In this document: piece by piece, positions 1-64,000 of the stretch
Layout of the letters: each line of letters opens with the position of its first letter
Position numbering within the stretch: the first letter of the stretch is position 1
Source of the DNA: an uncultured Thermodesulfobacteriota bacterium
GTDB taxonomy: Bacteria; Desulfobacterota; Desulfarculia; G963662305
Length of the DNA stretch: 64,000 nucleotides
NCBI GenBank assembly: GCA_964634465.1
Contig: CAZWLY010000009.1
Span: 80,397 to 144,396, forward strand
Direction: 5' to 3'
Program-made: the position numbers and the translations under genes
The notes under the pieces: generated by a model
Databases searched by the model: none
What the model saw: only the letters and a program-made list of their open reading frames with translations
Told to the model about the DNA's origin: nothing

Positions 1-843
1 CCGGACGACGCCTGGGACGAGGCCGTCTACTACGTCGGGCGGAACAAGGTGGTCGGCGACGGCGATCCGCCGGGCGGCATACTCCTGGAGAGCGACTTCA
101 CCATCGGTTACTGGGACAGCTCGATCAACGACTTCGATCCCGATCGCATCGGCCCCAGCTCCAACCCCGACGACCTGACCGCGGCCCGGGTGACGGTCCG
201 GCGCGACACCGTGGCCAACTCGCCGGTGCCGACCTTCTTCTCCCGCATCTTCGGCATCGATCAGGTCAGCCTGTCGGCCACCTCGACTGCCCTGCTGGGA
301 TACGCCGGCGGGACCGAACCGGGCGGCGTCACCCTGCCCATCACGGTCAAGGCCAGCGCCGTCGCCGACGCCGACGGGCCTATCTGCGGCACCTCGCTGA
401 CCTTTCACAGCGAGCCCGACGAGAACGCCGAATGGACCTCGTTTTTCAGTTGGCCGCCCAGCAATCCCAAGATCAAGAAGTACGTCAACGGCACCTACGA
501 GTCGCCCGAGTTGAACGTCGGCGACATCGTCTACACCACCAACGGCACCCTCAGCAACAACGTTTTCAACGACCTCTACACCCGCTTTCAGGCCGAAGGG
601 ACGGACACCGACTCCGACGGCTACGCCGACTATTGGGAGGTCTTGCTGCCCGTGGTCGAGCCGACCTACTGCCCTCGAAGCAAAGAGGTGGTCGGATTCA
701 TGACCATGGTCATCACCGACGTCAGGCCCGCCCCTCACAAGGACATCGTCGGCTACCTCAAGTGCGACAAGGTCCTGGTCGGCAGCGTTTCGGGCGGCGA
801 AAACTTCGGCACTCGGGCGACGCGGCCGACGGTGGTCCAATAG
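1..843 (+). CDS. Tad/Flp pilus-associated TadG-like protein, C-terminal part (5' truncated by the window edge)
   Basis: The reading frame is open from nt 1. It contains the TadE/TadG-type motif 'PTFFSRIFGI...SATSTA'. It sits directly upstream of cpaE-cpaF-tadB-tadC-tadD. Confidence 0.45.
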   Translation, partial: PDDAWDEAVYYVGRNKVVGDGDPPGGILLESDFTIGYWDSSINDFDPDRIGPSSNPDDLTAARVTVRRDTVANSPVPTFFSRIFGIDQVSLSATSTALLGYAGGTEPGGVTLPITVKASAVADADGPICGTSLTFHSEPDENAEWTSFFSWPPSNPKIKKYVNGTYESPELNVGDIVYTTNGTLSNNVFNDLYTRFQAEGTDTDSDGYADYWEVLLPVVEPTYCPRSKEVVGFMTMVITDVRPAPHKDIVGYLKCDKVLVGSVSGGENFGTRATRPTVVQ

Positions 844-853
844 GGGGGAGAAG

Positions 854-2065
854 ATGAGCCATTCCGAATCCCAGGTTTTGGGCTTTCACCTGAGCCGAGT
901 CGGGGCGGAGCGCATCCGGGAGATGGTCAGCCTGTCTCCGGTCACCCGCCTGATCGGACTCGAATCCGTTCTCGAAGAGTTCGAGCGCAAGGCCATCCAA
1001 CTCCAACCCGAGATACTCCTGGTCGAGTACGCCGCCGATCACGCCCGGCTGGTCGAAGTCCTGGGACGGCTCAAGGTGACCGCGCCCAAGTCGGCGGTGG
1101 TGGCCATGGCCGAGTCTTCCGATCCCAAGGACATTCTGGCCGCCATGCGTCTCGGGGTCAGGGAGTATCTGACCGTGGCCGAGGGCGGGCCGGATCGCCT
1201 GACCGCCGAGTTCAACGAGGCTGCGCTCAGGGTGCGTAAAGAGGCCCAGACCAGCGGTCATGTCCAGGGCGAGATGTGGACCGTGGTCGGGGCCAAGGGC
1301 GGCGTCGGCGCCAGCCACCTGGCCCTCAACCTCGGTTGGGCCCTCAGCCAGAATGTCGGCCGGCGGGTGGCCCTGGCCGATCTGGACCTGGCCGGAGGCG
1401 ACGCGGCCTTTCTGTTGGACCTGGAGCCCAAGACCACCGTCCTCGACGCCGTTCGCAACTTCGACCGGTTGGACCCGATCCTCATGGACGCGCTGCTGAT
1501 CGACATCGCGCCCGGCCTGCGCCTCCTGGCCGCGCCGTCCGATCCGGTGGCGGCCGAGGAGGTCGGCGAGGAACACGTGGAGCGGATGCTGGATCGGCTT
1601 CTGGCCGGATACGAGTTCCTGGTGGCCGACGTGCCCAGCCGGCTGGACGCCGCTTCGGTGGTCGCGCTGGAGAGGGCGGATCGGATAATCGTCGTCCTGG
1701 AGGCCTCTTTGCCCTGTCTCAAGGCCGCCCGTCGGTTGCTGTCCCTGTGTGATCGGTTGGGCCGTGACGACGGCCGGGTCCAGGTGGTGGTCAACCGGTT
1801 CGATTCGAGGGGCGCCCTGGCCAAACGCGAGGTGGAGAGGGTCCTGGCGCGAAGCGTCCTGGCCTGGCTGCCCAACGATTACAAGGCGATCGTCAACGCC
1901 GGCAACGCCGGCCGGCCGGTGCTCAAGGACAAACCCCGATCGGCCTGGTCCAAGGCGGTGGCCAAGCTGGTCAAGCGCCTCGTCGAAGCCCGCAAGGAAG
2001 AGGTCGAGATCGACGGCGCGGGACCGGTGTTCGGTTTCGGCCGGGCCGTCGGCCAGACGGCCTAG
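854..2065 (+). CDS. cpaE: Flp pilus assembly protein CpaE/TadZ (receiver-like N-domain plus ParA/MinD-type ATPase)
   Basis: The deviant Walker A '[18 protein letters not shown]' is present. The N-terminal region is receiver-like. The gene lies immediately upstream of the CpaF ATPase. Confidence 0.8.
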
Positions 2066-2129
2066 CTTCAGATCCGGCCGGACGCGGCGCGGGGCCCGGA
2101 GGCCGGCCGGAGACCTTGGGAGGGAATCA

Positions 2130-3572
2130 ATGGGCTTGCGAGAACGATTCGGAGCGGTGGACGGCTCGTCCCGGTTGGGGCGAAGCGGCCCGCTGAGTCC
2201 GGGCCAGCCGAAAAAAAAGGCCAAGGCCGACGCCGAGGAGAACGCTCGGGAGCGGGCTTTCCAGGACCTCAAGGGCCGGGTTCACTACAAGGTCATCGAC
2301 CAGATGGACCTCTCGCTGTTGTCCCAGACCGACGAGGAGGTGGCCGAGCAGGAGCTGGAGGCGGCCATTCGCCTGGTCCTGGGCAACGAGCCCGATCACT
2401 TGACCGTGGCCGAGAAGGACCAGTTGGTCCGCGAGATCAAAAACGAGGTCCTGGGGCTGGGCCCGCTGGAGCCGTTGCTGGCCGATCCCACGGTCAGCGA
2501 CATCCTGGTCAACGGCTACAAGGACGTCTACGTCGAGCGCAAGGGGCGGCTGGAAAAGGTTCCGGTCCGCTTTCGCGACGACGCCCATCTGCTCAAGATA
2601 ATCGACAAGATCGCCACCGCCGTCGGCCGGCGCATCGACGAGTCCTCGCCCATGGTCGACGCCCGCCTGGCCGACGGCAGCCGGGTCAACGCCATCATCC
2701 CGCCCCTGGCCATCGACGGCCCGTCGCTGTCGATCCGCAAGTTCTCCGTCGATCCGCTCACCGTCGAGGACCTGATCCGTTTCGGGACGATCACTCCCCA
2801 GGCGGCACAGGTGATGGAGGCGGTGGTCAGGGCCAGGCTGAACGTGTTGATCTCCGGCGGCACCGGCACCGGCAAGACGACGATGCTCAACGTCATGTCG
2901 TCGTTCATCCCGGAACACGAGCGCATCGTGACCATCGAGGACTCGGCCGAGCTGCAGCTCCAGCAGGAGCACGTCGTCAGGCTGGAGACCAGGCCGGCCA
3001 ACATGGAGGGGCACGGCGAGGTCACCCTGCGCGATCTGGTCAAGAACAGCCTCCGGATGAGACCCGATCGGATCGTGGTCGGCGAGGTTCGCGGCGGCGA
3101 GGCCTTGGACATGATGCAGGCCATGAACACCGGCCACGACGGCTCGTTGACCACCATCCACGCCAACACGCCCCGGGACGCCCTGTCCCGGCTGGAGACG
3201 ATGATGAGCATGGCCGGGCTGGAGATTCCGGACAAGGCCATCCGGCGGCAGGTGGCCAGCGGCATCCATGTCATTATCCAACTCGCCCGCCTCTCCGACG
3301 GCTCCCGGCGGCTGGTCAGCTTCCAGGAGGTGACCGGGATGGAGGGTGAGGTGGTGACCATGCAGGAGATATTCCGCTTCACCCAGACCGGCGTCGATGA
3401 GTGGGGCCGGGCCCAGGGCTACTTCGGGCCGACCGGCATCCGCCCGGCCTTCAGCGACAAGCTTCTGGCTCAGGGTCTGGAACTGAGCGACGACATCTTC
3501 CAGGTCAAGGATGGTCCCGGCGGCCAGTCGTCGATCAACCGGATCCGGCGCAGGGCGATGGAGGCGGCGTGA
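2130..3572 (+). CDS. cpaF: Tad pilus secretion ATPase CpaF/TadA (type II/IV secretion ATPase family)
   Basis: Walker A '[15 protein letters not shown]' and a VirB11/GspE-like core are present. I moved the start to the ATG at 2130, which is preceded by the GGGAGGG RBS, rather than the ORF-track start at 1749. Confidence 0.85.
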
Positions 3573-4537
3573 TGGGCTGGACGGTGCCGATCCTGGTGTT
3601 CGCCAGCCTGACCCTCTTCGGCCTGGCCGTCAGGGGCTGGGTTTTCGCCGAGGCCGATCGCCGCCGGGCCGCCGTGAAGAGGCGGCTCAAGGACGTCGGC
3701 CTCGATCTGGCCGCCGCCGAGCCGCGCCTGAGCTTGTTGAAGGATCAATCGCTGTCCTCCATTCCGACCCTGGACCGGCTGCTCAGGAACCTGCCCCGGC
3801 TGTCCGATCTCAAACGCTTGATCGCCCAGTCGGCCGCGCCGCTCAACGTCGGCGCGGTGATCATGATCATGGGCTTGTTGGGGCTGGCGGCGATTTCGCT
3901 GGGCCTGTTTCACGATCGCTTTGTGCTGGGCCTGGTCTTGGCCCCGGCGGCGGCGATGCTGCCGGTGATCTGGCTCAAGCAACGGCGCAAGAGGCGGCTG
4001 GCCGCCTTTGAGCAACAATTTCCCGAGGCGGTGGGCATGATGGCCCGGGCGATCAGGGCCGGTCACTCCATGGCCTCGGCCATGGGCATGGTCGGCGAGG
4101 AGATGGACGACCCGGTGGCCGGCGAGTTCGCCAAGGTGGTCGAGGACTATTCCTTTGGCAAGTCGATGGACGACGCCCTGGCCGATCTGGTGGAGCGGGT
4201 CGGTTTGCAGGACGTCAAGTTCTTCGTCACCGCGGTCATGCTCCAGCGGGAGACCGGCGGTAACCTGGCCGAGATCCTGGACAACATGGGCCGGATCATA
4301 AGGGAGCGTTTCAAGTTGATTCGCCAGGTCAGGACGCTCTCGGCCGAGGGGCGGCTGTCCGGGGTGATCCTGTCGCTGATGACGCCGGGGTTGATGGCGC
4401 TGATGTGGTTCTTGTCGCCGGATTACATCGACACTCTCATCTCCACCCCGGCCGGCCGGGTGCTCTTGGCCGCCGGGGCCGGCTGCCAGTTGCTGGGCAT
4501 GATCACCATCAAGAAGCTGGTCACGCTCAAGGTCTAG
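3572..4537 (+). CDS. tadB: Flp pilus assembly protein TadB (T2SS-F domain membrane protein)
   Basis: A polytopic membrane protein follows cpaF with an ATGA stop/start overlap. It has the GspF-like domain pattern. Confidence 0.75.
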   Translation: MGWTVPILVFASLTLFGLAVRGWVFAEADRRRAAVKRRLKDVGLDLAAAEPRLSLLKDQSLSSIPTLDRLLRNLPRLSDLKRLIAQSAAPLNVGAVIMIMGLLGLAAISLGLFHDRFVLGLVLAPAAAMLPVIWLKQRRKRRLAAFEQQFPEAVGMMARAIRAGHSMASAMGMVGEEMDDPVAGEFAKVVEDYSFGKSMDDALADLVERVGLQDVKFFVTAVMLQRETGGNLAEILDNMGRIIRERFKLIRQVRTLSAEGRLSGVILSLMTPGLMALMWFLSPDYIDTLISTPAGRVLLAAGAGCQLLGMITIKKLVTLKV

Positions 4538-4552
4538 GCCGAGGGGGAAACG

Positions 4553-5491
4553 ATGACGATGAGCCCGCAGACGATCCAGATCATCTTGAGTGTCTCCCTG
4601 GGCCTGTCGGTGCTGCTTCTGGGCCTGGCCGGGGCGGGGCTCATCCGCCAGCGCGATCCGGCCCGCCGGCGCCTGGAAAGTCTGGTCGGCGGCGCTCGGC
4701 CCGGCGCCGGCGCCGAGCGCTCGGTCGGTCTGGGCCACCTGTTGGGGAGCATGTTCGCCCGGCTGGCCAAACTGGCCCGATCGTCCGAGGATCGACAGGA
4801 GACCAAGCTCCGGAAAGTGCTCGTCGCGGCCGGTTTCCGCTCGCCTCAGGCGGTCAACGTCTTCTTGGGCCTCAAAGTCGCCTGCGCCGGGGCGGGGCCG
4901 CTGGTGCTGTCGCTGACCCCGCTGGCCGATCGCTTCGAGGGGCCGATGTGGCTGGGCATGCTGCTGGGTGCGGCCGGGATCGGGTTGATCCTGCCCAGCC
5001 GGATCCTGGACGAGATCGGCCGGAGGCGGCGGGAGAGGATCGCCAAGGAGCTGCCCGACGTTCTCGACCTGCTGGTCATCTCGGTCGAGGCCGGTCTGGG
5101 CCTGGACGCGGCCGTCCAGCGGGTGGCCAAGGAGCTTCACTACTCCAGCCCCATTCTGGCCGAGGAGTTGACCCTGATGGGCCTGGAGCTTCGGGCCGGC
5201 ATCCCCAGGGAGAAGGCCCTCAGGAATCTGGCCGAGCGGTGCGACGTCGAGGAGGTCAGCGGACTGGTGAGCATGCTCAACCAGGCCGACCGGTTCGGGG
5301 TGAGCATCGGCCGGTCGATCAGAATCCAATCGGATACGGTCAGGACCACGCGCCGGCAGAAGCTGGAGGAGAAGGCGGCCAAGATTCCGCTCAAGTTGCT
5401 CTTCCCGGTGCTGTTCATGATTTTTCCGGCGATCATCATCGTCATCTCCGGCCCGGCTCTGTTGCGGGTCATGGAGAGCATCATGGAGTAG
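4553..5491 (+). CDS. tadC: Flp pilus assembly protein TadC (T2SS-F domain membrane protein)
   Basis: This is a second GspF-like membrane protein, a paralogue of TadB, in the canonical position. Confidence 0.75.
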   Translation: MTMSPQTIQIILSVSLGLSVLLLGLAGAGLIRQRDPARRRLESLVGGARPGAGAERSVGLGHLLGSMFARLAKLARSSEDRQETKLRKVLVAAGFRSPQAVNVFLGLKVACAGAGPLVLSLTPLADRFEGPMWLGMLLGAAGIGLILPSRILDEIGRRRRERIAKELPDVLDLLVISVEAGLGLDAAVQRVAKELHYSSPILAEELTLMGLELRAGIPREKALRNLAERCDVEEVSGLVSMLNQADRFGVSIGRSIRIQSDTVRTTRRQKLEEKAAKIPLKLLFPVLFMIFPAIIIVISGPALLRVMESIME

Positions 5492-5501
5492 GGGGCGGGT
5501 T

Positions 5502-6434
5502 ATGAAAAGGACGGGCAAATTTGCGGCGCTTGCGGCGCTGGTCGCGGTCTTCGCCCTGAGCGGCTGCACCGCCAAGACGGCCAAGGTTCGCGGACTCAAC
5601 CAGCACGAGGCCGATAGGATTCTGGCTCTCCAGGCGGCCAAACGCGGTCGCCCGGACCAGACGGCCAAGCCGGCCGACCCGGTCGAACTGGAGGCCCAAG
5701 GCGATCAACTGGCTCTCCAGGGCGAGTGGCTGGCGGCCGCCTTCCAGTACAACCGGGCCCTGGTTCTGGCCGCCGACGACAGCCGACTGCGCCTCAAGGG
5801 CAAGATGGCGGTGCTGTATTTGAAGTTGCGGCAGTGGCCCCAGGCCGAGAACCTGTTCGGCCAGGTGGTCAAGACCGACGGCCAGAACGCCGAGGCCTGG
5901 CAGGGCCTGGGGCTGTCTTTGCTGGCTCAGGGCAAGCTGGAACGGGCCCGGGAAGCTTTGGCCAAGGCGGTGGAGCTGGACCCGAAACGGTGGAAGGCGC
6001 TAAACGGGCTGGGCATGATCTACAACTACCGCCGCCTGCCGGAAAAAGCCGTGGTGGCCTTTGAAAAGGCGGTCGAAATCGAGCCCCGGCTGGCTGCGCT
6101 GCACAACAACCTCGGTCTGGCCCTGATGCTGGCCGGCCGGCTCGACGAGGCCGAGCGGGCCTATCGCCGGGCCCTGGAACTGGAGCCGGAAAACCGGCTG
6201 GCGGCCAACAACTTGGGATTGCTCCTGGCCCGTCAGGCCAGGGAGAAAGAGGCACTGATGGCCTTCGAACGCGGCGTCGGCCGCGCCCAGGCCTACAACA
6301 ACCTGGGCGTGTTGATGGCCTGGGAGGGCCGAACCGAGGCCGCGGCCAAGCAGTTCCGCCAGGCGGTCAGAGCCATGCCCAGGTATTATCCCCTGGCCCA
6401 GCGCCACCTGGAGGCCGTGGACAAGGGCGACTAG
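5502..6434 (+). CDS. tadD: TPR-repeat lipoprotein, TadD-like
   Basis: A signal peptide with lipobox 'LSGC' is followed by multiple TPR repeats. It is the last gene of the tad operon. Confidence 0.6.
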   Translation: MKRTGKFAALAALVAVFALSGCTAKTAKVRGLNQHEADRILALQAAKRGRPDQTAKPADPVELEAQGDQLALQGEWLAAAFQYNRALVLAADDSRLRLKGKMAVLYLKLRQWPQAENLFGQVVKTDGQNAEAWQGLGLSLLAQGKLERAREALAKAVELDPKRWKALNGLGMIYNYRRLPEKAVVAFEKAVEIEPRLAALHNNLGLALMLAGRLDEAERAYRRALELEPENRLAANNLGLLLARQAREKEALMAFERGVGRAQAYNNLGVLMAWEGRTEAAAKQFRQAVRAMPRYYPLAQRHLEAVDKGD

Positions 6435-6534
6435 CCGGCGTCGCCGCCGATGACGCCCTTCCCGGCCGAATCGTAAAGCCCCCCAAGGGATGCCCGGGAG
6501 CCCCTCAACACCGTCCCGGGCGCGGCCGGGGCCG

Positions 6535-7404
6535 CTAGCGCCCGAAGCGGCCCCGGCCTTCTTTTTGCCTGAAGTTCTCCTTGGACGCCGTGGCCGCGGC
6601 GAAGCGGCGGGCCTCGGGCATGAACGGCAGGGCCAGCAGCCAGGTCAGGCGGTCGAACTTGGATTCCCTGAACCGGCTGAGCCCGATCATCATCCCCTGG
6701 TGGCCGTCCTGGGGCTGGGCCCGGTAACTGCCGAACAGGCGGTCCCACCAGGCCAGGTTGAAGCCGTAGTTGCTCTTGTTCTCCATTATCTGGACCGAGT
6801 GGTGGACGCGGTGCATGTCCGGGGTGACCACAACGAGTCGCAGCCGGCGATCCAGGCCCGGGGGCAGTCTCAGGTTGGCGTGGTTGAACATGGCGGTGGC
6901 GTTCAATATGACCTCGAAGGCGATCACCGCGCCCACGCTGGGTCCGATGAGGATCACCGCGCCCAATTTGATCAGGACCGAGATGACGATCTCCAGCGGG
7001 TGGAAGCGCACCCCGGTGGTCAGATCGACGTCCAGATCGACGTGGTGGGACATGTGGAGTTGCCAGAGGAAGGGGATGACGTGGAAGGCGACGTGCTGCC
7101 AGTAGATGACCAGGTCCAACAGGATCACGGCCAGGACGATCTCGAGCCAGGCCGGCGCTTCGATCAGGTTGAACAGACCGACGCCGTGAGCCTGGGCCCA
7201 GGCGGCCAGGCCGACCGGCAGGACGAAGTTGGCGAACAGGAGGCGGACGATCAGGTTGTTGACGGCGACCACGCCCAGATTGGCCAGCCACCGGTCGGGG
7301 CGGGGTTGGGTCAACTCCCGCCGGGGCCAGAGTCGCTCGGCGACGGCGAAGACGATCAAGACGGCGATGAAGACGCCGATTCGAAGGGCGATCTCTTTCG
7401 ACAT
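6535..7404 (-). CDS. Sterol desaturase / fatty acid hydroxylase superfamily membrane protein
   Basis: Histidine boxes 'HMSHHVD' and 'HHSVQIMENKSNYGFNLAWWDRLFG' are present. The protein is polytopic. Confidence 0.7.
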   Translation of the reverse strand: MSKEIALRIGVFIAVLIVFAVAERLWPRRELTQPRPDRWLANLGVVAVNNLIVRLLFANFVLPVGLAAWAQAHGVGLFNLIEAPAWLEIVLAVILLDLVIYWQHVAFHVIPFLWQLHMSHHVDLDVDLTTGVRFHPLEIVISVLIKLGAVILIGPSVGAVIAFEVILNATAMFNHANLRLPPGLDRRLRLVVVTPDMHRVHHSVQIMENKSNYGFNLAWWDRLFGSYRAQPQDGHQGMMIGLSRFRESKFDRLTWLLALPFMPEARRFAAATASKENFRQKEGRGRFGR

Positions 7405-7758
7405 GGAATCTCCTCGGTCCGGAAACCGCGATCGGCTTTTCGGCTCCGGCCGGGGAACCGACGCCGGGCCCGGCTAGATTTTACACCACCCTCGGGCCGA
7501 ATCCATCCCGGCGCGGGCCGGACGGCGTCTCGAAGACGACCTCGGAGATCGACCGCTCGGACCGGTCTTTCGCCGGAGACGCTATCCCGGTCTGGATCGA
7601 GGTGGGTCCGACCGCCCGGTTTCATGCCGGCCGGAGAACAGACAACCGGCTTGTTTCATGGGGAATTCTCTCTCGTTTGGGCGAGGGCGGCCGGGGCGGA
7701 TCGATTCCCGGCCGGTTCGGCTTGACCTCCACCGATCCAAACGATACAGTGCCCTAAA

Positions 7759-7779
7759 AAGTCGCCCTGACGGCGACTT
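7759..7779. promoter_or_regulatory. Perfect 8-bp inverted repeat (AAGTCGCC-N5-GGCGACTT) in the gdhA upstream region
   Basis: Read directly from the sequence. It lies about 55 nt upstream of the gdhA RBS AAGGAGG. It is a candidate operator or leader hairpin. Confidence 0.3.
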
Positions 7780-7828
7780 AAAAGTGTGGTTAATGGTTCA
7801 AGGGTGTGAAGTTTAAGGAGGCTTTCAA

Positions 7829-9082
7829 ATGTCGACCGAGTTGAATCCGTTCAAGATTGCCCAGGCCCAGTTGGACGATGCCGCCGAGCGGCTGGGCTTG
7901 GACGAGGCCACCCACGAGCTTTTGCGGTGGCCGATGAAAGAGTATCAGTTCACCCTGCCGGTCAGGATGGACGACGGCAGTGCAAAGATTTTCAGGGGCT
8001 TCAGGGTTCAATACAACCGGGCCCTGGGACCGACCAAGGGCGGCCTTAGGTGGCACCCCGACGAGACGATCGACACCGTGCGGGCCTTGGCGGCCTGGAT
8101 GACCTGGAAGTGCTCGGTGGTCAACATCCCTCTCGGCGGCGGCAAGGGCGGCATCGTCTGCAACCCCAAGGAGCTCTCCGAGTCCGAGAAGGAGCGCCTG
8201 GCTCGGGCTTACATCAGGGCGATCTGGCAGAACATCGGCGTCGATCAGGACGTGCCGGCGCCGGACGTCTACACCACGCCCCAGATCATGGCCTGGATGA
8301 TGGACGAGTACGAGTACTTGCGCGGGAGCAGCCACCCCGGCGTTATCACCGGCAAGCCGATCATCATCGGCGGCTCCGAGGGCCGGGGCGACGCCACCGC
8401 CCGGGGCGGCATCTTCGTCACCCGTGAGGCGGCCAAGGCCAAGGGGATCGACCTCAACGGCCAGACGATGGCGATCCAGGGTTTCGGCAACGCCGGCCAG
8501 TACGCGGCGCTGTTGGGTGAAGAGATTCTGGGCCTGAAGCTCGTCGCCGCCTCGGATTCGAGAAGCGGCGTCTACAACGAGAACGGCATCGACGCCAAGG
8601 CGCTGGTCGATTACAAGCTCAACGAGGGCACCCTGGCCGGCTTCCCCGGGGCGGAGTCGATCACCAACGCCGAGCTGTTGGAGCTGCCGGTGACGGTCCT
8701 CTTCCCGGCCGCGCTGGAGAACCAGATCACCGAGGAGAACGCCGATCGGATCAAGGCGACGATGACCTGCGAGCTGGCCAACGGCCCGACCACGCCCGAG
8801 GCGGACGACATCCTGCATCAAAACGGCGTCTTCGTCCTGCCGGACTTCCTGGCCAACGCCGGCGGCGTGACGGTGTCCTACTTCGAGCAGGTCCAAAACA
8901 CCTACAACTTCTACTGGAGCCTCGAAGAGATCCACCGGAGGCTGGACGACAAGATGACCGCCGCCTTCAACGAGGTCTACGAGATGTACAACCAGCAGGG
9001 CGACATCAACATGCGCCAGGCCGCCTACCTGGTCTCGGTCGCCCGCGTCGCCGAGGCCTGCAAACTCAGGGGCTGGGTCTGA
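7829..9082 (+). CDS. gdhA: NAD(P)-specific glutamate dehydrogenase
   Basis: The 'GGGKGG' glutamate-binding motif and the Rossmann 'GFGNAGQ' are present. There is a strong RBS AAGGAGG. Confidence 0.9.
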
Positions 9083-9104
9083 TAATTTAAAGACGCGTTC
9101 GTCC

Positions 9105-9141
9105 TCGGCCGGCCGGAGCTCACCACGGCTCCGGCCGGCCG
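9105..9141 (+). terminator. GC-rich hairpin (about 14-bp stem, 7-nt loop) downstream of gdhA, with no clear U-tract
   Basis: GGCCGGCCGGAGC-tcaccac-GGCTCCGGCCGGCC read from the sequence. Confidence 0.35.
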
Positions 9142-9180
9142 GGCCGCAACCTCGGCCAGCCGCAATTCGGGTCCGACTGA

Positions 9181-11481
9181 ATGAAAAAAATCGAGATACC
9201 GGACAATCTGTTCAAGGCCCATCTGGTCTTCGAGAAGATGAGCCAGTACCCGGAATATCTGCGCGAGATGCGCGAGGTCTTCCTGGACTTCATCGAGCGC
9301 AAAAAGCTGGCCAAGGCCGAAGAATTGATGGAGCTCGCCCGCCAGCGGGCCGAGGCCGACGGCATCGATCCGGACGACGAGGAGACGATAGAGAGTTATT
9401 ACCACACCCTGATCGACCTCTACTTCGCCGCCTCGTTGAAGTCGGTCTCCAGGGCCGACAGCTACATCAACCTGGCCCGCAAACTGGCCAAGAATCGTGA
9501 ACTGGCCCGCCTGCTGCACTGGGAGAACGCCTCTTCGACCGAGATCTACCAGCGCCTCAAGGAGTTCTGCGAAATTCCCCTGGGCGACAAGATCATCCCC
9601 GAGGCCGAGGCGATCGGCGTGCGGGTGGCGTTGATCAACCACTTCATCTCCAATCAACTGCCCTACATCGGGGTGGCCAAGCACTACATCACCATCCGCG
9701 ACGTCCACCAGATCCTGTCCCGAACGGTCTGGAGCCCCAACCGTTCCGGTCGGATCGGCGGCAAAGCGGCCGGGATGCTCCTGGCCCAGAAGATCGTCCT
9801 GCCGCTCTTTTTCAAGACCAAACAAGAGTTCGTTGAAAACATAAGAGTTCCTGATAGTTATTTCTTGCGTTCCGATATCTTCGACGAGTTCATCCAGGAG
9901 AACCACCTCGAGCAGTACCACTCCCGCAAGTACGAGAGTCGGGAGAAGATCGAGGAACTCTACCCCAAGATTCAGGCCCATTTCGCCCGGGGCAAGTTCT
10001 CCGAGCGAACGCTGAAGCGCTTCCGCCGCATCCTGGAGGAGATCGGCGAGGTGCCGATCATCGTCCGCTCGTCCTCGTTTCTGGAGGACAACTTCGGGTT
10101 GGCCTTCTCCGGTAAGTACGATTCGATCTTCCTGGCCAACCAGGGCGACATCGAAACCCGGTTGGAGCAGTTCGTGGACGGGGTCAAGCGGGTCCACATG
10201 TCCACCTACCACCCCAACCCGATCTCGTATCGACAGGACAACAACCTCCTGGACTTCAACGAGCACATGGCCGTTTTGGTTCAGAAGGTGGTCGGGCGCC
10301 GCTACGGCGACTACTTCTTCCCCACCGCCGGCGGGGTGATCTTCTCCAAGAACTCGTTCATCTGGAATCCCAAGATAGACCCCGACGCCGGGCTGATGCG
10401 CATGGTCTTCGGTTTGGGCACCAGGGCGGTGGATCGGGTCGGCAGCGACTACCCCCGGATGGTCGCCCTGTCCCACCCCACGCTCAGGCCCGAGGTGACC
10501 GCCCAGGCCATCAGGAAATACTCCCAGCGCTACGTCGATCTGTTGAACCTCAAGACCGGCCAGTTGGAGAGCCATCCGCTCCGAAAGCTTCTGTCCGAGG
10601 TCCGTCACCCCGAAGCCCACATGGTCATCTCGCTGGTCCAGGGCGACCATGTGGCCCCGCCGATCAGCAAGGTGGCCAAGTTCGACCCCGCCCAAGCCTG
10701 CATCACCTTTGACCGGCTGTTGAAAGAGACCGATTTCGGGCGTCTGGTCAGGGAGATGGTCCAGACCGTCTCCAAGGGCTACGGCTGGCCGGTGGACATG
10801 GAGTTCGCCTACGACGACGGCAAGCTCTACCTCCTCCAGTGCCGGACGCTCAGCGTGCCCAACGAGCCCGACCGGGTGGACATCCCGGAGAACATTCCCA
10901 AGGACAAGATCATCTTCACCTCCAACACCGTGGTCAGAAACCGGATCATCGAGGACATCGAGTACATCGCCTATGTCGATCCGCCGGCCTACAACCGACT
11001 GGCCGACTACGAGGCCAAGCGGCGGGTCGGGCGGGTGATAAACCGCGTCAACAACGCCCTCAAGGACAAGCGCTACGTCCTGTTGGGTCCGGGGCGATGG
11101 GGCAGCAACGACATCAACCTCGGGGTCCAGGTCGGCTATCACGACATCAACCACACCAAGGTCCTGGGCGAAGTGGCCTTCGCCACCGACGGCATCACCC
11201 CCGAGGTCAGCTACGGCACCCACTTCTTCAACGACCTCATCGAGGCCGACATCGTTCCCCTGGCCCTCTACCCAGACGAGGAGGGGATCATCTTCAACCG
11301 GGCCTTCCTCTATCACGGCCCCTCGGTTCTGGAGTATCTCTCGCCCGAAGACGCCGACCTGGGCGGGGTGGTCAGGGTGATCCACGTCCCCTCGGCCGCC
11401 GGGGGGCTGTACCTCCAGATCTACCTGGATGGGGCGGCGAACAAAGGCGTCGGCTTCCTGGCTTCGAAGAGAAACGCCTGA
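9181..11481 (+). CDS. PEP synthase / PPDK-like ATP-grasp nucleotide-binding domain protein with novel N- and C-terminal regions and no phospho-His swivel domain
   Basis: 'GRIGGKAAGM' and 'IIVRSSSFLEDNFGLAFSGKYDS' match the PEPS/PPDK N-terminal ATP-grasp (PF01326-type) signature. The domain ends in '...YDDGKLYLLQCRTL'. No 'GGxTSHAAI' motif was found. Confidence 0.55.
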   Translation: MKKIEIPDNLFKAHLVFEKMSQYPEYLREMREVFLDFIERKKLAKAEELMELARQRAEADGIDPDDEETIESYYHTLIDLYFAASLKSVSRADSYINLARKLAKNRELARLLHWENASSTEIYQRLKEFCEIPLGDKIIPEAEAIGVRVALINHFISNQLPYIGVAKHYITIRDVHQILSRTVWSPNRSGRIGGKAAGMLLAQKIVLPLFFKTKQEFVENIRVPDSYFLRSDIFDEFIQENHLEQYHSRKYESREKIEELYPKIQAHFARGKFSERTLKRFRRILEEIGEVPIIVRSSSFLEDNFGLAFSGKYDSIFLANQGDIETRLEQFVDGVKRVHMSTYHPNPISYRQDNNLLDFNEHMAVLVQKVVGRRYGDYFFPTAGGVIFSKNSFIWNPKIDPDAGLMRMVFGLGTRAVDRVGSDYPRMVALSHPTLRPEVTAQAIRKYSQRYVDLLNLKTGQLESHPLRKLLSEVRHPEAHMVISLVQGDHVAPPISKVAKFDPAQACITFDRLLKETDFGRLVREMVQTVSKGYGWPVDMEFAYDDGKLYLLQCRTLSVPNEPDRVDIPENIPKDKIIFTSNTVVRNRIIEDIEYIAYVDPPAYNRLADYEAKRRVGRVINRVNNALKDKRYVLLGPGRWGSNDINLGVQVGYHDINHTKVLGEVAFATDGITPEVSYGTHFFNDLIEADIVPLALYPDEEGIIFNRAFLYHGPSVLEYLSPEDADLGGVVRVIHVPSAAGGLYLQIYLDGAANKGVGFLASKRNA

Positions 11482-11562
11482 TCGACGGCCGGCTCGGCCT
11501 TATCTGGACAGCCGGGCCGGCTTGGTCTATCCTGAAGCAGCCTGAGTCCAAAGGAGCGTCCA

Positions 11563-12249
11563 ATGACCAGAACTTTCTTCAGAGTGTTATTGATCGCCGT
11601 CCTCTCCCTGGCCTTCGTCGCTCCGGCCCTGGCCGGCGACATCAAGCCCAGAACGGTGATCACCGACGCCGAGTTGGTCCTGGAAGAGATGATGGCCGAG
11701 GAAGATGGGGCCATCCCCTACGACCTGCTGAAGAAATGCGCCGGGGTGATCATCTTTCCCTCGGTGGTCAAGGGCGGGTTCATCATCGGCGGCAGCTTCG
11801 GCCGGGGAGTGGTTTTGGCCAAAGACGAGAAAGGGAGGTGGTCGCCGCCCGGATTCGTCGATTTCGGCGGCGGCAGCTTCGGCTTTCAAATCGGGGTCCA
11901 GTCCATCGACCTGATCCTGCTGGTTATGACCAAGCACGGCTTGAAGGCGCTTCTCGATAACAACGTGAAACTGGGCGGCGACATCGGCGTGGCCATCGGT
12001 CCGGTCGGGCGCCGGGCCTCGGCCGGCACCGACGTCGAGCTCACCTCCGTGGTTTACTCCTATTCCCGGACCCAAGGGCTCTTCGCCGGCTTCTCGCTGG
12101 AGGGATCGGGCATCATGCCCAACGACAAGTATGCCAAGGAGTTCTACGCCGAGAAGTGGTCCATCGAGGACATCATCTTCAAGCGCAAGGTCACCCCTCC
12201 GCCGGCGGCCAAGCGGCTGATGGACGTTTTGGCCAAGTACTCCAAATAG
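11563..12249 (+). CDS. Secreted SYLF/Ysc84 (DUF500) lipid-binding domain protein
   Basis: A signal peptide is followed by 'GGSFGFQIGVQSIDLILLVM...LGGDIGVAIGPVGR', typical of the SYLF domain. Confidence 0.55.
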   Translation: MTRTFFRVLLIAVLSLAFVAPALAGDIKPRTVITDAELVLEEMMAEEDGAIPYDLLKKCAGVIIFPSVVKGGFIIGGSFGRGVVLAKDEKGRWSPPGFVDFGGGSFGFQIGVQSIDLILLVMTKHGLKALLDNNVKLGGDIGVAIGPVGRRASAGTDVELTSVVYSYSRTQGLFAGFSLEGSGIMPNDKYAKEFYAEKWSIEDIIFKRKVTPPPAAKRLMDVLAKYSK

Positions 12250-12516
12250 GCGTGGCCCCGCCTTCCTTATGAAAAAGACGGCCCGCGGCGAGGCGGCGGC
12301 CATGAGCGCCGCCTCGGTCCTCAAGGGCCCAGAGCGGGTCAGACAGGCGATTCCAAGGCGACTTCGAGACCCCGACCGAGCCGCCGCCTAGCCGAACCCC
12401 CTCAGTCCCCAGGCGGTTCATTACAGGTATAATCCGCCGGCATTACTCGGTATTATCGTCTCGATGGTTCGCCCCGGCTCTTTTGCCTTGCCTCGGATTT
12501 TTTCCTGTGGTATTGC

Positions 12517-12544
12517 TGTCAACCAAAACTAAAGAAGGTTGACA
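12517..12544. promoter_or_regulatory. BirA operator (bioO): TGTCAAC-N14-GTTGACA overlapping the bioB RBS and start
   Basis: A perfect 7-bp inverted repeat with 14-nt spacer matches the widespread BirA box TGTnAAC-N14/15-GTTnACA. It lies immediately upstream of bioB. Confidence 0.5.
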
Positions 12545-12547
12545 GCC

Positions 12548-13528
12548 ATGGCCGACCTGCAAGATATCTTCGATCGTCTCGCGTGCGGCGAGGAGTTGGA
12601 CCGCACCGCCGCCTTGCGCCTGCTTTCGCCCATGGAGCGCGCCGACCGGCTCAAGTTGTTCAGCCTGGCCGATCGGGCCACGGCGGCCGCCTTTGGTGGC
12701 CGGGTGGAGTTCTGCGCCATCATCAACGCCCGGTCGGGCAAATGCTCCGAGGACTGCACCTTCTGCGCCCAGTCGGCTCACTACAAGACCGCGGCCCCGG
12801 CCCACGAGCTTGTGGACCGCGACGCGGTCAAGGCGGCGGCCGCTCGGGCCAAGGAGGGCGGGGCGGTCCGCTTTTCGGTGGTCATCTCGGGCAAGGCGGC
12901 GACGGACAAACAGGTCGATCAAATCTCCGCCATGGTCGAGGACATCGCCTCGTTGGGGCTCAAGCCCTGCGCCTCGTTGGGCTGTCTGAGCCAGGACCAA
13001 CTGGCCCGGTTGACCGACGCGGGGCTTGATCGCTACCACCACAACCTGGAGACCGCCAGGACCTATTATCCCCACATCTGCACCACCCACACCTATGAAG
13101 AGCGAGTGGAGACGCTCGAGGCGGCTCGCGCGGTCGGGCTCGGCCTGTGCTCGGGCGGCATCTTCGGTCTGGGCGAGGAGGTCGCCCACCGCCTGGAGAT
13201 GATCGAGGCCCTCAAAGAGATCGGGGTCGATTCGGTGGCGGTCAACTTCTTGAATCCCATCCCGGGTACGCCCTTGGACCACCGGCCGCTCTTGGATCCC
13301 TGGGAGGCGCTGTCGATTCTGGCGGTCATCCGACTTCTCATGCCCCGGACCGAGATCAGGACCTGCGGCGGCCGGACCCAGACCCTGGGCGCGCTCTCGC
13401 CCCTGCAATACCTGGCCGGGGCCAACGCGACCATGACCGGCGACTACCTGACCACCGACGGGCCCCAGCCCGATACGGACCGGGCCGAACTGGAGCAAGT
13501 GGGTCTCCAACTGGCCCTCCCAGCCTGA
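12548..13528 (+). CDS. bioB: Biotin synthase (radical SAM)
   Basis: The 'CSEDCTFC' CxxxCxxC radical-SAM motif is present. The BioB-like C-terminus supplies the second-cluster ligands. Confidence 0.9.
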   Translation: MADLQDIFDRLACGEELDRTAALRLLSPMERADRLKLFSLADRATAAAFGGRVEFCAIINARSGKCSEDCTFCAQSAHYKTAAPAHELVDRDAVKAAAARAKEGGAVRFSVVISGKAATDKQVDQISAMVEDIASLGLKPCASLGCLSQDQLARLTDAGLDRYHHNLETARTYYPHICTTHTYEERVETLEAARAVGLGLCSGGIFGLGEEVAHRLEMIEALKEIGVDSVAVNFLNPIPGTPLDHRPLLDPWEALSILAVIRLLMPRTEIRTCGGRTQTLGALSPLQYLAGANATMTGDYLTTDGPQPDTDRAELEQVGLQLALPA

Positions 13529-13539
13529 AGGACAGGAAG

Positions 13540-14910
13540 ATGGACATCACGGCCCCCGATCGCGCCACGCTGGAGAAGTGGGACAAGAAGTACCTCTGGC
13601 ACCCCTTCACCCCGATGAGCCACTGGCTTGAGGAGGAGACGCCGATCATCGTCCGGGGCGAGGGCGATTGCCTCTTCGACGCCGAGGGCAACCGCTACAT
13701 CGACGCCATCTCCTCGCTGTGGACCACGGTTCACGGCCACAACCACCCGGCCTTGAACGCGGCCATGCTCGAGCAGATCGACCGGATCGCCCACACCACC
13801 TTCCTGGGGCTGAGCCACCCCTCGGCCATCGAGCTGGCCAAACGACTTATCGAGATCGCCCCGGAGGGTTTGACCCGGGTCTTCTATTCCGACGCCGGAG
13901 CCACCGCGGTCGAGGTGGCGCTGAAGATGGCCTTTCAGTACCACCAGCAAAAAGCCGAGCCCGAGCCGGAGCGCACCCTCTTCGTTTCGCTGGCCGGGGC
14001 CTACCACGGCGACACCCTCGGCGCGGTCTCGGTGGGCGGCATGGGGTTGTTCCACCAGACCTACCGGCCGCTCTTGTTCGAGACCCTCAACCTCCCTCAG
14101 CCCTATTGCTACCGCTGCCCGCTGGAGAGAGAGTATCCGGCCTGTGAGCTGGCCTGCGCCGCCGAGGCCGAACGGCTGATCGGTGAGAACGCCTCCCGAC
14201 TGGCCGCTCTCATCGTCGAGCCGCTCGTTCAGGGCGCGGCCGGGATGATCGTCCAGCCGGACGGCTACCTCCGGCGTCTCTTTGACGCGGCCAAGGCGGC
14301 CGGGGCGCTCGTCATCGCCGACGAGGTGGCCACCGGCTTCGGTCGGACCGGGACCATGTTCGCCTGTGAGCAGGCCGGAATTACGCCGGACCTGATGTGC
14401 CTGGGCAAAGGGCTGACCGGCGGCTACCTGCCCGTGGCCGCCACCCTGGCCGCCGAGGCGGTCTTCGAGGCCTTTCTGGGCCGGCAGTGGGAGGCCCGGA
14501 CCTTTTTCCACGGCCACACCTTCACCGCCAACCCGATAGGCTGCGCCGCGGCCGTGGCCAACCTCGAGCTTTTCGAGACCGAGGCGACGCTGGCCAAACT
14601 CCAGCCCAAGATCGAACTTCTGACCGAGTTGCTCGAGCCGCTCAAAGATCGACCCTGGGTCGGCGAGGTGCGCCAGAAAGGCTTCATGGTCGGCGTGGAA
14701 ATGGTCGCCGACAGGGCGAGCAAGCAACCGCTGGACCCGAAGAAGCGGCTGCCCCAGCAGGTGGTTCTGGCCGCCCGCGACCGGGGGGTCATCATCCGGC
14801 CCCTGGGCGACGTGATGGTCCTCATGCCCCCGCTGAGCATCGATCCGGACAACTTGAAGACGGCCGTCGAAGCACTCGACGGGGCCATGGCCGAGGTGCT
14901 GGGTGCTTGA
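13540..14910 (+). CDS. bioA: Adenosylmethionine-8-amino-7-oxononanoate aminotransferase
   Basis: A class III PLP aminotransferase with N-terminus 'KYLWHPFT'. I placed the start at the ATG after the AGGACAGGAAG RBS and not at the 13147 track start. Confidence 0.9.
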   Translation: MDITAPDRATLEKWDKKYLWHPFTPMSHWLEEETPIIVRGEGDCLFDAEGNRYIDAISSLWTTVHGHNHPALNAAMLEQIDRIAHTTFLGLSHPSAIELAKRLIEIAPEGLTRVFYSDAGATAVEVALKMAFQYHQQKAEPEPERTLFVSLAGAYHGDTLGAVSVGGMGLFHQTYRPLLFETLNLPQPYCYRCPLEREYPACELACAAEAERLIGENASRLAALIVEPLVQGAAGMIVQPDGYLRRLFDAAKAAGALVIADEVATGFGRTGTMFACEQAGITPDLMCLGKGLTGGYLPVAATLAAEAVFEAFLGRQWEARTFFHGHTFTANPIGCAAAVANLELFETEATLAKLQPKIELLTELLEPLKDRPWVGEVRQKGFMVGVEMVADRASKQPLDPKKRLPQQVVLAARDRGVIIRPLGDVMVLMPPLSIDPDNLKTAVEALDGAMAEVLGA

Positions 14911-16111
14911 ACCGCTCGAGACGGGACCGGCCTGCGGCCGATGGCTGGACCAATTGGCCGGGGAGTTGGAGCGGCTGGAAGGGCAGGGGCTCAAACGGGT
15001 CACCAGGGCGGTCCAGGGCGCCATTGGGCCGGAGGTGGTCATCGACGGTCGGCGCTTGATCCTGGCCGCGGCCAACGACTACCTCGGCCTGGCCGGCGAC
15101 CCGGAGGTGATCGAGGCGGCCGTCGAGGCGGCCAGGTCCCACGGGGCCGGGGCCGGCGCGGCCCGGCTGATCTCGGGCACCTTCGACCTGGATCACCGAC
15201 TGGAGGCCGAACTGGCCGGCTTCAAGGGGACCGAGGCGGCCCTGGTCTTCTCCACCGGATACCTGGCCAATCTGGGCGTGGTCACCGCTCTGACCGGGCC
15301 GGGCGACGCGATCTTCTCCGACCAACTCAATCACGCCTCCATCGTTGACGGCTGTCGGCTGTCCAAGGCCGAGCGGTTCGTCTTCGGCCACGGCGACGTC
15401 GATCATCTCGACCGGCTGTTGACCGAACACGGCTCCAGGTTCAGGCGGCGGCTCATCGTCACCGACGGGGTCTTCTCCATGGACGGCGACCTGGCCCCGC
15501 TGCCCGAGTTGGCCTCGCTGGCCCGCCGGCACGAGGCGATGCTGGTCGTGGACGACGCCCACGCCACCGGCGTCATCGGCCCCAACGGCGGCGGTAGTCT
15601 GGACCACTTCGGCCTCAAGGACGACCGGATCATCCAGATCGGGACCATGTCCAAGGCCCTGGGCTGCCTGGGCGGCTTCGCCGCCGGCCCGGCGGTGGTC
15701 ATCGACTACTTGAGGAACACGGCCCGGCCCTTCTTCTACACCACCGCCCTGCCGCCGGCCGTGTTGGGCGCGGCCCTCAAGGCGCTTGATATCGTCCGTC
15801 GCCGGCCGGAGCGGCGGGAGCGGGTTCTGGCCCTGGCCCGGAAGCTGCGGGCCGAACTGACCGGCCAGGGCTGGTCGGTCCCGGTAGGCGAGACGCCGAT
15901 CGTGCCGGTCATCATCGGCGATTCACAAGACGCACTGGCCGCTTCGGCCAGACTCAACGAACTGGGGATCATGATTCCGGCTATTCGGCCGCCCACGGTC
16001 GCGCCGGGCACGGCCCGGCTTCGGATCGCGCTTTCCGCCGGCCACACCGACCAACACCTGGCCCGGATCGTCGAGGCCTTCAGGACCCTGAAAGAAGAAA
16101 TGGGCCTCTGA
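14903..16111 (+). CDS. bioF: 8-amino-7-oxononanoate synthase
   Basis: An alpha-oxoamine synthase with the PLP lysine region 'GTMSKALGCLGGF'. A GTG start overlaps the bioA stop. Confidence 0.85.
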   Translation: MLEPLETGPACGRWLDQLAGELERLEGQGLKRVTRAVQGAIGPEVVIDGRRLILAAANDYLGLAGDPEVIEAAVEAARSHGAGAGAARLISGTFDLDHRLEAELAGFKGTEAALVFSTGYLANLGVVTALTGPGDAIFSDQLNHASIVDGCRLSKAERFVFGHGDVDHLDRLLTEHGSRFRRRLIVTDGVFSMDGDLAPLPELASLARRHEAMLVVDDAHATGVIGPNGGGSLDHFGLKDDRIIQIGTMSKALGCLGGFAAGPAVVIDYLRNTARPFFYTTALPPAVLGAALKALDIVRRRPERRERVLALARKLRAELTGQGWSVPVGETPIVPVIIGDSQDALAASARLNELGIMIPAIRPPTVAPGTARLRIALSAGHTDQHLARIVEAFRTLKEEMGL

Positions 16112-16264
16112 GCCGGCTCCGGCCAAGGGCGGCGGGCGGCCCTCGACTCCGAGTTCCGTCCGGCGTTTCTTTGGCCCGGCCTCGCTGCTCCTCCCAACCG
16201 GGAGCAACCAACCGGTCCGCCCGTCGTTGACACTTCACCGCAACGGGGTTACTCCTTACTCAGT

Positions 16265-17311
16265 ATGACCGACGCCCGGCGCGACATAAAAGACTTGAGC
16301 CTAGATGATCTGACCGAACTGGTCACCGGTCTGGGTCAGCCCGCCTACAGGGCCGGCCAGCTTTTCAACTGGCTCTTTCACAAGCGGGTCAAGGACTGGG
16401 AGGAGATGTCCGACCTGCCCAAGACGCTCAGGGCCGAGTTGGCCCGGGTGTGGCGGATCGGCCGGCTCGAGCCGGCCGCCGTCCAGGAGTCGGAGGACGG
16501 AACCAGGAAGCTCCTCTTCGCCCTGGCCGACGGCGAAAGGATCGAGTCGGTCCTGATCCCCGAGGCCGATCACTGGACGCTGTGTCTCTCCAGCCAGGTT
16601 GGCTGCGCCATGGGCTGTAAGTTCTGCGCCACCGGCCGGGGCGGTTTCGTCCGCAATCTCACCCCGGCCGAGATGATCGGCCAGGTCATCGCCGCCGAGG
16701 AACTCGTCCCGGACGACAGGCGCCTGTCCAATCTGGTCTTCATGGGCATGGGCGAGCCCCTGGCCAACCTGGCCAACCTGATCGCCGCCCTCGAGGTGAT
16801 CACCGATCCGCGCGGCCTGGGCGTCGCCTGGCGCAAGGTGACCGTATCCACGGTCGGCCTGCCCGATCGCCTGGCCGAGTTGGCGGCTCGGGTCAGGGTC
16901 CGGCTGGCTATCTCTCTCCACGCCGCCGACGACGAACTCCGAAACGAGTTGGTGCCGATCAATCGCCGTCACAATCTGGCCGAACTGATGGCCACCTGCC
17001 GGCGGCTGCCGCTTCGCCGCGGCGACCGGATAACATTCGAATACGTCATGCTGGCCGGGGTCAACGACTCTCTGGCCCAGGCCAAGGCCCTGGTCAGGCT
17101 GCTTCAGGGCGTGCCGGCCAAGGTCAACCTGATTCCCTTCAACGAGCATCCCGGCTCACCCTTCAAACGACCCCCGGCCGAGACGGTCCTCGCCTTTCAG
17201 GATCGGCTGCGGAAAAGCGACGTGACCGCCTTCATCCGCCGGTCTATGGGCCGCGACATCCTGGCCGCCTGCGGCCAACTCAAGGCCCACCTCGCCGGCC
17301 GGGAGGGATAG
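16265..17311 (+). CDS. rlmN: 23S rRNA (adenine2503-C2)/tRNA methyltransferase, radical SAM
   Basis: 'CAMGCKFCATG' and RlmN-type motifs are present. Confidence 0.9.
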   Translation: MTDARRDIKDLSLDDLTELVTGLGQPAYRAGQLFNWLFHKRVKDWEEMSDLPKTLRAELARVWRIGRLEPAAVQESEDGTRKLLFALADGERIESVLIPEADHWTLCLSSQVGCAMGCKFCATGRGGFVRNLTPAEMIGQVIAAEELVPDDRRLSNLVFMGMGEPLANLANLIAALEVITDPRGLGVAWRKVTVSTVGLPDRLAELAARVRVRLAISLHAADDELRNELVPINRRHNLAELMATCRRLPLRRGDRITFEYVMLAGVNDSLAQAKALVRLLQGVPAKVNLIPFNEHPGSPFKRPPAETVLAFQDRLRKSDVTAFIRRSMGRDILAACGQLKAHLAGREG

Positions 17312-17413
17312 CCCCGGCCGCGAAGCGCCCCGGCTGCCAAGGGCGGCTCGACCGATTTTCTCTTGACGGCGGTGGATTCTGCGGCGGCGGAAACGAGCCG
17401 CCGGGGCCGGGTT

Positions 17414-18508
17414 TCAGACCCGCAGCTTGGCCGGCAGCTTCATGGAGACGAACTTCAGGAGCGTCTCGATCTCCACCGATTCCGGGTTCAGTTGGAGGGC
17501 CTTCTTGAGAATGTTTCTGGCCTGGACGTACTCTTTCATCTCTACGTGGGCCCGAGCCAGATTGTAGTAGATGTGCTCGTCGTTGGGGTTGACCTTGAGC
17601 GCCTTTTTGTACTGGGTGATGGCCTTTTCGGGTTGCCCCCGGCGGCGGTAGATGATGCCCAGGGAGTTGTAGACGTTTATGGTCTCCGGGCTGAGTTTGG
17701 TCACCTCCTTGAGAACCGATTCGGCGTTGGAGTCCATGTGCTTTTCCATGTAGATCTCCGCCGCCTGCTCCAGACACCGGGTCGCCTCTTCTTTTCGGCC
17801 CAGTTTGATCAGACATTCGCCCATCTTTTCGTAGGCCTTGGCAAAGGCGTTGTTGATCTGGGTGGCCCGTCTGAAGTAGCGGATCGCCTCCTCGTAGAGC
17901 CCTTGGGCGGTCTTGATGTAGCCCATGTTGTAGTAGACTTCGGCGTTCTCGTAGATGGTCAGGACCCTCTGGAACTCCTTGAGGGCCTCGTCCCAGCGCT
18001 CGGCCTCCATCAACTCCAGTCCCTGCTGGTAGCTCTTCTGAGCGGCCAGGAACTGGGGGTCGCGCTCGGGTTGGAGGAAGACCTCGATCTTCTTGCGGAC
18101 CAGCTCCGGGGTGGGCGGCCTCAAGATTATGTCGCTCACCCCGGCCTCGCCGGCCTCGACCACCTGCCCCTTGGTCACGTATTCGGCCACCAGGATGACC
18201 GGCGTGGCGTAGAATTTGGGCTCGGCCCTGATGATCTTCAACAGGGCCAGGCCGCTCATCTCGGGCATGTTCCAGGCCGAGATGACGAAATCGGCCCCCT
18301 GGCTCTTGAGGATGGACCAGGCCTCGGTGCCGTTGCTGGCCTCGACCACCGAAGGGTAGCCCAACTCATGGAGGATTCGGGCCAGGGTCTTGCGGACCGA
18401 TTCGTCCGGGTCGGCGATCAGAAAACAGGGGTTCAGGTTCCGCAATCCTGACGCTCCGCTGGGGTGGTCATATCTCAAAAAGTATCCCAACCGGGGAGGG
18501 CTGTCCAT
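17414..18508 (-). CDS. Response regulator receiver domain fused to TPR repeats
   Basis: A CheY-like receiver ('FLIADPDESVRK...VISAWNMPEMSG') is followed by about 6 TPR repeats. The start is uncertain and could be an internal TTG near 18440. Confidence 0.6.
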   Translation of the reverse strand: MDSPPRLGYFLRYDHPSGASGLRNLNPCFLIADPDESVRKTLARILHELGYPSVVEASNGTEAWSILKSQGADFVISAWNMPEMSGLALLKIIRAEPKFYATPVILVAEYVTKGQVVEAGEAGVSDIILRPPTPELVRKKIEVFLQPERDPQFLAAQKSYQQGLELMEAERWDEALKEFQRVLTIYENAEVYYNMGYIKTAQGLYEEAIRYFRRATQINNAFAKAYEKMGECLIKLGRKEEATRCLEQAAEIYMEKHMDSNAESVLKEVTKLSPETINVYNSLGIIYRRRGQPEKAITQYKKALKVNPNDEHIYYNLARAHVEMKEYVQARNILKKALQLNPESVEIETLLKFVSMKLPAKLRV

Positions 18509-18649
18509 GCTAAATCACGGTAGGCAAAAAGGACCGGAACCGTCGTTTCGACCCGGCCGGAGGCGGGTTCGGGGTGTAGAATGGTAATTCAGGCCGGACG
18601 GCGGCGGGGCGCGGTCGTCCGATGGCCGATTTCAATCTGAGGCGAGGGA

Positions 18650-19141
18650 GTGAAAATGGAAGCCAAAGCGGTTAGAGACAGCGCGCTGAGCGTGGCCTAT
18701 CAGATGATGCCCGAGGACGCCAACCCGGCCGGCAGCGTCCACGGCGGCGTCATCATGAAGCACATCGACACCACCGCCGGCTGCGTGGCCATCCGCCACG
18801 CCCGATGCAACGCGGTGACCGCCTCCATCGACCGGCTCGATTTCCACCACCCGGTCTTTGTCGGCAACCTGCTCCACCTCAAGGCCAGCCTGAATCTGGC
18901 CGGCCGGACCTCGATGGAGGTCGGGGTCAGGGTCGAGGCCGAGGACCTGTTGACCGGCGAGATCCGCCACACCGGCTCGGCCTATCTGACTTTCGTCGCC
19001 CTGGACGAAAACGGCCGGCCCAAGGAGGTGCCGTCCTTGAAACTGGAGACCGACACGGAGAGACGCCGCCACCGCCAGGCCCTCGACCGCCGCGAGGTCC
19101 GTCTCCAGGAGCGGGTCAGAGAGCGCGGCTCGAAGATGTAG
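18650..19141 (+). CDS. Acyl-CoA thioesterase, hotdog fold (YciA-like)
   Basis: 'PEDANPAGSVHGGVIMKHIDTTAG' is the hotdog thioesterase signature. Confidence 0.7.
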   Translation: MKMEAKAVRDSALSVAYQMMPEDANPAGSVHGGVIMKHIDTTAGCVAIRHARCNAVTASIDRLDFHHPVFVGNLLHLKASLNLAGRTSMEVGVRVEAEDLLTGEIRHTGSAYLTFVALDENGRPKEVPSLKLETDTERRRHRQALDRREVRLQERVRERGSKM

Positions 19142-19242
19142 TCGGCTCCGCCCAGGTCTGGCGGAACGGCCGGGATCGGATATATTCTATCTCTGAATCG
19201 GGAACTCAGCGTTGCTTCGCGTTACTTCGACAGGGGGTTTGA

Positions 19243-19419
19243 ATGGAAGACAAGATTCTCAAGGAGATGGAAAAGGCCGGCAAGCCGGTCCGCCCCGGTG
19301 AGATCGCCAAGGCCCTGGGCGTGGAGAGCAAGGAGGTCTCCAAGGCCATCGCCGAGATGAAGAAGAAGGGGCTGGTCCACTCGCCCAAGCGCTGCTACTA
19401 CGCGCCCGGCAAGGGTTAG
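19243..19419 (+). CDS. Small (58 aa) putative winged-helix DNA-binding protein
   Basis: Unlisted short ORF 'MEDKILKEMEKAGKPVRPGEIAKALGVESKEVSKAIAEMKKKGLVHSP'. It has an HTH-like pattern and high GC3 consistent with coding. Confidence 0.35.
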   Translation: MEDKILKEMEKAGKPVRPGEIAKALGVESKEVSKAIAEMKKKGLVHSPKRCYYAPGKG

Positions 19420-19530
19420 ACCGCTCCCCGCCTCCCGGACCGCCTGGCTGCGGGACGGGCGGCGGATACAACGATCTCTCTTGGCCGGCGCGGGCGAAGA
19501 GAGTCGGTTCACCCCGTGGAGGGAAATGTC

Positions 19531-19704
19531 ATGACCGACTGGAAATGCACCAAGTGCGGCTATACCCTGAAGGCCGGCAAGCCGCCTCCCGAGTGCCCGG
19601 ATTGCAAGGAAAAGTGCGAGTTCGTCGATGTTTCTTGTTACACGCCCGATTGCGGCGGCCCTGAATCGGGCAACATCGACCCCAGACTGGCGCCCCGGAA
19701 ATAG
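19531..19704 (+). CDS. Rubredoxin-like zinc-ribbon protein
   Basis: 'WKCTKCGYTLKAGKPPPECPDCKEKCEF' matches the rubrerythrin-type rubredoxin-like CxxC...CxxC domain. I took the MTDWKC start rather than the track start. Confidence 0.4.
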   Translation: MTDWKCTKCGYTLKAGKPPPECPDCKEKCEFVDVSCYTPDCGGPESGNIDPRLAPRK

Positions 19705-19905
19705 TTCGTGGCTCCAAACGGACCGGCCGGCTCTTTTGGCCCGATGAGCACCGAAGCCGGCCGGAGAGCGCCGCTTCGAGTATGGAACTTGTTCTTGTTT
19801 TCGGGATGCAACCCTGGACCGAGCTGAAGGGTGGAAGAATCGGTCGGGCGTAAGCCCAATCCTTCTTCATCCTTGGCCCCGGCAACGAGAGAGCCGCCCT
19901 GAACC

Positions 19906-20931
19906 ATGCCTATCCCCGGCAACCTGCTGACCACGGCCATGGCCGTCATGCCTCACAAAGACGTGGACCGGGCCCTTGAGACGGCCCTCTCCCTGGATAT
20001 CCCCTTCTGGCCCCAACTCCCCCACGTCAGCTACTACGAGGACATGTACGTCCAGGCCTCGGAACACTTTCCGGGCATCGTCTTGGACCTCGAGGCCCAG
20101 ACGCTTCGCTTCTCCATGGACAAGTTCCTGACCGAGTTCGAAGAGACCATGGCCCGCTTCGAGGAGCCGGAGTACTTCGACATCAGCCCGGACTACTCGG
20201 CCGTCTACCACAAGTTCCTGGACCTGGACCTCTCCGATCGGCCGGCCATCCGCGGCCAGCTCGAGGGGCCGATCAGCTTCGGGTTGAACGTCCACGACCA
20301 GGACGATCGGCCGATCCTCTTCGACGACACGGTCCGGCCGTTCATGCTGGAGGTCATGGCCCGGCGGGTCAACGTCCAACTGGCCCGCCTCAAGGAGCTC
20401 AACCCCAACGCCTTCATGTTCGTGGACGAACCCGGCCTCCAGTTCCTCTTCTCGGCCCTGTCGGGCTACTCCGACACCGCGGCCAAGGCGGATATGGACG
20501 CCTTCCTGGCCCTGATCGAACGGCCGAGGGGCGTCCATCTGTGCGGCAACCCGGATTGGGACTTTCTCTTGAACCTCGATCTGGACGTCCTCTCCCTCGA
20601 CGTCTACACCAACGGCGAGGTTTTCGCCTCTTACGCCCGCTCGATCCAGCGCTTTCTAGATCGGGGCGGGGTGCTGGTCTGGGGCGTGGTGCCGACCAAC
20701 TTCGAGCCGTTTGAAAAGGAGACCGCCGACTCGCTCATCGCCATTGTCGAACGAGCCTGGAACCATCTTTTCGACAACGGCATCGACCGCGATCTGCTGC
20801 TCTCCCAAAGTCTGCTCTCACCGGCCACCTGCTGCCTGGTCAACCCCGACGGCGAGGTGACGGTCGAGAAGGCGTTCGAGTCGATCAAGGAACTCTCGGC
20901 CGTGCTGCGGGAGAAGTACGGTCTGGCCTAG
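19906..20931 (+). CDS. Uroporphyrinogen decarboxylase (URO-D)/MtaA/MetE-like TIM-barrel family protein
   Basis: It is 341 aa, the same size as MtaA. 'RGQLEGPISFGLN', 'FMFVDEPG' and 'HLCGNPDW' resemble URO-D/MtaA/MetE conserved blocks. Confidence 0.45.
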   Translation: MPIPGNLLTTAMAVMPHKDVDRALETALSLDIPFWPQLPHVSYYEDMYVQASEHFPGIVLDLEAQTLRFSMDKFLTEFEETMARFEEPEYFDISPDYSAVYHKFLDLDLSDRPAIRGQLEGPISFGLNVHDQDDRPILFDDTVRPFMLEVMARRVNVQLARLKELNPNAFMFVDEPGLQFLFSALSGYSDTAAKADMDAFLALIERPRGVHLCGNPDWDFLLNLDLDVLSLDVYTNGEVFASYARSIQRFLDRGGVLVWGVVPTNFEPFEKETADSLIAIVERAWNHLFDNGIDRDLLLSQSLLSPATCCLVNPDGEVTVEKAFESIKELSAVLREKYGLA

Positions 20932-21414
20932 TGTCGCCCCCCTGTTTGAGTGAACACCCCCGCCGCAAGCGACGGATTGTCGGCCGCAGATTCTGCGGAA
21001 TCGTTTTCTCCAGCCAAACTGTGGGGAATGAACCCCCTGTGAAGATTCGATTAATCGGCGGGCGGGCCGACGATCCGCCCGCGGGAAGCGTCCGTGCCGG
21101 CCGCCCTTCCGCCGGGCCGACACCGAACCCGCAGAAGCGAGTTGAAAGAGGGGGCGGGCGGCCAAAAAAAACGCTTGGAACCTCAAGCGAAGGCCGACCC
21201 GGAAAAACTATTCATAGAACAATGGAAATTTCTTGGGGCCGCGCCGCGGAATCGAAACAGGAAAAAATGTCTTCTCTGTTATTGTTCCCAAACTCGGACG
21301 CCGGTCGATCAGCTCCATTTCCCTTGACACAACGGCGAACGGGGGTAGACTTAGTATCGTCTCGGCCCGCGATATTCCGGCCCAACCCGACACCTTCTTT
21401 TCAGGAGAAACGAC

Positions 21415-22944
21415 TTGAACGTCTTATTAGTCTACCCTCGCTATCCAGACACGTTCTGGAGCTTCAGATACGCCCTGCGTTTCGTGCGCACCAAAGCCGC
21501 CTACCCGCCGCTGGGCCTGCTCACGGTGGCGGCGATGTTACCGGAGAGCTGGACCAAACGGGTCGTCGATCTGAACATCGAACCGCTCGCCGAGCCCGAC
21601 CTGGATTGGGCCGACCTGGTCTTCATCAGCGGCATGATCATCCAGAGAGAATCGGCCGAGGGAGTCATCGCCCGCTGTCGGGCCAAAGGCGTGAGGGTCG
21701 TGGCCGGCGGGCCGCTGATCACCCACCTCTACCGGGAGATCGAAGGCGTGGACCACTGTATCGTCGGCGAGGCCGAGGAGGTCTTGCCCGACTTCCTGAC
21801 CGATCTCGAGCGGGGCGAGCCCAAACCGGTCTACCAGGCCCAGGGCCATCCCGATCTGGCCCTGACCCCGGCGCCGAGGTGGGAACTGATCGATTTCAAC
21901 GACTACCGCAGCATGTCGATTCAATGCTCCCGCGGCTGCCCGTTCGACTGCGAGTTCTGCGACATCGTCCACCTGTTCGGCCGCCGGATGCGATTCAAGA
22001 AACCGGCCCAGGTCGTAGCCGAGCTCGAGGGCCTGTACCGGTTGGGCTGGCGGCGCGACGTGATGATCGTGGACGACAACTTCATCGGGAACAAGACCAA
22101 GGCGAAGGAACTGCTGCGGGCGATAATCGCCTGGCAGAAAGAGCACGGCAGCCCGTTTAGCTTCAGCACCCAGGCCAGCGTGAATCTGGCCCAGGATCCG
22201 GAACTGATGTCGCTCATGGTCGAGGCCAACCTGGACACCGTCTTCCTGGGCATCGAGACCCCGGCCATGGATTCGCTCAAGGAATGCGAAAAGCGGCAGA
22301 ACCAGGTCGATCTCCTCTCCGCCGTGAAGACCATCCAGGGCTACGGCCTGGTGGTCTCGGGCGGATTCATCCTCGGCTTCGACTCCGATCCACCGACCAT
22401 CTTCGACGACCAGGTCAAGTTTATCGAACAGGCCGGCATCCCGACGGCCATGGTCGGCCTGCTCTCGGCCGGACCCGGCACCAGGCTCTTCAACCGCCTG
22501 CGCGCCCAGGGGCGTCTGCTGAATTTCGTTTCCGGGGACAACGCCATGGACGCCGCCGCCCTGAACTTCATTCCCAAGATGAACCGGGAAAAGCTGATCG
22601 CCGGTTACAAGTCGGTACTCAGCCGTCTCTACGAGCCCAAGGCCTACTACCGCCGGGTGCTGTCCTTTTTGAGAGAGTACGGCAAGGCCTACAAGGGAAA
22701 GAAAGTCTCCTTCCGGCCGCTGGGGATCAAGGACCTGGTGGGCGCGGTTCGAGTCTTCTGGAGGCTGGGTTTCCGCGAGTACGGGCGGCGGGCCTTCTGG
22801 GCCTTCCTGCTCAAGGTCGGCTTGACCCGCCCGACCAGATTCCCGCTGGCGTTGAGCTTCGCCGCCACCGGCTACCACCTCAGAAAAATCACCGATAGAT
22901 TCATCAACGGCAACAAGGGCAACGAGCAGCTCTCGGCGGCCTGA
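21415..22944 (+). CDS. B12-binding radical SAM protein with C-terminal DUF4070-type region
   Basis: An N-terminal B12-binding Rossmann region is followed by 'CSRGCPFDCEFC' (CxxxCxxC). The size and C-terminus are typical of DUF4070-containing B12-rSAM enzymes. TTG start after CAGGAGA. Confidence 0.8.
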   Translation: MNVLLVYPRYPDTFWSFRYALRFVRTKAAYPPLGLLTVAAMLPESWTKRVVDLNIEPLAEPDLDWADLVFISGMIIQRESAEGVIARCRAKGVRVVAGGPLITHLYREIEGVDHCIVGEAEEVLPDFLTDLERGEPKPVYQAQGHPDLALTPAPRWELIDFNDYRSMSIQCSRGCPFDCEFCDIVHLFGRRMRFKKPAQVVAELEGLYRLGWRRDVMIVDDNFIGNKTKAKELLRAIIAWQKEHGSPFSFSTQASVNLAQDPELMSLMVEANLDTVFLGIETPAMDSLKECEKRQNQVDLLSAVKTIQGYGLVVSGGFILGFDSDPPTIFDDQVKFIEQAGIPTAMVGLLSAGPGTRLFNRLRAQGRLLNFVSGDNAMDAAALNFIPKMNREKLIAGYKSVLSRLYEPKAYYRRVLSFLREYGKAYKGKKVSFRPLGIKDLVGAVRVFWRLGFREYGRRAFWAFLLKVGLTRPTRFPLALSFAATGYHLRKITDRFINGNKGNEQLSAA

Positions 22945-22976
22945 TCTGAGACGGCCGACCCCGACCGAATGTGCGG

Positions 22977-24173
22977 TTAGCGCATCGGTCGGGTGCGGCC
23001 GATCAAGACCAGGATCACGGTCACCAGGGCGAGCGAGATCAGGCCGAGGGCGATGAACACCGCCTCGATGGAGAAGGTCTGCTCGATGGCCTTGACCATC
23101 TCCACCGATACGGCGCCGATGCCGAAGGTGAGGATGAACTTGGCGCCGTAGGCCGAGTGCTGGAACCTGGCCGGGGTCAGGCGGGAGACCAGGGTGTTCT
23201 CCACCGGCTGCATGCCCAACAGGAAGAGAAAGTAGACCATGGCGACCAGGAAGAGGGGGAGATCGGTCAGCCAGTGGAGAGCGACCACGGCCGGGATGGT
23301 CGTGGCATGGAAGAAGAGATAGGCCCGCCGGGGATCGAAGCGTTCGCCGATCTGGCCGCCTAGATATTGGCCGAACGCCCCGACCAGGAATATTATCGAC
23401 GACAGGATGGTCGCCAGGAGGTTGGCCGAGATGCCGTCCTGGCCCAGCCCGGCCAGGAGGCGGAGAATGCCCGCGCTTTTGAGTTCCAGATAGGTGGGCA
23501 TGATTACCGTCGCCCCGCGATAGGCCAGCCCGCCGAGCATCATCGCCGCCAACAGGATCAGGAAAGGAACCAACTGGCCGTTGTCGTCCCGGTGCGGCGA
23601 GCGGTTCTGTCCGCCGGAGATGTCCGGCATTCGCATCACCAGCGAGAGCACCAGCCCGAGCAGGTTCAACGCGCCCACGGCGACGTAGGCCGCCCGGGGG
23701 CCCCACCAGAAGGTGGCCAGGCCGGCCATGAGCGGGGCGAGGGCCAGCCCCAGGTTGCCGAAGATGCCGTTGTAGCCCATGGCGATGGGCACGCTGGAGA
23801 CGCCCTTGGAGATCATGCCCAGGCCGATGGGGTGATAGCTGCCGGAGAAGATGCCGAGGCCGGCCAGGGCCAGGCTGAAACTGGTCGGCGAGTCGATGAA
23901 GGCGGCCGCGGCCAGACCCGAGACGCCGGCCCCCAAGAAGAACAGCAGCATGAACGGCTTGGGGCCGAACTTATCGCCCAAAAGACCCCAGGGCAGGGCG
24001 GTCAGCCCGAAGAAGAGATACTGCCAGAACGACAGGCCCAGCACCACGGCCAGGTCCAGCTCCAGCCGGGCGGCCAGGGGCAGGACGATCGCCGGAAAGA
24101 CCAGCATATTGAAGTGGCTCATGAAGTGGCCGAAGCAGGTCACGGCCAGGATGCGTCGGTCCTGGGGATTCAA
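22977..24173 (-). CDS. MFS transporter
   Basis: 12-TM hydropathy with MFS-like loop motifs. Confidence 0.8.
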   Translation of the reverse strand: MNPQDRRILAVTCFGHFMSHFNMLVFPAIVLPLAARLELDLAVVLGLSFWQYLFFGLTALPWGLLGDKFGPKPFMLLFFLGAGVSGLAAAAFIDSPTSFSLALAGLGIFSGSYHPIGLGMISKGVSSVPIAMGYNGIFGNLGLALAPLMAGLATFWWGPRAAYVAVGALNLLGLVLSLVMRMPDISGGQNRSPHRDDNGQLVPFLILLAAMMLGGLAYRGATVIMPTYLELKSAGILRLLAGLGQDGISANLLATILSSIIFLVGAFGQYLGGQIGERFDPRRAYLFFHATTIPAVVALHWLTDLPLFLVAMVYFLFLLGMQPVENTLVSRLTPARFQHSAYGAKFILTFGIGAVSVEMVKAIEQTFSIEAVFIALGLISLALVTVILVLIGRTRPMR

Positions 24174-24364
24174 GGCCCGGGGTCTCCTCGTTGCGAAATT
24201 ACAATCTCACCGAGATTATGCCAGGCCGATCTCGCCGTCAAGCGAGAGGCGGCCTGATTCGCCCCGTCCTCAAAAAAAGAGCGGGGATTCAGCCAGGCCG
24301 AATCCCCGTCAGAGGTCTTGGGGAGGAGGCGGGACGCTCTTTCAGACAACGCCCCGCCTTGTTT

Positions 24365-25297
24365 TCAGGTCAGCAAAAACTCGTTGACCAGGTTTTCCCA
24401 GCCCAGTTCGGGCGCCGCGCCGAAGATGTCATCGACGACGCGACCGCCGGTGGCGGCCAACTGGTGGCCGGTCTGCTGGGCGACCATGGCCGACAGGCGG
24501 CCGGACTCCTCCTCCATCCAGGCCTCGGCCTCCTCGCCGAAAAGCAGGTTCTTGAGGTTGCCCTTCATCTGGGTGGGTTGAATGACCATCAGCCAGCCCT
24601 CGGCGTAGGGGTCGGCGTTGGCCGTTCTGGCCGCTTCGAGGACCTTGGGGTTGCGGGCCACGACCACGCCGTCCACCGGGCTTAGGGCCTCGGCGTGATT
24701 CTGGCCGCGATCGAGGCCGAGCTTGGGCTCACTCTGGGCCACGGTGGCCCCCAGGTCCGGAATGTGGAACTTGTCGACCGGACCGACCAGGCGAAGCGCG
24801 AAGTCGTCCAGGCCGACCCTGACCCGGCCGCCGTACTCCATCCGGGCCCAGGTATGGCCGCGGTGGAAGTAATAGCTCTCCGGCATGTCGAAACCGGCGG
24901 TGAGGTGGGTTGCGGGCCGGTCGAAGTCGCCGCTGAGGCCCATGTCGTCCATCATCTGGTCATAGGGGCAGCGGGCGCAGTCGAAACCGCGGGCGCAGGA
25001 CTTCAGTTGGACCCGACCGGTGAGCATGTGGCGGCACTTGCGGCGGTTGGGCGGAATCTTGAGCCAGTGCTCCGGGGCCACCCAAGGCACGGCCGGCGCT
25101 CCACCCGGCGACTTCAGGGTGCCTTTGGCGATCTTGTCCTGAATGGTCTTGTCGAAACTGCAGGTGGTGCAGTCAAAGGCATTGATGCAGTTGAACGACT
25201 TGACCACGCCGGCCTTGGCCCAGACGCACTGATCACTGGTCATGTCCACGACAACCGGCCTGGTGCTTCTCTTGATCTTGTCCTTGGTGCTGGCCAC
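24365..25297 (-). CDS. Cys-rich protein with C-terminal GcvH-like (lipoyl-type fold) domain lacking the lipoyl-lysine
   Basis: The C-terminal 'GHTWARMEYGGRVRVGLDDFA...IPDLGATVAQSEPKLGLDRGQNHAEALSPVDGVVV...DPYAEGWLMVIQP' aligns to GcvH, but Q/N/H replaces the lipoyl-Lys. The N-terminus has two C-x13-C-x5-C-x2-C motifs. I placed the start at the GTG after GGAGG; 25243 is an alternative. Confidence 0.5.
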   Translation of the reverse strand: MASTKDKIKRSTRPVVVDMTSDQCVWAKAGVVKSFNCINAFDCTTCSFDKTIQDKIAKGTLKSPGGAPAVPWVAPEHWLKIPPNRRKCRHMLTGRVQLKSCARGFDCARCPYDQMMDDMGLSGDFDRPATHLTAGFDMPESYYFHRGHTWARMEYGGRVRVGLDDFALRLVGPVDKFHIPDLGATVAQSEPKLGLDRGQNHAEALSPVDGVVVARNPKVLEAARTANADPYAEGWLMVIQPTQMKGNLKNLLFGEEAEAWMEEESGRLSAMVAQQTGHQLAATGGRVVDDIFGAAPELGWENLVNEFLLT

Positions 25298-25665
25298 GGC
25301 GCCTCCCCCTCCAAAACGTTGTCGGTTGTTACGTCCGCTGTTCACTGGTTTGTGAAGCAGGACTCGGGCCAACTTTATGGGGGACGGAGAGAAAAAATGA
25401 CAACCTACTATTATCACGACAATAATAGACCGATAATCGCCAGAGCGCGGTCCATTGCCACACCGGAGTGGATGTGGCGAAAAGCTGCATCGGCAATGGA
25501 GTTGCGTTACGCTACACTACATAAAGCGTAATGAGAACAATTGGATGCCCGGAAATGATGCATTTTGCAGGAGCAGTGAGGCGAATTGCTGCATCAATCG
25601 CTGGCGGCTAAGCGATGCATTCGGCCACGGTTTAGCGGTCGAGGCGGTGAGGGTAATTATTAGTG

Positions 25666-25699
25666 TTGACAGGCTTGGCTAATTGGCTATATTGCCAAA
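25666..25699 (+). promoter_or_regulatory. Sigma70-type promoter (TTGACA-N16-TATATT) with overlapping ArsR-type operator palindrome ATTGGC-tatatt-GCCAAT
   Basis: Read directly: -35 at 25666-25671 and -10 at 25688-25693. The palindrome at 25682-25699 is centred on the -10. arsR starts at 25723 after the AGGGAG RBS. Confidence 0.5.
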
Positions 25700-25722
25700 T
25701 AGACAAAGTTTAGGGAGCCAAT

Positions 25723-26052
25723 ATGGACCGGATGACCAAAGCTAGGTTCGAGGCCAGAGCCAACATCATGAAGGCGCTGGCCCACCCGACGCGGCTGTTT
25801 ATCGTCGATGAGCTCTCGCGCCAGGAGCGTTGCGTCAACGAGTTGACCGCCATGATCGGCGCCGACGCCTCCACCGTGTCCAAGCACCTGTCGCTTTTGA
25901 AGGGGGCGGGCATCGTCGAGGATGACAAGCGCGGCGCCCAGGTCTACTATCGGCTGAAGGTGCCCTGTATTCTGGGCTTTTTCGGCTGTCTGGAGTCGGT
26001 CATGCAGGCCCAGGCCGAGGATCGACTCCGGCTGGTCGATATCCAATCCTAG
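25723..26052 (+). CDS. ArsR/SmtB family metalloregulator
   Basis: 'ALAHPTRLFIVDELSRQERCVNEL' is the ArsR HTH, with a Cys within the HTH. Confidence 0.8.
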   Translation: MDRMTKARFEARANIMKALAHPTRLFIVDELSRQERCVNELTAMIGADASTVSKHLSLLKGAGIVEDDKRGAQVYYRLKVPCILGFFGCLESVMQAQAEDRLRLVDIQS

Positions 26053-26137
26053 CGGGGGCGGCGATCCCTGATCGGCCCCCGTTGCGTTGCGGGAATATTT
26101 GGTCAATTGGCCAAATGGCCCGATAGGAGCGGACGAG

Positions 26138-26655
26138 ATGAAAGAGCGTTACAAATTGCTGCTGCTCGCGGCCGTGTTCGCGGCGGCGTCTTTTGTTCCC
26201 TGGGACGATGAGTTCGTCAGCGCCTCGGTGCTGGAGGCGCTGATGATGCTCCGGGAATACGCCCGGGAACACGTTTTGACCTGCCTCGTTCCGGCCTTTT
26301 TTATTGCCGGGGCCATCTCGGTCTTTGTCTCCCAGGCCTCGGTCCTCAAGTACTTTGGGGTCCAGGCCAAAAGATGGCTGTCCTACTCGGTCGCCTCGGT
26401 CTCGGGGGCGGTGCTGGCCGTGTGCTCCTGTACGGTGTTGCCGCTTTTCGCCGGCATCTACAGCCGGGGGCCGGCATCGGTCCGGCCACGGCCTTTCTCT
26501 ACTCCGGCCCGGCCATCAACGTTCTGGCCGTCGTCCTGACGGCCCGAGTTCTGGGCTGGCGGCTGGGCCTGGCCCGGGCCGTGGGGGCGGTCGTCTTCGC
26601 CGTCATCGCCGGTTTGTTGATGGCTATCATCTTCCGCAAGGACGATGCGGCCTGA
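26138..26655 (+). pseudogene. DUF318/ArsP-type permease, N-terminal half; apparent 1-nt frameshift in a G5 run at 26466-26470
   Basis: Frame A ends '...CSCTVLPLFAGIYSRG'. Frame B continues with the expected '...AGIGPATAFLYSGPAINVLAVVLT'. The junction is at CGGGGGCC. This could be a true pseudogene or an assembly homopolymer error. Confidence 0.5.
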
Positions 26656-26667
26656 GCCGCCGGGCCG

Positions 26668-27282
26668 ATGCACCTGCCCGAAGAAGAAGGAAAAGGCCGG
26701 ACGTTGCTCCAGGAGGGGTTGTACCTGCTGGTTCTGGTCTTGATCCTGGTCTTCGCCGCCTTTGCCCGGCCGGCCGAGGAGTCGAGCGGGCTGTGGGCGA
26801 CCATCTTCGCCGTCAAGTGGCCTCTCACCGCCGGTTTGCTGATCATCCTCGGCCTGATGCTCAGGGCCTGGTTCACCAGGGCCGAAACCATCGGTTGGGT
26901 CCAGGCCTCCTGGGGCTTCATGAAGCAGATCTTCCCTCTGCTTTTCGCCGGGGTGCTGGCGGCCGGGTTCATGCTCGGTCGGCCGGGCCACCCGGCCCTG
27001 ATTCCTGAGGCGTGGATTCAATCTTTGGTCGGCGGCAACTCGCTGGCGGCCAACCTGTTCGCCTCGGTGGCCGGGGCGTTGATGTATTTCGCCACCTTGA
27101 CCGAGGTGCCCATCCTGCAGGGCTTGATCGGCTCGGGCATGGGCCAGGGCCCGGCCCTGAGCCTGCCCAACATGCTGGTCATCGGCGGAGTGATGGGCTG
27201 GAAGAAGACGCTGGTCTTCTGCTCGATCATCGTCGTCATGTCCACCCTGGCCGGGATGCTTTACGGCTCGCTTAGCGGATGA
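26668..27282 (+). CDS. DUF318/ArsP-type permease, C-terminal half (separate ORF)
   Basis: Second repeat of the permease ('FATLTEVPILQGLIGSGMGQGPALSLPNMLVIGGVMG'). A stop at 26653-26655 separates it from the N-half. Confidence 0.5.
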   Translation: MHLPEEEGKGRTLLQEGLYLLVLVLILVFAAFARPAEESSGLWATIFAVKWPLTAGLLIILGLMLRAWFTRAETIGWVQASWGFMKQIFPLLFAGVLAAGFMLGRPGHPALIPEAWIQSLVGGNSLAANLFASVAGALMYFATLTEVPILQGLIGSGMGQGPALSLPNMLVIGGVMGWKKTLVFCSIIVVMSTLAGMLYGSLSG

Positions 27283-27339
27283 TTCGACCATCACCCCGGC
27301 CGGGGCGAGGCCGGGCAAGAAGAAAAAAGGAGAGAATCG

Positions 27340-27591
27340 ATGGAGATAAAAGTCCTGGGTCCTGGTTGCGCCAACTGCCGGAAGACCGAACAGGCGGTCA
27401 GAGAGGCCGTGGCCGAGAGCGGTTTAAAGGCCAAAATCGAGAAGGTGACCGACGTCATGGAGATCGCCTCCCACGGCGTTTTCGGCACCCCGGCGGTGGT
27501 CATCGACGGCCAGGTCAAATCGGCGGGCAAGGTGCCGACCAAGAGCGAGGTTCTGGGTTGGCTGAAGGCGGCCTCGAGGAAAGAGGCCTGA
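27340..27591 (+). CDS. Thioredoxin-fold 'redox-active disulfide protein 2' family protein
   Basis: 'MEIKVLGPGCANCRK...GVFGTPAVVIDGQV'. It is the classic partner of ArsR plus DUF318 permease. Confidence 0.75.
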   Translation: MEIKVLGPGCANCRKTEQAVREAVAESGLKAKIEKVTDVMEIASHGVFGTPAVVIDGQVKSAGKVPTKSEVLGWLKAASRKEA

Positions 27592-27990
27592 AACCGAGGC
27601 CGGAGGGCCGAGCCGAAGCGCCGGGCGGCTTGGGCCGACTCCAGAACGGTGATCGGCTCGAAGCCGCGAACAAATCGGATCCCCGGGTGACGCGCCCGCC
27701 CGCTGGTCTATCGGCGCCGACCCGGTCGGGCGGAAATGGCGGTTGAACGTCTTGTGACTGGTTGTGACCGGGTTGGGGGGATGTCTTCACCCCGATTCGT
27801 CGGGGTGGTCGCGCAGCCAGCCGAGGAGCGAGCAGGCCGTCGGGACCTGAGGCAGATGAGCCAGAGGATCCGGCGACACATCCTCGTCCGCGTACCGCTG
27901 CTTCCTTCCGGACCTGACGGGGTTGGCGGGGGTTTGTTGCGCTGGTTCCGACTCGTCCTCAGGCCCCGACGGCCTGCTCGCAAAAGGCAT

Positions 27991-28266
27991 TCAGGTATCT
28001 ACCCGTTCCTTGAGCTCCTTGCCCACCTTGAAGAACGGCAGCTTTTTCTTGGAGACCTGGATCACCTCGCCGGTTTTGGGGTTGCGGCCCTGATAACCGT
28101 CGTAGCTCTTGACTTTGAAGCTGCCGAACCCCCTGATCTCGACGCGATCACCTTCGATGAGGGCGTTTTCGATGCTGCCGAAGAACGTGTTGACGATCAA
28201 CTCGGCCTTCTTGATGGTCAAACCCTCTTGCTTGGCCAAGGCTTCGATGAGTTGGGACTTGTTCAT
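27991..28266 (-). CDS. HU/IHF family DNA-binding protein (IHF-like)
   Basis: 'RVEIRGFGSFKVKSYDGYQGRNPKTGEVI...FKVGKELKERV'. Confidence 0.8.
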   Translation of the reverse strand: MNKSQLIEALAKQEGLTIKKAELIVNTFFGSIENALIEGDRVEIRGFGSFKVKSYDGYQGRNPKTGEVIQVSKKKLPFFKVGKELKERVDT

Positions 28267-28525
28267 TCCCTTCCCTCCAGGTCTCGGTGAACTGTTGGCC
28301 GAGTCATGGCCGTCAGGAGGTTTAATGAATTTACGACCTTAGCGGTGTTTCAGTCTTAACCAGAGCGCCGGTCTGTGTCAAGACATTTTTTCGGCCCCGC
28401 CCGTGGCAATAGGAAACAATTCTACTGAGTTAGAAGAAGGCAGGCGGCCACAAGTCGGTTGACAAGACCGCCCCTTGTGGGATACAACGGCAATTCATAT
28501 CCAATCGGATCAAGAGGTGAGTCAA

Positions 28526-29631
<1,106 letters not shown>

Positions 29632-29635
<4 letters not shown>

Positions 29636-30297
29636 AGGGACCGGTCATCACCATCGACGGTCCGGCCGGTGTGGGCAAATCGACGCTGGCCCAAGCCCTG
29701 GCCGAGGAACTGGGTTACACCCTGCTGGAGTCCGGGGCGCTCTACCGGGCGGTGGGGTTGGCCGCCCTGGAGAGAGGCATCGCCGCCGACGACGAGGCCG
29801 CGGCCGAGGCGCTGGTGGCCGGACTCGAGATCGAACTCTCGCCCGGGCCCAAGGACGGGCGGGTGTTTCTGTCCGGGGTGGATGTCACGGACAGGTTGAG
29901 GGAGGAGGCCGTGGGGAACATGGCCTCGGCCATCTCCAAGCTGGACGTGGTCAGGGAGGCGATGACCGATCTCCAGCGCCGCCTGGCCCGAGACGGCCGG
30001 GTGGTGGTCGAGGGCCGCGACGCCGGGACGGTCGTCTTTCCCCAGGCCGAGGTCAAGTTCTTTCTCGACGCCAGCCTGGCCGAACGGGCCCGGCGGCGGG
30101 TGGCTCAGTTGGCCGAAAAGGGGATCGAGGTCGATTACGCCCGCGTGGAGGCCGAGATGGCGGCTCGGGATGAGCAGGACTCGACGCGTTCCCTGGCTCC
30201 GCTCAGGCCGGCCGAGGGGGCGATCGTCATCGACACCACTTCGCTGTCCCCGGCCGAGGTGTTGGCCAGGATGATAAAAGAGGTTAGAAAAATTTAG
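29632..30297 (+). CDS. cmk: Cytidylate kinase
   Basis: 'ITIDGPAGVGKSTLAQALAEELG'. Confidence 0.9.
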
Positions 30298-30425
30298 GTC
30301 TTGGGCCGGGTGATCGCCCCGAAAGCCCTTGATCTTACGGCCCAAGCCTGATATTAATACGTGGTTTAATCCCGCCAGTGCGAGATTAAAAAGTCGTGTG
30401 GCAATTTTTGGAGGTAATTTAGGCC

Positions 30426-32414
30426 ATGACCGAGACCAACATCGACGAGACCCAGCTCCCTGGGGAGAACAACAACTCCACCGAGGCCGAGGAGGTTCGT
30501 TCCGCGACCGAAGGGGAGGAGACAAAGGAACAGCAGACTGAAGATCCAGGGGGGGTCGAGGTCCTGGCTGACAGCCAAGACGGGGCGTCGGATTCAACTG
30601 CTGAACAAGACGCCGAGGCCGCTTTTGAACCGGCGACCGAAACCGAGACGGCAGCGAGCGAAGAGACTGCCGAGGCCGAAAAGGCCGAGGAAGACGATAC
30701 TGAAGACGAAGATGATACCGAAGGCGAGGGGGGCGAGGAGGCCAGCTTCGCCGATCTGTTCGAGGAATCGCTGGAGCGTATTCAGGAGGGTTCGGTCGTC
30801 TCCGGCGTGGTCGTCCAGGTGACCAGCGACTACGTGGTCGTCGACGTCGGCGCCAAGTCGGAGGGACAGATACCGATCCACGAGTTCGCGACCGACGGCG
30901 CCGAGCCGGTCATCAACGTGGGCGACACCGTAGAGGTCCTCCTGGAGTCCAGCGAGGACGACGAGGGCGGCATCAGGCTCAGCCGGTCCAAGGCGGCCCG
31001 GATCAAGGTCTGGGAGAAGATCGCCCAGGCTTACAAGGAAGGCGAGACCATCAGCGGCACCATCTCCTCCCGGGTCAAGGGCGGCCTGCAGGTGGACGTG
31101 GGCGTGCCCGCGTTCCTGCCCGGCTCCCAGATCGACCTTCGGCCGGTCAGGGACATGGAGAGCCTCATCGGCCAGACCTTCGACTTCAAGGTGCTCAAGT
31201 ATTCCAAGAAGCGCTCCAACGTCGTTCTCTCCCGCCGGGTCCTTCTGGAAGAGGAGCGGGAGGCCAAGAAGGCCGAGCTGTTGAAGGTGCTGGAAGAGGG
31301 CGCCGTGTTGGAGGGCGTGGTCAAGAACATCACCGACTACGGCGTCTTTATAGATCTGGGCGGCATGGACGGCCTGCTTCACATCACCGACATCTCCTGG
31401 GGCCGGGTCGGCCATCCGTCGGAGCGGTTTTCGATCGGCGACAAGGTCACGGTCAAGGTCTTGAACTTCGACCGCGAGCGGGAGCGGGTCTCGCTGGGCA
31501 TGAAGCAGCTCAAGCCCGATCCGTGGGAGAGCGTCCTCGAGCGCTACCCGGTGGCCAGCCGGGTCGAGGGCAAGGTCGTTTCGCTGACCGACTACGGCGC
31601 CTTCGTCGAGGTCGAGGAGGGCGTCGAGGGCCTGGTCCATGTCTCCGAGATGAGCTGGACCCGCAAGATTCGCCACCCCTCCAAGGTGGTCCAGGTCGGC
31701 GACGAGGTCGAGGTGGTCGTGCTCAACGTCGACCCGGAACGCAAGCGGATCAGCCTGGGCATAAAGCAGACCGTGCCCGATCCCTGGGAGACCATCGACG
31801 AACGCTATCCGGTCGGTACGACCATCGAGGGGCGGATCAAGAACGTAACCGACTTCGGCGTCTTCATCGGCATCGAGGACGGGATCGACGGCCTGGTCCA
31901 CATCTCGGATCTTAGCTGGTCCAAGCGGGTCAAGCACCCCAGCGACCTCTACTCCAAGGGCGACGTGGTCAAGGCGGTCGTGCTCAACATCGACAAGGAA
32001 AACCGCCGCTTCTCCCTGGGCATCAAGCAGGCCCAGATCGACCCCTGGGAGAGCGTGGCCGAGCGTTATCCGGTCGGCTCGGTGGTCGAGGGCGAGGTGA
32101 CCAACATCACCGACTTTGGCGTCTTCGTCGAGATCGAACCGGGCGTCGAGGGGCTGATCCACATCTCGGAGATCGCCAAGGAGAAGATCGACTCTCCGGC
32201 CGAGAAGTTCGAAGTCGGGGAGAAGGTTTCGTCCAAGGTGGTTCACCTGTCCCCGACCGATCGTCGGATCGGCTTGTCCATCCGCCGGTTGGAGGAGGAT
32301 GTCGAAGAGGGATCCTATCAGGATTACCTGCGCTCGCGCCAGCAGGAGGCGACCTCCAATCTGGGCGAGCTGATAATGAGCCAGCTCAACGAGAAGAACC
32401 AAGAACAACCGTAG
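30426..32414 (+). CDS. rpsA: 30S ribosomal protein S1 with an acidic N-terminal extension of about 110 aa
   Basis: Six S1 domains are present. The GGAGG RBS sits ahead of the ATG at 30426. Confidence 0.9.
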   Translation: MTETNIDETQLPGENNNSTEAEEVRSATEGEETKEQQTEDPGGVEVLADSQDGASDSTAEQDAEAAFEPATETETAASEETAEAEKAEEDDTEDEDDTEGEGGEEASFADLFEESLERIQEGSVVSGVVVQVTSDYVVVDVGAKSEGQIPIHEFATDGAEPVINVGDTVEVLLESSEDDEGGIRLSRSKAARIKVWEKIAQAYKEGETISGTISSRVKGGLQVDVGVPAFLPGSQIDLRPVRDMESLIGQTFDFKVLKYSKKRSNVVLSRRVLLEEEREAKKAELLKVLEEGAVLEGVVKNITDYGVFIDLGGMDGLLHITDISWGRVGHPSERFSIGDKVTVKVLNFDRERERVSLGMKQLKPDPWESVLERYPVASRVEGKVVSLTDYGAFVEVEEGVEGLVHVSEMSWTRKIRHPSKVVQVGDEVEVVVLNVDPERKRISLGIKQTVPDPWETIDERYPVGTTIEGRIKNVTDFGVFIGIEDGIDGLVHISDLSWSKRVKHPSDLYSKGDVVKAVVLNIDKENRRFSLGIKQAQIDPWESVAERYPVGSVVEGEVTNITDFGVFVEIEPGVEGLIHISEIAKEKIDSPAEKFEVGEKVSSKVVHLSPTDRRIGLSIRRLEEDVEEGSYQDYLRSRQQEATSNLGELIMSQLNEKNQEQP

Positions 32415-32420
32415 GCGTTT

Positions 32421-33290
32421 ATGCCGAAAAGGCCGGTCCAAATCAGTCTGTGGTGGCTGGGCGGGCTGGCTTGCACTTTGATAATCATTCTGCTGGCGGC
32501 GATGAACCTCGCCGCCGGCGGTTTGACCGCCTCGGCCAAGGTCGGCGTCGTCGAGGTGACCGGCCTGCTCAGCCGGCCCGAGCGGACGGTCGAGCAACTG
32601 GTCGAGTTCGCCCGGGACGATTCGATCAAGGCGATCATCGTCCGCATCGACTCGCCGGGCGGGGGGGTGGCGGCGGCCCAGGAGATCCACCGCGAGGTGG
32701 TCCGGGCCAGGGCCAAGAAGAAGGTCGTGGCCTCTCTGGGCGGGGTGGCCGCGTCGGGCGGCTACTACATCGCCGTCGGCGCCGACAGGATCGTGGCCAA
32801 CCCCGGCACCACCACCGGCTCCATCGGCGTCATCGTCGAGATGGGCAATATCGAGGAGCTGCTGGACAAGATCGGGGTGCGGTTTTTCAGCCTCAAGTCC
32901 GGACGGTTCAAGGACGCCGGATCGCCGGCCAGGCCTCTGACCGACGAGGACCGGGCCATGATCCAGGCCGTGATCGACGACATGCACGGCCAGTTCGTGG
33001 CCGCCGTGGCCGAAGGACGGAACCTGGCTCCGGACAAGGTCCGGGCCATCGCCGACGGACGGATTCTGTCCGGCCGCCAGGCGCTCGATTTGGGCCTGGT
33101 GGATGAGTTGGGAAACTTCAGGGACGCCGTCGCCCTGGCCGGAAAGCTGGGCGGCATCGAGGGCGATCCCGAGGTGGTCTATGCCGGCCGGGAGAGGCCC
33201 GGCCTGCTGGCGGAGTTGATCAGAGACGCCTTTGAAGAAGCGGCGTCCATGTTGGGCCTTGTGGGCCCCAGAATTTTCTATCGACCGTAG
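32421..33290 (+). CDS. sppA: Signal peptide peptidase SppA (36K type)
   Basis: ClpP/crotonase-fold motifs 'IVRIDSPGGGVAAAQEI' and 'GGVAASGGYYIA'. Confidence 0.8.
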   Translation: MPKRPVQISLWWLGGLACTLIIILLAAMNLAAGGLTASAKVGVVEVTGLLSRPERTVEQLVEFARDDSIKAIIVRIDSPGGGVAAAQEIHREVVRARAKKKVVASLGGVAASGGYYIAVGADRIVANPGTTTGSIGVIVEMGNIEELLDKIGVRFFSLKSGRFKDAGSPARPLTDEDRAMIQAVIDDMHGQFVAAVAEGRNLAPDKVRAIADGRILSGRQALDLGLVDELGNFRDAVALAGKLGGIEGDPEVVYAGRERPGLLAELIRDAFEEAASMLGLVGPRIFYRP

Positions 33291-33296
33291 GTAGCC

Positions 33297-33575
33297 GTGG
33301 TAAAGAGTGAATTGATTTCCCGTTTGGTGGCCGAGCATCCCCATCTCCCCAAGGCCGACGTGACGGAGATGGTGGAGCGAGTTTTTGAGATGATCTCCGA
33401 ATCCCTCGTCCAAGGCGAGCGGGTCGAGGTGCGCGGTTTGGGCACCTTCCACCTGGGCTCCCGAGCTTCCAGAAGGATGGTCGACCCCCGTTCGGGCCGG
33501 GAGAGAAACCTGCCCGCGCGCAAGACCGTGCTGTTTAAGCCGGGGGCGTGGTTCAAAAACGGCCGGAGGGGATAG
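33297..33575 (+). CDS. ihfB: Integration host factor beta-like protein (divergent beta-arm)
   Basis: 'MVKSELISRLV...GERVEVRGLGTFHL...VLFKPGAWFKN'. It sits at the rpsA-ihfB position. The arm lacks the canonical RNPKTG. Confidence 0.65.
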   Translation: MVKSELISRLVAEHPHLPKADVTEMVERVFEMISESLVQGERVEVRGLGTFHLGSRASRRMVDPRSGRERNLPARKTVLFKPGAWFKNGRRG

Positions 33576-33589
33576 CTCTCCTATCCGGG

Positions 33590-34207
33590 CTAGGCCGCCT
33601 CTTCAAAGATCGACACATCGCCCTTGCCTCGCCGGATGATCTCCGGGACGTCGTCGACCAGCGAGATGACCGAGGAGGGCTCCATGGACTGGGGGCCTCC
33701 GTCCAGGACCAGATCTACCAGGCGGCCCAGTTCGTCGTGAATCAGTCCGGCGTCAGCCAAGATGTCCTGGTCTTCCAGTCCGGCCGAGGTGGAGATGATC
33801 GGGTTGCCCAGCGCCTCGGCCAGACTCAAGGCCACCGGGCTGGCCGGCACCCGAATGCCGACCTGCTTGCGGTTGGAGAGCATCATCTTGGGCACCAGCC
33901 TGGTCCCCTTTAAGATGAAAGTGTAGGGCCCGGGCAGGAGCCGGCGCATCGTCTTGTAGGCGTAGTTGGTGACGATGGCCCAGCGGGAGATGTCCTTCAG
34001 ATCGGCGCAGATGAACGAGAACGGCTTGGTTTTGGGTCGCCGTTTTATCTGATATATCCGCTCGATGGCCTTCTTGTTCATCAAGTCGCAGCCGATGCCG
34101 TAGAAGGTGTCGGTGGGATAGATTATCACCCCGCCTCGCCTGAGGATATCGACCGCCTGCCCGATCTTGCGGGGTTGGGGATGGTCTGGGTTGACTTGGA
34201 GCAACAT
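33590..34207 (-). CDS. tsaC: L-threonylcarbamoyladenylate synthase, TsaC/YrdC family
   Basis: 'IIYPTDTFYGIGCDL...KRRPKTKPFSFI' is the YrdC signature. I used the internal Met start, since the track ORF is over-extended. Confidence 0.75.
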   Translation of the reverse strand: MLLQVNPDHPQPRKIGQAVDILRRGGVIIYPTDTFYGIGCDLMNKKAIERIYQIKRRPKTKPFSFICADLKDISRWAIVTNYAYKTMRRLLPGPYTFILKGTRLVPKMMLSNRKQVGIRVPASPVALSLAEALGNPIISTSAGLEDQDILADAGLIHDELGRLVDLVLDGGPQSMEPSSVISLVDDVPEIIRRGKGDVSIFEEAA

Positions 34208-34300
34208 TCCCGGTTGATAACCCGTCCCGGCCTCACTTGTCAACACCCGGCCGCTCTTGCCAATCGGGACCGGTTGTGATTTCATGTCTTCGAAACAGCC

Positions 34301-35974
34301 ATGCTCGCCCATTTGTCCATCACCAATCTGGCCATCATCGACGGCCTGGAGGTCTCCTTCGGCCAGGGGCTCAACGTCCTCTCCGGCGAGACCGGCGCCG
34401 GCAAGTCGATCATCCTGAGCGCCGTCGGCTTGCTGATGGGCGGCCGGGCCCAGGCCGAGTCGGTGCGCGACGGCGCCGATGAGGCCGTGGTGGAGGGGCT
34501 GTTCGAGCTCGGCCGGGCCGGGGAGTTGGCCGAGGTCCTGGCCCGTCACGGCATCGCCGTCGAGGACGGCCAATTGATCCTCCGCCGGGTGGTCTCCGCC
34601 GCCGGCCGGAGCCGGGCTTACGTCAACGGCCGCCTGGTCAACCTGTCGGTGCTGGCCGAGATCGGCTCGCGGATGCTGTCCATCTCCGGCCAGCACGAAA
34701 GCCAACGGCTTCTCAAAGAGGCGGAGCACGTCCTGCTCTTGGACGGCTACGCCGGGTTGGAGGGGATGAGGGCCGAGGTGGCCTCGGCTCACGCCAGGCT
34801 GGCCGAGATCGAGGCCGAGCTGAATCGGCTGAAAGCCCAGGAGGCGGACCGGGAGAGCCGGGTCGAGCTCCTGACCTTCCAGTTGGACGAACTCGACCGG
34901 GCCGAGCTCGTCGCCGGCGAGGACGAGGAACTCGCCGCCGAGGCGAACCGCCTGCGCCACGCCCAGGCCTTGGCCCAGGGGGCGGAGTCGATCCACCAGG
35001 CTCTCTACGCGGCCGACGGCTCGGCGGTCGAGGTCATCGGCCGGGCCAGGTCCGAACTGTCCCGCCTGGTCGGGCTGGACGCCGGGCTTGCGCCCCTCCT
35101 GGAGCGTCTCGAAGAGGCCGGCTACCTTCTGGAAGACGTCGGCCGGGAGCTTTCCGACTACGCCCGCTCGGTCATCTTCGATCCCGCCCGCCAGGCCGAG
35201 GTGGAGGAGCGTCTGGCCCTCATCCGCCGGCTGATTCGCAAGTACGCCCCGGAATCGGGCCTGGCCGGCGTGCTCGACCGGGCCGAGACGATGGCCGAGG
35301 AGCTGGCCGCCCTTCAAACGGCCGATCAGCGCCTGGCCGGTCTGGAGGCCGACCGGGCCGAGGCCGAGGCCGAGCTCAAAGCCAGGGCGGCCGAGTTGAC
35401 CGGGCGGCGCCGAGAGGCGGCCGCTCGGCTCAAGGCGGCGGTGGAGAGCGAACTGGCCGGCCTGTCCCTGGAGGGAGCCCGCTTCGAGGCGGCGGTCGAG
35501 GAGCGCGACGGGCCGATCGGGCCTGACGGGGCCGATGTGGTGACGTTCTATTTATCGACCAACCCCGGCGAGCCGCTCAGGCCGCTGGCCAAGGTCGCCT
35601 CGGGCGGCGAGCTGTCGCGGGTGACGTTGGCCTTGAAGTCGATCCTGGCCCGGGAGAGCGAGGTGGAGACGGTCATCTTCGACGAGGTGGACGCCGGCAT
35701 CGGCGGCCGGGTGGCCGAGGTGGTCGGCCGCAAGCTTCGCGCGCTCTCCGAGCGGCACCAGGTCCTGTGCATCACCCATTTGCCCCAGATCGCCGCTTGG
35801 GGCCAGACTCACCTCAAGGTGGTCAAGGAGACTCTCGCCGGCCGAACCGCCTCGCGGATCGAACCCTTGACCGCCGACGGCCGAGTGGCCGAGATCGCCC
35901 GGATGCTGGCCGGAGTGCAGTTGACCGACAAGGCCCTGGCCCACGCCAAGGAGATGCTGGCCGCGGCCGATTGA
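34301..35974 (+). CDS. recN: DNA repair protein RecN
   Basis: 'ITNLAIIDGLEVSFGQGLNVLSGETGAGKSII' plus coiled coil plus 'ASGGELSRVTLAL'. Confidence 0.9.
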   Translation: MLAHLSITNLAIIDGLEVSFGQGLNVLSGETGAGKSIILSAVGLLMGGRAQAESVRDGADEAVVEGLFELGRAGELAEVLARHGIAVEDGQLILRRVVSAAGRSRAYVNGRLVNLSVLAEIGSRMLSISGQHESQRLLKEAEHVLLLDGYAGLEGMRAEVASAHARLAEIEAELNRLKAQEADRESRVELLTFQLDELDRAELVAGEDEELAAEANRLRHAQALAQGAESIHQALYAADGSAVEVIGRARSELSRLVGLDAGLAPLLERLEEAGYLLEDVGRELSDYARSVIFDPARQAEVEERLALIRRLIRKYAPESGLAGVLDRAETMAEELAALQTADQRLAGLEADRAEAEAELKARAAELTGRRREAAARLKAAVESELAGLSLEGARFEAAVEERDGPIGPDGADVVTFYLSTNPGEPLRPLAKVASGGELSRVTLALKSILARESEVETVIFDEVDAGIGGRVAEVVGRKLRALSERHQVLCITHLPQIAAWGQTHLKVVKETLAGRTASRIEPLTADGRVAEIARMLAGVQLTDKALAHAKEMLAAAD

Positions 35975-35991
35975 ATCGCAGGGAGGACGAA

Positions 35992-37050
35992 GTGTCCTAC
36001 ATCTACCAAGAGATTCTCACCGAGCTCGAGGCCGACCGTCCGGTCGTCCTGGCCACCGTGGTCCGCCGGCGCGGTTCAGCCCCGAGAGGGTTGGGGACGA
36101 AGATGCTTCTCAAACACGACCGGGCCGCCTCAGGCACGATCGGCGGCGGCTGCCTGGAGGCCCAGACGCTGGACGATGCGGCCAAGGTGTTCGTCTCCCG
36201 CCGGGCTCGGATGGTCGAGTTCGACCTGATGGGCGACGAGGCGGCCGCGACCGGCATGATCTGCGGCGGGATGGTCGATGTCTACCTCGAGTACTTCTCT
36301 CCGGGCGACGCCGTCGCCCTGGAGGACCTCCGGCGACTGACCGAGATGTCCCACCGGGGCGAGCCGGCCGCGGTGGCCGTCACCATAGATCTGGATCGCT
36401 CCCGGGGACGGCGCTTCATCTGGCGGCTGGATACGGCGGCGGCCTGGCCCGAGGGCGAGTGGCCGGCCGAGATCGCCGACTACCGGGCCAAGACCGCCGA
36501 GCGGAGCTCGATCAGGCCCCGAAACTTGGGCTCTTTCTACGTGGAGCCGGTCAGGGCCGCGCCCACGGTCTACATCTTCGGCGGCGGCCACGTCTCGGCC
36601 CAGATCGCGCCGCTGGCGGCGATGGTCGATTTCCGGGTGGTGGTCATCGACGACCGGGCCGAGTTCGCCGATCCGGAGCGTTTCCCCTCGGCCGACGAGG
36701 TCCGCCGGGCCGACTTCGAGACCGTCGTCGACGAGCTCGACCTGGGGCCGGCCGCCTACCTGGTCATCGTCACCCGGGGGCACGAGTGGGACCACCTGAT
36801 TCTGGAGAAGACGCTTCGGAAACCGACGGCCTATATCGGCATGATCGGCTCTCGCCGCAAGCGGGACTTGATCTACCAGGACCTGCTCGGCAAGGGCTTC
36901 ACCAGGGAGGACCTGGACCGGGTCCACTCGCCCATCGGGCTGGACATCAAGGCCGAGACGCCGGAAGAGATCGCCGTGTCCATCGTGGCTGAGCTGATCC
37001 AGACCCGGGCCGAGAAAACCGGCAGTCCGTTCAAGACCTGGCAGGTTTAG
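35992..37050 (+). CDS. XdhC/CoxI family accessory protein (Rossmann-like)
   Basis: 'VYIFGGGHVSAQIAPLAAMVDFRVVVIDDR' is XdhC C-terminal-like. GTG start after GGGAGGA. Confidence 0.7.
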   Translation: MSYIYQEILTELEADRPVVLATVVRRRGSAPRGLGTKMLLKHDRAASGTIGGGCLEAQTLDDAAKVFVSRRARMVEFDLMGDEAAATGMICGGMVDVYLEYFSPGDAVALEDLRRLTEMSHRGEPAAVAVTIDLDRSRGRRFIWRLDTAAAWPEGEWPAEIADYRAKTAERSSIRPRNLGSFYVEPVRAAPTVYIFGGGHVSAQIAPLAAMVDFRVVVIDDRAEFADPERFPSADEVRRADFETVVDELDLGPAAYLVIVTRGHEWDHLILEKTLRKPTAYIGMIGSRRKRDLIYQDLLGKGFTREDLDRVHSPIGLDIKAETPEEIAVSIVAELIQTRAEKTGSPFKTWQV

Positions 37051-37249
37051 GCGCGAATCGGCAAAGACAGGCGTCGGCCGCTGGGCGATTCGCCGGCCGA
37101 ATAACGGCGGCCGACCGAACCCGGAAAAATCGAAGGGCGCGAGCTCCGAGGGCCGAAAGTCGGCCTGCCGGTTGGTCCTCTCGGTGACCTTGGCCGGTCG
37201 CATTGCGGCCCGAAGGCTTATCCTTCCCGAAAAGGCCCGGGTTTGGTTT

Positions 37250-40657
<3,408 letters not shown>

Positions 40658-40667
40658 GGTCTAGAAG

Positions 40668-41399
40668 TTACTCCATCATGTCGGCTGCCTTCAAGAGGAT
40701 TCGGGCCGCGTTTTCCCTGGCCTTTTCAAGCCGTCTGGAGCCGAAAGCCGGCCGCCAGGACGAGCCGTGGACCTCGTCGCTGACCAGGAGCAATCCGGCC
40801 GCCCTTTTGCCCCGGAACCGGGCCACGGCGTAAAGGGCCGCCGTCTCCATCTCCACGGCCCAGACGCCCTCGGCGGCGTAACCGGCCGCCTTGGCCGGCG
40901 TCTCGCGGTAGATGGCGTCCGTGGTCCAGACCGGCCCCTGGATGATCTCGAGACCCAACTCCCGGCCGGCCTCGATCAAGGCCGCGGCCATGGCCCGGTC
41001 GGCCTCGGCCCGGCCGGGGACCGGGTAGTGGGCCGAGGCGCCCTCCTCCGAGACCGCCCAAGCGGGTAGGATCAGGCTCCCGGCCGGGGCCTCGGGGGTG
41101 AGCGATCCGCACCAGCCGGTGAAGAAGAGCCGCTCCACCCCGAGCGCGAACAACTTCTCGGCCGCCATCACCGCCGCCGGCGCGCCCAGGGCCGGACCGG
41201 CCAGGGCCGGGCCGCCGTCGACGGTGTAGACCTGGAAGAAGTCCCTGACCGACGCCAGTTTCGGCTCGTTGGCCGCCTGGCGGCGCAGGAGGCCGAGATC
41301 GTGGGGCGTCATCGACAAGACGGCCGTCCGGCTCAAGACCGGGTCGTCGCGATGGGGGCGGGGGTCGATGATGGCTCGTTCCAGCTTCAGTTCAGTCAT
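40668..41399 (-). CDS. Nucleoside phosphorylase / MTA-SAH nucleosidase (PNP_UDP_1) family protein
   Basis: 'FTGWCGSL' and 'VEMETAALYAVA' are phosphorylase-family blocks. I used the internal Met start at 41399. Confidence 0.55.
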   Translation of the reverse strand: MTELKLERAIIDPRPHRDDPVLSRTAVLSMTPHDLGLLRRQAANEPKLASVRDFFQVYTVDGGPALAGPALGAPAAVMAAEKLFALGVERLFFTGWCGSLTPEAPAGSLILPAWAVSEEGASAHYPVPGRAEADRAMAAALIEAGRELGLEIIQGPVWTTDAIYRETPAKAAGYAAEGVWAVEMETAALYAVARFRGKRAAGLLLVSDEVHGSSWRPAFGSRRLEKARENAARILLKAADMME

Positions 41400-41487
41400 G
41401 GCCGGCAGGATAACACAACGGCCGGGAAAGGGAATCTGGAAATAGACCCTCGACGGCTTGGGGTTCGATGTGCTATTTACGGGCGAC

Positions 41488-42150
41488 ATGGGGGAGACAG
41501 CCGCTTCAAACTCGCCGCTTGCCCGCCGTTTGATCGTCGCCTGCGCCCTGGCCGCGGTCCTGTTCCTCGTCTCGATCGTCTGGGCCGACGAGTACGTCCG
41601 GCTCCACGGCGCGGCCGTGCGCGATTGGTTTCACACCCTGCCCCTGGCCGTCCAACTCGTCGTCCGCAACGGCCTGTGGTTGTTCTACCTGGCCTACGGC
41701 CTGACCTTTCTCTTCGCCATCTGGCGGCGGGGCTGGGACGGGGCCGAGCGCCGCATCCTGTGGGCGGCGATGACCTATCTGACCGCCCAGTTGTTGTTCT
41801 CTTTTTTGCTGGTGCGGGTGCTCAAAATCTCTCTCGGCGCGCCCCGGCCCGACGCCCCGGACCCGATCTGGCGGCCCTTCACCCTGGACAACGACCACCA
41901 CTCGTTTCCCTCGGGCCACTCGGCCGACGCCTTTGCCGGCTTCGGCGTCCTGGATCGCCTGGTCCGCTCGCCTTGGCTTCGCTGGGGCGGGCTGGTCTGG
42001 GCCGTCATCATCGCTCTCGGCCGGGTCGTCCAATACCAGCACTACCTCTCCGACGTGGTCGCCGGGGCTCTGATCGGCTATCTGGGGGCCCAGGCGGCGG
42101 CGGCGATCTGGGCCAGGAAGTTCGGCCCCAACCACCGTTCTTCCGCTTGA
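41488..42150 (+). CDS. PAP2 family phosphatase (membrane)
   Basis: 'KISLGAPRPD', 'PSGHS' and 'HYLSDVVAG' are the three PAP2 motifs. The start is ambiguous between TTG 41458, GTG 41470 and ATG 41488. Confidence 0.65.
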   Translation: MGETAASNSPLARRLIVACALAAVLFLVSIVWADEYVRLHGAAVRDWFHTLPLAVQLVVRNGLWLFYLAYGLTFLFAIWRRGWDGAERRILWAAMTYLTAQLLFSFLLVRVLKISLGAPRPDAPDPIWRPFTLDNDHHSFPSGHSADAFAGFGVLDRLVRSPWLRWGGLVWAVIIALGRVVQYQHYLSDVVAGALIGYLGAQAAAAIWARKFGPNHRSSA

Positions 42151-42228
42151 TTTTTACCCTGAATAGAGTTGACAGCGGCTATCGAAGTCTATAATATCGT
42201 CAGGCTTTTTGCCGGACGTAGGTGAGGT

Positions 42229-43563
<1,335 letters not shown>

Positions 43564-43625
43564 CAGTTTAATGTTTGCAAACCGCACAAGTTCACTTAGA
43601 ATATAGCTAAGTAGAGTGAGGAGCG

Positions 43626-43868
43626 ATGCCGGTAAAGATTCGACTGACTCGAAAGGGAGCCAAGAAGAGCCCGTTCTATCGGGTGGTGGTCGCCGATTCC
43701 GAGTCGCCCCGTGACGGGCGTTTCATCGAGATGATCGGGACCTATGATCCGCGGAAGGATCCGGCCGAGATCAAGATCGACAAGGAGCGTCTCGACCTGT
43801 GGTTGGCTCGGGGGGCCCAGCCCACGGACACCGTGCGCAGCCTGATCAAGAAAGCGGATCTCTCCTAG
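43626..43868 (+). CDS. rpsP: 30S ribosomal protein S16
   Basis: '[25 protein letters not shown]'. Confidence 0.9.
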
Positions 43869-43918
43869 TCGGCTCCCGCCCGGCTTGAGAACGCCGGGAA
43901 ACAGTGGAGGGGCAGGGT

Positions 43919-44149
43919 ATGAAGGATTTGATTAAGTACATCGCGCAGTCGCTGGTGGATCACCCTGAGTTCGTCGAGGTCAACGAGATCGAAGGAGAAC
44001 AGACGTCCGTCATCGAGCTGAGGGTCGCCAAGGAAGACCTGGGTAAGGTCATCGGCAAACAGGGCCGCACGGCTCGGGCGATGCGTACGATCCTCAACGC
44101 CTCCTCCACCAAGATGAAAAAACGGGCGGTACTGGAGATCATTGAGTAA
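43919..44149 (+). CDS. KH-domain RNA-binding protein (UPF0109/YlqC-like)
   Basis: '[18 protein letters not shown]' GxxG KH motif. The position between rpsP and rimM is conserved. Confidence 0.7.
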
Positions 44150-44663
44150 CCCGAAGGAGCTTCGCCGACCGGTCGTCCTGGGGCAAGTGGTGAAAGCCCA
44201 CGGGCTCAAGGGCGGCCTGAGGGTCGCCTCCTGGGCCGAGTCGGTGGAGAGCTACTCGAGATTCAAGGAAGTTTGGCTGCGGCCCAAAGGCGGCGTGGTG
44301 CGCCGCCTCGCGCTAGAATGGGCCCGGCCGCACCCCAAGGGCGTGATCCTCAAGCTGGCCGGGATCGACTTCCGCGACCAGGCCGAGGAGCTCGTCGGGG
44401 CCGAGATCGTCGTCCCCCGCGACGCCCTGCCCGAGACCGAGGCGGGAGAGTACTACTGGGTCGATCTGATCGGCCTGAGAGTCCAGCTCGCGGACGGGAC
44501 GGAGCTGGGCGTAATCAAGGCTCTGTTCGAGACCGGGGCCAACGACGTGCTGGTGGTTGACACGCCCGAGGGCGAGGTGTACGTGCCGGCCGTGGAATCG
44601 GCCGTGCTCGAGGTGGATTTGGCCGGAGGCGTCATGGTGATCCGGGCGCTGGAGGAAGAATGA
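44142..44663 (+). CDS. rimM: Ribosome maturation factor RimM
   Basis: '[15 protein letters not shown]' plus a PRC barrel. Confidence 0.85.
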
Positions 44664-44681
44664 GCGCCGCCGGCGGGAATC

Positions 44682-45425
44682 ATGACTCCGGATAAGCCGA
44701 TGTTCTTTGAGATTCTGACTCTTTTCCCCGAGGCGGTGGAGGGGTATCTCAACACCTCCGTTCTGGGCAAGGCGGTGGAGAAGGGTCTGATCCGGGTCAA
44801 GGTGACCAATATCCGCGACTTCACCGCGGATCGGCACAAGACCGCCGACGACCGGCCCTTTGGCGGCGGCAGCGGCATGGTCATGAAGCCGGAGCCCTTG
44901 GCCGCGGCCATCAAGGCGGCTTTGCCCGGCCGGGTGATTCTTACCTCGCCCAGAGGGCGGCCCTTCGACCAACGGGTGGCCCGACGGTTGGCCGAACTGG
45001 AGAAGATCATCCTGGTCTGCGGCCGTTACGAGGGAGTGGATCAGCGGGTCATCGACCGCTACGTGGACGAGGAGCTTTCGGTGGGCGACTACGTGCTGAC
45101 CGGCGGCGAGTTGGCGGCGCTGATCATCATCGACGCCGCGGCCCGGCTGATTCCGGGGGTGTTGGGCGACGAGGGCTCGATCGCCGAGGAGTCGTTCGCC
45201 GACGGCCTGCTGGAGTACCCCCACTACACCCGGCCCAGGGAGTTCGAAGGGCTCAGGGTGCCGGAGGTGCTGCTCAACGGCGACCACGCCAAGATCGCGG
45301 CCTGGCGGCGGAAAGAGGCGCTCAGGGCGACCTGGTCGAGACGGCCGGATCTTCTCGACGGCCTTGAGCTGTCCGAGGCCGACCGCCGGTTTCTGGCGGA
45401 GATAGAGGCCGAGGCGGAGGGGTAG
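44682..45425 (+). CDS. trmD: tRNA (guanine37-N1)-methyltransferase
   Basis: SPOUT knot motifs including '[15 protein letters not shown]'. Confidence 0.9.
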
Positions 45426-46004
45426 ATGGCCCCCCAGGTGGACGTGGCCCTGATCCACCACCCGGTGGTGGACAAAAACGGCCGGGTGATCGCGGCGGCG
45501 CTGACCCCGACCGACCTCCACGATCTGGCCCGTTCGGCCCGGACCTACGGCGTCGCTCGCCTGTGGGTGGTTACGCCGCTCATCGACCAGCAGAAGCTGG
45601 CCAGGCGGATGCTCGGCTTCTGGCAGGAGGGCGTGGGAGCCGCTTACAACCCCAACCGGGGCCAGGCTCTGGACCTGGTTCGAGTGGCCGGCTCGCTCGA
45701 GGAAGCGATCGGGCGGGCCAGTGAGGAGTTCGACCGGCGGCCGCTGGTCTGGGCCACCAGCGCCAGAGGGGGAGAGGGGGGCGACAAGCTCGACTACAGT
45801 CGGGCCGGTGAGATTTTGAGCCGGGAACGACCGGCGTTGATCCTGTTCGGCACGGCCTGGGGATTGGCGCCCTCGGTTCTGGCTGAGTGTGATAACGTGT
45901 TGGCTCCGATAGGCGGGGTCGTCGCCGGCGATGGAGAGGGGTACAACCATCTTTCCGTCAGAAGCGCGGCGGCGGTGGTGTTGGATCGTCTGTTGGGGCG
46001 ATAA
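45426..46004 (+). CDS. Conserved hypothetical protein between trmD and rplS
   Basis: High GC3 and operon position only. No motif recognised. Confidence 0.4.
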
Positions 46005-46018
46005 AAGGGAGAATAGAG

Positions 46019-46360
46019 ATGAGCGTGATCGAGCGGATTGAAAAGGAACACATGCGCGCCGACTTGCCCGAGTTCAGGCCCGGCGACCAGGTCAAGGTCC
46101 ACGTCAAGATCCGCGAGGGCGACAAGGAACGCATCCAGGTCTTCGAGGGAGTGTGCATCCGCCGTCACCGGGGCACCACCGGGGCCACCTTCACCGTGCG
46201 CAAGGTTTCCTACGGCGTGGGCGTGGAGCGCGTCTTCCCGGCCCATTCGCCGTCCATCGACCGGATCGAAGTCGTCAGGCGCGGCAAGGTCCGTCGCTCC
46301 CGGCTCTACTACCTCAGGGAGCGTCGGGGCAAGGCCGCCCGGATCAAAGAGAAACGGTAA
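46019..46360 (+). CDS. rplS: 50S ribosomal protein L19
   Basis: '[26 protein letters not shown]'. Confidence 0.9.
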
Positions 46361-46369
46361 TCGGACTAG

Positions 46370-47011
46370 GTGTCCTCGCTCTTTCCGCCGCCCGACGATC
46401 TGCCGGCTGGCTGGGCCTTGGAGCACGAGGCCCTGGCGGCTGGCTACGTCGCGGTGGCCGGAGTGGACGAGGTCGGCCGGGGGCCGCTGGCCGGCCCGGT
46501 GATCGCGGCGGCGGTGATTCTGCCGGTCGGGCTCGTCATCGACGGCGTGACCGACTCCAAGAAGGTGCCCGAGAGCGCCCGGCCCGAACTGGCCGAGCGC
46601 ATCCGCCGGCAAGCCGCGGCGGTGGGCCTGGGTGCGGCCGGACCGGGTGAAATCGACCGGATCAACATCTTGAACGCCTCGCTTCTGGCCATGCGGCGGG
46701 CCGTGGAGAGTCTCTCCATTCGGCCCGACTTTCTTTTGATCGACGGCAACAAGACCATTCGGGAGCTCTCCGTCCACCAGCGGGCGGTGGTCGGGGGCGA
46801 CTCCCGCTCGATCTCGGTGGCCGCCGCCTCGATCGTGGCCAAGGTGGAGCGGGACCGGATGATGGCCGTTCTGGATCGGGTCTTTCCCGGCTACGGTTTC
46901 GCCCGGCACAAGGGCTACGCCGCCAAGGAGCATTACCGGGCCCTCGAGAGACTGGGGCCCTGTCCGGCCCACCGGCGGACGTTCAAGGGCGTGGCGGAGT
47001 TTTATCGGTGA
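46370..47011 (+). CDS. rnhB: Ribonuclease HII
   Basis: 'GVDEVGRGPLAGPV' catalytic DEDD context. Confidence 0.85.
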   Translation: MSSLFPPPDDLPAGWALEHEALAAGYVAVAGVDEVGRGPLAGPVIAAAVILPVGLVIDGVTDSKKVPESARPELAERIRRQAAAVGLGAAGPGEIDRINILNASLLAMRRAVESLSIRPDFLLIDGNKTIRELSVHQRAVVGGDSRSISVAAASIVAKVERDRMMAVLDRVFPGYGFARHKGYAAKEHYRALERLGPCPAHRRTFKGVAEFYR

Positions 47012-47379
47012 GCCGCCTTACGACCGGCAAGCGTGGCGAGGAGATCGCGGTCAAGACCCTCAAGAAACGGGGCTACAAGATCATCGACCGCAACGTCCGC
47101 CTGGCCTCGGGCGAAGTGGATATAATCGCCCGCCAAAAGAGGACGGTCGTCTTCGTCGAGGTCAAGACTCGGACTTCGGACAGGTTCGGTTCGCCGGCGG
47201 CGGCGGTCGATGCGGCCAAACAGCGCAAGCTGACCCGCCTGGCCGCCGAGTGGCTCCAGGCCCACCGACTGGAGGACGCCGCGGCCCGGTTCGACGTCGT
47301 CTCGGTCGTCCTGGACGGGCGGGGCGGGGAACGGGTGGAGGTCTTCGAGAATGCCTTCGAAGCCCAGTATTGGGACTGA
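47008..47379 (+). CDS. yraN: YraN family (UPF0102) predicted endonuclease
   Basis: 'GEVDIIAR...VVFVEVKTR'. Confidence 0.8.
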   Translation: MSRLTTGKRGEEIAVKTLKKRGYKIIDRNVRLASGEVDIIARQKRTVVFVEVKTRTSDRFGSPAAAVDAAKQRKLTRLAAEWLQAHRLEDAAARFDVVSVVLDGRGGERVEVFENAFEAQYWD

Positions 47380-48211
47380 ACCGGGCCGGCTGTTGATCGT
47401 GGCCACGCCCTTGGGCAACCTGGAGGACCTCTCGGCCAGGGCGGCCAAAAGCCTGGCCGAAGCCGGCATCGTCGCCGCCGAGGACACCCGCCGCACCCGG
47501 AAACTTTTGAGTCACCTGGGAATTTCGCCCCGGCTGATCTCCTGCCGGGAACACAACGAGGCCAAGGTCGGCCCCAAGTTGATCGAGGAGATCAAGGCCG
47601 GCGTCACCGTGGCTCTGGTCTCCGACGCCGGCACGCCCGGCCTGTCCGACCCCGGAGCCAGGCTGGTCGCCGCCGCCCATGCGGCCGGAATTCGGGTCGA
47701 GCCCATCCCCGGCCCGTCGGCCGTGGCCGCGGCCCTGTCGGTCTCCGGGCTCGGCGCCGACGCCTTCACCTTTGCCGGCTTTCCGCCGGCCAAGGCCGGA
47801 GCCCGAAAAAGATTCCTGGCCGGCCTGGCCGATCGAGCCGAAACCCTGGTCTTCTACGAGGCCCCCCACCGCCTGGCGGCCAGCCTGAGGGACATGGCCG
47901 CGATCCTCGGCCCCCGGTCGGCGACGCTGTGCCGGGAGCTGACCAAGCTCCACGAGGAGATCCGCTCGGCCGATCTCGATCGGTTGGCCCGCTGGGCCGC
48001 CGAGGGGGAGATCAAGGGCGAGATAACCCTGGTCGTGGCCGGGGCCGAGAAGGGCGTCGCCGAGGCCGATCCCCAGGCCGTCAAGGAGCTTTGGCGACGT
48101 CTCCGGGCCGAGGGCCTGTCGGCCAGTCAGGCGGCCAGAGAGGCGGCGGCCAGGTTGGGCCTCAGTCGGGCCGAAGTCTACAGATTGGGCTTGGAAGAGG
48201 ACGGGAGCTAG
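47351..48211 (+). CDS. rsmI: 16S rRNA (cytidine1402-2'-O)-methyltransferase
   Basis: 'LIVATPLGNLEDLSARA...AEDTRRTRKLL'. Confidence 0.85.
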   Translation: MPSKPSIGTEPGRLLIVATPLGNLEDLSARAAKSLAEAGIVAAEDTRRTRKLLSHLGISPRLISCREHNEAKVGPKLIEEIKAGVTVALVSDAGTPGLSDPGARLVAAAHAAGIRVEPIPGPSAVAAALSVSGLGADAFTFAGFPPAKAGARKRFLAGLADRAETLVFYEAPHRLAASLRDMAAILGPRSATLCRELTKLHEEIRSADLDRLARWAAEGEIKGEITLVVAGAEKGVAEADPQAVKELWRRLRAEGLSASQAAREAAARLGLSRAEVYRLGLEEDGS

Positions 48212-48333
48212 GGTAGTTTGGGAGCAGGGGGGCGATGCGGTCCGGGCTCCGGACGGCGGGCCGAGACGACTTGACAGGCTCGACTTCGAAGTGTATTCCA
48301 CAACCTACTTGTCTAGTCGGCTGGATTGACTGA

Positions 48334-48621
48334 ATGGACGAATCGGAAAACGGCCGGGTTCGCCGAACCTTGACTTTGACCAATCGCTCCGGGATTCACG
48401 CCCGCAGCGCCGCCAAGATCGTGGAGTTGGTCCAACGCCATGAGTGCAAGGTCGTCTTCACCAAGGGCGATCGCCGGGCCGAAGCCGACTCCATCCTCGA
48501 CTTGCTGACCCTGAGCTGTCCCAAGGGTTCCAGCGTGATGGTGGAGTGTGAAGGCCCTGGGGCGGCCGAGGCCATGGCCGATCTGGCCGCCCTTTTCGCC
48601 CGTAAGTTCGACGAGGAATAG
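48334..48621 (+). CDS. ptsH: Phosphocarrier protein HPr
   Basis: 'NRSGIHARSAAKIVE' with the active His and regulatory Ser. Confidence 0.85.
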   Translation: MDESENGRVRRTLTLTNRSGIHARSAAKIVELVQRHECKVVFTKGDRRAEADSILDLLTLSCPKGSSVMVECEGPGAAEAMADLAALFARKFDEE

Positions 48622-48627
48622 CCGACC

Positions 48628-50394
48628 GTGACCCAACGTCTCCAGGGTGTCGCCGCCTCGCCCGGTATCGTCATCGGCCAGGCCCGTCACGTCCAAAGGA
48701 CCCGAACCGAGGTCGTCTTCCAGGACATCATCGGCCCCGGCCAGGTGGTCAACCAACTCCACCGCCTCGATCTGGCCTTGGAAGAGGTCGAGGCCGACCT
48801 GACCGCGATCAAGGCTCGGGTGGAGAAGGAGCTGCCGTCCCACGTCTACCTCATCGACGCCCACCTGAAGATTTTGGCCGACCCCTTGTTCCAGCGGGAA
48901 GCGCGGCGGTTGATCGAGGGCGACATGATCAACGCCGAGTGGGCCGTGGTCGAGGCGGTGCGCCGCATCGGCGAGCGCTTCGAGGCCATCGACGATCCCT
49001 ACATCAGAAGCCGCCTCGAGGACGTGGAGGCGGTCGCCGACCGGGTGCTGAGAGTCCTGGCCGGCCAGGAAGACGAGGACCTGGGGGCGATCAAGGAGCC
49101 GGGCATCTTCATCGCCCACGACCTGTCGCCGACCGATACCACCCAGATTCGTCTGGACCGGGTGATGGGCTTCGTCACCGAGGCTGGCTCCCGGACCTCC
49201 CACACCGCCATCGTCGCCCAGTCGGTCCAACTGCCGGCCGTGGTCGGCCTGGAACGGGCCATGGAGAGCATCCCCAGCGGCTCGGTGATCATCGTCGACG
49301 GCACCTCCGGCCAAGTCATCGTCGATCCCGACGAGGAGACGCTCTTCGAGTTCGAGGAGCGCAAGGCGCGCTACGAAAGGTTTGTGGTCGACATCCGGCG
49401 CAAGGCCCACCTGCCGGCCGAAACCAGCGACGGTTGCCGGCTGAAGGTCCTGGCCAACATCGAATTGCCCAAAGAGGCCGTCACCGCCCTGGAGAGCGGG
49501 GCCGAGGGCATCGGCCTGGTCAGGACCGAATTCCTGTACCTCAATCGGGCCGACCTGCCCGGCGAGGAGGAGCTCTACGAGGCCCTGGCCTCGGTGGTCG
49601 ATATCATGAACGGCCGGCCGGTGACCATCCGGACCCTGGATTTGGGCGGCGACAAGTTCGCCCACCAGCTCGATTTAGTTCCGGAGATGAACCCGGCCAT
49701 GGGCGTTCGGGCGGTGCGGCTCTGCCTGCGCCGGCCGGACATCTTCAGAACCCAGCTTCGGGCCATTTTGAGGGCCTCGGCCCACGGTCCGGTCCGGGTC
49801 ATGTTCCCCATGATCAGCGGCATCAGGGAGATGGTCCAGTGCCGGGCCATCCTGGAGGCCTGCCAGGCCGAGTTGAAGAGGGAGGGACAGGAGTTCGATC
49901 CCGACCTGAAGGTCGGCTGCATGATCGAAGTCCCCTCGGCGGTGATCATCGTCGATCTTCTGGCCCGCCACGCCGACTTCTTCTCCATCGGCACCAACGA
50001 TCTGATCCAGTACTCTCTGGCCATCGACCGGGTCAACGAGTACGTGGCCCACATGTACCAGCCCTTCCACCCGGCCGTGCTGAGGATGATCAAGTCCACC
50101 ATCCAGGCCGCCGACGAGGCCGGCATTCCGGTGTCGATGTGCGGCGAGATGGCCGGCGAGCCCGGCGCGGTGCCGATGCTCATCGGGTTGGGGCTCAAGG
50201 AGCTGTCGGTCAACCCGGTCTCGGTGCCCCGGGTCAAGCAGATCACCCGCCTCGTCGCCGCCAGGGAGAGCCGCGAACTGGCCGACACGGCCCTGACCTA
50301 CGAGACCGAGGCCCAGGTCTCGAGCTACGTCACCGACAAGCTGGCCCAGATCGCTCCCGAAGCCTTCGGGAAAGGGGTGGTGATGCACTTCTGA
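48628..50394 (+). CDS. ptsI: Phosphoenolpyruvate-protein phosphotransferase (PTS Enzyme I)
   Basis: 'GSRTSHTAIVAQS' phospho-His and 'NDLIQYSLAIDR'. GTG start. Confidence 0.9.
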   Translation: MTQRLQGVAASPGIVIGQARHVQRTRTEVVFQDIIGPGQVVNQLHRLDLALEEVEADLTAIKARVEKELPSHVYLIDAHLKILADPLFQREARRLIEGDMINAEWAVVEAVRRIGERFEAIDDPYIRSRLEDVEAVADRVLRVLAGQEDEDLGAIKEPGIFIAHDLSPTDTTQIRLDRVMGFVTEAGSRTSHTAIVAQSVQLPAVVGLERAMESIPSGSVIIVDGTSGQVIVDPDEETLFEFEERKARYERFVVDIRRKAHLPAETSDGCRLKVLANIELPKEAVTALESGAEGIGLVRTEFLYLNRADLPGEEELYEALASVVDIMNGRPVTIRTLDLGGDKFAHQLDLVPEMNPAMGVRAVRLCLRRPDIFRTQLRAILRASAHGPVRVMFPMISGIREMVQCRAILEACQAELKREGQEFDPDLKVGCMIEVPSAVIIVDLLARHADFFSIGTNDLIQYSLAIDRVNEYVAHMYQPFHPAVLRMIKSTIQAADEAGIPVSMCGEMAGEPGAVPMLIGLGLKELSVNPVSVPRVKQITRLVAARESRELADTALTYETEAQVSSYVTDKLAQIAPEAFGKGVVMHF

Positions 50395-50411
50395 GACCGC
50401 CCTCCGGCGTC

Positions 50412-50873
50412 TCAGTAGCGCCGCCGGGCCATCTCCCGTTCGGCGTCGCGTTTCTCCTGGCGGGCCCGGATGACCTGGCGTTTGTCGTGGAGCTTCTTGC
50501 CCTTGGCCACGCCCAACTCTATTTTGGCCCGGCCGTCCTTGAAGTAGATCGACAGCGGGATGAGCGAATAGCCCTTCTCGGCCGTCTTGCCGACCAGCTT
50601 CCTGATCTCCCGCTTGTGGGCCAACAGCTTGCGGGTCCGCATCGGCTCGTGGTTGCCGTAATGGGCGTGGGGGTAGGGGCTGATGTGGACGTTCTCCAAC
50701 CACAGCTCGCCGTCCTTGATCCGGGCGTAGCCGTCCTTGAGATTGACCCGGCCCTCGCGCAGACTCTTGACCTCGGTTCCCTTCAGGACCAGGCCCACCT
50801 CGAGCTTGTCTTCGATGAAGTACTCGAAACGAGCCCGCTTGTTCTTGGCGATCAACTTTATTCCGCCGGCCAT
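50412..50873 (-). CDS. smpB: SsrA-binding protein
   Basis: 'NKRARFEYFIEDKLEVGLVLKGTEVKS'. Confidence 0.9.
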   Translation of the reverse strand: MAGGIKLIAKNKRARFEYFIEDKLEVGLVLKGTEVKSLREGRVNLKDGYARIKDGELWLENVHISPYPHAHYGNHEPMRTRKLLAHKREIRKLVGKTAEKGYSLIPLSIYFKDGRAKIELGVAKGKKLHDKRQVIRARQEKRDAEREMARRRY

Positions 50874-51120
50874 CTCTCTTCTGGCTCCATCCGGTCTGCT
50901 GTTCGGGCCTGGCCCGTCGCCCGCCGCGGCTTCGCCGTCGGGTCGAGCCCCATTAATAACCCCATTTCGGACTTTTGGGGAGGGCGCGAGCCGAAATTTT
51001 TTGAAAAAAGGACCGAGGCTCTATCAACCCGGCCGGAATTCTGGCTTTTCGGCCCCAAGGGGCTTGACATTCGGCCTCGGTTTTGGTCTTATACGATCTG
51101 CTTTTTTACGGGAGGATAGT

Positions 51121-51210
51121 ATGGGTTCCGTGGTTAAGTGGCGCCGCAAGAAGATCCGCAAGCACAAGTATAAAAAGCTCCGGGCGCGGATGCGGCATAA
51201 AAAACGCTAG
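51121..51210 (+). CDS. bS22-like (AURKAIP1/COX24-type) 29-aa basic ribosomal micro-protein
   Basis: 'MGSVVKWRRKKIRKHKYKKLRARMRHKKR' resembles mycobacterial bS22 '[33 protein letters not shown]'. The GGGAGGA RBS is about 6 nt upstream. Confidence 0.5.
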   Translation: MGSVVKWRRKKIRKHKYKKLRARMRHKKR

Positions 51211-51389
51211 TCCGAGCCGTCCTCGCGCCGCCGGCGCATGCCTTCGGCCAGGTAGGACATCGCCAACAGGAACAGGGCGAGTAAAACCACCCAGATCCAA
51301 TCGGTCAGCCGCCAGAACGACCAGGCGATGACGTAGGCCAGGACGAAGCTGCCGGCGGCCCGGATGAGAAGCTTGAGGACAGGGTTCAT
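51207..51389 (-). CDS. Small (about 60 aa) two-TM membrane protein, hypothetical
   Basis: 'MNPVLKLLIRAAGSFVLAYVIAWSFWRLTDWIWVVLLALFLLAMSYL'. It has high GC3 and a GGGAGCG RBS. Coordinates are +/-1. Confidence 0.3.
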   Translation of the reverse strand: MNPVLKLLIRAAGSFVLAYVIAWSFWRLTDWIWVVLLALFLLAMSYLAEGMRRRREDGSD

Positions 51390-51427
51390 TTTTCGCTCCC
51401 GCATTGTTTTTTCGGTAATCGGTAATG

Positions 51428-51471
51428 AGAGGCCCTTGGGAAATCCCAAGGGCCTCTATTTTGCTTTTTTG
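51428..51471 (+). terminator. Intrinsic-terminator-like hairpin (12-bp perfect stem, AAAT loop) followed by T-rich tract; an A-tract on the other side means it could be bidirectional
   Basis: GAGGCCCTTGGG-aaat-CCCAAGGGCCTC-tattttgcttttttgg read from the sequence. Confidence 0.4.
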
Positions 51472-51547
51472 GTGGCGGTGCAGGGACTTGAACCCCGGAC
51501 GCTACGGATATGAGCCGTATGCTCTAACCAACTGAGCTACACCGCCC
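51471..51547 (-). tRNA. tRNA-Met (anticodon CAT); elongator-like D-arm; tRNA-Ile2 (lysidine) cannot be excluded
   Basis: Manual cloverleaf of the reverse complement: GGCGGTG acceptor, GTAGCTCAGTTGGTTAGAGC D-arm, CUCAUAU anticodon loop, TTCAAGT T-loop, encoded CCA. Confidence 0.85.
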
Positions 51548-51581
51548 AGGCAGTTTTAGATACTCCAAGGCCGGACGTTTG

Positions 51582-52133
51582 TCAAGCATTGGCGGCGAGA
51601 GACGGGCCCTTGTCGCCCCCCGAGCCGACCGATATCCAGAACACCAGTCCCACGAGGCCGGCGGCCAGGTTGATCAGCACGTCCCGGACCTCGCCGACCC
51701 TTCCGGGCAAGATATACTGGATCACTTCGTCGCCCGCCCCGGCCAGAAGCAGCAGGCCCAGGGCCAGAAACCAGGCCGCCGGTCGGCCCAGGCGGGACTC
51801 GGCCGAGCGCAAGGCGGCCCAGGCCAGAAGCCCGTATTCCAGCAGGTGGATCGTCTCGGCCGGCTGGCTCTTGGTGTAGATCAGCAACGCCCAGCCGCCG
51901 AGGGCCGCCCCGGCCGCGCCGGCCAGGCGAAGGGCGGCGCCGGGCGGCCGCCGGGCGGCGATCCGGGCCAATCCCAGAACAAAGGCCGAACCGACGACGA
52001 TCACGGTCAGCCACAGCGCCGAGTCGCGGCCGAAGGCGTCGGTCAGGCCGGCGTTCAGCCGCCGGGCCCAGGGCAGCGAGGCGTAGATCACCGCCGTACC
52101 GGCGATGAATGGGGCGTCGATCGACAGGCGCAT
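51582..52133 (-). CDS. VanZ family membrane protein
   Basis: 4 TM helices and 'GDEVIQYILPGRVGEVRDVLINLAG' VanZ-like motif. Confidence 0.7.
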   Translation of the reverse strand: MRLSIDAPFIAGTAVIYASLPWARRLNAGLTDAFGRDSALWLTVIVVGSAFVLGLARIAARRPPGAALRLAGAAGAALGGWALLIYTKSQPAETIHLLEYGLLAWAALRSAESRLGRPAAWFLALGLLLLAGAGDEVIQYILPGRVGEVRDVLINLAAGLVGLVFWISVGSGGDKGPSLAANA

Positions 52134-52474
52134 GGGGCGATTATAGACGGGCCCGCCGGCCGGGGAAAGCCTCTCCGGGTCGATCCGGGCGCCGGTTCGC
52201 TCGACGTCGCTCCGGCCGGCCGGTCGATTTTCATCGCCGCCCAGCGTGGGCCGGTTCTGGTTGCGTATTTGTAACCGGACTCGCCGGCCGGTTACGTTTC
52301 CGGTCCGACCGCCGGCATCTATCTGTAACTACCCGCCAAATCGGGCCAAGCTTTCTGTTGCCTTTTTGCGCTGGGGCGTGCTAAAGTACCACTCGGCGCT
52401 CTGTTTAACAAGTTTCGGCACAACCTGACAATTTGCCTCCATACTTCGCCCGGCCCTTTCAGGAGATAACGAGA

Positions 52475-54025
52475 GTGGTCCTGTTGCGGTTTGCGGTTCC
52501 GGTCGTGTTGTTCGCCTTGCTGTCGCTCTGGCCGGGCCGCGCCGCCGCCGAGACGGCCCAAATGGTGCAGGAGCTCTACACCGGGGCCAGGTTCGACGTC
52601 ATGGACGAGAACTACGACGCCGCCCTGGCCAAACTGGTCAAAGCCCAGGAGCTCGCCCCCGAAGACTTGAGAATCGTCACCTTGATGGCCAGGGTCTTCG
52701 CCCTTCAGGGGCGCGAGGACGAAGCCGTCGATCTCTACGACGCCCTGATCGCCCGGGACCCGGCCCGTTTCGGGCTGCTCAATTTCGAAGTCGCCTATCT
52801 CCTTCAAAAAAAGGAGCGTTACGAGGAAGCCCTGGCCCGGTTCAAGGCCGCGGAGAAGGCCGATTTCCTTCGGGCCATCAAGGAACAGGGCCTGACCTAC
52901 ATGAAGCTGGGCAAGTTCGCCGAGGCCGACGCCGCCTTCGCCCGGGTACGCGAAGCCAAGGACGCGCCGCCAAAGACCCGCCAGCTCTTTCTGTACCTGG
53001 GCGCTCAGACCAATTACCATCGCCGGGACTACAAAACGGCGCTCAAGCGCCTGGATAAAGCCTACCGCCTCGATCCAAGTTCGGACCTGGTTTCGGACAT
53101 CAAGGCCTTCCGCAAGACCACGCTCACCGCCATGCGCCAGGCTCGGCCCTGGCGGCTGTACGTGAGCGCCGCCTACCGCTACGACGACAACATCTACCTC
53201 AATCCTTTCGAGGAAAACCCGAGCGGTAAAAAGACGACCGACAAGGGCGACTCCTCCCTCCAGACCGGCCTCACCTTCTCCTACCGGTTGGCCGAGTTGT
53301 TGGGCGCGACCATCGGCCTTACCGCCGGGGCGAGCAAGTTGAGCTACTTCCACGAATCGGCCGCCGATTTCGCCGCCCTGAACATCGGCGCCTACGTCGG
53401 CAAGTCCTGGAAGACGATGGGGGTGAGATTGCCCTACCAGTACACCTACTACTGGGCCGGGGCCAGCCTGGAGGAGAGACTGGCCGCCCACAGCCTGAAC
53501 CCGGTCTTCTTCTGGCAGATGACCGACCGTTTCCGGACCGAGGTCTCGGGTATGGCCCATTGGAAGAACTACCGGGACCAGACTCCGGACGCCTTCTACT
53601 ACGGCCTGGGCGCGGTTCACATCCTGAACTTCGGCGATCAAGCCAAGTACGTCCGCCTGGGCTACCAATTCGCCGTGGAGGACGCCGACGACGGCCAGTC
53701 GGGCTACCGGATCTGGGAGGTGACCCTGGGTGGTGGAGCGCCCATCTACGGCCCGCTGGCCTTCGACCTGGGCCTCACCCTGGCCTACTACACCTACAAC
53801 GAGCGGCCCAGTTGGTACTACGGGTTGTCCGGAACCGAGCCCTTCACCCGGCGCGACAGGCAGATCAGGGTTTCGGTCCGGATAAGCTATCGTTTCTCGG
53901 AGCGGTGGCAGTTCGGTCTGGGCTACTACTTCACCCACAACGACTCCAACGTCGGCGCCAACGACTACGACCCGTTCAAATTTCAAAAAAACCTCTTTAG
54001 CTTGTCGGTTTTCGGGGCCTTCTGA
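52475..54025 (+). CDS. Outer-membrane protein: N-terminal TPR-like helical region plus C-terminal beta-barrel ending in Phe (Slam/DUF560-like architecture)
   Basis: Signal peptide 'LFALLSLWPGRAAAE'. TPR-like region about 30-230. An alternating aromatic/Gly-rich barrel region follows, with C-terminal '...SLSVFGAF'. GTG start after AGGAG. Confidence 0.55.
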   Translation: MVLLRFAVPVVLFALLSLWPGRAAAETAQMVQELYTGARFDVMDENYDAALAKLVKAQELAPEDLRIVTLMARVFALQGREDEAVDLYDALIARDPARFGLLNFEVAYLLQKKERYEEALARFKAAEKADFLRAIKEQGLTYMKLGKFAEADAAFARVREAKDAPPKTRQLFLYLGAQTNYHRRDYKTALKRLDKAYRLDPSSDLVSDIKAFRKTTLTAMRQARPWRLYVSAAYRYDDNIYLNPFEENPSGKKTTDKGDSSLQTGLTFSYRLAELLGATIGLTAGASKLSYFHESAADFAALNIGAYVGKSWKTMGVRLPYQYTYYWAGASLEERLAAHSLNPVFFWQMTDRFRTEVSGMAHWKNYRDQTPDAFYYGLGAVHILNFGDQAKYVRLGYQFAVEDADDGQSGYRIWEVTLGGGAPIYGPLAFDLGLTLAYYTYNERPSWYYGLSGTEPFTRRDRQIRVSVRISYRFSERWQFGLGYYFTHNDSNVGANDYDPFKFQKNLFSLSVFGAF

Positions 54026-54056
54026 TATGTTGAGGAGGAGTGAAGAGTCGTAAGTC

Positions 54057-55145
54057 ATGATCCGGGCGCGCACCATAGTCCTGGCTCTGCTGCTGGCCCT
54101 CGGCGTGGCTTCGTTCGCCGCCGCGGCCGAGCCCCAGGCCATCGGCCGCATCTACGGCGCGGTCGGCGATTGCCGGGTGGTCAACAAGGACTTGGGCCGG
54201 GATCTCGCCGCCCGGAAGGGGATGGCCCTCTACCAAGGCGACACCATCTTCACCGGAGCAGACTCCACGGTCAAGATCGTCCTGGCCGACGACAGCCTGG
54301 TGCGCGTGGGAGCCGAATCGGAGCTGGCTCTCGACCAGTTCAGACTGGACGTCCAGGCCCAGGAGCGCGAGACTACGCTCAGACTGCCTCTGGGTAAGGT
54401 CAAGGTTCTGGTCAACGATCTTTTCGGCTACAAGGAACGCCGCTTCGAGATCAAGACGCCCACCGCCGTGGCCGGTGTTCGCGGTACCTTGATGGCGGTG
54501 ATCGTCGAGTCGCCGTCCCTGACCAGCGTCGTCGGTTACGACAATCCGGTGGTGGTCTACAACCCCGCCTTCCCGGACCAGGTGGTCGTGCTGACCAACG
54601 TCCAGTTGACCCAAGTCTTCGGCGACAACCCGCCCTCAGAGCCCCGTGACTTGACGCCTCAGGAAGAGGAGAGATTCCGGCAGCTCTTCCCCGACATGCC
54701 TGACGAGTCATCGAGCTCGGAGTCCGGCGGTGAGGGCGGCGGCACGGGCGGTACGGGCGGCACGGGTGGAACGGGCGGCACGGGCTCGCCGGGGGTGAGC
54801 GGGAACACGCCGACTACCGTCCAGACCACGACCACCACCGCGCCGACCACAACCACGACCACGACGACGACCACCACCACGACCACGACGACGACCACCA
54901 CCACGACCACCACGACCACGACCGAGCCGACCACCACGACGACGACCACCACCACGACCACGACCACGACCGAGCCGACCACGACCACCACGACGACGAC
55001 CACCACGACGACGACCACCACCACGACCACGACGACGACCACCACTCTGCCTCCGCCGCCGACGACCACGACCACCACCGTCCCGACCACGACCACCACC
55101 ACGACCACCACCACCCTGTCTCCGGGCTTGAGGCCCTGCTCGTAA
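54057..55145 (+). CDS. Secreted FecR-domain protein with a C-terminal poly-threonine tract of about 100 residues
   Basis: Signal peptide, then a FecR-like beta region ('ALYQGDTIFTGADSTVKIVLADDSLVRVGAESEL...'), then (GGT)4 and T-runs interrupted by EP/LPPPP/VP. Confidence 0.7.
   Translation: MIRARTIVLALLLALGVASFAAAAEPQAIGRIYGAVGDCRVVNKDLGRDLAARKGMALYQGDTIFTGADSTVKIVLADDSLVRVGAESELALDQFRLDVQAQERETTLRLPLGKVKVLVNDLFGYKERRFEIKTPTAVAGVRGTLMAVIVESPSLTSVVGYDNPVVVYNPAFPDQVVVLTNVQLTQVFGDNPPSEPRDLTPQEEERFRQLFPDMPDESSSSESGGEGGGTGGTGGTGGTGGTGSPGVSGNTPTTVQTTTTTAPTTTTTTTTTTTTTTTTTTTTTTTTTTEPTTTTTTTTTTTTTTEPTTTTTTTTTTTTTTTTTTTTTTTLPPPPTTTTTTVPTTTTTTTTTTLSPGLRPCS
54800..55115 (+). repeat. Near-perfect ACC/ACG trinucleotide (Thr-codon) repeat, about 300 bp
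   Basis: Read directly: (ACC/ACG/ACA)n with rare GAG-CCG / CCG interruptions. Confidence 0.9.
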
Positions 55146-55236
55146 CCGCCGCCTTGCTCGGGTCAGCCGAATCGGACTTCGTCGGGCTCATTTCCCTGGC
55201 ATTCCCCCCTGTCGCCTTGCCGGTGGAGAGCGGTCG

Positions 55237-57828
55237 ATGAAGCGCTCGGTCCTGATCGACGGTCTGGTCCTGGCCGCCTCGGTCGGCTTTACGGCCTACC
55301 TTTTGCCCTGGTCGCTGGTCCTTTCGCCCTCCATCCCGGCCGGCGGCGACACCACCTCCCACTTCGCCGCCCTGGTCCACTTCAAAGACTACGTCCTGCC
55401 CCAGTGGCGGCTTTGGGGCTGGCACCCCGGCAACCTGGCCGGCTTCCCGCTCTTTCAGTTCTATTTCCCCTTGCCGCCGCTGGTGATCGTCGGCTTGAGC
55501 GCTTTCTGGGGCCTGGCGCCGGCCTTCAAGCTGGGGGCGCTGATCCCGGCCCTGGCCTTGCCGGTGAGCGTCTATTTCTGTTTGAGACGCCTGGGGCTGG
55601 GCTTTCCCGGTCCGGCCTTTGGAGCCGCTTTTTCGCTGAGCTTCCTTCTGGCCGAGACCAATCAGGTCTGGGGCGGCAACCTGGCTTCGATTCTGGCCGG
55701 CGAGATTTGCTACGCCTGGGCCTTCAACCTGGTCCCGATCTACCTGGGGTCGCTGTACGCCTGGATGCGAAGCGACGCGCCGTCCGGCCGAGGGGCGATC
55801 CGGCTGGCCGTCCTGCTCCTCTTCATCGGACTCAGCCACGCCTACGCCCTCTTGTTCGCGCTTGCGACCGGGCTCTACTTCCTTCTGGACCGGGGCCGGT
55901 TCAAGGCGGCCGCGCTGGGCCTGTTCGTCGTCTACGCTCTGGCCTTCTTGCTTTTGGGGCTGTGGCTGATTCCGATGCTGGTCTACACCCCCTTGACCGA
56001 GATGTTCAACTTCGTCTGGGTCGTCGATTCCTGGCGGGAGTTTACGCCGACGACGCTCCTGCCGGTCCTCGTCTTGGCCGCCTTGGCCGGGCCGCTGGCC
56101 TGGCGGTGGGGCGAGACGGTCGATCGGGATCGGGCCGGCTTCCTGCTCTTCTGGGTCGTGGCCGCGGCCAGCCTCTACTTTCTGGCCCCGTTCATGAACT
56201 CGATCACTATCCGCTTCGTCCCCTTCGCCCACCTGGCCGCCGTCCTGTTGGCCGCCCAGGGGCTGAGGCTCATCACCCGCCGCCTGGCCGGGCGCGGTCT
56301 GGTCGCGCTCATCGTCGTCCTCGCTTCGGTGGTCTGGACCGGCGGCCGAATGAATTATCTCGACCGCTGGCTCAGTTGGAACAACGCCGGGCTGGAGGCG
56401 ACGCCGGCCTGGTCGGAGGTCGAGCGCCTGACCGAGTTCCTGCGACCGAAGGGTCCGGCCTGGGAGGCGTCCCGGGTGGTCTACGAGCATTCGCCGCTGA
56501 ACGATCAGGCCGGCACACTCAGAATCTTCGAGTCGCTGCCGATTCTGGCCGGCCGGGCCACCCTGGAGGGCGCCTACCTCCAGGCCAGCCCCAACGCGCC
56601 GTTCATCTTCTACCTCCAGTCAGAGGTCAGCCGCCGCAGCTCGTCGCCCTTGCCCGGCTACGTCTACACTCGGCTCAATCTTGGCCGGGCCGTGGAGCAC
56701 ATGCGCCTCTACAACGTCGGCCAATACATCGTCGTCGAGCCGGAAACCCGGAAATTGGCCGACCGCCAGCCGGGCCTGATTCTGGAGCGGGAGTTCGGGA
56801 GCTACTCGGTCTACCGGGTACTCGGCAACCGGGACGCCTACGCCGTTACGCCCGAGCGGGCCCCGGTGCTGGTCATCACCGATCGACCCCAGGCGATCGC
56901 CTTCGAGTGGTTCAGGTTTTCCGATCTGAAGACGCCGCTCGTCTTCGCCCGCCGGATGCCGGCCGGGGCCGGGGAGCGCTTCGCCGGGGTGTTGATCGAT
57001 TCCGGCCGGGACGACGAGGCGTTGTTCAAGCTGATCAGGGAGAACCGGCTGCCCAAAAAGGAGTTGGCCGGCCGGCCCATCGTCGAGAAGATCGCCCCGG
57101 AGCGAATCGAGCTGAGGGGGCTCCAACCCGGCCGGCCGGTGGTGATCAAGATGTCCTATCACCCGGCCTGGCGGACTTTGAGCGGCGAGGAGATATTCAG
57201 GGTCTCTCCGGCCTTCATGCTCGTCTTCCCCGACTCCGACAGGTTGACCCTGGTCTGCGGCCCGACCTGGGCCAACCACCTCGGCCTGGCGCTGAGCGTC
57301 CTCGGGTTGATCCTGATCGGCCTCCTCGCCTGGCGGCCGGGGTTGGCTTTCCCGCTCCGGCCGGAACCGAGGGGGGCGGAAAGGACCGGGCCCCGGCCGT
57401 GGTTGACGGCGTCGTTGCTCGTGGTGTGGGCGATCGGCCTGGCTGGGCTGTGGAGCCGGCACGACGACGCTTCGACCATCCTGGCCAAAGCCAGGGCGCT
57501 CAGGGCCGAGGGCCGTCTCGAGGAGGCCAGGGCCAAGTTCAGGGAGGGGTTGAAGCGCTTCGAGATGTCGGTCGTGGTCGATTATACGTGGTACGATCTG
57601 GCCATGACCTACTACGCCGGCCGGGATTACGCCGAGGCGGAGAGGCTGCTGAAAGAGGTCGTCCGGCGCTTTCCGGACTCGATCCTCATGCCCGAGACCC
57701 TCTACCACTTGGGTTGGTGCGCTGAAAAGCAGGGCCGGGCGGCCGAGGCCGAAGCGTACTGGCGGCGGCTGAGACAGGAGTTTCCGGAAAGCGGATGGGC
57801 CCAGGAGATTGAGAAGCATGGCTCTTAA
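55237..57828 (+). CDS. Large polytopic membrane protein, GT-C/YfhO-like glycosyltransferase architecture with C-terminal TPR domain
   Basis: About 11-13 N-terminal TM helices with an acidic first-loop motif 'GGDTTSHFAALVHFKD'. A soluble domain of about 320 aa follows, then one more TM helix ('LGLALSVLGLILIGLLAW'), then 3-4 TPRs. The family call is from architecture only. Confidence 0.45.
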   Translation: MKRSVLIDGLVLAASVGFTAYLLPWSLVLSPSIPAGGDTTSHFAALVHFKDYVLPQWRLWGWHPGNLAGFPLFQFYFPLPPLVIVGLSAFWGLAPAFKLGALIPALALPVSVYFCLRRLGLGFPGPAFGAAFSLSFLLAETNQVWGGNLASILAGEICYAWAFNLVPIYLGSLYAWMRSDAPSGRGAIRLAVLLLFIGLSHAYALLFALATGLYFLLDRGRFKAAALGLFVVYALAFLLLGLWLIPMLVYTPLTEMFNFVWVVDSWREFTPTTLLPVLVLAALAGPLAWRWGETVDRDRAGFLLFWVVAAASLYFLAPFMNSITIRFVPFAHLAAVLLAAQGLRLITRRLAGRGLVALIVVLASVVWTGGRMNYLDRWLSWNNAGLEATPAWSEVERLTEFLRPKGPAWEASRVVYEHSPLNDQAGTLRIFESLPILAGRATLEGAYLQASPNAPFIFYLQSEVSRRSSSPLPGYVYTRLNLGRAVEHMRLYNVGQYIVVEPETRKLADRQPGLILEREFGSYSVYRVLGNRDAYAVTPERAPVLVITDRPQAIAFEWFRFSDLKTPLVFARRMPAGAGERFAGVLIDSGRDDEALFKLIRENRLPKKELAGRPIVEKIAPERIELRGLQPGRPVVIKMSYHPAWRTLSGEEIFRVSPAFMLVFPDSDRLTLVCGPTWANHLGLALSVLGLILIGLLAWRPGLAFPLRPEPRGAERTGPRPWLTASLLVVWAIGLAGLWSRHDDASTILAKARALRAEGRLEEARAKFREGLKRFEMSVVVDYTWYDLAMTYYAGRDYAEAERLLKEVVRRFPDSILMPETLYHLGWCAEKQGRAAEAEAYWRRLRQEFPESGWAQEIEKHGS

Positions 57829-60040
57829 ACGGAGAAACATCATCCCCGCCGGTTTGGGACTGGGTTTGACCCTGCTCGTCATGGTTTTATATGTGGTCGG
57901 GACGTCGTTCACCGACCTGATGGAGCTCAAGGCCCTCGACGCCATGTTCCTGTTCCGGGGCCAGGTCCCCATGGTCACCGACAAGGTGGTCGTGGTGGCC
58001 GTGGACGAGCGCAGCCTGGACGAAGCGGGGCGCTGGCCCTGGCCCAGAGAGAAGATGGCGGCCTTGATCAAGGCCGTCTCGGATCAGGGCGCCAAGGCCA
58101 TCGGCCTGGACATCGGCTTCTTCGAGCCGGACAATCGCTTCGACGCCCAGACCATCCTGGCCATCAATCGGGCGGCCGAGGCGGGCAAACCGCTGTCGTT
58201 GGAGGAGATCGTCGCCCGCTTCCACCCGGATTACGTCCTGGCCCAGACCATCGCCTCCATTCCGGCCGAGGTGGTCCTGGGCTACTTCTTCCACATGTCC
58301 AAGGAGGCGGTCTCCCACCTCAAGGCCGAGGAGATCAAGGCCCGCCGCCGGGCCATCGACCGCTTCGCCTTTCCGGCCGTCCGCTATCGCTCCGAGGCGG
58401 CCATGGAACGGCCGCTGGTGACCGCCTACGCTCCGGAGAACAATCAGCCCGTTCTCATCCAGGCCGCCCGGGCGGCCGGCTACTTCAACATCATTCCCGA
58501 CGGGGACGGCGTGGCCCGACGGATCAACCTGGTCATCCAGTGCGGCGATCGCCTCTATCCGGCCATGAGTCTGGTCACCCTGTCGCGCTTTTGGGGGGTG
58601 CCGCTGCCGGTGGTGGACGTCAAGGACTTCGGCCTGGAGAGCCTGACGCTGGGTCCGGTGAGGATCCCGGTGGACGAGAAGGGCCGGGCCTGGATCAACT
58701 TCCGGGGCGGACGGGGCGCGGTGCCCCGCTACGAGGCGGTGGACGTGCTCAGGGGCAAGCTGCCCAAGGGCGCGCTCAAGGACAAGGCGGTCATCCTCGG
58801 CGTGTCGGCCACCGGCGTCGGCGACGTCCGGGCGACGCCCTTCGAGACCACCCATCCCGGCGTGGAGATCCAGGCCCAGGTCGTGGACAACATCCTCTCC
58901 GGCCAGTTCCTCTTCCGGCCGTCCTGGGCCCGCCTCTTCGACCTGATCGCCATCTTGGGTCTGGGCCTGATCGCCGCCTTCGTCATGAGCGCGCTCAGGC
59001 CCAGCCGCGGCTGGTGGGTGGTCGCCGTTCTGGGCGTCGGCTTCGTCATCCTCGGCTACCAGTTGTTCTTGCAGGGCTACCTCCTCAACCTGACCCACCC
59101 CTTGCTGGCCTTGGTGGTCAGCGCCGTGGGGTTGACGGCCTATCGCTACCTGACCGAAGAGAGGGAGAAGAAGTACATCCGCCACGCCTTCCAGCACTAT
59201 CTCAACCCGTCGGTCATCGAGCAGGTGGTCAGCCACCCCGAGGGGCTGAAACTGGGCGGCCAGAAGCGGGTGCTGACCGTGCTCTTCTCCGACATCCGGG
59301 GCTTCACCTCCATCTCCGAGAAACTGGAGCCCGAGGTTCTATCCCACGCCCTCAACACTTACCTGGACAGGATGACCGAGGTCGTGTTCGAGCACGACGG
59401 CGTTTTGGACAAATACATCGGCGACGCGGTCATGGCCTTTTTCGGCGCGCCCATGGACCAGCCCGATCACGCCGCCCGGGCCTGCCGGACGGCGCTGAGG
59501 ATGGTCGAGGAGCTGAAGAAACTGGGGGCGTTCTTCGACGAGATGGGCGTGCCCCACTGGCAGATCGGCATCGGCATCAACACCGGGCCGATGGTCGTCG
59601 GGAATCTCGGCTCCCGCTTGAGGTTCGACTACACCGTCATCGGCGACAACGTGAACACCGCCTCCCGCCTGGAGGGCCAGACCAAGGGCTACGGCGTGGG
59701 CATCATCGTCGGCCAGGCCACGGTGGAGGAGTGTCGGGACCGGTTCCATTTCCGGATCCTGGACCTGATCAGGGTCAAGGGCAAGACCGAACCGGTGGCC
59801 ATCTATGAGCTGGTCGGGCCGGCCGAGGAGCCCAAGCCGGAGATCGTCGATCTGGCCGAGACGGCCTTCAAGACCTATCTCGATCGGGACTTCGCCTTGG
59901 CCGAGGCTCTGCTGGAGCAGATTCTCAGCGTCGATCCCGGCGACGCCCCGGCCGCGCTGCTGAAGGCCCGCTGCCGGGAACTGATAGCCAACCCGCCGCC
60001 CGAAGACTGGGACGGGGTGGAGACCAAGACGACCAAGTGA
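57818..60040 (+). CDS. CHASE2 sensor domain adenylate/guanylate cyclase
   Basis: N-terminal TM plus CHASE2 ('VVVAVDERSLDEAGRWPWPR'), three TM helices, then the class III cyclase core 'VLTVLFSDIRGFTSISE...YIGDAVMAFFGAP'. The ATG at 57818 after AGGAG overlaps the upstream gene by 11 nt. Confidence 0.85.
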   Translation: MALKRRNIIPAGLGLGLTLLVMVLYVVGTSFTDLMELKALDAMFLFRGQVPMVTDKVVVVAVDERSLDEAGRWPWPREKMAALIKAVSDQGAKAIGLDIGFFEPDNRFDAQTILAINRAAEAGKPLSLEEIVARFHPDYVLAQTIASIPAEVVLGYFFHMSKEAVSHLKAEEIKARRRAIDRFAFPAVRYRSEAAMERPLVTAYAPENNQPVLIQAARAAGYFNIIPDGDGVARRINLVIQCGDRLYPAMSLVTLSRFWGVPLPVVDVKDFGLESLTLGPVRIPVDEKGRAWINFRGGRGAVPRYEAVDVLRGKLPKGALKDKAVILGVSATGVGDVRATPFETTHPGVEIQAQVVDNILSGQFLFRPSWARLFDLIAILGLGLIAAFVMSALRPSRGWWVVAVLGVGFVILGYQLFLQGYLLNLTHPLLALVVSAVGLTAYRYLTEEREKKYIRHAFQHYLNPSVIEQVVSHPEGLKLGGQKRVLTVLFSDIRGFTSISEKLEPEVLSHALNTYLDRMTEVVFEHDGVLDKYIGDAVMAFFGAPMDQPDHAARACRTALRMVEELKKLGAFFDEMGVPHWQIGIGINTGPMVVGNLGSRLRFDYTVIGDNVNTASRLEGQTKGYGVGIIVGQATVEECRDRFHFRILDLIRVKGKTEPVAIYELVGPAEEPKPEIVDLAETAFKTYLDRDFALAEALLEQILSVDPGDAPAALLKARCRELIANPPPEDWDGVETKTTK

Positions 60041-60050
60041 GCCGCCCGGT

Positions 60051-60623
60051 TCACCCCTGTTCGACCAGGCGCCGGGCCAGGTCCCGGGCCCGATCCCGGA
60101 CCTCCGGCGACAGTCGATCCGGGGTGGTGCAGCCGCCGACGAACAGCTCGCCGACCGGCCGGGCCTTGGCGTAATCCGCGATCCGCCTGAACGAAGTCAC
60201 GATCTCCTCGCCGTTGTTTTCGTACTCGTCGGCGGCCGTCACCAGCAGGGCCTGGCGCTGGCCTTCGACCAGCGAGGCGTGGCCCGGCCGGCCGTAGTCG
60301 ACCACCAGCGAGTACCCCCGATCGAGGAAGGCCTTCATTTGGGCGCTGAAACCCCAGAAGTAGAGCGGTGAGGCGAAGACGACGGCCTCGGCCTTGATCA
60401 TTTTGTCCAGCAGGGGACCGGCGTCGTCTTCTTGGACGCAGGCCGGCCGATCGGGGTGCTCCCGGCACTTGGCGCAGCCCAGGCAGCCGTTGATCTTCAG
60501 CCGCGCCAGGTCGATGTGTTCGACCCGGTGTCCCAGGCCGGCCAATTCGTCTTCCACCCAACTTAAAACGGCGGCGGTGTTGCCCTTGGGGCGGGGGCTG
60601 CCGAGGAGAGTCAGGACGTTCAT
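60051..60623 (-). CDS. NAD(P)H-dependent FMN reductase / flavodoxin-fold protein with a Cys cluster
   Basis: 'MNVLTLLGSPRPKGNTAAV' flavodoxin-like nucleotide loop and 'CLGCAKC...C'. I used the internal Met start (ATGA overlap with the upstream gene) and not the 60911 track start. Confidence 0.7.
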   Translation of the reverse strand: MNVLTLLGSPRPKGNTAAVLSWVEDELAGLGHRVEHIDLARLKINGCLGCAKCREHPDRPACVQEDDAGPLLDKMIKAEAVVFASPLYFWGFSAQMKAFLDRGYSLVVDYGRPGHASLVEGQRQALLVTAADEYENNGEEIVTSFRRIADYAKARPVGELFVGGCTTPDRLSPEVRDRARDLARRLVEQG

Positions 60624-61204
60624 GGTCGATCTCCTGTCAACTCCTGCACCGTCTCGACGGTCAAGAGCGGGTGCAAGGGGCCGTTTCGATAGATCTCCAG
60701 GCAATTGTGGTGCGCCTCGTCGCTGAAGGCGGTGGTGGCGTCCTCGACGATGACGGCGTGGAAGTCCAAACAGACCGCGTCGAGGGCGGTGGCCAGAACA
60801 CAGTAGGGCGTGGTCAGACCGCAGGCGGCGACCCGCTCCACCCGCCACAGGCGCAGAGTCTGGTCCAGGTCGGTCTTGAAAAAGGCGCTGAAACGCCGTT
60901 TGGGCAGCCACATGTCGCCGGCCTCGAAGTCGAGCCGTGAACTGATTTCGGCCCCCTCGGTGCCTCGAATCGAATGGTCCTTCATCTTGCCCCGAAACAG
61001 GGCGTCGTCCGGCAGGAAGGAGTCGGTGGCGAACACGACCGGCCAGCCGAGCCGGCGAGCGGCGGCGGTGAGTCGGTTGACGGCCGGCACGATGCCCTCG
61101 GCCCGTTCGGCCAGGGACCGATGGCGGGACAATTCCAGGTTGTCCTTGACCATATCGACGACGATTATCGCCGTCTTCATGGTCTCTTGACGACGATCAG
61201 CCAT
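60620..61204 (-). CDS. Isochorismatase-family cysteine hydrolase
   Basis: 'TAIIVVDMVKDNLE' and a catalytic Cys in 'AACGLTTPYCV'. The GGAGG RBS is present. Confidence 0.8.
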   Translation of the reverse strand: MADRRQETMKTAIIVVDMVKDNLELSRHRSLAERAEGIVPAVNRLTAAARRLGWPVVFATDSFLPDDALFRGKMKDHSIRGTEGAEISSRLDFEAGDMWLPKRRFSAFFKTDLDQTLRLWRVERVAACGLTTPYCVLATALDAVCLDFHAVIVEDATTAFSDEAHHNCLEIYRNGPLHPLLTVETVQELTGDRP

Positions 61205-61216
61205 GGGACCTCCGGG

Positions 61217-61501
61217 CTAGGTGACCGAGGCCCGCTTGGAGGCGATGGTCGCCTTTTTGTCGCGACGATCATCGACCTTGAGGTCGATGACTATCCGCTG
61301 GGCCCCCTCGGCCACGTGGGCGGCGTGGACCTTCTTGACCAGGTCGAACAGGGCGTCCAGGTCGGGCACCTCGACGGTGGTGGCCATGCCGCCGACCTCG
61401 TAGGTGTAGCCCGATTCCTCGATCACCTTGACGCCTTTCTTGACGAAACGACTGAGGCTGGTTCCCTCGCCGATGGGATAGACGGACATCTGGGCGATCA
61501 T
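61217..61501 (-). CDS. MTH1187/YkoF-family (UPF0045) small ligand-binding protein
   Basis: 'MSVYPIGEGTSLS...YTYEVGGMATTVE' thiamine/ligand-binding ferredoxin-like fold pattern. Start after GAGAAGGAGG. Confidence 0.6.
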   Translation of the reverse strand: MIAQMSVYPIGEGTSLSRFVKKGVKVIEESGYTYEVGGMATTVEVPDLDALFDLVKKVHAAHVAEGAQRIVIDLKVDDRRDKKATIASKRASVT

Positions 61502-61745
61502 GACGACCTCCTTCTCAAAGCTATAATCGGCCTTGGCCAGTGTATACGGGGAGGGGAGAAAATCACAAGTCGGATTGTGGTCCGACCTTTGTTTTCGGGT
61601 TTCCTCGGCCGTGGTTTCAGACTGGTTGGTCCGCAAATGGTCCGTTTTTCGCGGACCAAACCAGGCGTTTTTGGGCGCTTTCAGGCGTTTTTGCTTTTGG
61701 GGTTGACCGACCCAACTCCCCGTGTTACCAGTATTTTCGCGCCTT

Positions 61746-61822
61746 GCCCCCGTAGCTCAGGAGGATAGAGCACCAGATTCCTAATCTGGGTGTCGGGAGT
61801 TCGAATCTCTCCGGGGGTACCA
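61746..61822 (+). tRNA. tRNA-Arg (anticodon CCT)
   Basis: Manual cloverleaf: GCCCCCG acceptor (G1-U72), GTAGCTCAGGAGGATAGAGC D-arm, anticodon loop UUCCUAA, T-loop TTCGAAT, encoded CCA. Confidence 0.85.
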
Positions 61823-61830
61823 GGAATATC

Positions 61831-61866
61831 AAGAGGTTGCGCCACCAGACGCAACCTCTTTTTCGT
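61831..61866 (+). terminator. Rho-independent terminator after tRNA-Arg
   Basis: AAGAGGTTGC-(10 nt loop)-GCAACCTCTT followed by TTTTCG. Confidence 0.5.
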
Positions 61867-62122
61867 GTTGGGCGCCAGGCGGCGCGAAAAGAGGAATCGG
61901 CGATTCGTATCGGTTCCGGCCCTCTTGCGCCTCGGCCGGGTGAGGTACGGCTCCAAACAAACTGCGGTTGATGATTCCCCGGGCCGGGTGAGCCTGCGGG
62001 CGGCGATACCGCCGGAACGAACGCCGGCGGCGCACCCATGCCCGGCCAGCGACCGGCCTTGGCTCGGCCCCCGCCAGGCGTGCTTGTTTTCTGGCGGAGG
62101 CCAAGGTCGTGGCGTCCCCCCT

Positions 62123-63220
62123 TTAGAAGACGAGGGTGGTGTAAAGGCCGACCCGTATACCGTTGCCGAGGTCGGCGCCGGAGGTGTCCTCCCCAAAGTC
62201 GTACCAGGCCAGTTCCGGAACGAAGGTGATACTGCCGAAACCGATCCAGTAGTTGGCGTAAACAGCGGCCGTGTGGGGATTGCCGGTCCACTGAGCGACG
62301 CCGTTGAGGTCGTCCCGCGAGGCGTGGGCATAGCCGCCGCCGAGATGCAAGTTACCTATCTTGAGGTCGCCGAACACCCGGAACTGTTTGTGGTCGGCCC
62401 GGTGCTCGAAGGTGGAATCGAAAACGGGGAGGGCCGGGCCGGCCACGGGATTGGTTCCGGTGCTGTTGATGCCGTAACCGACGCCCACCGTGAACCCGAT
62501 CAGGCCGAAGTCGCCGGCCAACTCCAGGCCCAGGTCCAGAGAGTGCCAGTCGACCGTCGAGCCGTCGGAGACTTTGGTCAGACGCTCCATCTCCCATCTG
62601 AACCAGGGATAGACGTTGACCCGTCCGAAGCTCATGTCCAGGGCGGCCGCCACGGCCGGGAGATAACGAGAAGAGATCCCGTCGTCCACGCCGTCCCCGT
62701 TGACGTCGAAGTTGCCGGTATGGGTCGGCGATTCGAGCGCGAACTTGAACTTGTACTTGGTTCCCAGGGTGAGCCTGATCTGCTCGGGCCGGTTCCACCA
62801 GTCCTTGCCGAAGCCGAGGATGCCGGCCGTTCCCCTCAGCACCGAGGCGGGAAAGTAGGATTCCTCCAGAGAGCCGGTCTGGCCGAAGAGGATGCTCCCG
62901 CCGTTCCAGTTGTACCTGAACCAGGTTCGCCGGGTGTAGACGTTGTTCCCCTGGGTGTTGGAGAGCAGGCCGATCTCCGCGTAGGCTTCATATTTCTTGT
63001 CGGCGCTCTGGTAGGTGAAGTTGAGATTGGAAGTGGACATGTGGAAGATGTCGAGGGCGATGATACTGTTGCCGGTCGACGAACTGTTGGAGTCCTCGCC
63101 AAGATAACTCAACTCGAATCTCAAGGCGCCGCCCACCTTGACGCTGCCGGCCAGAGCCACTGAGGACAAGCCCAAGGTCAAGAGGATGGCTCCAACGAAC
63201 GCCGTCAATTTTTTTGACAT
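62123..63220 (-). CDS. Outer-membrane porin-like beta-barrel protein
   Basis: Signal peptide 'LTLGLSSVALAGS'. Alternating hydrophobic/aromatic strands with C-terminal '...GLYTTLVF'. Strong GGGAGG RBS. Confidence 0.5.
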   Translation of the reverse strand: MSKKLTAFVGAILLTLGLSSVALAGSVKVGGALRFELSYLGEDSNSSSTGNSIIALDIFHMSTSNLNFTYQSADKKYEAYAEIGLLSNTQGNNVYTRRTWFRYNWNGGSILFGQTGSLEESYFPASVLRGTAGILGFGKDWWNRPEQIRLTLGTKYKFKFALESPTHTGNFDVNGDGVDDGISSRYLPAVAAALDMSFGRVNVYPWFRWEMERLTKVSDGSTVDWHSLDLGLELAGDFGLIGFTVGVGYGINSTGTNPVAGPALPVFDSTFEHRADHKQFRVFGDLKIGNLHLGGGYAHASRDDLNGVAQWTGNPHTAAVYANYWIGFGSITFVPELAWYDFGEDTSGADLGNGIRVGLYTTLVF

Positions 63221-63566
63221 CTCTAACCTCCCTTTTCTGGTTAACTGACAGGCTTACAAGCGGTAGCCACGGGAGAGATATCGATTCGCACCACCCCCTT
63301 TCCCCATTCGTCTCCCCTCGGTTGGCGGAGAGCTGTTTTCGGGATTTACCCTTCCGGGTCTTGGGCGGGTGCGCTATGATAGGGCGCTACGGCCCAAGCC
63401 CTGGAAGGTTTGGATCCCGTGGTTCAGGGGTGAGGACCGGGTGAGGTCTGTTGGCGCATTCACCGCCCGGTCGCTCGCCCCCCAAGCAAACTGGAAAGAT
63501 CAGAACTTCAATCGGCGGCGAGGACGAAGCGCCTCACCGCGCGCGATAGTTTCGCGGACACTCGGC

Positions 63567-63863
63567 CTATTCCAGCCCCGGGCCGATCTCGTCCACCAGG
63601 AAAAAGACCAGGGACTCCAAGAAGCTCTCGAACTCTTCCTCGGTCCCCATGGCGCTGTACTTGCCCGCCTCGATCTTTTCTCGAACGGCCTCCAGCCGCT
63701 CGCTGTCGAGTCCAAACTCCTTTAAGACGCCGATTAAGCGGCTGGCCGTGTCCAGCAGCCTGAAGGGGCCGTACTTGGCCGGCTCGTCGAGGAGGTTCCG
63801 GGCCGAGACCACGACATAGGAGACCAATTCGAAAACCTTCTCCTCCAAGGCGACCTTATCCAC
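63567..63863 (-). CDS. Hypothetical protein (about 98 aa); start approximate
   Basis: A GTG after GGGAGG gives 'VDKVALEEKVFELVSYVVVSARNLLDEPAKYG...'. No recognisable motif. Confidence 0.3.
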   Translation of the reverse strand: MDKVALEEKVFELVSYVVVSARNLLDEPAKYGPFRLLDTASRLIGVLKEFGLDSERLEAVREKIEAGKYSAMGTEEEFESFLESLVFFLVDEIGPGLE

Positions 63864-64000
63864 TGTAGACCTCCCACCAGATGACCTCTTCGAAAAGTCG
63901 CGGCGGCGGCGGCGGATCCACGGCCGGATGTCCCACACTGACCATGAGCTGGGGCAGGATGTGCTCCGGCAGCTTAAGGAGTTTGCCCGCCGCACCGGGA

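Follow-up and report, generated by a model that had tools for sequence, protein, structure and literature searches.

A GT-C-fold glycosyltransferase candidate linked to a poly-threonine FecR protein and a CHASE2 cyclase in an uncultured Thermodesulfobacteriota bacterium

The window, i.e., the whole 64,000-nucleotide stretch of DNA analyzed here, contains four tightly packed forward-strand open reading frames (ORFs) for a TPR-barrel outer-membrane protein, a FecR-domain protein with a poly-Thr tail, a GT-C membrane protein, and a CHASE2 cyclase. On balance, we favor the view that they are a single operon whose products build a cAMP signalling device spanning the envelope and include a dedicated glycosylation enzyme. 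In our best reading, the GT-C protein would O-glycosylate the poly-Thr stalk of the sensor, in analogy to known systems. The trio of barrel, FecR protein, and CHASE2 cyclase is already known, and the GT-C enzyme is the new part.

The ORF check of the window confirmed the compact cluster noticed in an earlier sequence-only reading, including the 11-nt overlap of its last two genes. The gaps, however, are 31 nt (genes 1 and 2) and 91 nt (genes 2 and 3), not 32 and 92 nt. The overlap is counted from the ATG at 57818 and becomes 20 nt if the cyclase starts at the TTG at 57809. The VanZ-like and FMN reductase neighbors are encoded on the other strand, so that the four genes stand as a single block, and conserved homologues of each elsewhere indicate that they are real genes rather than chance ORFs. 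A search for sigma-70-like promoters returned 2 sites against 0.7 expected. The features are as follows.

51582-52133, strand opposite to the block: VanZ-like flanking gene
52405-52432, forward: sigma-70-like promoter match (9 of 12 positions; weak evidence), immediately 5' of gene 1
52433-54025, forward: gene 1, outer-membrane protein with signal peptide, periplasmic TPR, and barrel, 530 aa
52538-53140, forward: gene 1 periplasmic TPR domain, about residues 36-236
53150-54019, forward: gene 1 14-stranded beta-barrel, residues 240-529
54057-55145, forward: gene 2, secreted FecR-domain protein, 362 aa
54240-54518, forward: gene 2 FecR domain, residues 62-154
54738-54785, forward: (GGT)n preceding the poly-Thr tract
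54824-55115, forward: poly-Thr tract, ACC/ACG/ACA codon repeats broken by EP, LPPPP, and VP (tandem-repeat finder)
55237-57828, forward: gene 3, GT-C-fold glycosyltransferase candidate (PF10131), 863 aa; polytopic membrane domain at residues 1-372, alpha/beta domain in the periplasm at 375-675, and another two TM helices at 678-741
55348-55350, forward: gene 3 D38 codon, in a G36-G37-D38 motif directly after TM1, first periplasmic loop
57469-57822, forward: gene 3 C-terminal TPR domain, residues 745-862
57818-60040, forward: gene 4, CHASE2-sensor class III nucleotidyl cyclase, 740 aa (743 aa from 57809)
57875-58969, forward: gene 4 periplasmic CHASE2 domain, residues 20-384, after TM1
59273-59791, forward: gene 4 cyclase domain, residues 486-658, after three TM helices
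60051-60623, strand opposite to the block: FMN reductase flanking gene

Pfam searches bore out the architecture described earlier for all four proteins. Gene 2 encodes a Sec-exported FecR-domain protein (FecR domain, E = 1e-12) with a long poly-Thr tail. Its hydrophobic, signal-like N-terminal segment ends in AAA|AEP and has no Cys, so by sequence the product is not a lipoprotein. The FecR domain is followed by a Gly/Thr repeat and then by the poly-Thr tail. The tract of about 100 residues reported earlier corresponds to residues 250 to 352, where 86 of 103 residues are Thr and the longest Thr run is 26; from residue 216 to the end, 62% of residues are Thr. The protein closes with TLSPGLRPCS, and a related C-terminal motif, TLPGPPxPPG, is seen in 22 of 32 homologues. 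The named NCBIfam relatives nearest to it, LipL45 and Lsa33, are leptospiral surface proteins. Neither a type XI secretion system (T11SS) cargo domain (by Pfam) nor a lipobox was found in it.

Gene 3 had been called YfhO/GT-C/TMTC-like. Its AlphaFold2 model (pLDDT, 90.4) shows a GT-C fold, with AftD, AglB, STT3, ArnT, and Pmt4 as top PDB matches. The family, however, is PF10131 (PTPS_related; E = 1e-31), followed by C-terminal TPRs, rather than YfhO, and no PMT, PMT_2, or TMTC domain was matched in Pfam at E ≤ 0.1. PF10131 is a GT-C clan member without known function and is related by HHpred to the N-terminal membrane domains of TMTCs (PMC7801869). The G36-G37-D38 motif is invariant among 22 aligned sequences with identities down to 34%. 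D38, placed relative to TM1 by the model and hydropathy, is a candidate catalytic or acceptor-loop acidic residue, and thus the acidic loop-1 residue that the earlier reading had proposed to look for is present. The TPR domain is predicted to be periplasmic. The closest homologue, P0002 (57% identity), lies in a GT4/Wzy polysaccharide cluster with a Wzy_C protein, and this cluster has no FecR or CHASE2 gene.

For gene 1, the database gene call (P0137) is 516 aa, 14 residues shorter than ours. The TPR region and barrel of the proposed Slam/DUF560-like architecture were found, but Slam membership is marginal by sequence: PF04575 (SlipAM) scores 23.0 bits, barely above the cutoff of 22, and its matches are marginal and sporadic overall (3 of 11 proteins; fewer than 10 of 41 homologues). 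The TPR_Slam profile matches 26 of the 41. The best PDB matches of the barrel are OmpG and CymA, the PDB holding no Slam structure, and the overall architecture is best matched by the polysaccharide exporters BcsC, PelB, and PgaA. Gene 4 encodes an inner-membrane cyclase (Guanylate_cyc, E = 1e-24) whose CHASE2 sensor (E = 6e-60) faces the periplasm and whose C terminus is short and TPR-like. The cyclase shows the Lys/Thr pattern usual for adenylate cyclases of class IIIb, and the identical 740-aa call is found on independent contigs.

We investigated the gene neighborhoods within 10 kb in about 160 related loci, among them 80 genome loci retrieved with the GT-C query and 75 with the FecR query; many metagenome contigs end before the neighbors come into view. 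Barrel and FecR genes are a widespread pair, often adjoining CHASE2 cyclases. Of 46 loci with sufficient upstream flank, 24 have the barrel gene directly in front of FecR. The pair adjoins the GT-C gene in 12 of the 80 GT-C-query loci (Desulfarculaceae, Desulfobacteraceae, Desulfatiglandales, NaphS2, and Desulfatibacillum). L007 and L009 share the order barrel-FecR-GT-C-CHASE2, L010 has it permuted, and L046 has a divergent arrangement; the linkage survives rearrangement across several Desulfobacterota orders. The FecR protein carries a poly-Thr tail in all 12 of these loci, compared with 21 of 75 (28%) FecR-query loci (binomial p about 2e-7, shared ancestry left uncorrected). Within the FecR-query set, GT-C occurs at 3 of the 21 poly-Thr loci and at none of the 54 others (Fisher p = 0.02, kinship uncorrected). 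Four loci serve as natural controls: L084 lacks GT-C but has the barrel, the CHASE2 cyclase, and a FecR protein with a TPPGQDKDK tail; L086 and L168 have neither poly-Thr tail nor GT-C; and L085 combines a poly-Thr tail with both GT-C and a GT2. Other secreted poly-Thr proteins occur at ten further GT-C loci and were found neither in 537 kb of control loci nor in the rest of the window. For about 70% of GT-C loci, the surrounding 10 kb showed no poly-Thr gene.

Because the GT-C gene travels with the tail, the tail is likely the substrate of the enzyme, as judged from sequence comparison. The earlier claim that the two belong together is thus upheld, and loss of the poly-Thr tract or of synteny in relatives, named there as what would speak against it, was looked for with results that do not refute it. 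In 53 of the 80 loci, GT-C has a small GT2 gene no more than 10 kb away, mostly abutting it. The best, weak matches of the GT2 gene are ArnC, PgfS, and a Dol-P-hexose transferase, and it likely encodes a polyprenyl-phosphate-sugar synthase. No GT2 homologue was found across the 64-kb window, which therefore does not reveal the donor pathway.

The recurring FecR-CHASE2 pairing invoked earlier is documented. A Campylobacterota cAMP cluster comprises a CHASE2 cyclase, a phosphodiesterase, a FecR-domain protein, and, as in the window, a TPR protein (PMC9239204), and the Burkholderia BiofilmReg operon joins LysM-FecR to a CHASE2 histidine kinase, a different output domain (PMC5192318). Both lack a glycosyltransferase, have no reported poly-Thr tail, and are known from genomic observation or a regulator mutant only. 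In Sinorhizobium meliloti, the outer-membrane barrel protein NsrA, studied there experimentally together with the CHASE2 cyclases (PMC7529298), is needed by CyaK and CyaD for signalling and required for external-signal perception by the adenylate cyclases CyaK, CyaD1, and CyaD2 (PMC7529298, PMC13001267). The gene directly upstream of cyaK, whose product we take by its position to be NsrA, ends where the cyclase gene starts. Like the window, this locus combines FecR, TPR repeats, an outer-membrane beta-barrel, and a CHASE2 class III cyclase. However, the first three regions are fused in one 1,190-aa chain in the order FecR-TPR-barrel, whereas the window has separate genes with the TPR-barrel before FecR. 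The S. meliloti barrel region is larger and has no detectable homology to the window barrel (hhalign, no match), the protein has no poly-Thr tract, and the cluster has no GT-C gene. The earlier statement that no such system had been described therefore holds for the four-part set but not for its core.

Enzymatic precedents come from streptococci, in which GtrB with PgtC2 and PgfS with PgfM1 glycosylate disordered Ser/Thr-rich tails and shield them against proteolysis (PMC12041528). As proposed here, a GT2 lipid-sugar synthase and a GT-C enzyme act on extracytoplasmic poly-Ser/Thr tails, and in the Pgf cluster the substrate genes adjoin the enzyme genes. The streptococcal GT-C enzymes, however, are of the YfhO family and lack the TPR found with PF10131 in the window, and these Gram-positive bacteria modify chaperones, PBPs, and adhesins, whereas the presumed substrate in our diderm is a sensor partner. 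Eukaryotic TMTC1-4/PMT and actinobacterial Pmt/Ppm1 are GT-C protein O-mannosyltransferases that use polyprenyl-phosphate sugars on Ser/Thr-rich targets. TMTCs share with gene 3 C-terminal TPRs on the noncytoplasmic side, but the gene 3 family is set apart by an additional alpha/beta domain in the periplasm and by two TM helices late in the chain.

In the mechanism that we propose, a GT2 encoded outside the window would load polyprenyl phosphate with sugar, and the lipid-linked sugar would flip to the periplasmic face. The TPR domain of the GT-C protein may hold the unfolded tail while its Thr tract is O-glycosylated on emerging from Sec. The glycosylated stalk, extended and protease resistant, would set the FecR domain between the barrel/TPR protein and CHASE2, with the proline-rich C-terminal end as a possible docking peptide, and outer-membrane events could so modulate cAMP synthesis.

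It is unlikely, but worth weighing, that GT-C and GT2 instead decorate a nonprotein periplasmic acceptor (LPS, exopolysaccharide, or another envelope glycan), as in ArnC/ArnT, GtrB/GtrC, and CsbB/YfhO, with the poly-Thr segment an unglycosylated flexible linker and adjacency reflecting a shared envelope theme or co-regulation. The P0002 context among GT4 glycosyltransferases, the majority of GT-C loci without a poly-Thr ORF nearby, the structural matches to the lipid- or glycan-modifying AftD and ArnT, and the BcsC-, PelB-, and PgaA-like architecture of the barrel protein are consistent with it. The covariation argues otherwise, since all 12 neighboring FecR proteins are poly-Thr, none of the 54 FecR genes without the tail adjoins GT-C, and close relatives without the tail lack the enzyme yet keep barrel and cyclase. 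The unrelated secreted poly-Thr proteins at ten other GT-C loci and the position of the window gene inside the operon, overlapping the cyclase gene, also speak against this alternative. That GT-C was inserted by chance between FecR and cyclase in this lineage with no functional tie is already disfavored, and we regard it as highly improbable: the differing context of the closest homologue and the variable gene order would fit, but linkage outlasts rearrangements in several orders, poly-Thr and GT-C covary strongly, and the window genes are separated by only 31 and 91 nt or overlap by 11 nt.

A different role for gene 1 appears doubtful to us, namely, that it is a Slam/type XI protein through which the FecR protein, or just the mucin-like tail in glycosylated form, would reach the cell surface to act as an adhesin or receptor, the cyclase being only a neighbor. 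This corresponds to the surface-display step of the earlier reading. Slam/T11SS proteins (DUF560, PF04575) also have an N-terminal periplasmic TPR region, a 14-stranded barrel, and an adjoining secreted partner, an arrangement that the barrel-FecR adjacency resembles, and the PF04575 score, the TPR_Slam matches, the LipL45 and Lsa33 relatives, and giant beta-helix adhesin-like proteins after the pair in some loci point the same way. Against this, the sequence relation is only marginal, the barrel matches OmpG and CymA, and the partner has no cargo hallmarks. The T11SS papers checked describe neither the Desulfobacterota lineage nor a FecR or CHASE2 context, and the single-chain S. meliloti protein suggests by analogy that FecR would be periplasmic, facing CHASE2.

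Overall, the earlier observation is confirmed and its interpretation partly supported. The coupled module that it proposed included the cyclase, which is a frequent yet optional neighbor of the barrel-FecR pair: no CHASE2 cyclase lies within 10 kb at the barrel-FecR(poly-Thr)-GT-C loci L005, L013, L032, L048, L055, and L064. Some loci of this type are followed by genes for giant beta-helix (adhesin-like) proteins.

ORF calling and Pfam searches resolved the cluster into four genes on the same strand:

52433-54025, + strand: gene 1, TPR region and PF04575 (SlipAM)
54057-55145, + strand: gene 2, FecR
55237-57828, + strand: gene 3, PF10131 (PTPS_related) with C-terminal TPRs
57818-60040, + strand: gene 4, CHASE2 and Guanylate_cyc

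The intergenic gaps are 31 and 91 nt, and, with the ATG at 57818 as the cyclase start, genes 3 and 4 share 11 nt. A weak sigma-70-like site lies immediately 5' of gene 1. The cluster is flanked on the opposite strand by a VanZ-like gene and a tRNA-Met gene upstream and by FMN reductase and isochorismatase genes downstream. The sequence-only reading had described these four genes accurately, as the ORFs and Pfam matches show, apart from gaps that were off by one base and the family name given to gene 3.

That family is PF10131 (E 1.3e-31), which is listed in the GT-C clan CL0111 without a known function and is related by HHpred to the membrane domains of TMTC proteins (PMC7801869). We built an AlphaFold2 model of gene 3 on 22 homologues, and it was confident (pLDDT 90.4). 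Foldseek against the PDB gave AftD as the top match (5.7e-8), followed by AglB, STT3, ArnT, and Pmt4, and all significant matches were GT-C enzymes. The sequence-only reading had allowed that HMM and structure searches might place the protein outside the GT-C enzymes; both place it within them, and gene 3 is a predicted GT-C enzyme. We considered the better-known families of this kind. Membership in PMT, PMT_2, or TMTC (DUF1736) was rejected because Pfam at E ≤ 0.1 gave PF10131 and none of these families, and the YfhO family, to which PgtC2 and PgfM1 belong, was likewise missing from the matches at that threshold. The motif G36-G37-D38, between TM1 (residues 3 to 22) and the first loop helix, is invariant among the 22 sequences, with identity down to 34%. 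The catalytic acidic residue of GT-C enzymes sits just after TM1, as D38 does. The C-terminal domain follows two late TM helices, has TPRs at residues 745 to 862 (TPR_6, 9e-14; TPR_2, 2e-13), and matches the YbgF TPR in the structure search; counting the topology, we infer that it is periplasmic. With this predicted placement gene 3 resembles TMTC proteins, which have their TPR domain on the noncytoplasmic side, where PMT has MIR. The PF10131-TPR family gave 361 matches in a word-limited search and is widespread in Desulfobacterota and beyond.

Gene 2 has a FecR domain (PF04773, E 9.8e-13) at residues 62 to 154 and a tail in which 86 of 103 residues are Thr, from a repeat of ACC, ACG, and ACA codons. 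Its N terminus has a hydrophobic signal-like segment and no lipobox Cys, and this segment is included in the only 61 residues that precede the FecR domain. FecR domains may suggest an anti-sigma factor of the FecI/FecR/FecA type. This candidate was rejected, as the protein has no N-terminal anti-sigma domain and no adjacent ECF sigma gene; the neighbors (VanZ-like, FMN reductase, barrel, GT-C, and cyclase) include neither an ECF sigma factor nor a TonB-dependent receptor. Of 32 complete FecR proteins with a poly-Thr tail, about 22 end in a conserved proline motif, T-L-P-G-P-P-x-P-P-G/S, among them those of the homologous loci L013, L032, L048, L055, L064, L088, L094, L095, and L099, and the gene 2 C terminus (...TTLSPGLRPCS; window 55090-55145) is a degenerate form of this motif. 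As a speculation, the motif might serve one of the TPR domains as a docking peptide.

We investigated the neighborhoods of GT-C genes by scanning species-representative genomes with the GT-C alignment, calling ORFs in the 80 resulting loci, and searching them iteratively with the window proteins. In 12 of the 80 loci, a barrel gene and a FecR gene both occur no more than 10 kb from GT-C; these 12 represent Desulfarculaceae, Desulfobacteraceae, Desulfatiglandales, NaphS2, and Desulfatibacillum. CHASE2 proteins are encoded at no greater distance in 11 of the 80, and most of them include a cyclase domain. The gene order of the window was found again in L007 and L009, is permuted in L010 (GT-C, cyclase, barrel, FecR), and is replaced by a divergent arrangement in L046 and others. 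That linkage is kept despite this rearrangement argues for a functional connection. Most of the 80 loci have none of the three partners (barrel, FecR, and CHASE2 protein), several keep barrel, FecR, and GT-C with the cyclase absent, and the closest GT-C homologue (57% identity) sits among GT4/Wzy polysaccharide genes. In L009, from a Desulfarculaceae relative, a second ORF with a cyclase domain (8722-10344) lies directly 3' of the CHASE2 cyclase.

The most conserved neighbor of GT-C is a GT2 of about 235 amino acids, found within 10 kb in 53 of the 80 loci and usually abutting the GT-C stop codon. Its best NCBIfam matches, all weak, are ArnC, PgfS, and Dol-P-hexose transferase. GT2 beside GT-C is how lipid-sugar synthases and GT-C transferases are classically paired. 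No GT2 homologue was found within the 64-kb window; in the relatives L006 and L007, which share the gene order of the window, it lies just beyond the cyclase.

All 12 FecR proteins encoded beside GT-C have a poly-Thr(/Ser) tail, variable in length and sequence. For the reverse view, we scanned metagenomes with the FecR-domain alignment, which gave 80 loci, and also examined individual homologues. Poly-Thr tails occur in 21 of 75 classifiable FecR genes (28%), and a GT-C gene lies beside 3 of these 21 versus none of the 54 others (Fisher p = 0.02); against the 28% base rate, 12 of 12 gives p ~2e-7, and both statistics, which take no account of shared ancestry and suffer from the shortness of contigs, are strong hints rather than proof. 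The individual loci follow the same line. L084, whose FecR is about 41% identical to that of the window, has the barrel, a FecR with a TPPGQDKDK-repeat tail, and the CHASE2 cyclase, and GT-C is absent. L086 and L168 have neither a poly-Thr tail nor GT-C, and L085, L088, L094, and L095 have both. L102 was rejected as a counterexample since its contig terminates on the GT2 partner gene of the GT-C family, and the GT-C gene probably lies just past the contig end. Secreted proteins of other kinds, unrelated to FecR but with poly-Thr linkers, are encoded in ten further GT-C loci, whereas neither 537 kb of control loci nor the remainder of the window contains a secreted poly-Thr ORF. The central hypothesis of the sequence-only reading, glycosylation of the Thr tract by the GT-C enzyme, thus gains comparative support: the poly-Thr tail tracks GT-C. 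Among the ten loci, which have GT-C/GT2 and no FecR gene (L024, L025, L029, L034, L035, L045, L059, L062, L075, and L076), the poly-Thr proteins of L024 and L029 share a C-terminal domain, and those of L034 and L035 are small helical proteins.

A FecR homologue search retrieved only 16 proteins, the window's own not among them, and a DNA-pattern scan of metagenomes gave more. The low number is probably explained by poly-Thr tracts breaking assemblies. Independent short-read assemblies of the same locus or of related ones break inside the repeat in L001 and L002, which start 152 nt upstream of GT-C, and at the end of L169, where the contig stops within the poly-Thr tail of the downstream FecR gene. 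Genes of this kind are therefore truncated or missing, and in practice underrepresented, in protein databases.

In the AlphaFold2 model of gene 1 (pLDDT 92.1), residues 36 to 236 form helical repeats and residues 240 to 529 form 14 strands, and the closest solved barrels are the 14-stranded OmpG and CymA. Slam/T11SS proteins likewise combine a periplasmic TPR domain at the N terminus with a barrel of 14 strands, and the protein had been called Slam/DUF560-like from its sequence. We do not retain this label. The PF04575 score is marginal (23.0 bits against a cutoff of 22) and the match sporadic: in 10 family members it reached 23.1 in one and 15.9 in another, and fewer than 10 of 41 homologues match. 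Nor does the neighboring gene 2 have features of a T11SS cargo, as Pfam finds just the FecR domain and the rest is low-complexity poly-Thr, and the T11SS literature that we checked does not mention FecR or CHASE2. Gene 1 may work like Slam, like a polysaccharide secretin, or as a mere outer-membrane anchor. An exhaustive barrel-domain search gave 111 representatives, nearly all of about 500 amino acids with the barrel C-terminal; the barrel profile found nothing meaningful among PDB sequences, and tblastn of the barrel against plasmids gave no match. Beside the closest barrel homologue (55% identity), L169 encodes a 744-amino-acid protein (535-2769) with cNMP_binding and Patatin domains, by its domain content a possible cAMP-regulated phospholipase effector.

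Gene 4 has CHASE2 at residues 20 to 384 (5.6e-60) and Guanylate_cyc at residues 486 to 658 (1.1e-24) in Pfam. Its hydrophobic segments are at residues 8 to 26 and 373 to 440, so that CHASE2 lies between TM1 and the TM bundle and the cyclase domain comes after. In the motifs LDKYIGDAVMA and FDYTVIGDNVN, read by eye, the residues that specify the substrate would be Lys and Thr, which we take to be the class IIIb adenylate cyclase pattern (Lys/Asp or Lys/Thr would mean ATP, a Glu/Cys type GTP). From these two motifs, gene 4 is a candidate adenylate rather than guanylate cyclase.

The four-gene cluster is real, and its core sensor module is already known. FecR beside a CHASE2 sensor has been documented (PMC5192318), and a Campylobacterota cluster combines a CHASE2 cyclase, a phosphodiesterase, a FecR protein, and a TPR protein (PMC9239204). 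In Sinorhizobium meliloti, perception of a protein signal by the CHASE2 cyclases CyaK and CyaD depends on the outer-membrane barrel NsrA (PMC7529298, PMC13001267). The pSymB gene whose end meets the start of cyaK, which we equate with nsrA by this position, encodes 1,190 amino acids with FecR at residues 66 to 160, TPRs at residues 378 to 587, and, in the C-terminal region, only a subthreshold OMP_b-brl_3 match; a published loop prediction assigns residues 600 to 1200 of NsrA to the barrel (PMC7529298). The NsrA-CyaK system has the same FecR, TPR, and barrel parts as the cluster here, in one chain encoded directly upstream of the CHASE2 cyclase. The barrel of the window has no detectable relation to the S. 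meliloti protein (hhalign with the barrel profile A4, probability 0.2%), and the linker of the latter is not poly-Thr, unlike that of the FecR protein in the window.

The new addition to the known module would be the dedicated GT-C enzyme with its poly-Thr substrate, a candidate enzyme-substrate pair. Full-text literature searches, with most papers in subscription journals outside reach, returned no report of the four-part composition. A precedent for the chemistry is found in streptococci, where disordered tails rich in Ser/Thr are glycosylated by GtrB/PgtC2 and PgfS/PgfM1 and thereby shielded from proteolysis (PMC12041528). We tentatively propose, with confidence on the low side, that PF10131-TPR proteins, together with their small GT2 partner, are a widespread family of periplasmic protein O-glycosyltransferases of diderms, specific for poly-Thr tracts and bacterial counterparts of TMTC/PMT, and that the glycosylated rod of this operon, via the FecR domain, couples the TPR-barrel to the CHASE2 adenylate cyclase across the periplasm, with docking by the C-terminal LPGPPxPPG-type peptide. 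The GT2 would put a sugar on polyprenyl phosphate, and the PF10131 enzyme, assisted by its periplasmic TPR domain, would O-glycosylate the poly-Thr tail of the FecR protein. The resulting stiff, protease-resistant stalk would connect the outer-membrane TPR-barrel to the FecR domain, which may act on the CHASE2 domain and so set cAMP synthesis. This gives a first functional lead for PF10131, and, if the proposal holds, the PF10131-TPR family could be assigned a class of substrates and an activity to test. The mucin-like O-glycosylation of disordered Ser/Thr tails recently described in streptococci would extend to the diderm periplasm, and a rigid glycosylated spacer would be a structural idea for how FecR proteins and outer-membrane barrels signal to CHASE2 sensors.

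At L088 (12030-19433), L094 (11598-15605), L099 (1579-4647), and L102 (5474-11455), the gene that follows the poly-Thr FecR gene is not a CHASE2 cyclase; its product is giant, secreted, and equipped with Beta_helix, TSP3, or DUF4347 domains. A giant protein in place of the cyclase indicates that the barrel-FecR pair serves more than one kind of partner.

Around the cluster, G+C content is about 65% all along, with no compositional break. Upstream, positions 47351 to 51546 of the window presumably hold housekeeping genes, named from our reading of the translations: an rsmI-like methyltransferase, HPr, and PTS enzyme I (48334-50394), together with SmpB (50412-50873, - strand) and the tRNA-Met gene (51470-51546, - strand). 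Downstream, a 365-amino-acid ORF (62123-63220, - strand) without a Pfam match, also called as a gene on L001, has an N-terminal hydrophobic segment, ends in ...LVF, and resembles an outer-membrane beta-barrel or porin.

Follow-up and report, generated by a model that had tools for sequence, protein, structure and literature searches.

The locus raises the question of whether a long threonine tract in a bacterial gene is a hypermutable DNA repeat or a feature that is selected as protein. For the 64,000-nucleotide stretch analyzed here (referred to as the window), the original prediction placed such a tract, coded by ACC and ACG, at positions 54800-55115 and described it as about 100 consecutive threonines. 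A Thr tract was indeed found on the plus strand at 54825-55115, with 84 Thr in 97 codons; the count of 100 consecutive residues was an overstatement, since the longest run is 26. Six Thr runs (5, 26, 14, 23, 6, and 10 residues) make up this 97-codon core, separated by AP, EP, EP, LPPPP, and VP. The division into sub-blocks by EP, LPPPP, and VP was correctly foreseen, and AP is an additional interruption. No tRNA or Rfam features were found to overlap the tract.

The tract makes up the C-terminal tail of an exported 362-aa protein with a FecR domain (ORF 54057-55145, plus strand), and 87 of the last 113 residues in the translation are Thr. The protein consists, in this order, of a signal peptide, a FecR domain, a Gly/Ser stretch, and the Thr tail. 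Its N-terminus, MIRARTIVLALLLALGVASFAAAA followed by E, resembles a Sec signal peptide and lacks a lipobox. The FecR domain (PF04773, aa 62 to 154; 54240-54518, plus strand) scored 48.8 bits against a 24-bit cut-off (E = 9.8e-13). Similarity to the NCBIfam models of Leptospira LipL45/Lsa33 was partial, with scores far below the cut-offs, and the protein therefore lies outside those families. An exact-sequence look-up of the protein gave no match. At the Gly-rich start of the low-complexity, disordered tail, a 9-bp repeat (GGCGGCACG, 5.3 copies; 54738-54785, plus strand) encodes (GGT)5. The tract is followed by the C-terminal motif LSPGLRPCS (55116-55142, plus strand), the counterparts of which end in KPCS in the related locus L083 and in KPCN in L167.

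Gene calling was GC3-based, in a window with a GC content of 65%. The plus-strand reading frame across the tract is judged to be secure, because the tract is in frame with the FecR domain and the Thr-rich tails of homologs lie in the same frame. Two ORFs on the minus strand that cross the tract (54659-55114 and 54814-56490) were dismissed as artifacts of the high GC content, the plus frame being the one that extends a Pfam domain and is kept in homologs. In 17 to 18 homologs from Desulfobacterota-type assemblies, 35 to 60% identical in the domain, the tails are Thr-rich, 40 to 266 aa long, and all written in mixed codons. What appears to be conserved is the composition of the tail rather than its sequence.

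The gene is the second of a co-directional cluster encoding a TPR protein with a 14-strand outer-membrane barrel, the FecR-polyThr protein, a PF10131 GT-C protein with a C-terminal TPR domain, and a CHASE2 class III nucleotide cyclase. The spacing is operon-like, with intergenic gaps of 31 bp and 91 bp followed by an 11-bp overlap. A sigma-70-like promoter match lies just 5' of the cluster (TTAACA-16-GACAAT, 9/12, a consensus match only; 52405-52432, plus strand), and terminator-like sites within the cluster were not above shuffle expectation. The last gene (57818-60040, plus strand), the start of which overlaps the GT-C stop, encodes a CHASE2 sensor with a class III adenylate/guanylate cyclase (CHASE2, 5.7e-60; Guanylate_cyc, 1.1e-24) and is called as 740 aa in identical Logan contigs. 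CHASE2 genes occur near FecR genes in dozens of fetched loci, and the two are immediate neighbors in L002, L005, and L006, whereas in the window the GT-C gene lies between them. Together with its FecR-domain partner and the inner-membrane CHASE2 receptor cyclase, the outer-membrane TPR-barrel protein probably constitutes a conserved envelope signaling module.

The prediction of a glycosylated stalk directed attention to an adjacent glycosyltransferase, and the next gene (55237-57828, plus strand) does encode a GT-C-fold membrane glycosyltransferase with a TPR domain. The protein matches PF10131 (PTPS_related) at 110.2 bits over residues 73 to 546 (cut-off, 26.4 bits) and further contains a soluble domain, two more TM helices, and a C-terminal TPR domain assigned by Pfam TPR families; among its Pfam matches there was none to PMT, PMT_2, or TMTC (DUF1736). 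Its AF2 model (pLDDT 94.4, pTM 0.93) was matched by Foldseek in the PDB to AftD, STT3/OST, AglB, DPY19, ArnT, and Pmt4, with E values from 1.9e-8 to 2.8e-3 and 9 to 14% identity to solved GT-C enzymes. When the sequence was compared with PDB sequences by phmmer, only the TPR part was matched, and the GT-C assignment comes from the fold search. A GGDxxSH motif lies just after TM1; G36 is kept in all of 60 homologs, and the conservation of G37, D38, and S41 is 90% or more. D38, in the first extracytoplasmic loop, is a candidate catalytic acidic residue. According to the positive-inside rule (Arg-rich loop, residues 700 to 720) and the example of other GT-C enzymes, the TPR domain would be periplasmic, where it may contact the substrate. 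PF10131, a large family with more than 328 relatives scored in one search, is listed in the GT-C clan and is related by HHpred to TMTC1-4 (E about 1e-14 to 1e-16), its function being unknown (PMC7801869).

The explanation that we prefer, and hold to be somewhat more probable than even, is that the tract is a mucin-like, O-glycosylated, disordered stalk of an exported envelope protein, modified by the neighboring PF10131 enzyme and selected as protein. The FecR-polyThr protein would be exported via Sec, and its Thr tail would be O-glycosylated in the periplasm by the product of the next gene, the GT-C enzyme with PF10131 and TPR domains, which is a candidate O-glycosyltransferase for this tail. 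The putative donor is a polyprenyl-phosphate sugar from an ArnC/GtrB-type GT2 encoded outside the window. The glycans would stiffen and extend the chain and shield it from proteases, so that the tail could serve as an envelope-spanning spacer or tether. It would be a poly-threonine stalk, disordered and about 100 residues long, that joins the folded FecR-type domain to the short C-terminal motif. The interleaved synonymous codons would keep the tract genetically stable or spread the load over two tRNAs, and tract length would drift between species through rare block duplications and deletions. Relatives with non-Thr tails presumably function without Thr-tail glycosylation. The mucin-like O-glycosylated stalk of the original prediction is supported at the level of genomic context, by an adjacent and recurrently linked GT-C gene.

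The linkage on which this explanation draws was examined in loci having over 4 kb of flanking sequence, using a 60-sequence HMM at E < 1e-3. A PF10131 gene was present within about 10 kb in 6 of 9 Thr-tail loci and in none of 51 non-Thr loci (Fisher p = 1.7e-6, ignoring shared ancestry). The linked loci comprise four or more gene orders and enzymes of two PF10131 subfamilies (36% versus 52 to 62% identity to the window enzyme), and perhaps three to four independent events underlie the linkage. In the reverse direction, a FecR-polyThr gene adjoins PF10131 in two of the five nearest PF10131 homologs sampled. The order in L167 is that of the window (FecR-polyThr, GT-C, CHASE2), and that in L169 is barrel, FecR-polyThr, a 239-aa protein, and GT-C. 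No FecR or Thr-rich gene was found within 8 kb in the other three (L165, L166, and L171), and the enzyme family is therefore not dedicated to this substrate. No GT-C or other glycosyltransferase gene was found near the Thr-tail genes of L005, L006, and L008 (20 kb each), and no glycosyltransferase was found near that of L083. As for the donor, a GT2 polyprenyl-phosphate-sugar synthase gene was not found in the 64-kb window; GT2 genes with ArnC (4.5e-13), GtrB, and Dol-P-Man synthase as best solved relatives lie beside the GT-C genes of L001, L007, L010, and L171.

The Thr tail might instead be an unglycosylated entropic spacer, one of several interchangeable low-complexity linkers, with the GT-C enzyme modifying glycan, lipid, or other envelope proteins. 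The three loci with Thr tails and no nearby GT-C gene (L005, L006, and L008) and the three GT-C genes with no Thr-rich neighbor point in this direction, as do more distant relatives of the FecR-polyThr protein, in which the tails are Pro/Gly/Ala-rich, Ala/Gly-rich, or made of TPPGQ repeats. However, the exclusive occurrence of linked PF10131 genes in Thr-tail loci (6/9 versus 0/51) argues against it, and so does the re-creation of the adjacency in at least four gene orders from two enzyme subfamilies. In addition, the GT-C gene of the window lies between FecR and CHASE2 genes that are adjacent elsewhere, and it overlaps the cyclase start. An unglycosylated spacer is thus considered possible, at a likelihood well short of even.

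The gene upstream bears on a rival view of where the stalk is located. This gene (52475-54025, plus strand) encodes an outer-membrane protein with a signal peptide, periplasmic TPR, and a 14-strand beta-barrel, 100% identical to the 516-aa P0137; an exact look-up of the ORF starting 14 codons upstream of the P0137 start gave no match. Pfam assigned TPR families and, at a borderline 23.0 bits against a cut-off of 22 bits, SlipAM (PF04575). Among 29 homologs, SlipAM was matched by 7 and TPR_Slam by 16. An AF2 model built from a 2-sequence alignment (pLDDT 79) showed TPR and 14 strands, and its best solved matches in Foldseek were BcsC (3e-13) and OmpG (TMt 0.73), with CymA also matched and no Slam structures among them. 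A profile of the barrel family gave TPR matches only against PDB sequences. As modeled, the barrel protein would be distantly Slam/DUF560-like, with a BcsC/PelB-like architecture.

Such a protein could export the Thr tail, or the whole FecR-polyThr protein, across the outer membrane, in which case the stalk would be a cell-surface glyco-filament and not a periplasmic spacer. The barrel gene lies immediately 5' of the FecR gene in many related loci, the Slam/DUF560 and TPR_Slam matches are weak but present, and the modeled architecture resembles exporters of linear polymers (BcsC and PelB). These points are offset by the borderline SlipAM score, matched in 7 of 29 homologs, by the lack of Slam structures among the model's matches, and by the shallow alignment behind a model of pLDDT 79. 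Moreover, the barrel also occurs with relatives whose tail is not Thr-rich, and it is therefore not specific to the tract. Surface threading is thus regarded as unlikely. More speculative, and less probable again, is a reading that combines these elements, in which PF10131 enzymes with TPR would be the bacterial counterpart of TMTC/PMT, and a glycosylated poly-Thr "mucin" thread, passed through the outer membrane by the BcsC/Slam-like barrel, would serve as a surface antenna or tether controlling the CHASE2 cAMP/cGMP cyclase. If this were true, it would provide the first function and the first enzyme-substrate pair for PF10131.

For the preferred explanation, in which the tract is selected as protein, the make-up of the DNA is also informative. 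The "near-perfect" trinucleotide repeat of the original prediction was not found at the DNA level. Tandem Repeats Finder reported a period of 3 over 54825-55115 with 94 copies and just 74% matches, and its top score (272) went to a period of 24 bp with 11 copies and 78% matches. The Thr codons of the tail are 50 ACC, 34 ACG, 2 ACT, and 1 ACA, so interleaved that the longest pure runs are (ACC)4, or 12 bp, and (ACG)3. Self-identity of the tract was about 0.67 to 0.75 throughout shifts of 3 to 99 bp, and third positions therefore agree barely above chance. The minor codon is enriched, ACG making up 39% of the tract; in the Thr codon usage of the genome, ACC accounts for 75% and ACG for 20%, and under this usage the probability of a longest pure run of four or fewer is 0.0008. 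The tract thus contains no long run of identical units able to misalign free of mismatches. In all 13 homologous tails examined (GC range, 40 to 66%), the longest pure runs were likewise three to five codons. The longest exact internal direct repeat is 44 bp, with copy 1 at 54858-54901 and copy 2 at 55002-55045 (both plus strand), 144 bp downstream. It exceeds expectation, as synonymous-codon shuffles averaged 28.5 bp and 9 of 1,000 reached 44 bp (p = 0.009).

Tract length was further compared in homologous loci of two near-identical strain pairs, L167/L168 (2 SNPs in 9 kb) and L007/L087 (5 SNPs in 19.8 kb), and in both the length was equal and the sequence identical. Between species, the Thr-rich tails range from 40 to 266 aa, and pairs 77 to 79% identical in the domain differ in tail length (e.g., 161 versus 117 aa). 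This between-species change, together with the 44-bp internal duplication, suggests that tract length changes through the occasional duplication or deletion of blocks and not by a contingency-locus mechanism.

A contingency locus, in which slipped-strand mispairing would make the triplet repeat hypermutable and generate in-frame linker-length variants within populations, had been part of the original prediction. The spread in tail length, the single 44-bp duplication, and the breaking of short-k assemblies in the tract could be read in its favor. However, pure repeats never exceed 12 bp, ACG is enriched relative to its genome-wide share, the same codon mixing recurs in 13 of 13 homologous tails, the strain pairs show no length difference, and the assembly breaks are accounted for by internal repeats of at least 31 bp at k = 31. 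Since the tract is codon-scrambled, with no codon repeated more than four times, and two strain pairs lack a length difference, the claim of slippage hypermutability is unsupported, and we consider a contingency locus improbable. A lesson for genome scanning is that a striking amino acid homopolymer is not necessarily a hypermutable DNA repeat, since interleaved codons uncouple one from the other.

Two independent Logan assemblies (SRR15988951 and SRR15988953, k = 31) matched the window with zero mismatches on both flanks, and the tract edges are therefore independently confirmed. Both assemblies break within the tract (at 54881 and 55085) because of its internal repeats of at least 31 bp, and only the source assembly supports the length of its central ~203 bp. 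As the longest internal repeat is 44 bp, assemblers with k > 44 could resolve the tract. That the tract or its length reflects misassembled low-complexity reads is very improbable, because, although contigs of L004, L168, L163, L164, and L173 stop inside such tails and the center comes from a single assembly, the edges are free of mismatches in two runs, the frame is intact up to the conserved C-terminal motif, seventeen other assemblies carry equivalent tails, and the internal repeats are so short.

This locus and about ten related ones put a PF10131 enzyme beside an unusually clean candidate acceptor, the poly-Thr tail. Enzyme and substrate can thus be tested directly as a pair, which may open a way to O-glycosylated disordered regions in anaerobic Gram-negative bacteria.

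Several known systems resemble parts of the locus. Like simple-sequence contingency loci, the gene carries a short-period tandem repeat within the coding region of an envelope protein, but its units are non-identical (ACC/ACG interleaved, longest pure run 12 bp), and strain-level polymorphism was not seen in the homologous loci. As in Slam/type XI secretion (DUF560) and the BcsC/PelB exporters, the barrel protein is predicted to combine a periplasmic TPR at its N-terminus with an outer-membrane barrel at its C-terminus, and its gene lies directly beside that of a putative cargo. Here, in contrast, the Pfam support is borderline, and the putative cargo is neither a TbpB-like lipoprotein nor a polysaccharide.

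The Burkholderia BiofilmReg operon, with a LysM-FecR protein and a CHASE2 histidine kinase (PMC5192318), likewise encodes an exported FecR-domain protein beside a CHASE2 membrane receptor. In the window, however, the output domain is a class III cyclase, LysM is absent, and a TPR-barrel outer-membrane partner is added; a low-complexity or poly-Thr tail and a GT-C gene are not described in FecR and CHASE2 operons of this kind. The locus adds a defined accessory set to CHASE2 receptors, namely an outer-membrane TPR-barrel and a FecR-domain protein with a putative, tunable spacer.

With the protein O-mannosyltransferases TMTC1-4 and PMT of eukaryotes and Pmt of actinobacteria, the candidate enzyme shares a GT-C membrane domain and, if correctly assigned, the use of a polyprenyl-phosphate-sugar donor and Ser/Thr-rich targets. 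Pmt4 and DPY19 are among its Foldseek matches, and TMTCs also have a C-terminal TPR domain, a resemblance of architecture and clan (PMC7801869). It differs in belonging to PF10131, not to PMT, PMT_2, or DUF1736, and its TPR is preceded by an additional beta-rich soluble domain and by two additional TM helices.

The nearest known parallel is the glycosylation of Ser/Thr-rich disordered regions by streptococcal GtrB/PgtC2. In streptococci, GtrB and the GT-C enzyme PgtC2 glucosylate disordered poly-Ser/Thr regions that are extracytoplasmic, which shields these regions against proteolysis (Rahman et al. 2025, PMC12041528). As in that system (and Pgf; PMC12041528), a folded extracytoplasmic domain adjoins a disordered poly-Ser/Thr tract, and the features of an exported substrate are present here in a signal-peptide-like N-terminus, a FecR domain, and the Thr content of the tail. 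The two-enzyme logic of a GT2 polyprenyl-phosphate-sugar synthase and a GT-C transferase, predicted here from genes, would also be common to both, as would the proposed role of protecting and extending the disordered region. The hosts are Gram-positive there and Gram-negative here, and the streptococcal GT-C enzyme belongs to the YfhO family and has no TPR domain, unlike the PF10131 enzyme with TPR. Finally, the streptococcal substrates are many housekeeping membrane proteins unlinked to the enzyme gene, whereas the candidate here is a single linked substrate in a signaling operon.

The gene carrying the threonine tract is the second of four co-directional genes on the plus strand, which encode a TPR and beta-barrel outer-membrane protein (52475-54025), an exported FecR-domain protein with a Thr-rich tail (FecR-polyThr; 54057-55145, 362 aa), a PF10131 "PTPS_related" membrane protein with a C-terminal TPR (GT-C; 55237-57828), and a CHASE2 plus class III cyclase protein (57818-60040). 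The first three are separated by gaps of 31 and 91 bp, with an 11-bp overlap between the GT-C and cyclase genes. Upstream of the barrel gene is a promoter-like site, and no terminator match above chance level was found inside the cluster. Housekeeping genes lie on both sides: ptsI, smpB, tRNA-Met (CAT; 51470-51546, minus strand), and a VanZ-like gene upstream, and a flavodoxin-like FMN reductase gene, an isochorismatase-family gene, and tRNA-Arg (CCT; 61746-61822, plus strand) downstream. Elsewhere in the window are a bacterial large SRP RNA (27821-28031, minus strand) and a repeat with a 261-bp period (31698-32170) within a 662-aa ORF (30426-32414), which may be a repeated protein domain.

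Read from its sequence, FecR-polyThr starts with a signal-peptide-like N-terminus that has no lipobox, followed by a FecR domain (PF04773; aa 62-154, 48.8 bits against a 24-bit cut-off). An acidic, Ser- and Gly-rich segment then includes (GGT)5, encoded directly before the Thr tract by 5.3 copies of the 9-bp tandem repeat GGCGGCACG (54738-54785, 84% matches); Gly-Thr or GGGEETTTTAA repeats are its counterparts in relatives (loci L083 and L004). Of the last 113 residues, 87 are Thr, and the protein ends in LSPGLRPCS (55116-55142). The original prediction of about 100 consecutive threonines was an overstatement, as the 84 Thr of the 97-codon core fall into six separate runs (5, 26, 14, 23, 6, and 10). 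The proposed division into sub-blocks by EP, LPPPP, and VP was borne out, the separators being, in order, AP, EP, EP, LPPPP, and VP. At the DNA level, the tract (window GC, 64.9%) was not the near-perfect triplet repeat first described: ACC (50), ACG (34), ACT (2), and ACA (1) codons are interleaved, and no pure run is longer than (ACC)4. Tandem Repeats Finder gave a period-3 array (54825-55115, plus strand; 94 copies) with only 74% matches, and its top-scoring description was a 24-bp period (11 copies, 78% matches, score 272). Because self-identity stays at 0.67-0.75 at shifts of 3-99 bp, consistent matching is limited to the invariant A and C positions. The longest exact internal repeat (44 bp; 54858-54901 and 55002-55045) exceeded the shuffle expectation of 28.5 ± 4.1 and was reached in 9/1000 shuffles.

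When the N-terminal 223 aa were used as the query, the protein search returned only 16 relatives, all with low-complexity C-terminal tails of varying composition: Thr-rich in P0004, TPPGQ repeats in P0001 and P0003, and Pro/Ala/Gly-rich in others. Domain-alignment scans of GTDB genomes and JGI metagenomes yielded 159 loci, in which ORFs were called and HMM searches were performed; Thr-rich tails among them were confined to the nearest clade (Thermodesulfobacteriota, Desulfobacterales, and Desulfarculaceae-type MAGs). Because this clade often carries such tails, the repeat by itself is only moderately unusual. The 18 Thr tails measured were 40-266 aa long with T-runs of up to 50, including those of the later-found L167 and L169, which pattern-based scans missed because the motif differs (TSTAIA; QIRTPTAV). 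Their composition is conserved; their sequence and length are not. The tails end in ..RPCS, ..KPCS, or ..KPCN in the window's subclade, with Cys at position -2, and in ..LPGPPxPP or ..LPxPPGLPQ in the other (motif-bearing genes, L083 978-2060 and L167 6852-7946; tails of L009, L010, L085, L088, and L091). A TPR domain may dock onto these motifs. Conserved composition followed by such a motif argues that the Thr segment would be a spacer before a docking peptide. In the second subclade, the gene after FecR-polyThr encodes a right-handed beta-helix/NosD-like protein, replacing the CHASE2 cyclase (L007 10921-13119; L009 7496-9764; L010 7040-10039), and in L008 a 2664-aa PKD/Ig-repeat protein follows. 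A 1475-aa ORF with a 39/40 Thr stretch also occurs in an unrelated context in a Binatia MAG (L080, 11592-16019), with no PF10131 gene nearby.

As reported previously, PF10131 belongs to the GT-C clan, is related by HHpred to the N-terminal halves of TMTC1-4, and is of unknown function (PMC7801869); our literature search found no other mention of it. The GT-C protein matched PF10131 at 110 bits (cut-off, 26.4 bits), and its AF2 model, built from 60 homologues, had a pLDDT of 94.4 and a pTM of 0.93. Foldseek against the PDB matched this model to AftD (1.9e-8), STT3/OST (8e-6), AglB (1.4e-5), the DPY19 C-mannosyltransferase (2.7e-5), ArnT (8.8e-5), and Pmt4 (2.8e-3), and its C-terminus to YbgF-type periplasmic TPR domains. 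In GT-C enzymes, the catalytic acid is located just after TM1. Here, GGDxxSH comes shortly after TM1 (G36 invariant; G37, D38, and S41 at least 90% conserved), and its acidic residue is the putative catalytic acid. Past the soluble domain are two more TM helices with an Arg-rich loop between them, which by the positive-inside rule would return the TPR to the periplasm. In several contexts, a conserved 239-274-aa protein is encoded directly upstream of the PF10131 gene (L165 7180-8004; L166 7159-7950; L169 7285-8004; L171 7181-7996). All copies have a C-terminal TM anchor, the full-length ones (L165 and L166) have a signal peptide, and Pfam gives only faint Ig-like hints; the window's PF10131 gene has no such neighbor.

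The adjacent glycosyltransferase that the original prediction had suggested seeking was thus present as a predicted GT-C gene directly downstream, and it recurs at Thr-tail loci. A 60-sequence PF10131 HMM (E < 1e-3) detected genes in the window, L001, L007, L009, L010, L085, L087, and L088, all Thr-tail loci, and none in the remaining fetched loci. At loci with >4 kb on both sides of the FecR gene, PF10131 was present in 6/9 with Thr tails and 0/51 with other tails (Fisher p = 1.7e-6, phylogeny-uncorrected and with L007 and L087 near-duplicates). In the reverse direction, five of the nearest among >328 relatives of the window's GT-C protein were sampled. P0025 (L167; 58% identical) lies in the same order as in the window: FecR-polyThr (364 aa, T-run 33, end KPCN), GT-C, and CHASE2 cyclase. 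P0033 (L169/L170; 52% identical) follows a barrel gene, FecR-polyThr (319 aa), and the 239-aa protein. Two further orders were found: GT2 plus GT-C divergent from barrel, FecR, and beta-helix genes (L001, L007, L010, and L088), and GT-C followed by CHASE2, barrel, and FecR (L085). The GT-C proteins of the divergent order are only ~36% identical to the window's (P0121); therefore, the adjacency arose more than once.

A GT2 of 238-259 aa adjoins the GT-C gene in L001, L007, L010, and L171 (52% identity between the L001 and L171 proteins). The closest solved structures were ArnC (4.5e-13), GtrB, and Dol-P-Man synthase, all of which supply GT-C transferases with polyprenyl-phosphate monosaccharide donors; no GT2 donor synthase was found in the 64-kb window. 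In L171 (11015-13059 and 14345-15676), the PF10131 gene is followed by genes for a B12-binding radical SAM enzyme and this GT2, with an IS605 OrfB/Cas12f-like TnpB gene nearby. We favor, with moderate confidence, a mucin-like disordered stalk that would be O-glycosylated in the periplasm by the adjacent GT-C/TPR enzyme using a lipid-linked sugar as the donor; the glycosylation, the sugar, substrate recognition by the TPR, and the spacer role are all inferred. Against the linkage, L005, L006, and L008 have Thr tails with no glycosyltransferase nearby, and P0018, P0022, and P0041 of the reverse sample have neighbors without a FecR or Thr-rich gene. That the tail is an unglycosylated spacer and the GT-C enzyme acts elsewhere is a less probable reading that we nevertheless take seriously.

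Precedents for pairing a FecR-domain protein with a CHASE2 receptor exist, among them the Burkholderia BiofilmReg operon (PMC5192318). CHASE2 genes accompanied FecR genes in dozens of fetched loci, in many of which the barrel gene lay directly 5' of the FecR gene. This barrel protein accompanies FecR-domain genes very widely, and its Slam/DUF560 similarity is borderline (SlipAM, 23.0 bits against a 22-bit cut-off; among 29 homologues, SlipAM in 7 and TPR_Slam in 16); a literature search found no DUF560-FecR connection. Its shallow AF2 model (pLDDT 79) had a TPR domain and 14 strands, with BcsC (3e-13), OmpG (TMt 0.73), CymA, FadL, and PelBC as the best solved matches, and its architecture resembles BcsC and PelB. 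Together, the barrel, FecR, and CHASE2 components resemble an envelope-spanning signaling device. Threading of the tail to the surface through the barrel is unlikely, and it would be compatible with stalk glycosylation.

The original prediction also held that slippage makes the tract hypermutable. Our results argued otherwise: pure runs are short, codons are interleaved, and tracts are identical within two near-identical strain pairs at homologous loci, neither of which varied in tract length (L167/L168, 2 SNPs in 9 kb and 343 bp of tail identical; L007/L087, 5 SNPs in 19.8 kb without gaps). The longest pure codon run was 3-5 in the 13 homologous tails examined (40-66% GC). For the tract, a longest pure run of ≤4 had P = 0.0008 under genomic codon usage and P = 0.07 against shuffles of its own codons. 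ACG usage was 39%, against 20% in 26 other window genes (chi-square p = 3e-4), and the interleaving may reflect selection either for balanced tRNA use or against slippage. Tails of species with 77-79% domain identity differed in length (161 and 117 aa) and T-run (33 and 50). We conclude that poly-Thr is under protein-level selection, that its length evolves slowly via block duplication or deletion, and that the tract is very unlikely to be a contingency locus. A selected, disordered Thr-rich tail at the protein level is near certain.

Two independent Logan assemblies (SRR15988951 and SRR15988953; k = 31) were identical to the window on both flanks, which independently confirms the tract edges. 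One contig stops at 54881 and two more begin at 55085, so the central ~203 bp, and with it the exact tract length, come from the source assembly, in which a 216,833-bp NCBI contig carries both flanking genes. The maximum internal repeat of 44 bp accounts for the breaks at k = 31, and with larger k the tract would not break. The Thr frame is secure, as it continues the FecR domain and homologues have same-frame Thr tails, and an origin of the tract by mis-assembly is highly improbable. Short-read contigs repeatedly stop within such tails (L163/L164 start, L173 end, L168 start, and L004 end, the last within its Gly-Thr/GGGEETTTTAA-type repeat), which probably leaves genes of this type truncated or under-represented in MAG protein catalogues; the window's FecR-polyThr protein was absent from a 15-billion-protein collection.

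The enzyme-substrate prediction provides a concrete experiment for the PF10131 family. Three features are new: the GT-C family is uncharacterized and carries a TMTC-like TPR, the host is Gram-negative, and the candidate substrate is dedicated and encoded next to the enzyme in a CHASE2 cyclase operon. It is already known that a GT2 and GT-C pair can O-glycosylate Ser/Thr-rich disordered regions. In streptococci, GtrB/PgtC2 glucosylates poly-Ser/Thr disordered regions and shields them from proteolysis (PMC12041528). The proposed stalk glycosylation would mirror this system, and in architecture the window's GT-C/TPR protein is like the TMTC/PMT enzymes.

Follow-up and report, generated by a model that had tools for sequence, protein, structure and literature searches.

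What does a multipass membrane protein with C-terminal TPRs do between the genes for a secreted FecR-domain protein and a CHASE2 nucleotidyl cyclase? The gene that raises this question lies in the window, the whole 64-kb stretch of DNA that was analysed, together with the features collected in Table 1. Gene calls made independently for two public contigs reproduced the ends of its open reading frame, and the nearest relatives of its product come from Desulfarculia MAGs. The original prediction had compared the protein to TMTC and YfhO enzymes, with a glycosyltransferase-like (GT-C) N-terminal domain and TPRs at the C-terminus.

Table 1. Features of the operon and of the GT-C protein, in positions of the window.
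Feature	Coordinates	Strand	Basis or details
Outer-membrane protein with N-terminal TPRs and C-terminal Slam-like (SlipAM/DUF560) barrel	52433..54025	+	Pfam
Secreted FecR-domain protein, 362 aa	54057..55145	+	Translation; PF04773 FecR 9.8e-13
ACC/ACG triplet repeat coding for the poly-Thr tail	54824..55115	+	Tandem Repeats Finder: period 3, 94 copies
GT-C gene: PF10131-family membrane protein with C-terminal TPR domain	55237..57828	+	ATG start, 863 aa
Predicted GT-C transmembrane core, residues 1-370, 11 TM helices, N-terminus cytoplasmic	55237..56346	+	AF2 helices, positive-inside count, Foldseek
G36-G37-D38 codons, predicted periplasmic loop 1	55342..55350	+	G36 50/50, G37 49/50, D38 49/50
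Predicted periplasmic soluble domain, residues 371-677 (307 aa), mixed alpha/beta	56347..57267	+	AF2 model
Predicted TM hairpin: TM12 (678-699), Arg-rich cytoplasmic loop, TM13 (721-740)	57268..57456	+	AF2 helices, positive-inside
Predicted periplasmic TPR domain, residues 745-863, ~3.5 repeats, YbgF/CpoB- and BamD-like	57469..57825	+	Pfam, NCBIfam, Foldseek
CHASE2 sensor domain and class III nucleotidyl cyclase, 740 aa	57818..60040	+	PF05226 5.6e-60, PF00211 1.1e-24

The gene for the Slam-like protein is the apparent opening gene of the operon, and its true start is likely to be the GTG at 52475, which has an AGGAG just 5' of it. Its Pfam matches are to TPR_19/TPR_16 and, at a borderline level, to PF04575 SlipAM (6.7e-5, 23 bits against a cut-off of 22), and homologues lie immediately 5' of FecR genes in seven related loci and also in L083, L084 and L085. 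The FecR protein consists, in order, of a signal peptide, the FecR domain (62-154), a Gly-rich stretch and a near-pure threonine tail of ~100-110 residues, and its gene ends 91 nt 5' of the GT-C gene. The short-read contigs L001 and L002 both begin at window position 55085, within the ACC/ACG repeat. At its 3' end the GT-C gene runs to a TAA at 57826-57828, past the ATG of the cyclase gene at 57818; the 11-nt overlap with the cyclase gene that had been claimed (57818-57828) can be read directly from the sequence and is matched by the independent gene calls. Judged from this overlap, the two genes may be translationally coupled, as had been proposed. Promoter and terminator scans gave nothing above shuffled expectation, and the sole match of an Rfam scan was a tRNA 5' of the operon.

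A GT-C fold for the N-terminal domain, as originally predicted, is supported by both profile and model. In a Pfam scan, residues 73-546 matched PF10131 (PTPS_related) at 1.3e-31, with 110.2 bits against a gathering cut-off of 26.4; PF10131 is a member of the GT-C clan CL0111 and is catalogued as of unknown function (PMC7801869). The AF2 model of the full protein (pLDDT 92.9) was compared with the PDB by Foldseek, and all matches at E <= 1e-3 were GT-C enzymes save the TPR-only 2xev. AftD was the best of them (1.3e-7 over 855 columns), and STT3, AftA, ArnT and AglB (3wak, E 1.1e-4) were also found, with Pmt4 a weak match at E = 3.5e-3. Over the whole chain mycobacterial AftD and the archaeal and bacterial oligosaccharyltransferases AglB/STT3 are the best structural matches; at 10-15% identity and TM-scores of 0.3-0.4, they reflect a shared core only. 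AftD, which bears carbohydrate-binding modules, has arabinan as its target, and oligosaccharyltransferases N-glycosylate Asn, aided by a WWDYG motif. Searching the PDB by sequence and by profile turned up TPR proteins and no GT-C chain.

The predicted topology rests on the secondary structure of the AF2 model and the positive-inside rule, and yields 13 TM helices in total, 11 of them ahead of the soluble domain, a count that treats helices 39-56 and 79-91 as interfacial parts of loop 1. Under this assignment the short loops hold 18 Lys and Arg in 64 residues on the cytoplasmic side versus 3 in 127 on the periplasmic side, and the same bias holds as a mean of 50 homologues. The multipass N-terminal domain of the original prediction is retained, with 11 helices in place of about 12 before the soluble domain. 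That domain is present at close to the length claimed for it (307 rather than ~320 aa). The single late TM helix was incorrect: the model gives two, at 678-699 and 721-740, joined by a loop of 21 residues with 5 Arg. Because the late helices number two, the TPRs would share the periplasmic side with the soluble domain and the acidic loop; an arrangement with one late helix and cytoplasmic TPRs was rejected on the modelled hairpin together with the positive-inside count. The soluble domain was modelled alone with a pLDDT of 88.7, and a fold search with it gave no significant match, the best being a weak resemblance to the C-terminal globular domain of the archaeal AglB (3vu0, E = 0.018). The C-terminal TPRs were correctly predicted: residues 745-862 form 7 helices in the model and match Pfam TPR_6, TPR_2 and TPR_16 as well as the NCBIfam YbgF model, and YbgF 2xev, the TPR-only Foldseek match, came at rank 10 with a TM-score of 0.88 normalised to the target.

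An acidic motif in the first extracytoplasmic loop had been singled out as a possible catalytic site. The positive-inside rule does place loop 1 in the periplasm, and in the GGDTTSHF half of the motif, in the first loop following TM1 (TGGDT context for D38), residues G36-G37-D38 are nearly invariant (Table 1); the HFKD half is not conserved, D51 being acidic in just 32 of 50 sequences. D38 is a candidate catalytic or donor-binding Asp. Other conserved residues predicted to face the periplasm are K98, H201 and R326 (each 50/50) and E140 (47/50), and the soluble domain has invariants of its own (R413, E417, R429, E432, R440 and Q449). All the invariant or near-invariant polar residues of the family, D38, K98, E140, H201 and R326 included, are retained in the window protein.

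The gene belongs to a large and already catalogued family, and its architecture is neither rare nor new. The family comprises ~2000 clusters at 50% identity, with hundreds of homologues that have the full architecture including the C-terminal TPRs, and it is spread over sulfate reducers, anammox bacteria, Binatia and Acidobacteriota, with most members in Desulfobacterota. We found no functional study of PF10131 in the literature under the family, its annotated name, or bacteria with GT-C and TPR domains. PF10131 proteins are labelled '6-pyruvoyl-tetrahydropterin synthase-related protein' at NCBI. A link to pterin synthesis was rejected, as Pfam and NCBIfam scans found no PTPS enzyme domain; because that domain is absent from the profile scans, the PTPS-derived family name is a historical misnomer.

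What the enzyme might act with was approached through its neighbourhoods, in a survey of ~6 kb at 80 species-level loci with a family member. In 41 of the 80, a GT2 gene of ~245 aa is found no more than 6 kb away, and often it overlaps the stop codon of the GT-C gene. It is matched best by polyprenyl-phosphate glycosyltransferases (GtrB 5ekp, ArnC 9hwj and DPMS 5mlz), and it also matches the NCBIfam models for ArnC and PgfS; judged from these sequences, the GT-C enzyme may use a polyprenyl-phosphate-linked sugar donor. The most conserved neighbour is a secreted protein of ~270 aa (45/80). The window copy departs from the family pattern in lacking both: the 270-aa protein is absent from its locus, and there is no GT2 partner gene anywhere within the 64 kb, but in L006 and L007, close relatives with the same operon type, a GT2 gene is found directly past the cyclase. 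At 14 of the 80 loci the enzyme has Slam-like, FecR or CHASE2 genes nearby; these loci represent at least three clades, and their arrangements differ. Adjacency to CHASE2 was discarded as a family-wide trait, being seen in only ~9-14 of the 80. Since 66 of the 80 members have no signalling module nearby, glycosylation of FecR proteins cannot be the general role of the family.

Where FecR genes do accompany the enzyme, their products share a further feature. A poly-Thr or Thr-rich tail is present in all ten FecR proteins whose genes lie within ~6 kb of that of a family member (the window, L005, L007, L009, L013, L035, L042, L051, L061 and L083), whereas none of four related FecR proteins from enzyme-free loci is tailed (L084, L086, L087 and L088), a correlation over 14 loci that lack phylogenetic independence. 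The contrast with the window operon is closest in L084, which has the same Slam-like, FecR and CHASE2 operon without the enzyme and whose cyclase is 49% identical to that of the window. Secreted proteins with Ser/Thr-rich tracts occur near family members in 19 of the 80 loci in all, a raw count; the other 63 kb of the window encode no such protein. Both the co-location with GT2 genes and the association with poly-Thr FecR tails are new findings.

We put at about an even chance the proposal that the PF10131 GT-C protein is an inner-membrane O-glycosyltransferase that works on the periplasmic side, using a lipid-linked sugar to modify the poly-Thr tail of the FecR protein, with a donor, an acceptor and an activity that we infer. 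A cytoplasmic GT2 enzyme, of the kind whose gene adjoins that of the GT-C protein at half of the related loci, would put a single sugar onto undecaprenyl phosphate, and the lipid-linked sugar would then be flipped to the periplasmic face. There the GT-C core, with D38 (loop 1), K98, E140, H201 and R326 predicted to face the periplasm, would pass the sugar to a periplasmic acceptor, which is probably held by the soluble domain and the short TPR domain on that same side. The likeliest acceptor in the operon would be the threonine tail of the secreted FecR-domain protein, via O-glycosylation. Genes for FecR-domain periplasmic proteins stand beside CHASE2 sensor genes in the LysM-FecR/CHASE2 kinase operon of Burkholderia and at SMc02177 of S. 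meliloti (PMC5192318, PMC5498481), and the window operon has the same pair; neither a poly-Thr tail nor an interposed GT-C gene is mentioned in those two papers. Because CHASE2 sensors usually have a FecR protein as their periplasmic partner, a sugar on the tail of this protein would affect the sensing arm of the downstream cyclase, which it may stabilise, extend or tune.

The fold would suit a non-protein acceptor equally well, because among the best structural matches are enzymes with glycan or lipid targets (AftD, AftA and ArnT). The protein may be an active GT-C that transfers its sugar to an envelope glycan or lipid (LPS, lipid A, peptidoglycan or exopolysaccharide), like ArnT, GtrC, YfhO/CsbB or AftD, with the CHASE2 operon representing envelope remodelling co-regulated with cyclic-nucleotide signalling, an explanation that we regard as serious, if on the whole unlikely. 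The conserved GT2 partner, being ArnC- and GtrB-like, fits it. Neighbouring B12-radical-SAM (24/80) and GNAT (12/80) genes could tailor a sugar or polymer, but no polysaccharide export or polymerase genes are visible in the operon of the window. Most loci have no Thr-rich protein close by, yet poly-Thr FecR tails were found in ten of ten cases near the enzyme and in none of four elsewhere, and further secreted Ser/Thr-rich proteins adjoin family members. TPR domains, moreover, usually bind proteins or peptides, which again argues for a protein acceptor.

We consider it improbable that the protein is an inactive, GT-C-derived scaffold or co-sensor whose TPR and periplasmic domains bind the FecR-like protein or CHASE2 and regulate the cyclase without transferring any sugar. 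Such a role would suit a gene that separates the FecR gene from the CHASE2 gene and shares 11 nt with the start of the latter, in a window devoid of a GT2 donor synthase, and the closely related operon L084 does without the GT-C gene. However, D38, K98, E140, H201, R326 and the other invariant polar residues are all kept, a GT2 gene lies just past the cyclase in L006 and L007, and the family as a whole goes with GT2 genes and not with signalling genes.

The Pfam scan also bears on the likeness to TMTC and YfhO with which we began. At E <= 1 it returned PF10131, families related to TPRs and a single DUF4192 match below threshold. No further GT-C model appeared: there was no match to the PMT_2-type and DUF1736 models of the TMTC N-domains, nor to YfhO (PF09586). 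Membership of the PMT family (GT39) was likewise rejected, with no PMT or MIR match. The protein is thereby placed outside the YfhO and PMT families as well as the TMTCs, which in eukaryotes are O-mannosyltransferases. TMTC1-4 and the window protein have in common a GT-C core, C-terminal TPRs (non-cytoplasmic in TMTCs and predicted to be so in the window protein) and an acidic residue in loop 1, but TMTCs have a DD motif and at least eight TPRs directly after the last TM helix, whereas the window protein has a GGD motif and ~3.5 TPRs preceded by the 307-aa domain and two TM helices. That it is an orthologue of either family is very improbable: the general layout is shared, and HHpred ranks the PF10131 profile with the best matches to TMTC N-domains (~1e-15; PMC7801869), but no GT-C model beyond PF10131 was found, sequence searches of the PDB reach the TPR part only, and TMTCs lack the 307-aa domain and the TM hairpin. 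Of the original prediction, then, the general layout of a GT-C core with C-terminal TPRs, which are predicted here to be extracytoplasmic, stands, and membership of the TMTC or YfhO family is not supported.

O-glycosylation of a poly-Thr tail would have a close parallel in streptococci, where GtrB (GT2) and PgtC2 (GT-C) glucosylate extracytoplasmic poly-Ser/Thr tails and so protect them from proteolysis, where PgfS and PgfM1 carry out O-glycosylation of Ser/Thr-rich disordered tails, and where the acceptors, secreted or in the membrane, include signalling proteins (PMC12041528). The logic is the same in both systems, with a GT2 enzyme supplying a polyprenyl-phosphate sugar and a GT-C enzyme transferring it outside the cytoplasm, although here we infer it from genes. 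PgtC2 belongs to the YfhO family, while the window protein is of another GT-C family, with no YfhO match at E <= 1, comes from a diderm and carries in addition a periplasmic domain, a TM hairpin and TPRs. More tentatively, and with rather less than even confidence, we suggest that PF10131-TPR enzymes supply the transferases of an unrecognised periplasmic protein O-glycosylation pathway in Desulfobacterota and several further diderm phyla, sugar-coating poly-Thr tails of secreted proteins from undecaprenyl-phosphate donors; here the target would be the FecR-like partner of the CHASE2 cyclase, and orphan CHASE2 sensing would depend on a glycosylated, mucin-like co-sensor, possibly displayed via the Slam-like protein.

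In summary, the neighbourhoods of this widespread and misleadingly named family give it a concrete and testable job, a candidate donor pathway and candidate acceptors. Should the proposal be wrong, the gene would be that of an ordinary envelope-modifying GT-C enzyme. If the tails are glycosylated, diderm anaerobes would join the streptococci, in which O-glycosylation of disordered Ser/Thr tails has recently been demonstrated, and this would provide a first molecular clue to how the FecR-like partners of CHASE2 sensors are constructed.

The GT-C/TPR gene is one long ORF of 863 codons with an ATG start and a GGAG 8-11 nt 5' of it, and it is real: the identical protein is encoded on two public short-read contigs, where gene calling gave the same ends. 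Its 11-nt overlap with the CHASE2 cyclase gene was likewise borne out, both by the gene calls and by the positions of the cyclase ATG (57818) and the GT-C stop codon (TAA, 57826-57828). The sole non-TPR Pfam family in the protein is PF10131 ('PTPS_related'; 1.3e-31, 110 bits, cut-off 26.4), listed among the members of Pfam GT-C clan CL0111 and described as of unknown function in an analysis of TMTC proteins that reported HHpred E-values of ~1e-15 between PF10131 and TMTC N-domains (PMC7801869). Given 50 homologues, AlphaFold2 produced a confident model (mean pLDDT 92.9, pTM 0.92), which was compared with the PDB by Foldseek, and all significant matches over the membrane part were GT-C enzymes: AftD (1.3e-7), an STT3 chain (7.8e-5), AglB (1.1e-4), AftA and ArnT (2.1e-4 each), human STT3A and, more weakly, Pmt4. 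The TPR part matched YbgF. Fold and clan thus both support the GT-C assignment of the original prediction, and the protein is very probably a periplasm-facing GT-C glycosyltransferase. The proposed kinship with TMTC and YfhO did not hold, the family being PF10131; membership of the TMTC, YfhO or PMT families was rejected, as no other GT-C family model matched even at E <= 1. The database name '6-pyruvoyl-tetrahydropterin synthase-related' is a misnomer, because Pfam and NCBIfam scans found no pterin-synthase domain in the protein.

The observation behind the original prediction holds for the most part. Its one structural error is the supposed single late TM helix, in fact a hairpin of two, which changes the answer on which side of the membrane the TPRs face. 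The N-terminus was set as cytoplasmic on the basis of Lys and Arg, which make up 18/64 residues in the short cytoplasmic loops versus 3/127 in the short periplasmic ones, and the same bias is seen as an average over the 50 homologues. Loop 1 with its acidic motif, the soluble domain and the TPRs would then all be periplasmic. Modelled alone, the soluble domain (pLDDT 88.7) showed a weak and uninformative likeness to the C-terminal globular domain of the archaeal oligosaccharyltransferase AglB (E = 0.018). The acidic motif GGDTTSHF...HFKD is conserved in its GGD half, as part of the family motif T-G-G-D-T-x-S-H-Y after TM1 (G36 in 50/50 sequences, G37 and D38 in 49/50 each); the 'HFKD' half is not conserved. 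Other periplasm-facing polar residues are K98, H201 and R326 (50/50 each) and E140 (47/50), and the soluble domain holds an invariant cluster (R413, E417, R429, E432, R440, Q449).

Features of the window, of the GT-C protein (layout from AlphaFold2 helices and charge distribution) and of related loci (L handles) from other genomes
Feature	Location	Strand	Remarks
B12-binding radical SAM gene	21415..22494	+	
tRNA gene	51473..51546	-	Rfam, 67 bits; upstream of operon, opposite strand
Operon gene 1, TPR and Slam-like barrel protein	52433..54025	+	start likely GTG 52475; SlipAM borderline, 23 bits
Operon gene 2, secreted FecR-domain protein	54057..55145	+	poly-Thr tail
Poly-Thr repeat	54824..55115		94 ACC/ACG triplets
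Operon gene 3, GT-C/TPR gene	55237..57828	+	PF10131
Operon gene 4, CHASE2 cyclase	start 57818	+	CHASE2 5.6e-60; class III nucleotidyl cyclase 1.1e-24
TM1	residues 3-22		
Long loop 1	residues 23-92		two interfacial helices
Ten more TM helices	up to residue 370		
Soluble domain	residues 371-677		mixed alpha/beta
Two late TM helices	residues 678-699 and 721-740		21-residue linking loop with five arginines
~3.5 TPRs	residues 745-862		seven helices
Secreted ~190-205-aa proteins	L037:9006-9593(-), L037:9764-10387(-), L039:8761-9378(-), L045:9040-9603(-), L054:8789-9364(-)		Ser/Thr-rich tail
Secreted poly-Thr linker/tail proteins (1)	L025:2126-3454(-), L032:918-2366(+), L026:165-1220(+), L058:1647-3041(+), L066:284-1054(-)		
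Secreted poly-Thr linker/tail proteins (2)	L067:3663-5114(+), L076:10322-14239(-), L078:930-2081(-), L024:404-3409(+)		

A word-indexed protein search with the GT-C protein gave 361 matches, and among those listed nearly all combine PF10131 with TPRs in 850-1300 aa, under names such as 'tetratricopeptide repeat protein' or '6-pyruvoyl-tetrahydropterin synthase-related protein'. Scanning one genome per species placed relatives in 297 stretches, mainly from Desulfobacterota, the closest being Desulfarculia (55-57% identity), with others in Binatia, Acidobacteriota, Gammaproteobacteria, anammox Planctomycetota and Margulisiibacteriota. Residues 1-740 were also run exhaustively with phmmer: with clustering at 50% identity, 1999 clusters passed E <= 1e-3, and the stricter cut of E <= 1e-30 kept 552. 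Given these counts, the architecture is standard for a large, catalogued, uncharacterised family and is no rarity. Two members of ~700 aa, apparently without the TPR domain (L065:6001-7950, L075:3671-5692), lie on contigs binned as Aenigmatarchaeota; mis-binning or a transfer into archaea could account for this.

In the window the enzyme is the third of four head-to-tail genes. The first encodes N-terminal TPRs and a barrel with borderline similarity to Slam (surface lipoprotein assembly modulator, PF04575), and its homologues precede FecR genes in L005, L009, L013, L035, L042, L051, L061, L083, L084 and L085. This Slam-like protein could serve in export or display of the FecR-poly-Thr protein, although the latter has no lipobox cysteine. 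FecR-domain proteins have been found beside CHASE2 sensors in Burkholderia and Sinorhizobium (PMC5192318, PMC5498481). The window's FecR C-terminus consists of a Gly-rich stretch and then ~110 residues, nearly all Thr. The public short-read contigs L001 and L002 both start at window position 55085, inside the underlying repeat, an indication that assemblies break at this point. The FecR protein ends in LPPPPTTTTTTVPTTTTTTTTTTLSPGLRPCS, and the tails of L013, L035, L061 and L083 (protein P0124) share a short conserved Pro-rich end (LPPLPGPPGPPG/S, LPPMLPAPPGLPQ), a motif that could be a sorting or anchoring signal.

Among the loci compared, the poly-Thr tail goes with the enzyme. All ten FecR-domain proteins found within ~6 kb of a family member carry a poly-Thr or Thr-rich tail (window, L005, L007, L009, L013, L035, L061, L042, L051, L083); those of L042 and L051 are cut by the locus end and already Thr-rich, and L083 was found independently, by FecR-domain search. 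On the enzyme tree these loci are spread over three or more clades, and their gene orders differ. Where related FecR loci lack the enzyme, by contrast, 0/4 have a poly-Thr tail (L084, L086, L087, L088), a difference with a Fisher exact value of ~0.001 at face value that is overstated, since the loci are non-independent. Three of the four (L086, L087, L088) have no Ser/Thr-rich tail; L084 (8348-13420) is a closely related Slam-like/FecR/CHASE2 operon without the GT-C gene, its cyclase 49% identical to the window's and its FecR C-terminus made of TPPGQDKDK repeats. The L084 FecR is closer to that of the window (41% identity) than several poly-Thr ones (32-37%), and the pattern is therefore not simply a clade effect. 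The protein P0121 has a TPPGQ tail similar to that of L084.

Other secreted proteins with Ser/Thr-rich tracts near family members bring the total to 19/80 loci, and in the window no ORF besides the FecR gene reached the same Ser/Thr-rich threshold; enrichment of such proteins near the family is suggestive only. Secreted proteins of ~190-205 aa just downstream of family members, with a conserved C-terminal end (LLNRLASARGL/ARNL), are further candidate acceptors. Across phylogenetically distant MAGs, Margulisiibacteriota and Gammaproteobacteria among them, various secreted proteins encoded no more than 6 kb from a family member also have long poly-Thr linkers or tails.

Neighbours were counted as clustered ORFs of the 80 best species-level loci. 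The commonest, directly upstream of the enzyme in 45/80 (e.g. L005:5186-6004, L019:2758-3588), is a secreted ~270-aa protein with a C-terminal TM anchor and without any Pfam or NCBIfam family match; some homologues have it fused to the enzyme N-terminus, giving 1100-1300 aa with the query match from ~residue 285, and it is a candidate subunit or candidate substrate. A ~245-aa GT2 is a neighbour in 41/80, frequently overlapping the enzyme's stop codon. Its best matches (GtrB 5ekp, ArnC 9hwj, DPMS 5mlz, and the NCBIfam ArnC and PgfS models) are polyprenyl-phosphate glycosyltransferases, the classic donor-making partners of GT-C enzymes. Of the indirect evidence for a catalytically active family that uses a lipid-linked monosaccharide, this neighbour is the strongest. 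The 64 kb of the window contain no copy of the GT2 gene or of the ~270-aa gene. GNAT proteins (12/80) and B12-binding radical SAM enzymes (24/80) recur as well; the window's radical SAM gene, 23-29% identical to the latter, lies 33 kb from the GT-C gene, and a link is doubtful. GAF plus HD-domain (HD_5) proteins stand beside the family in 10/80 loci (L008:8617-9840(-), L031:3462-5087(+), L042:2990-4570(+) and 7 more), five of the genes ending between 3 nt inside and 25 nt before the enzyme start codon, and are a second, independent tie of the family to signalling genes.

We propose that a GT2 makes an undecaprenyl-phosphate sugar, which would be flipped to the periplasmic face and moved by the PF10131 enzyme onto poly-Thr hydroxyl groups of an acceptor held by the periplasmic and TPR domains. 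For the window operon the scheme would have the FecR-like partner of the CHASE2 cyclase as its target, and glycosylation could stiffen, protect or extend its tail and so affect signalling. An experimentally established model for such a pathway is that of streptococcal GtrB (a GT2, Und-P-Glc synthase) and PgtC2 (a GT-C enzyme of the YfhO family), which glucosylate extracytoplasmic poly-Ser/Thr tails and thereby shield them from proteolysis (PMC12041528). By this analogy we consider the full scheme about evenly balanced between right and wrong; its steps beyond the GT-C fold, the periplasmic face of the active site and the GT2 in relatives are what we infer. The acceptor could instead be a glycan or lipid, like those of AftD, AftA and ArnT, the best structural matches, and for the majority of the family, which has no Thr-rich neighbour, this may well be the case. 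That the window's enzyme is a non-catalytic scaffold is unlikely, since it retains all invariant polar residues of the family.

As architecture the finding is ordinary, PF10131 being already catalogued. Its interest lies in the context, an operon that joins a CHASE2 cyclase to a Slam-like protein and a poly-Thr FecR protein. Together with the co-occurrence of enzyme and poly-Thr tail across clades, this context points to a specific function for the large orphan family, one that can be tested.
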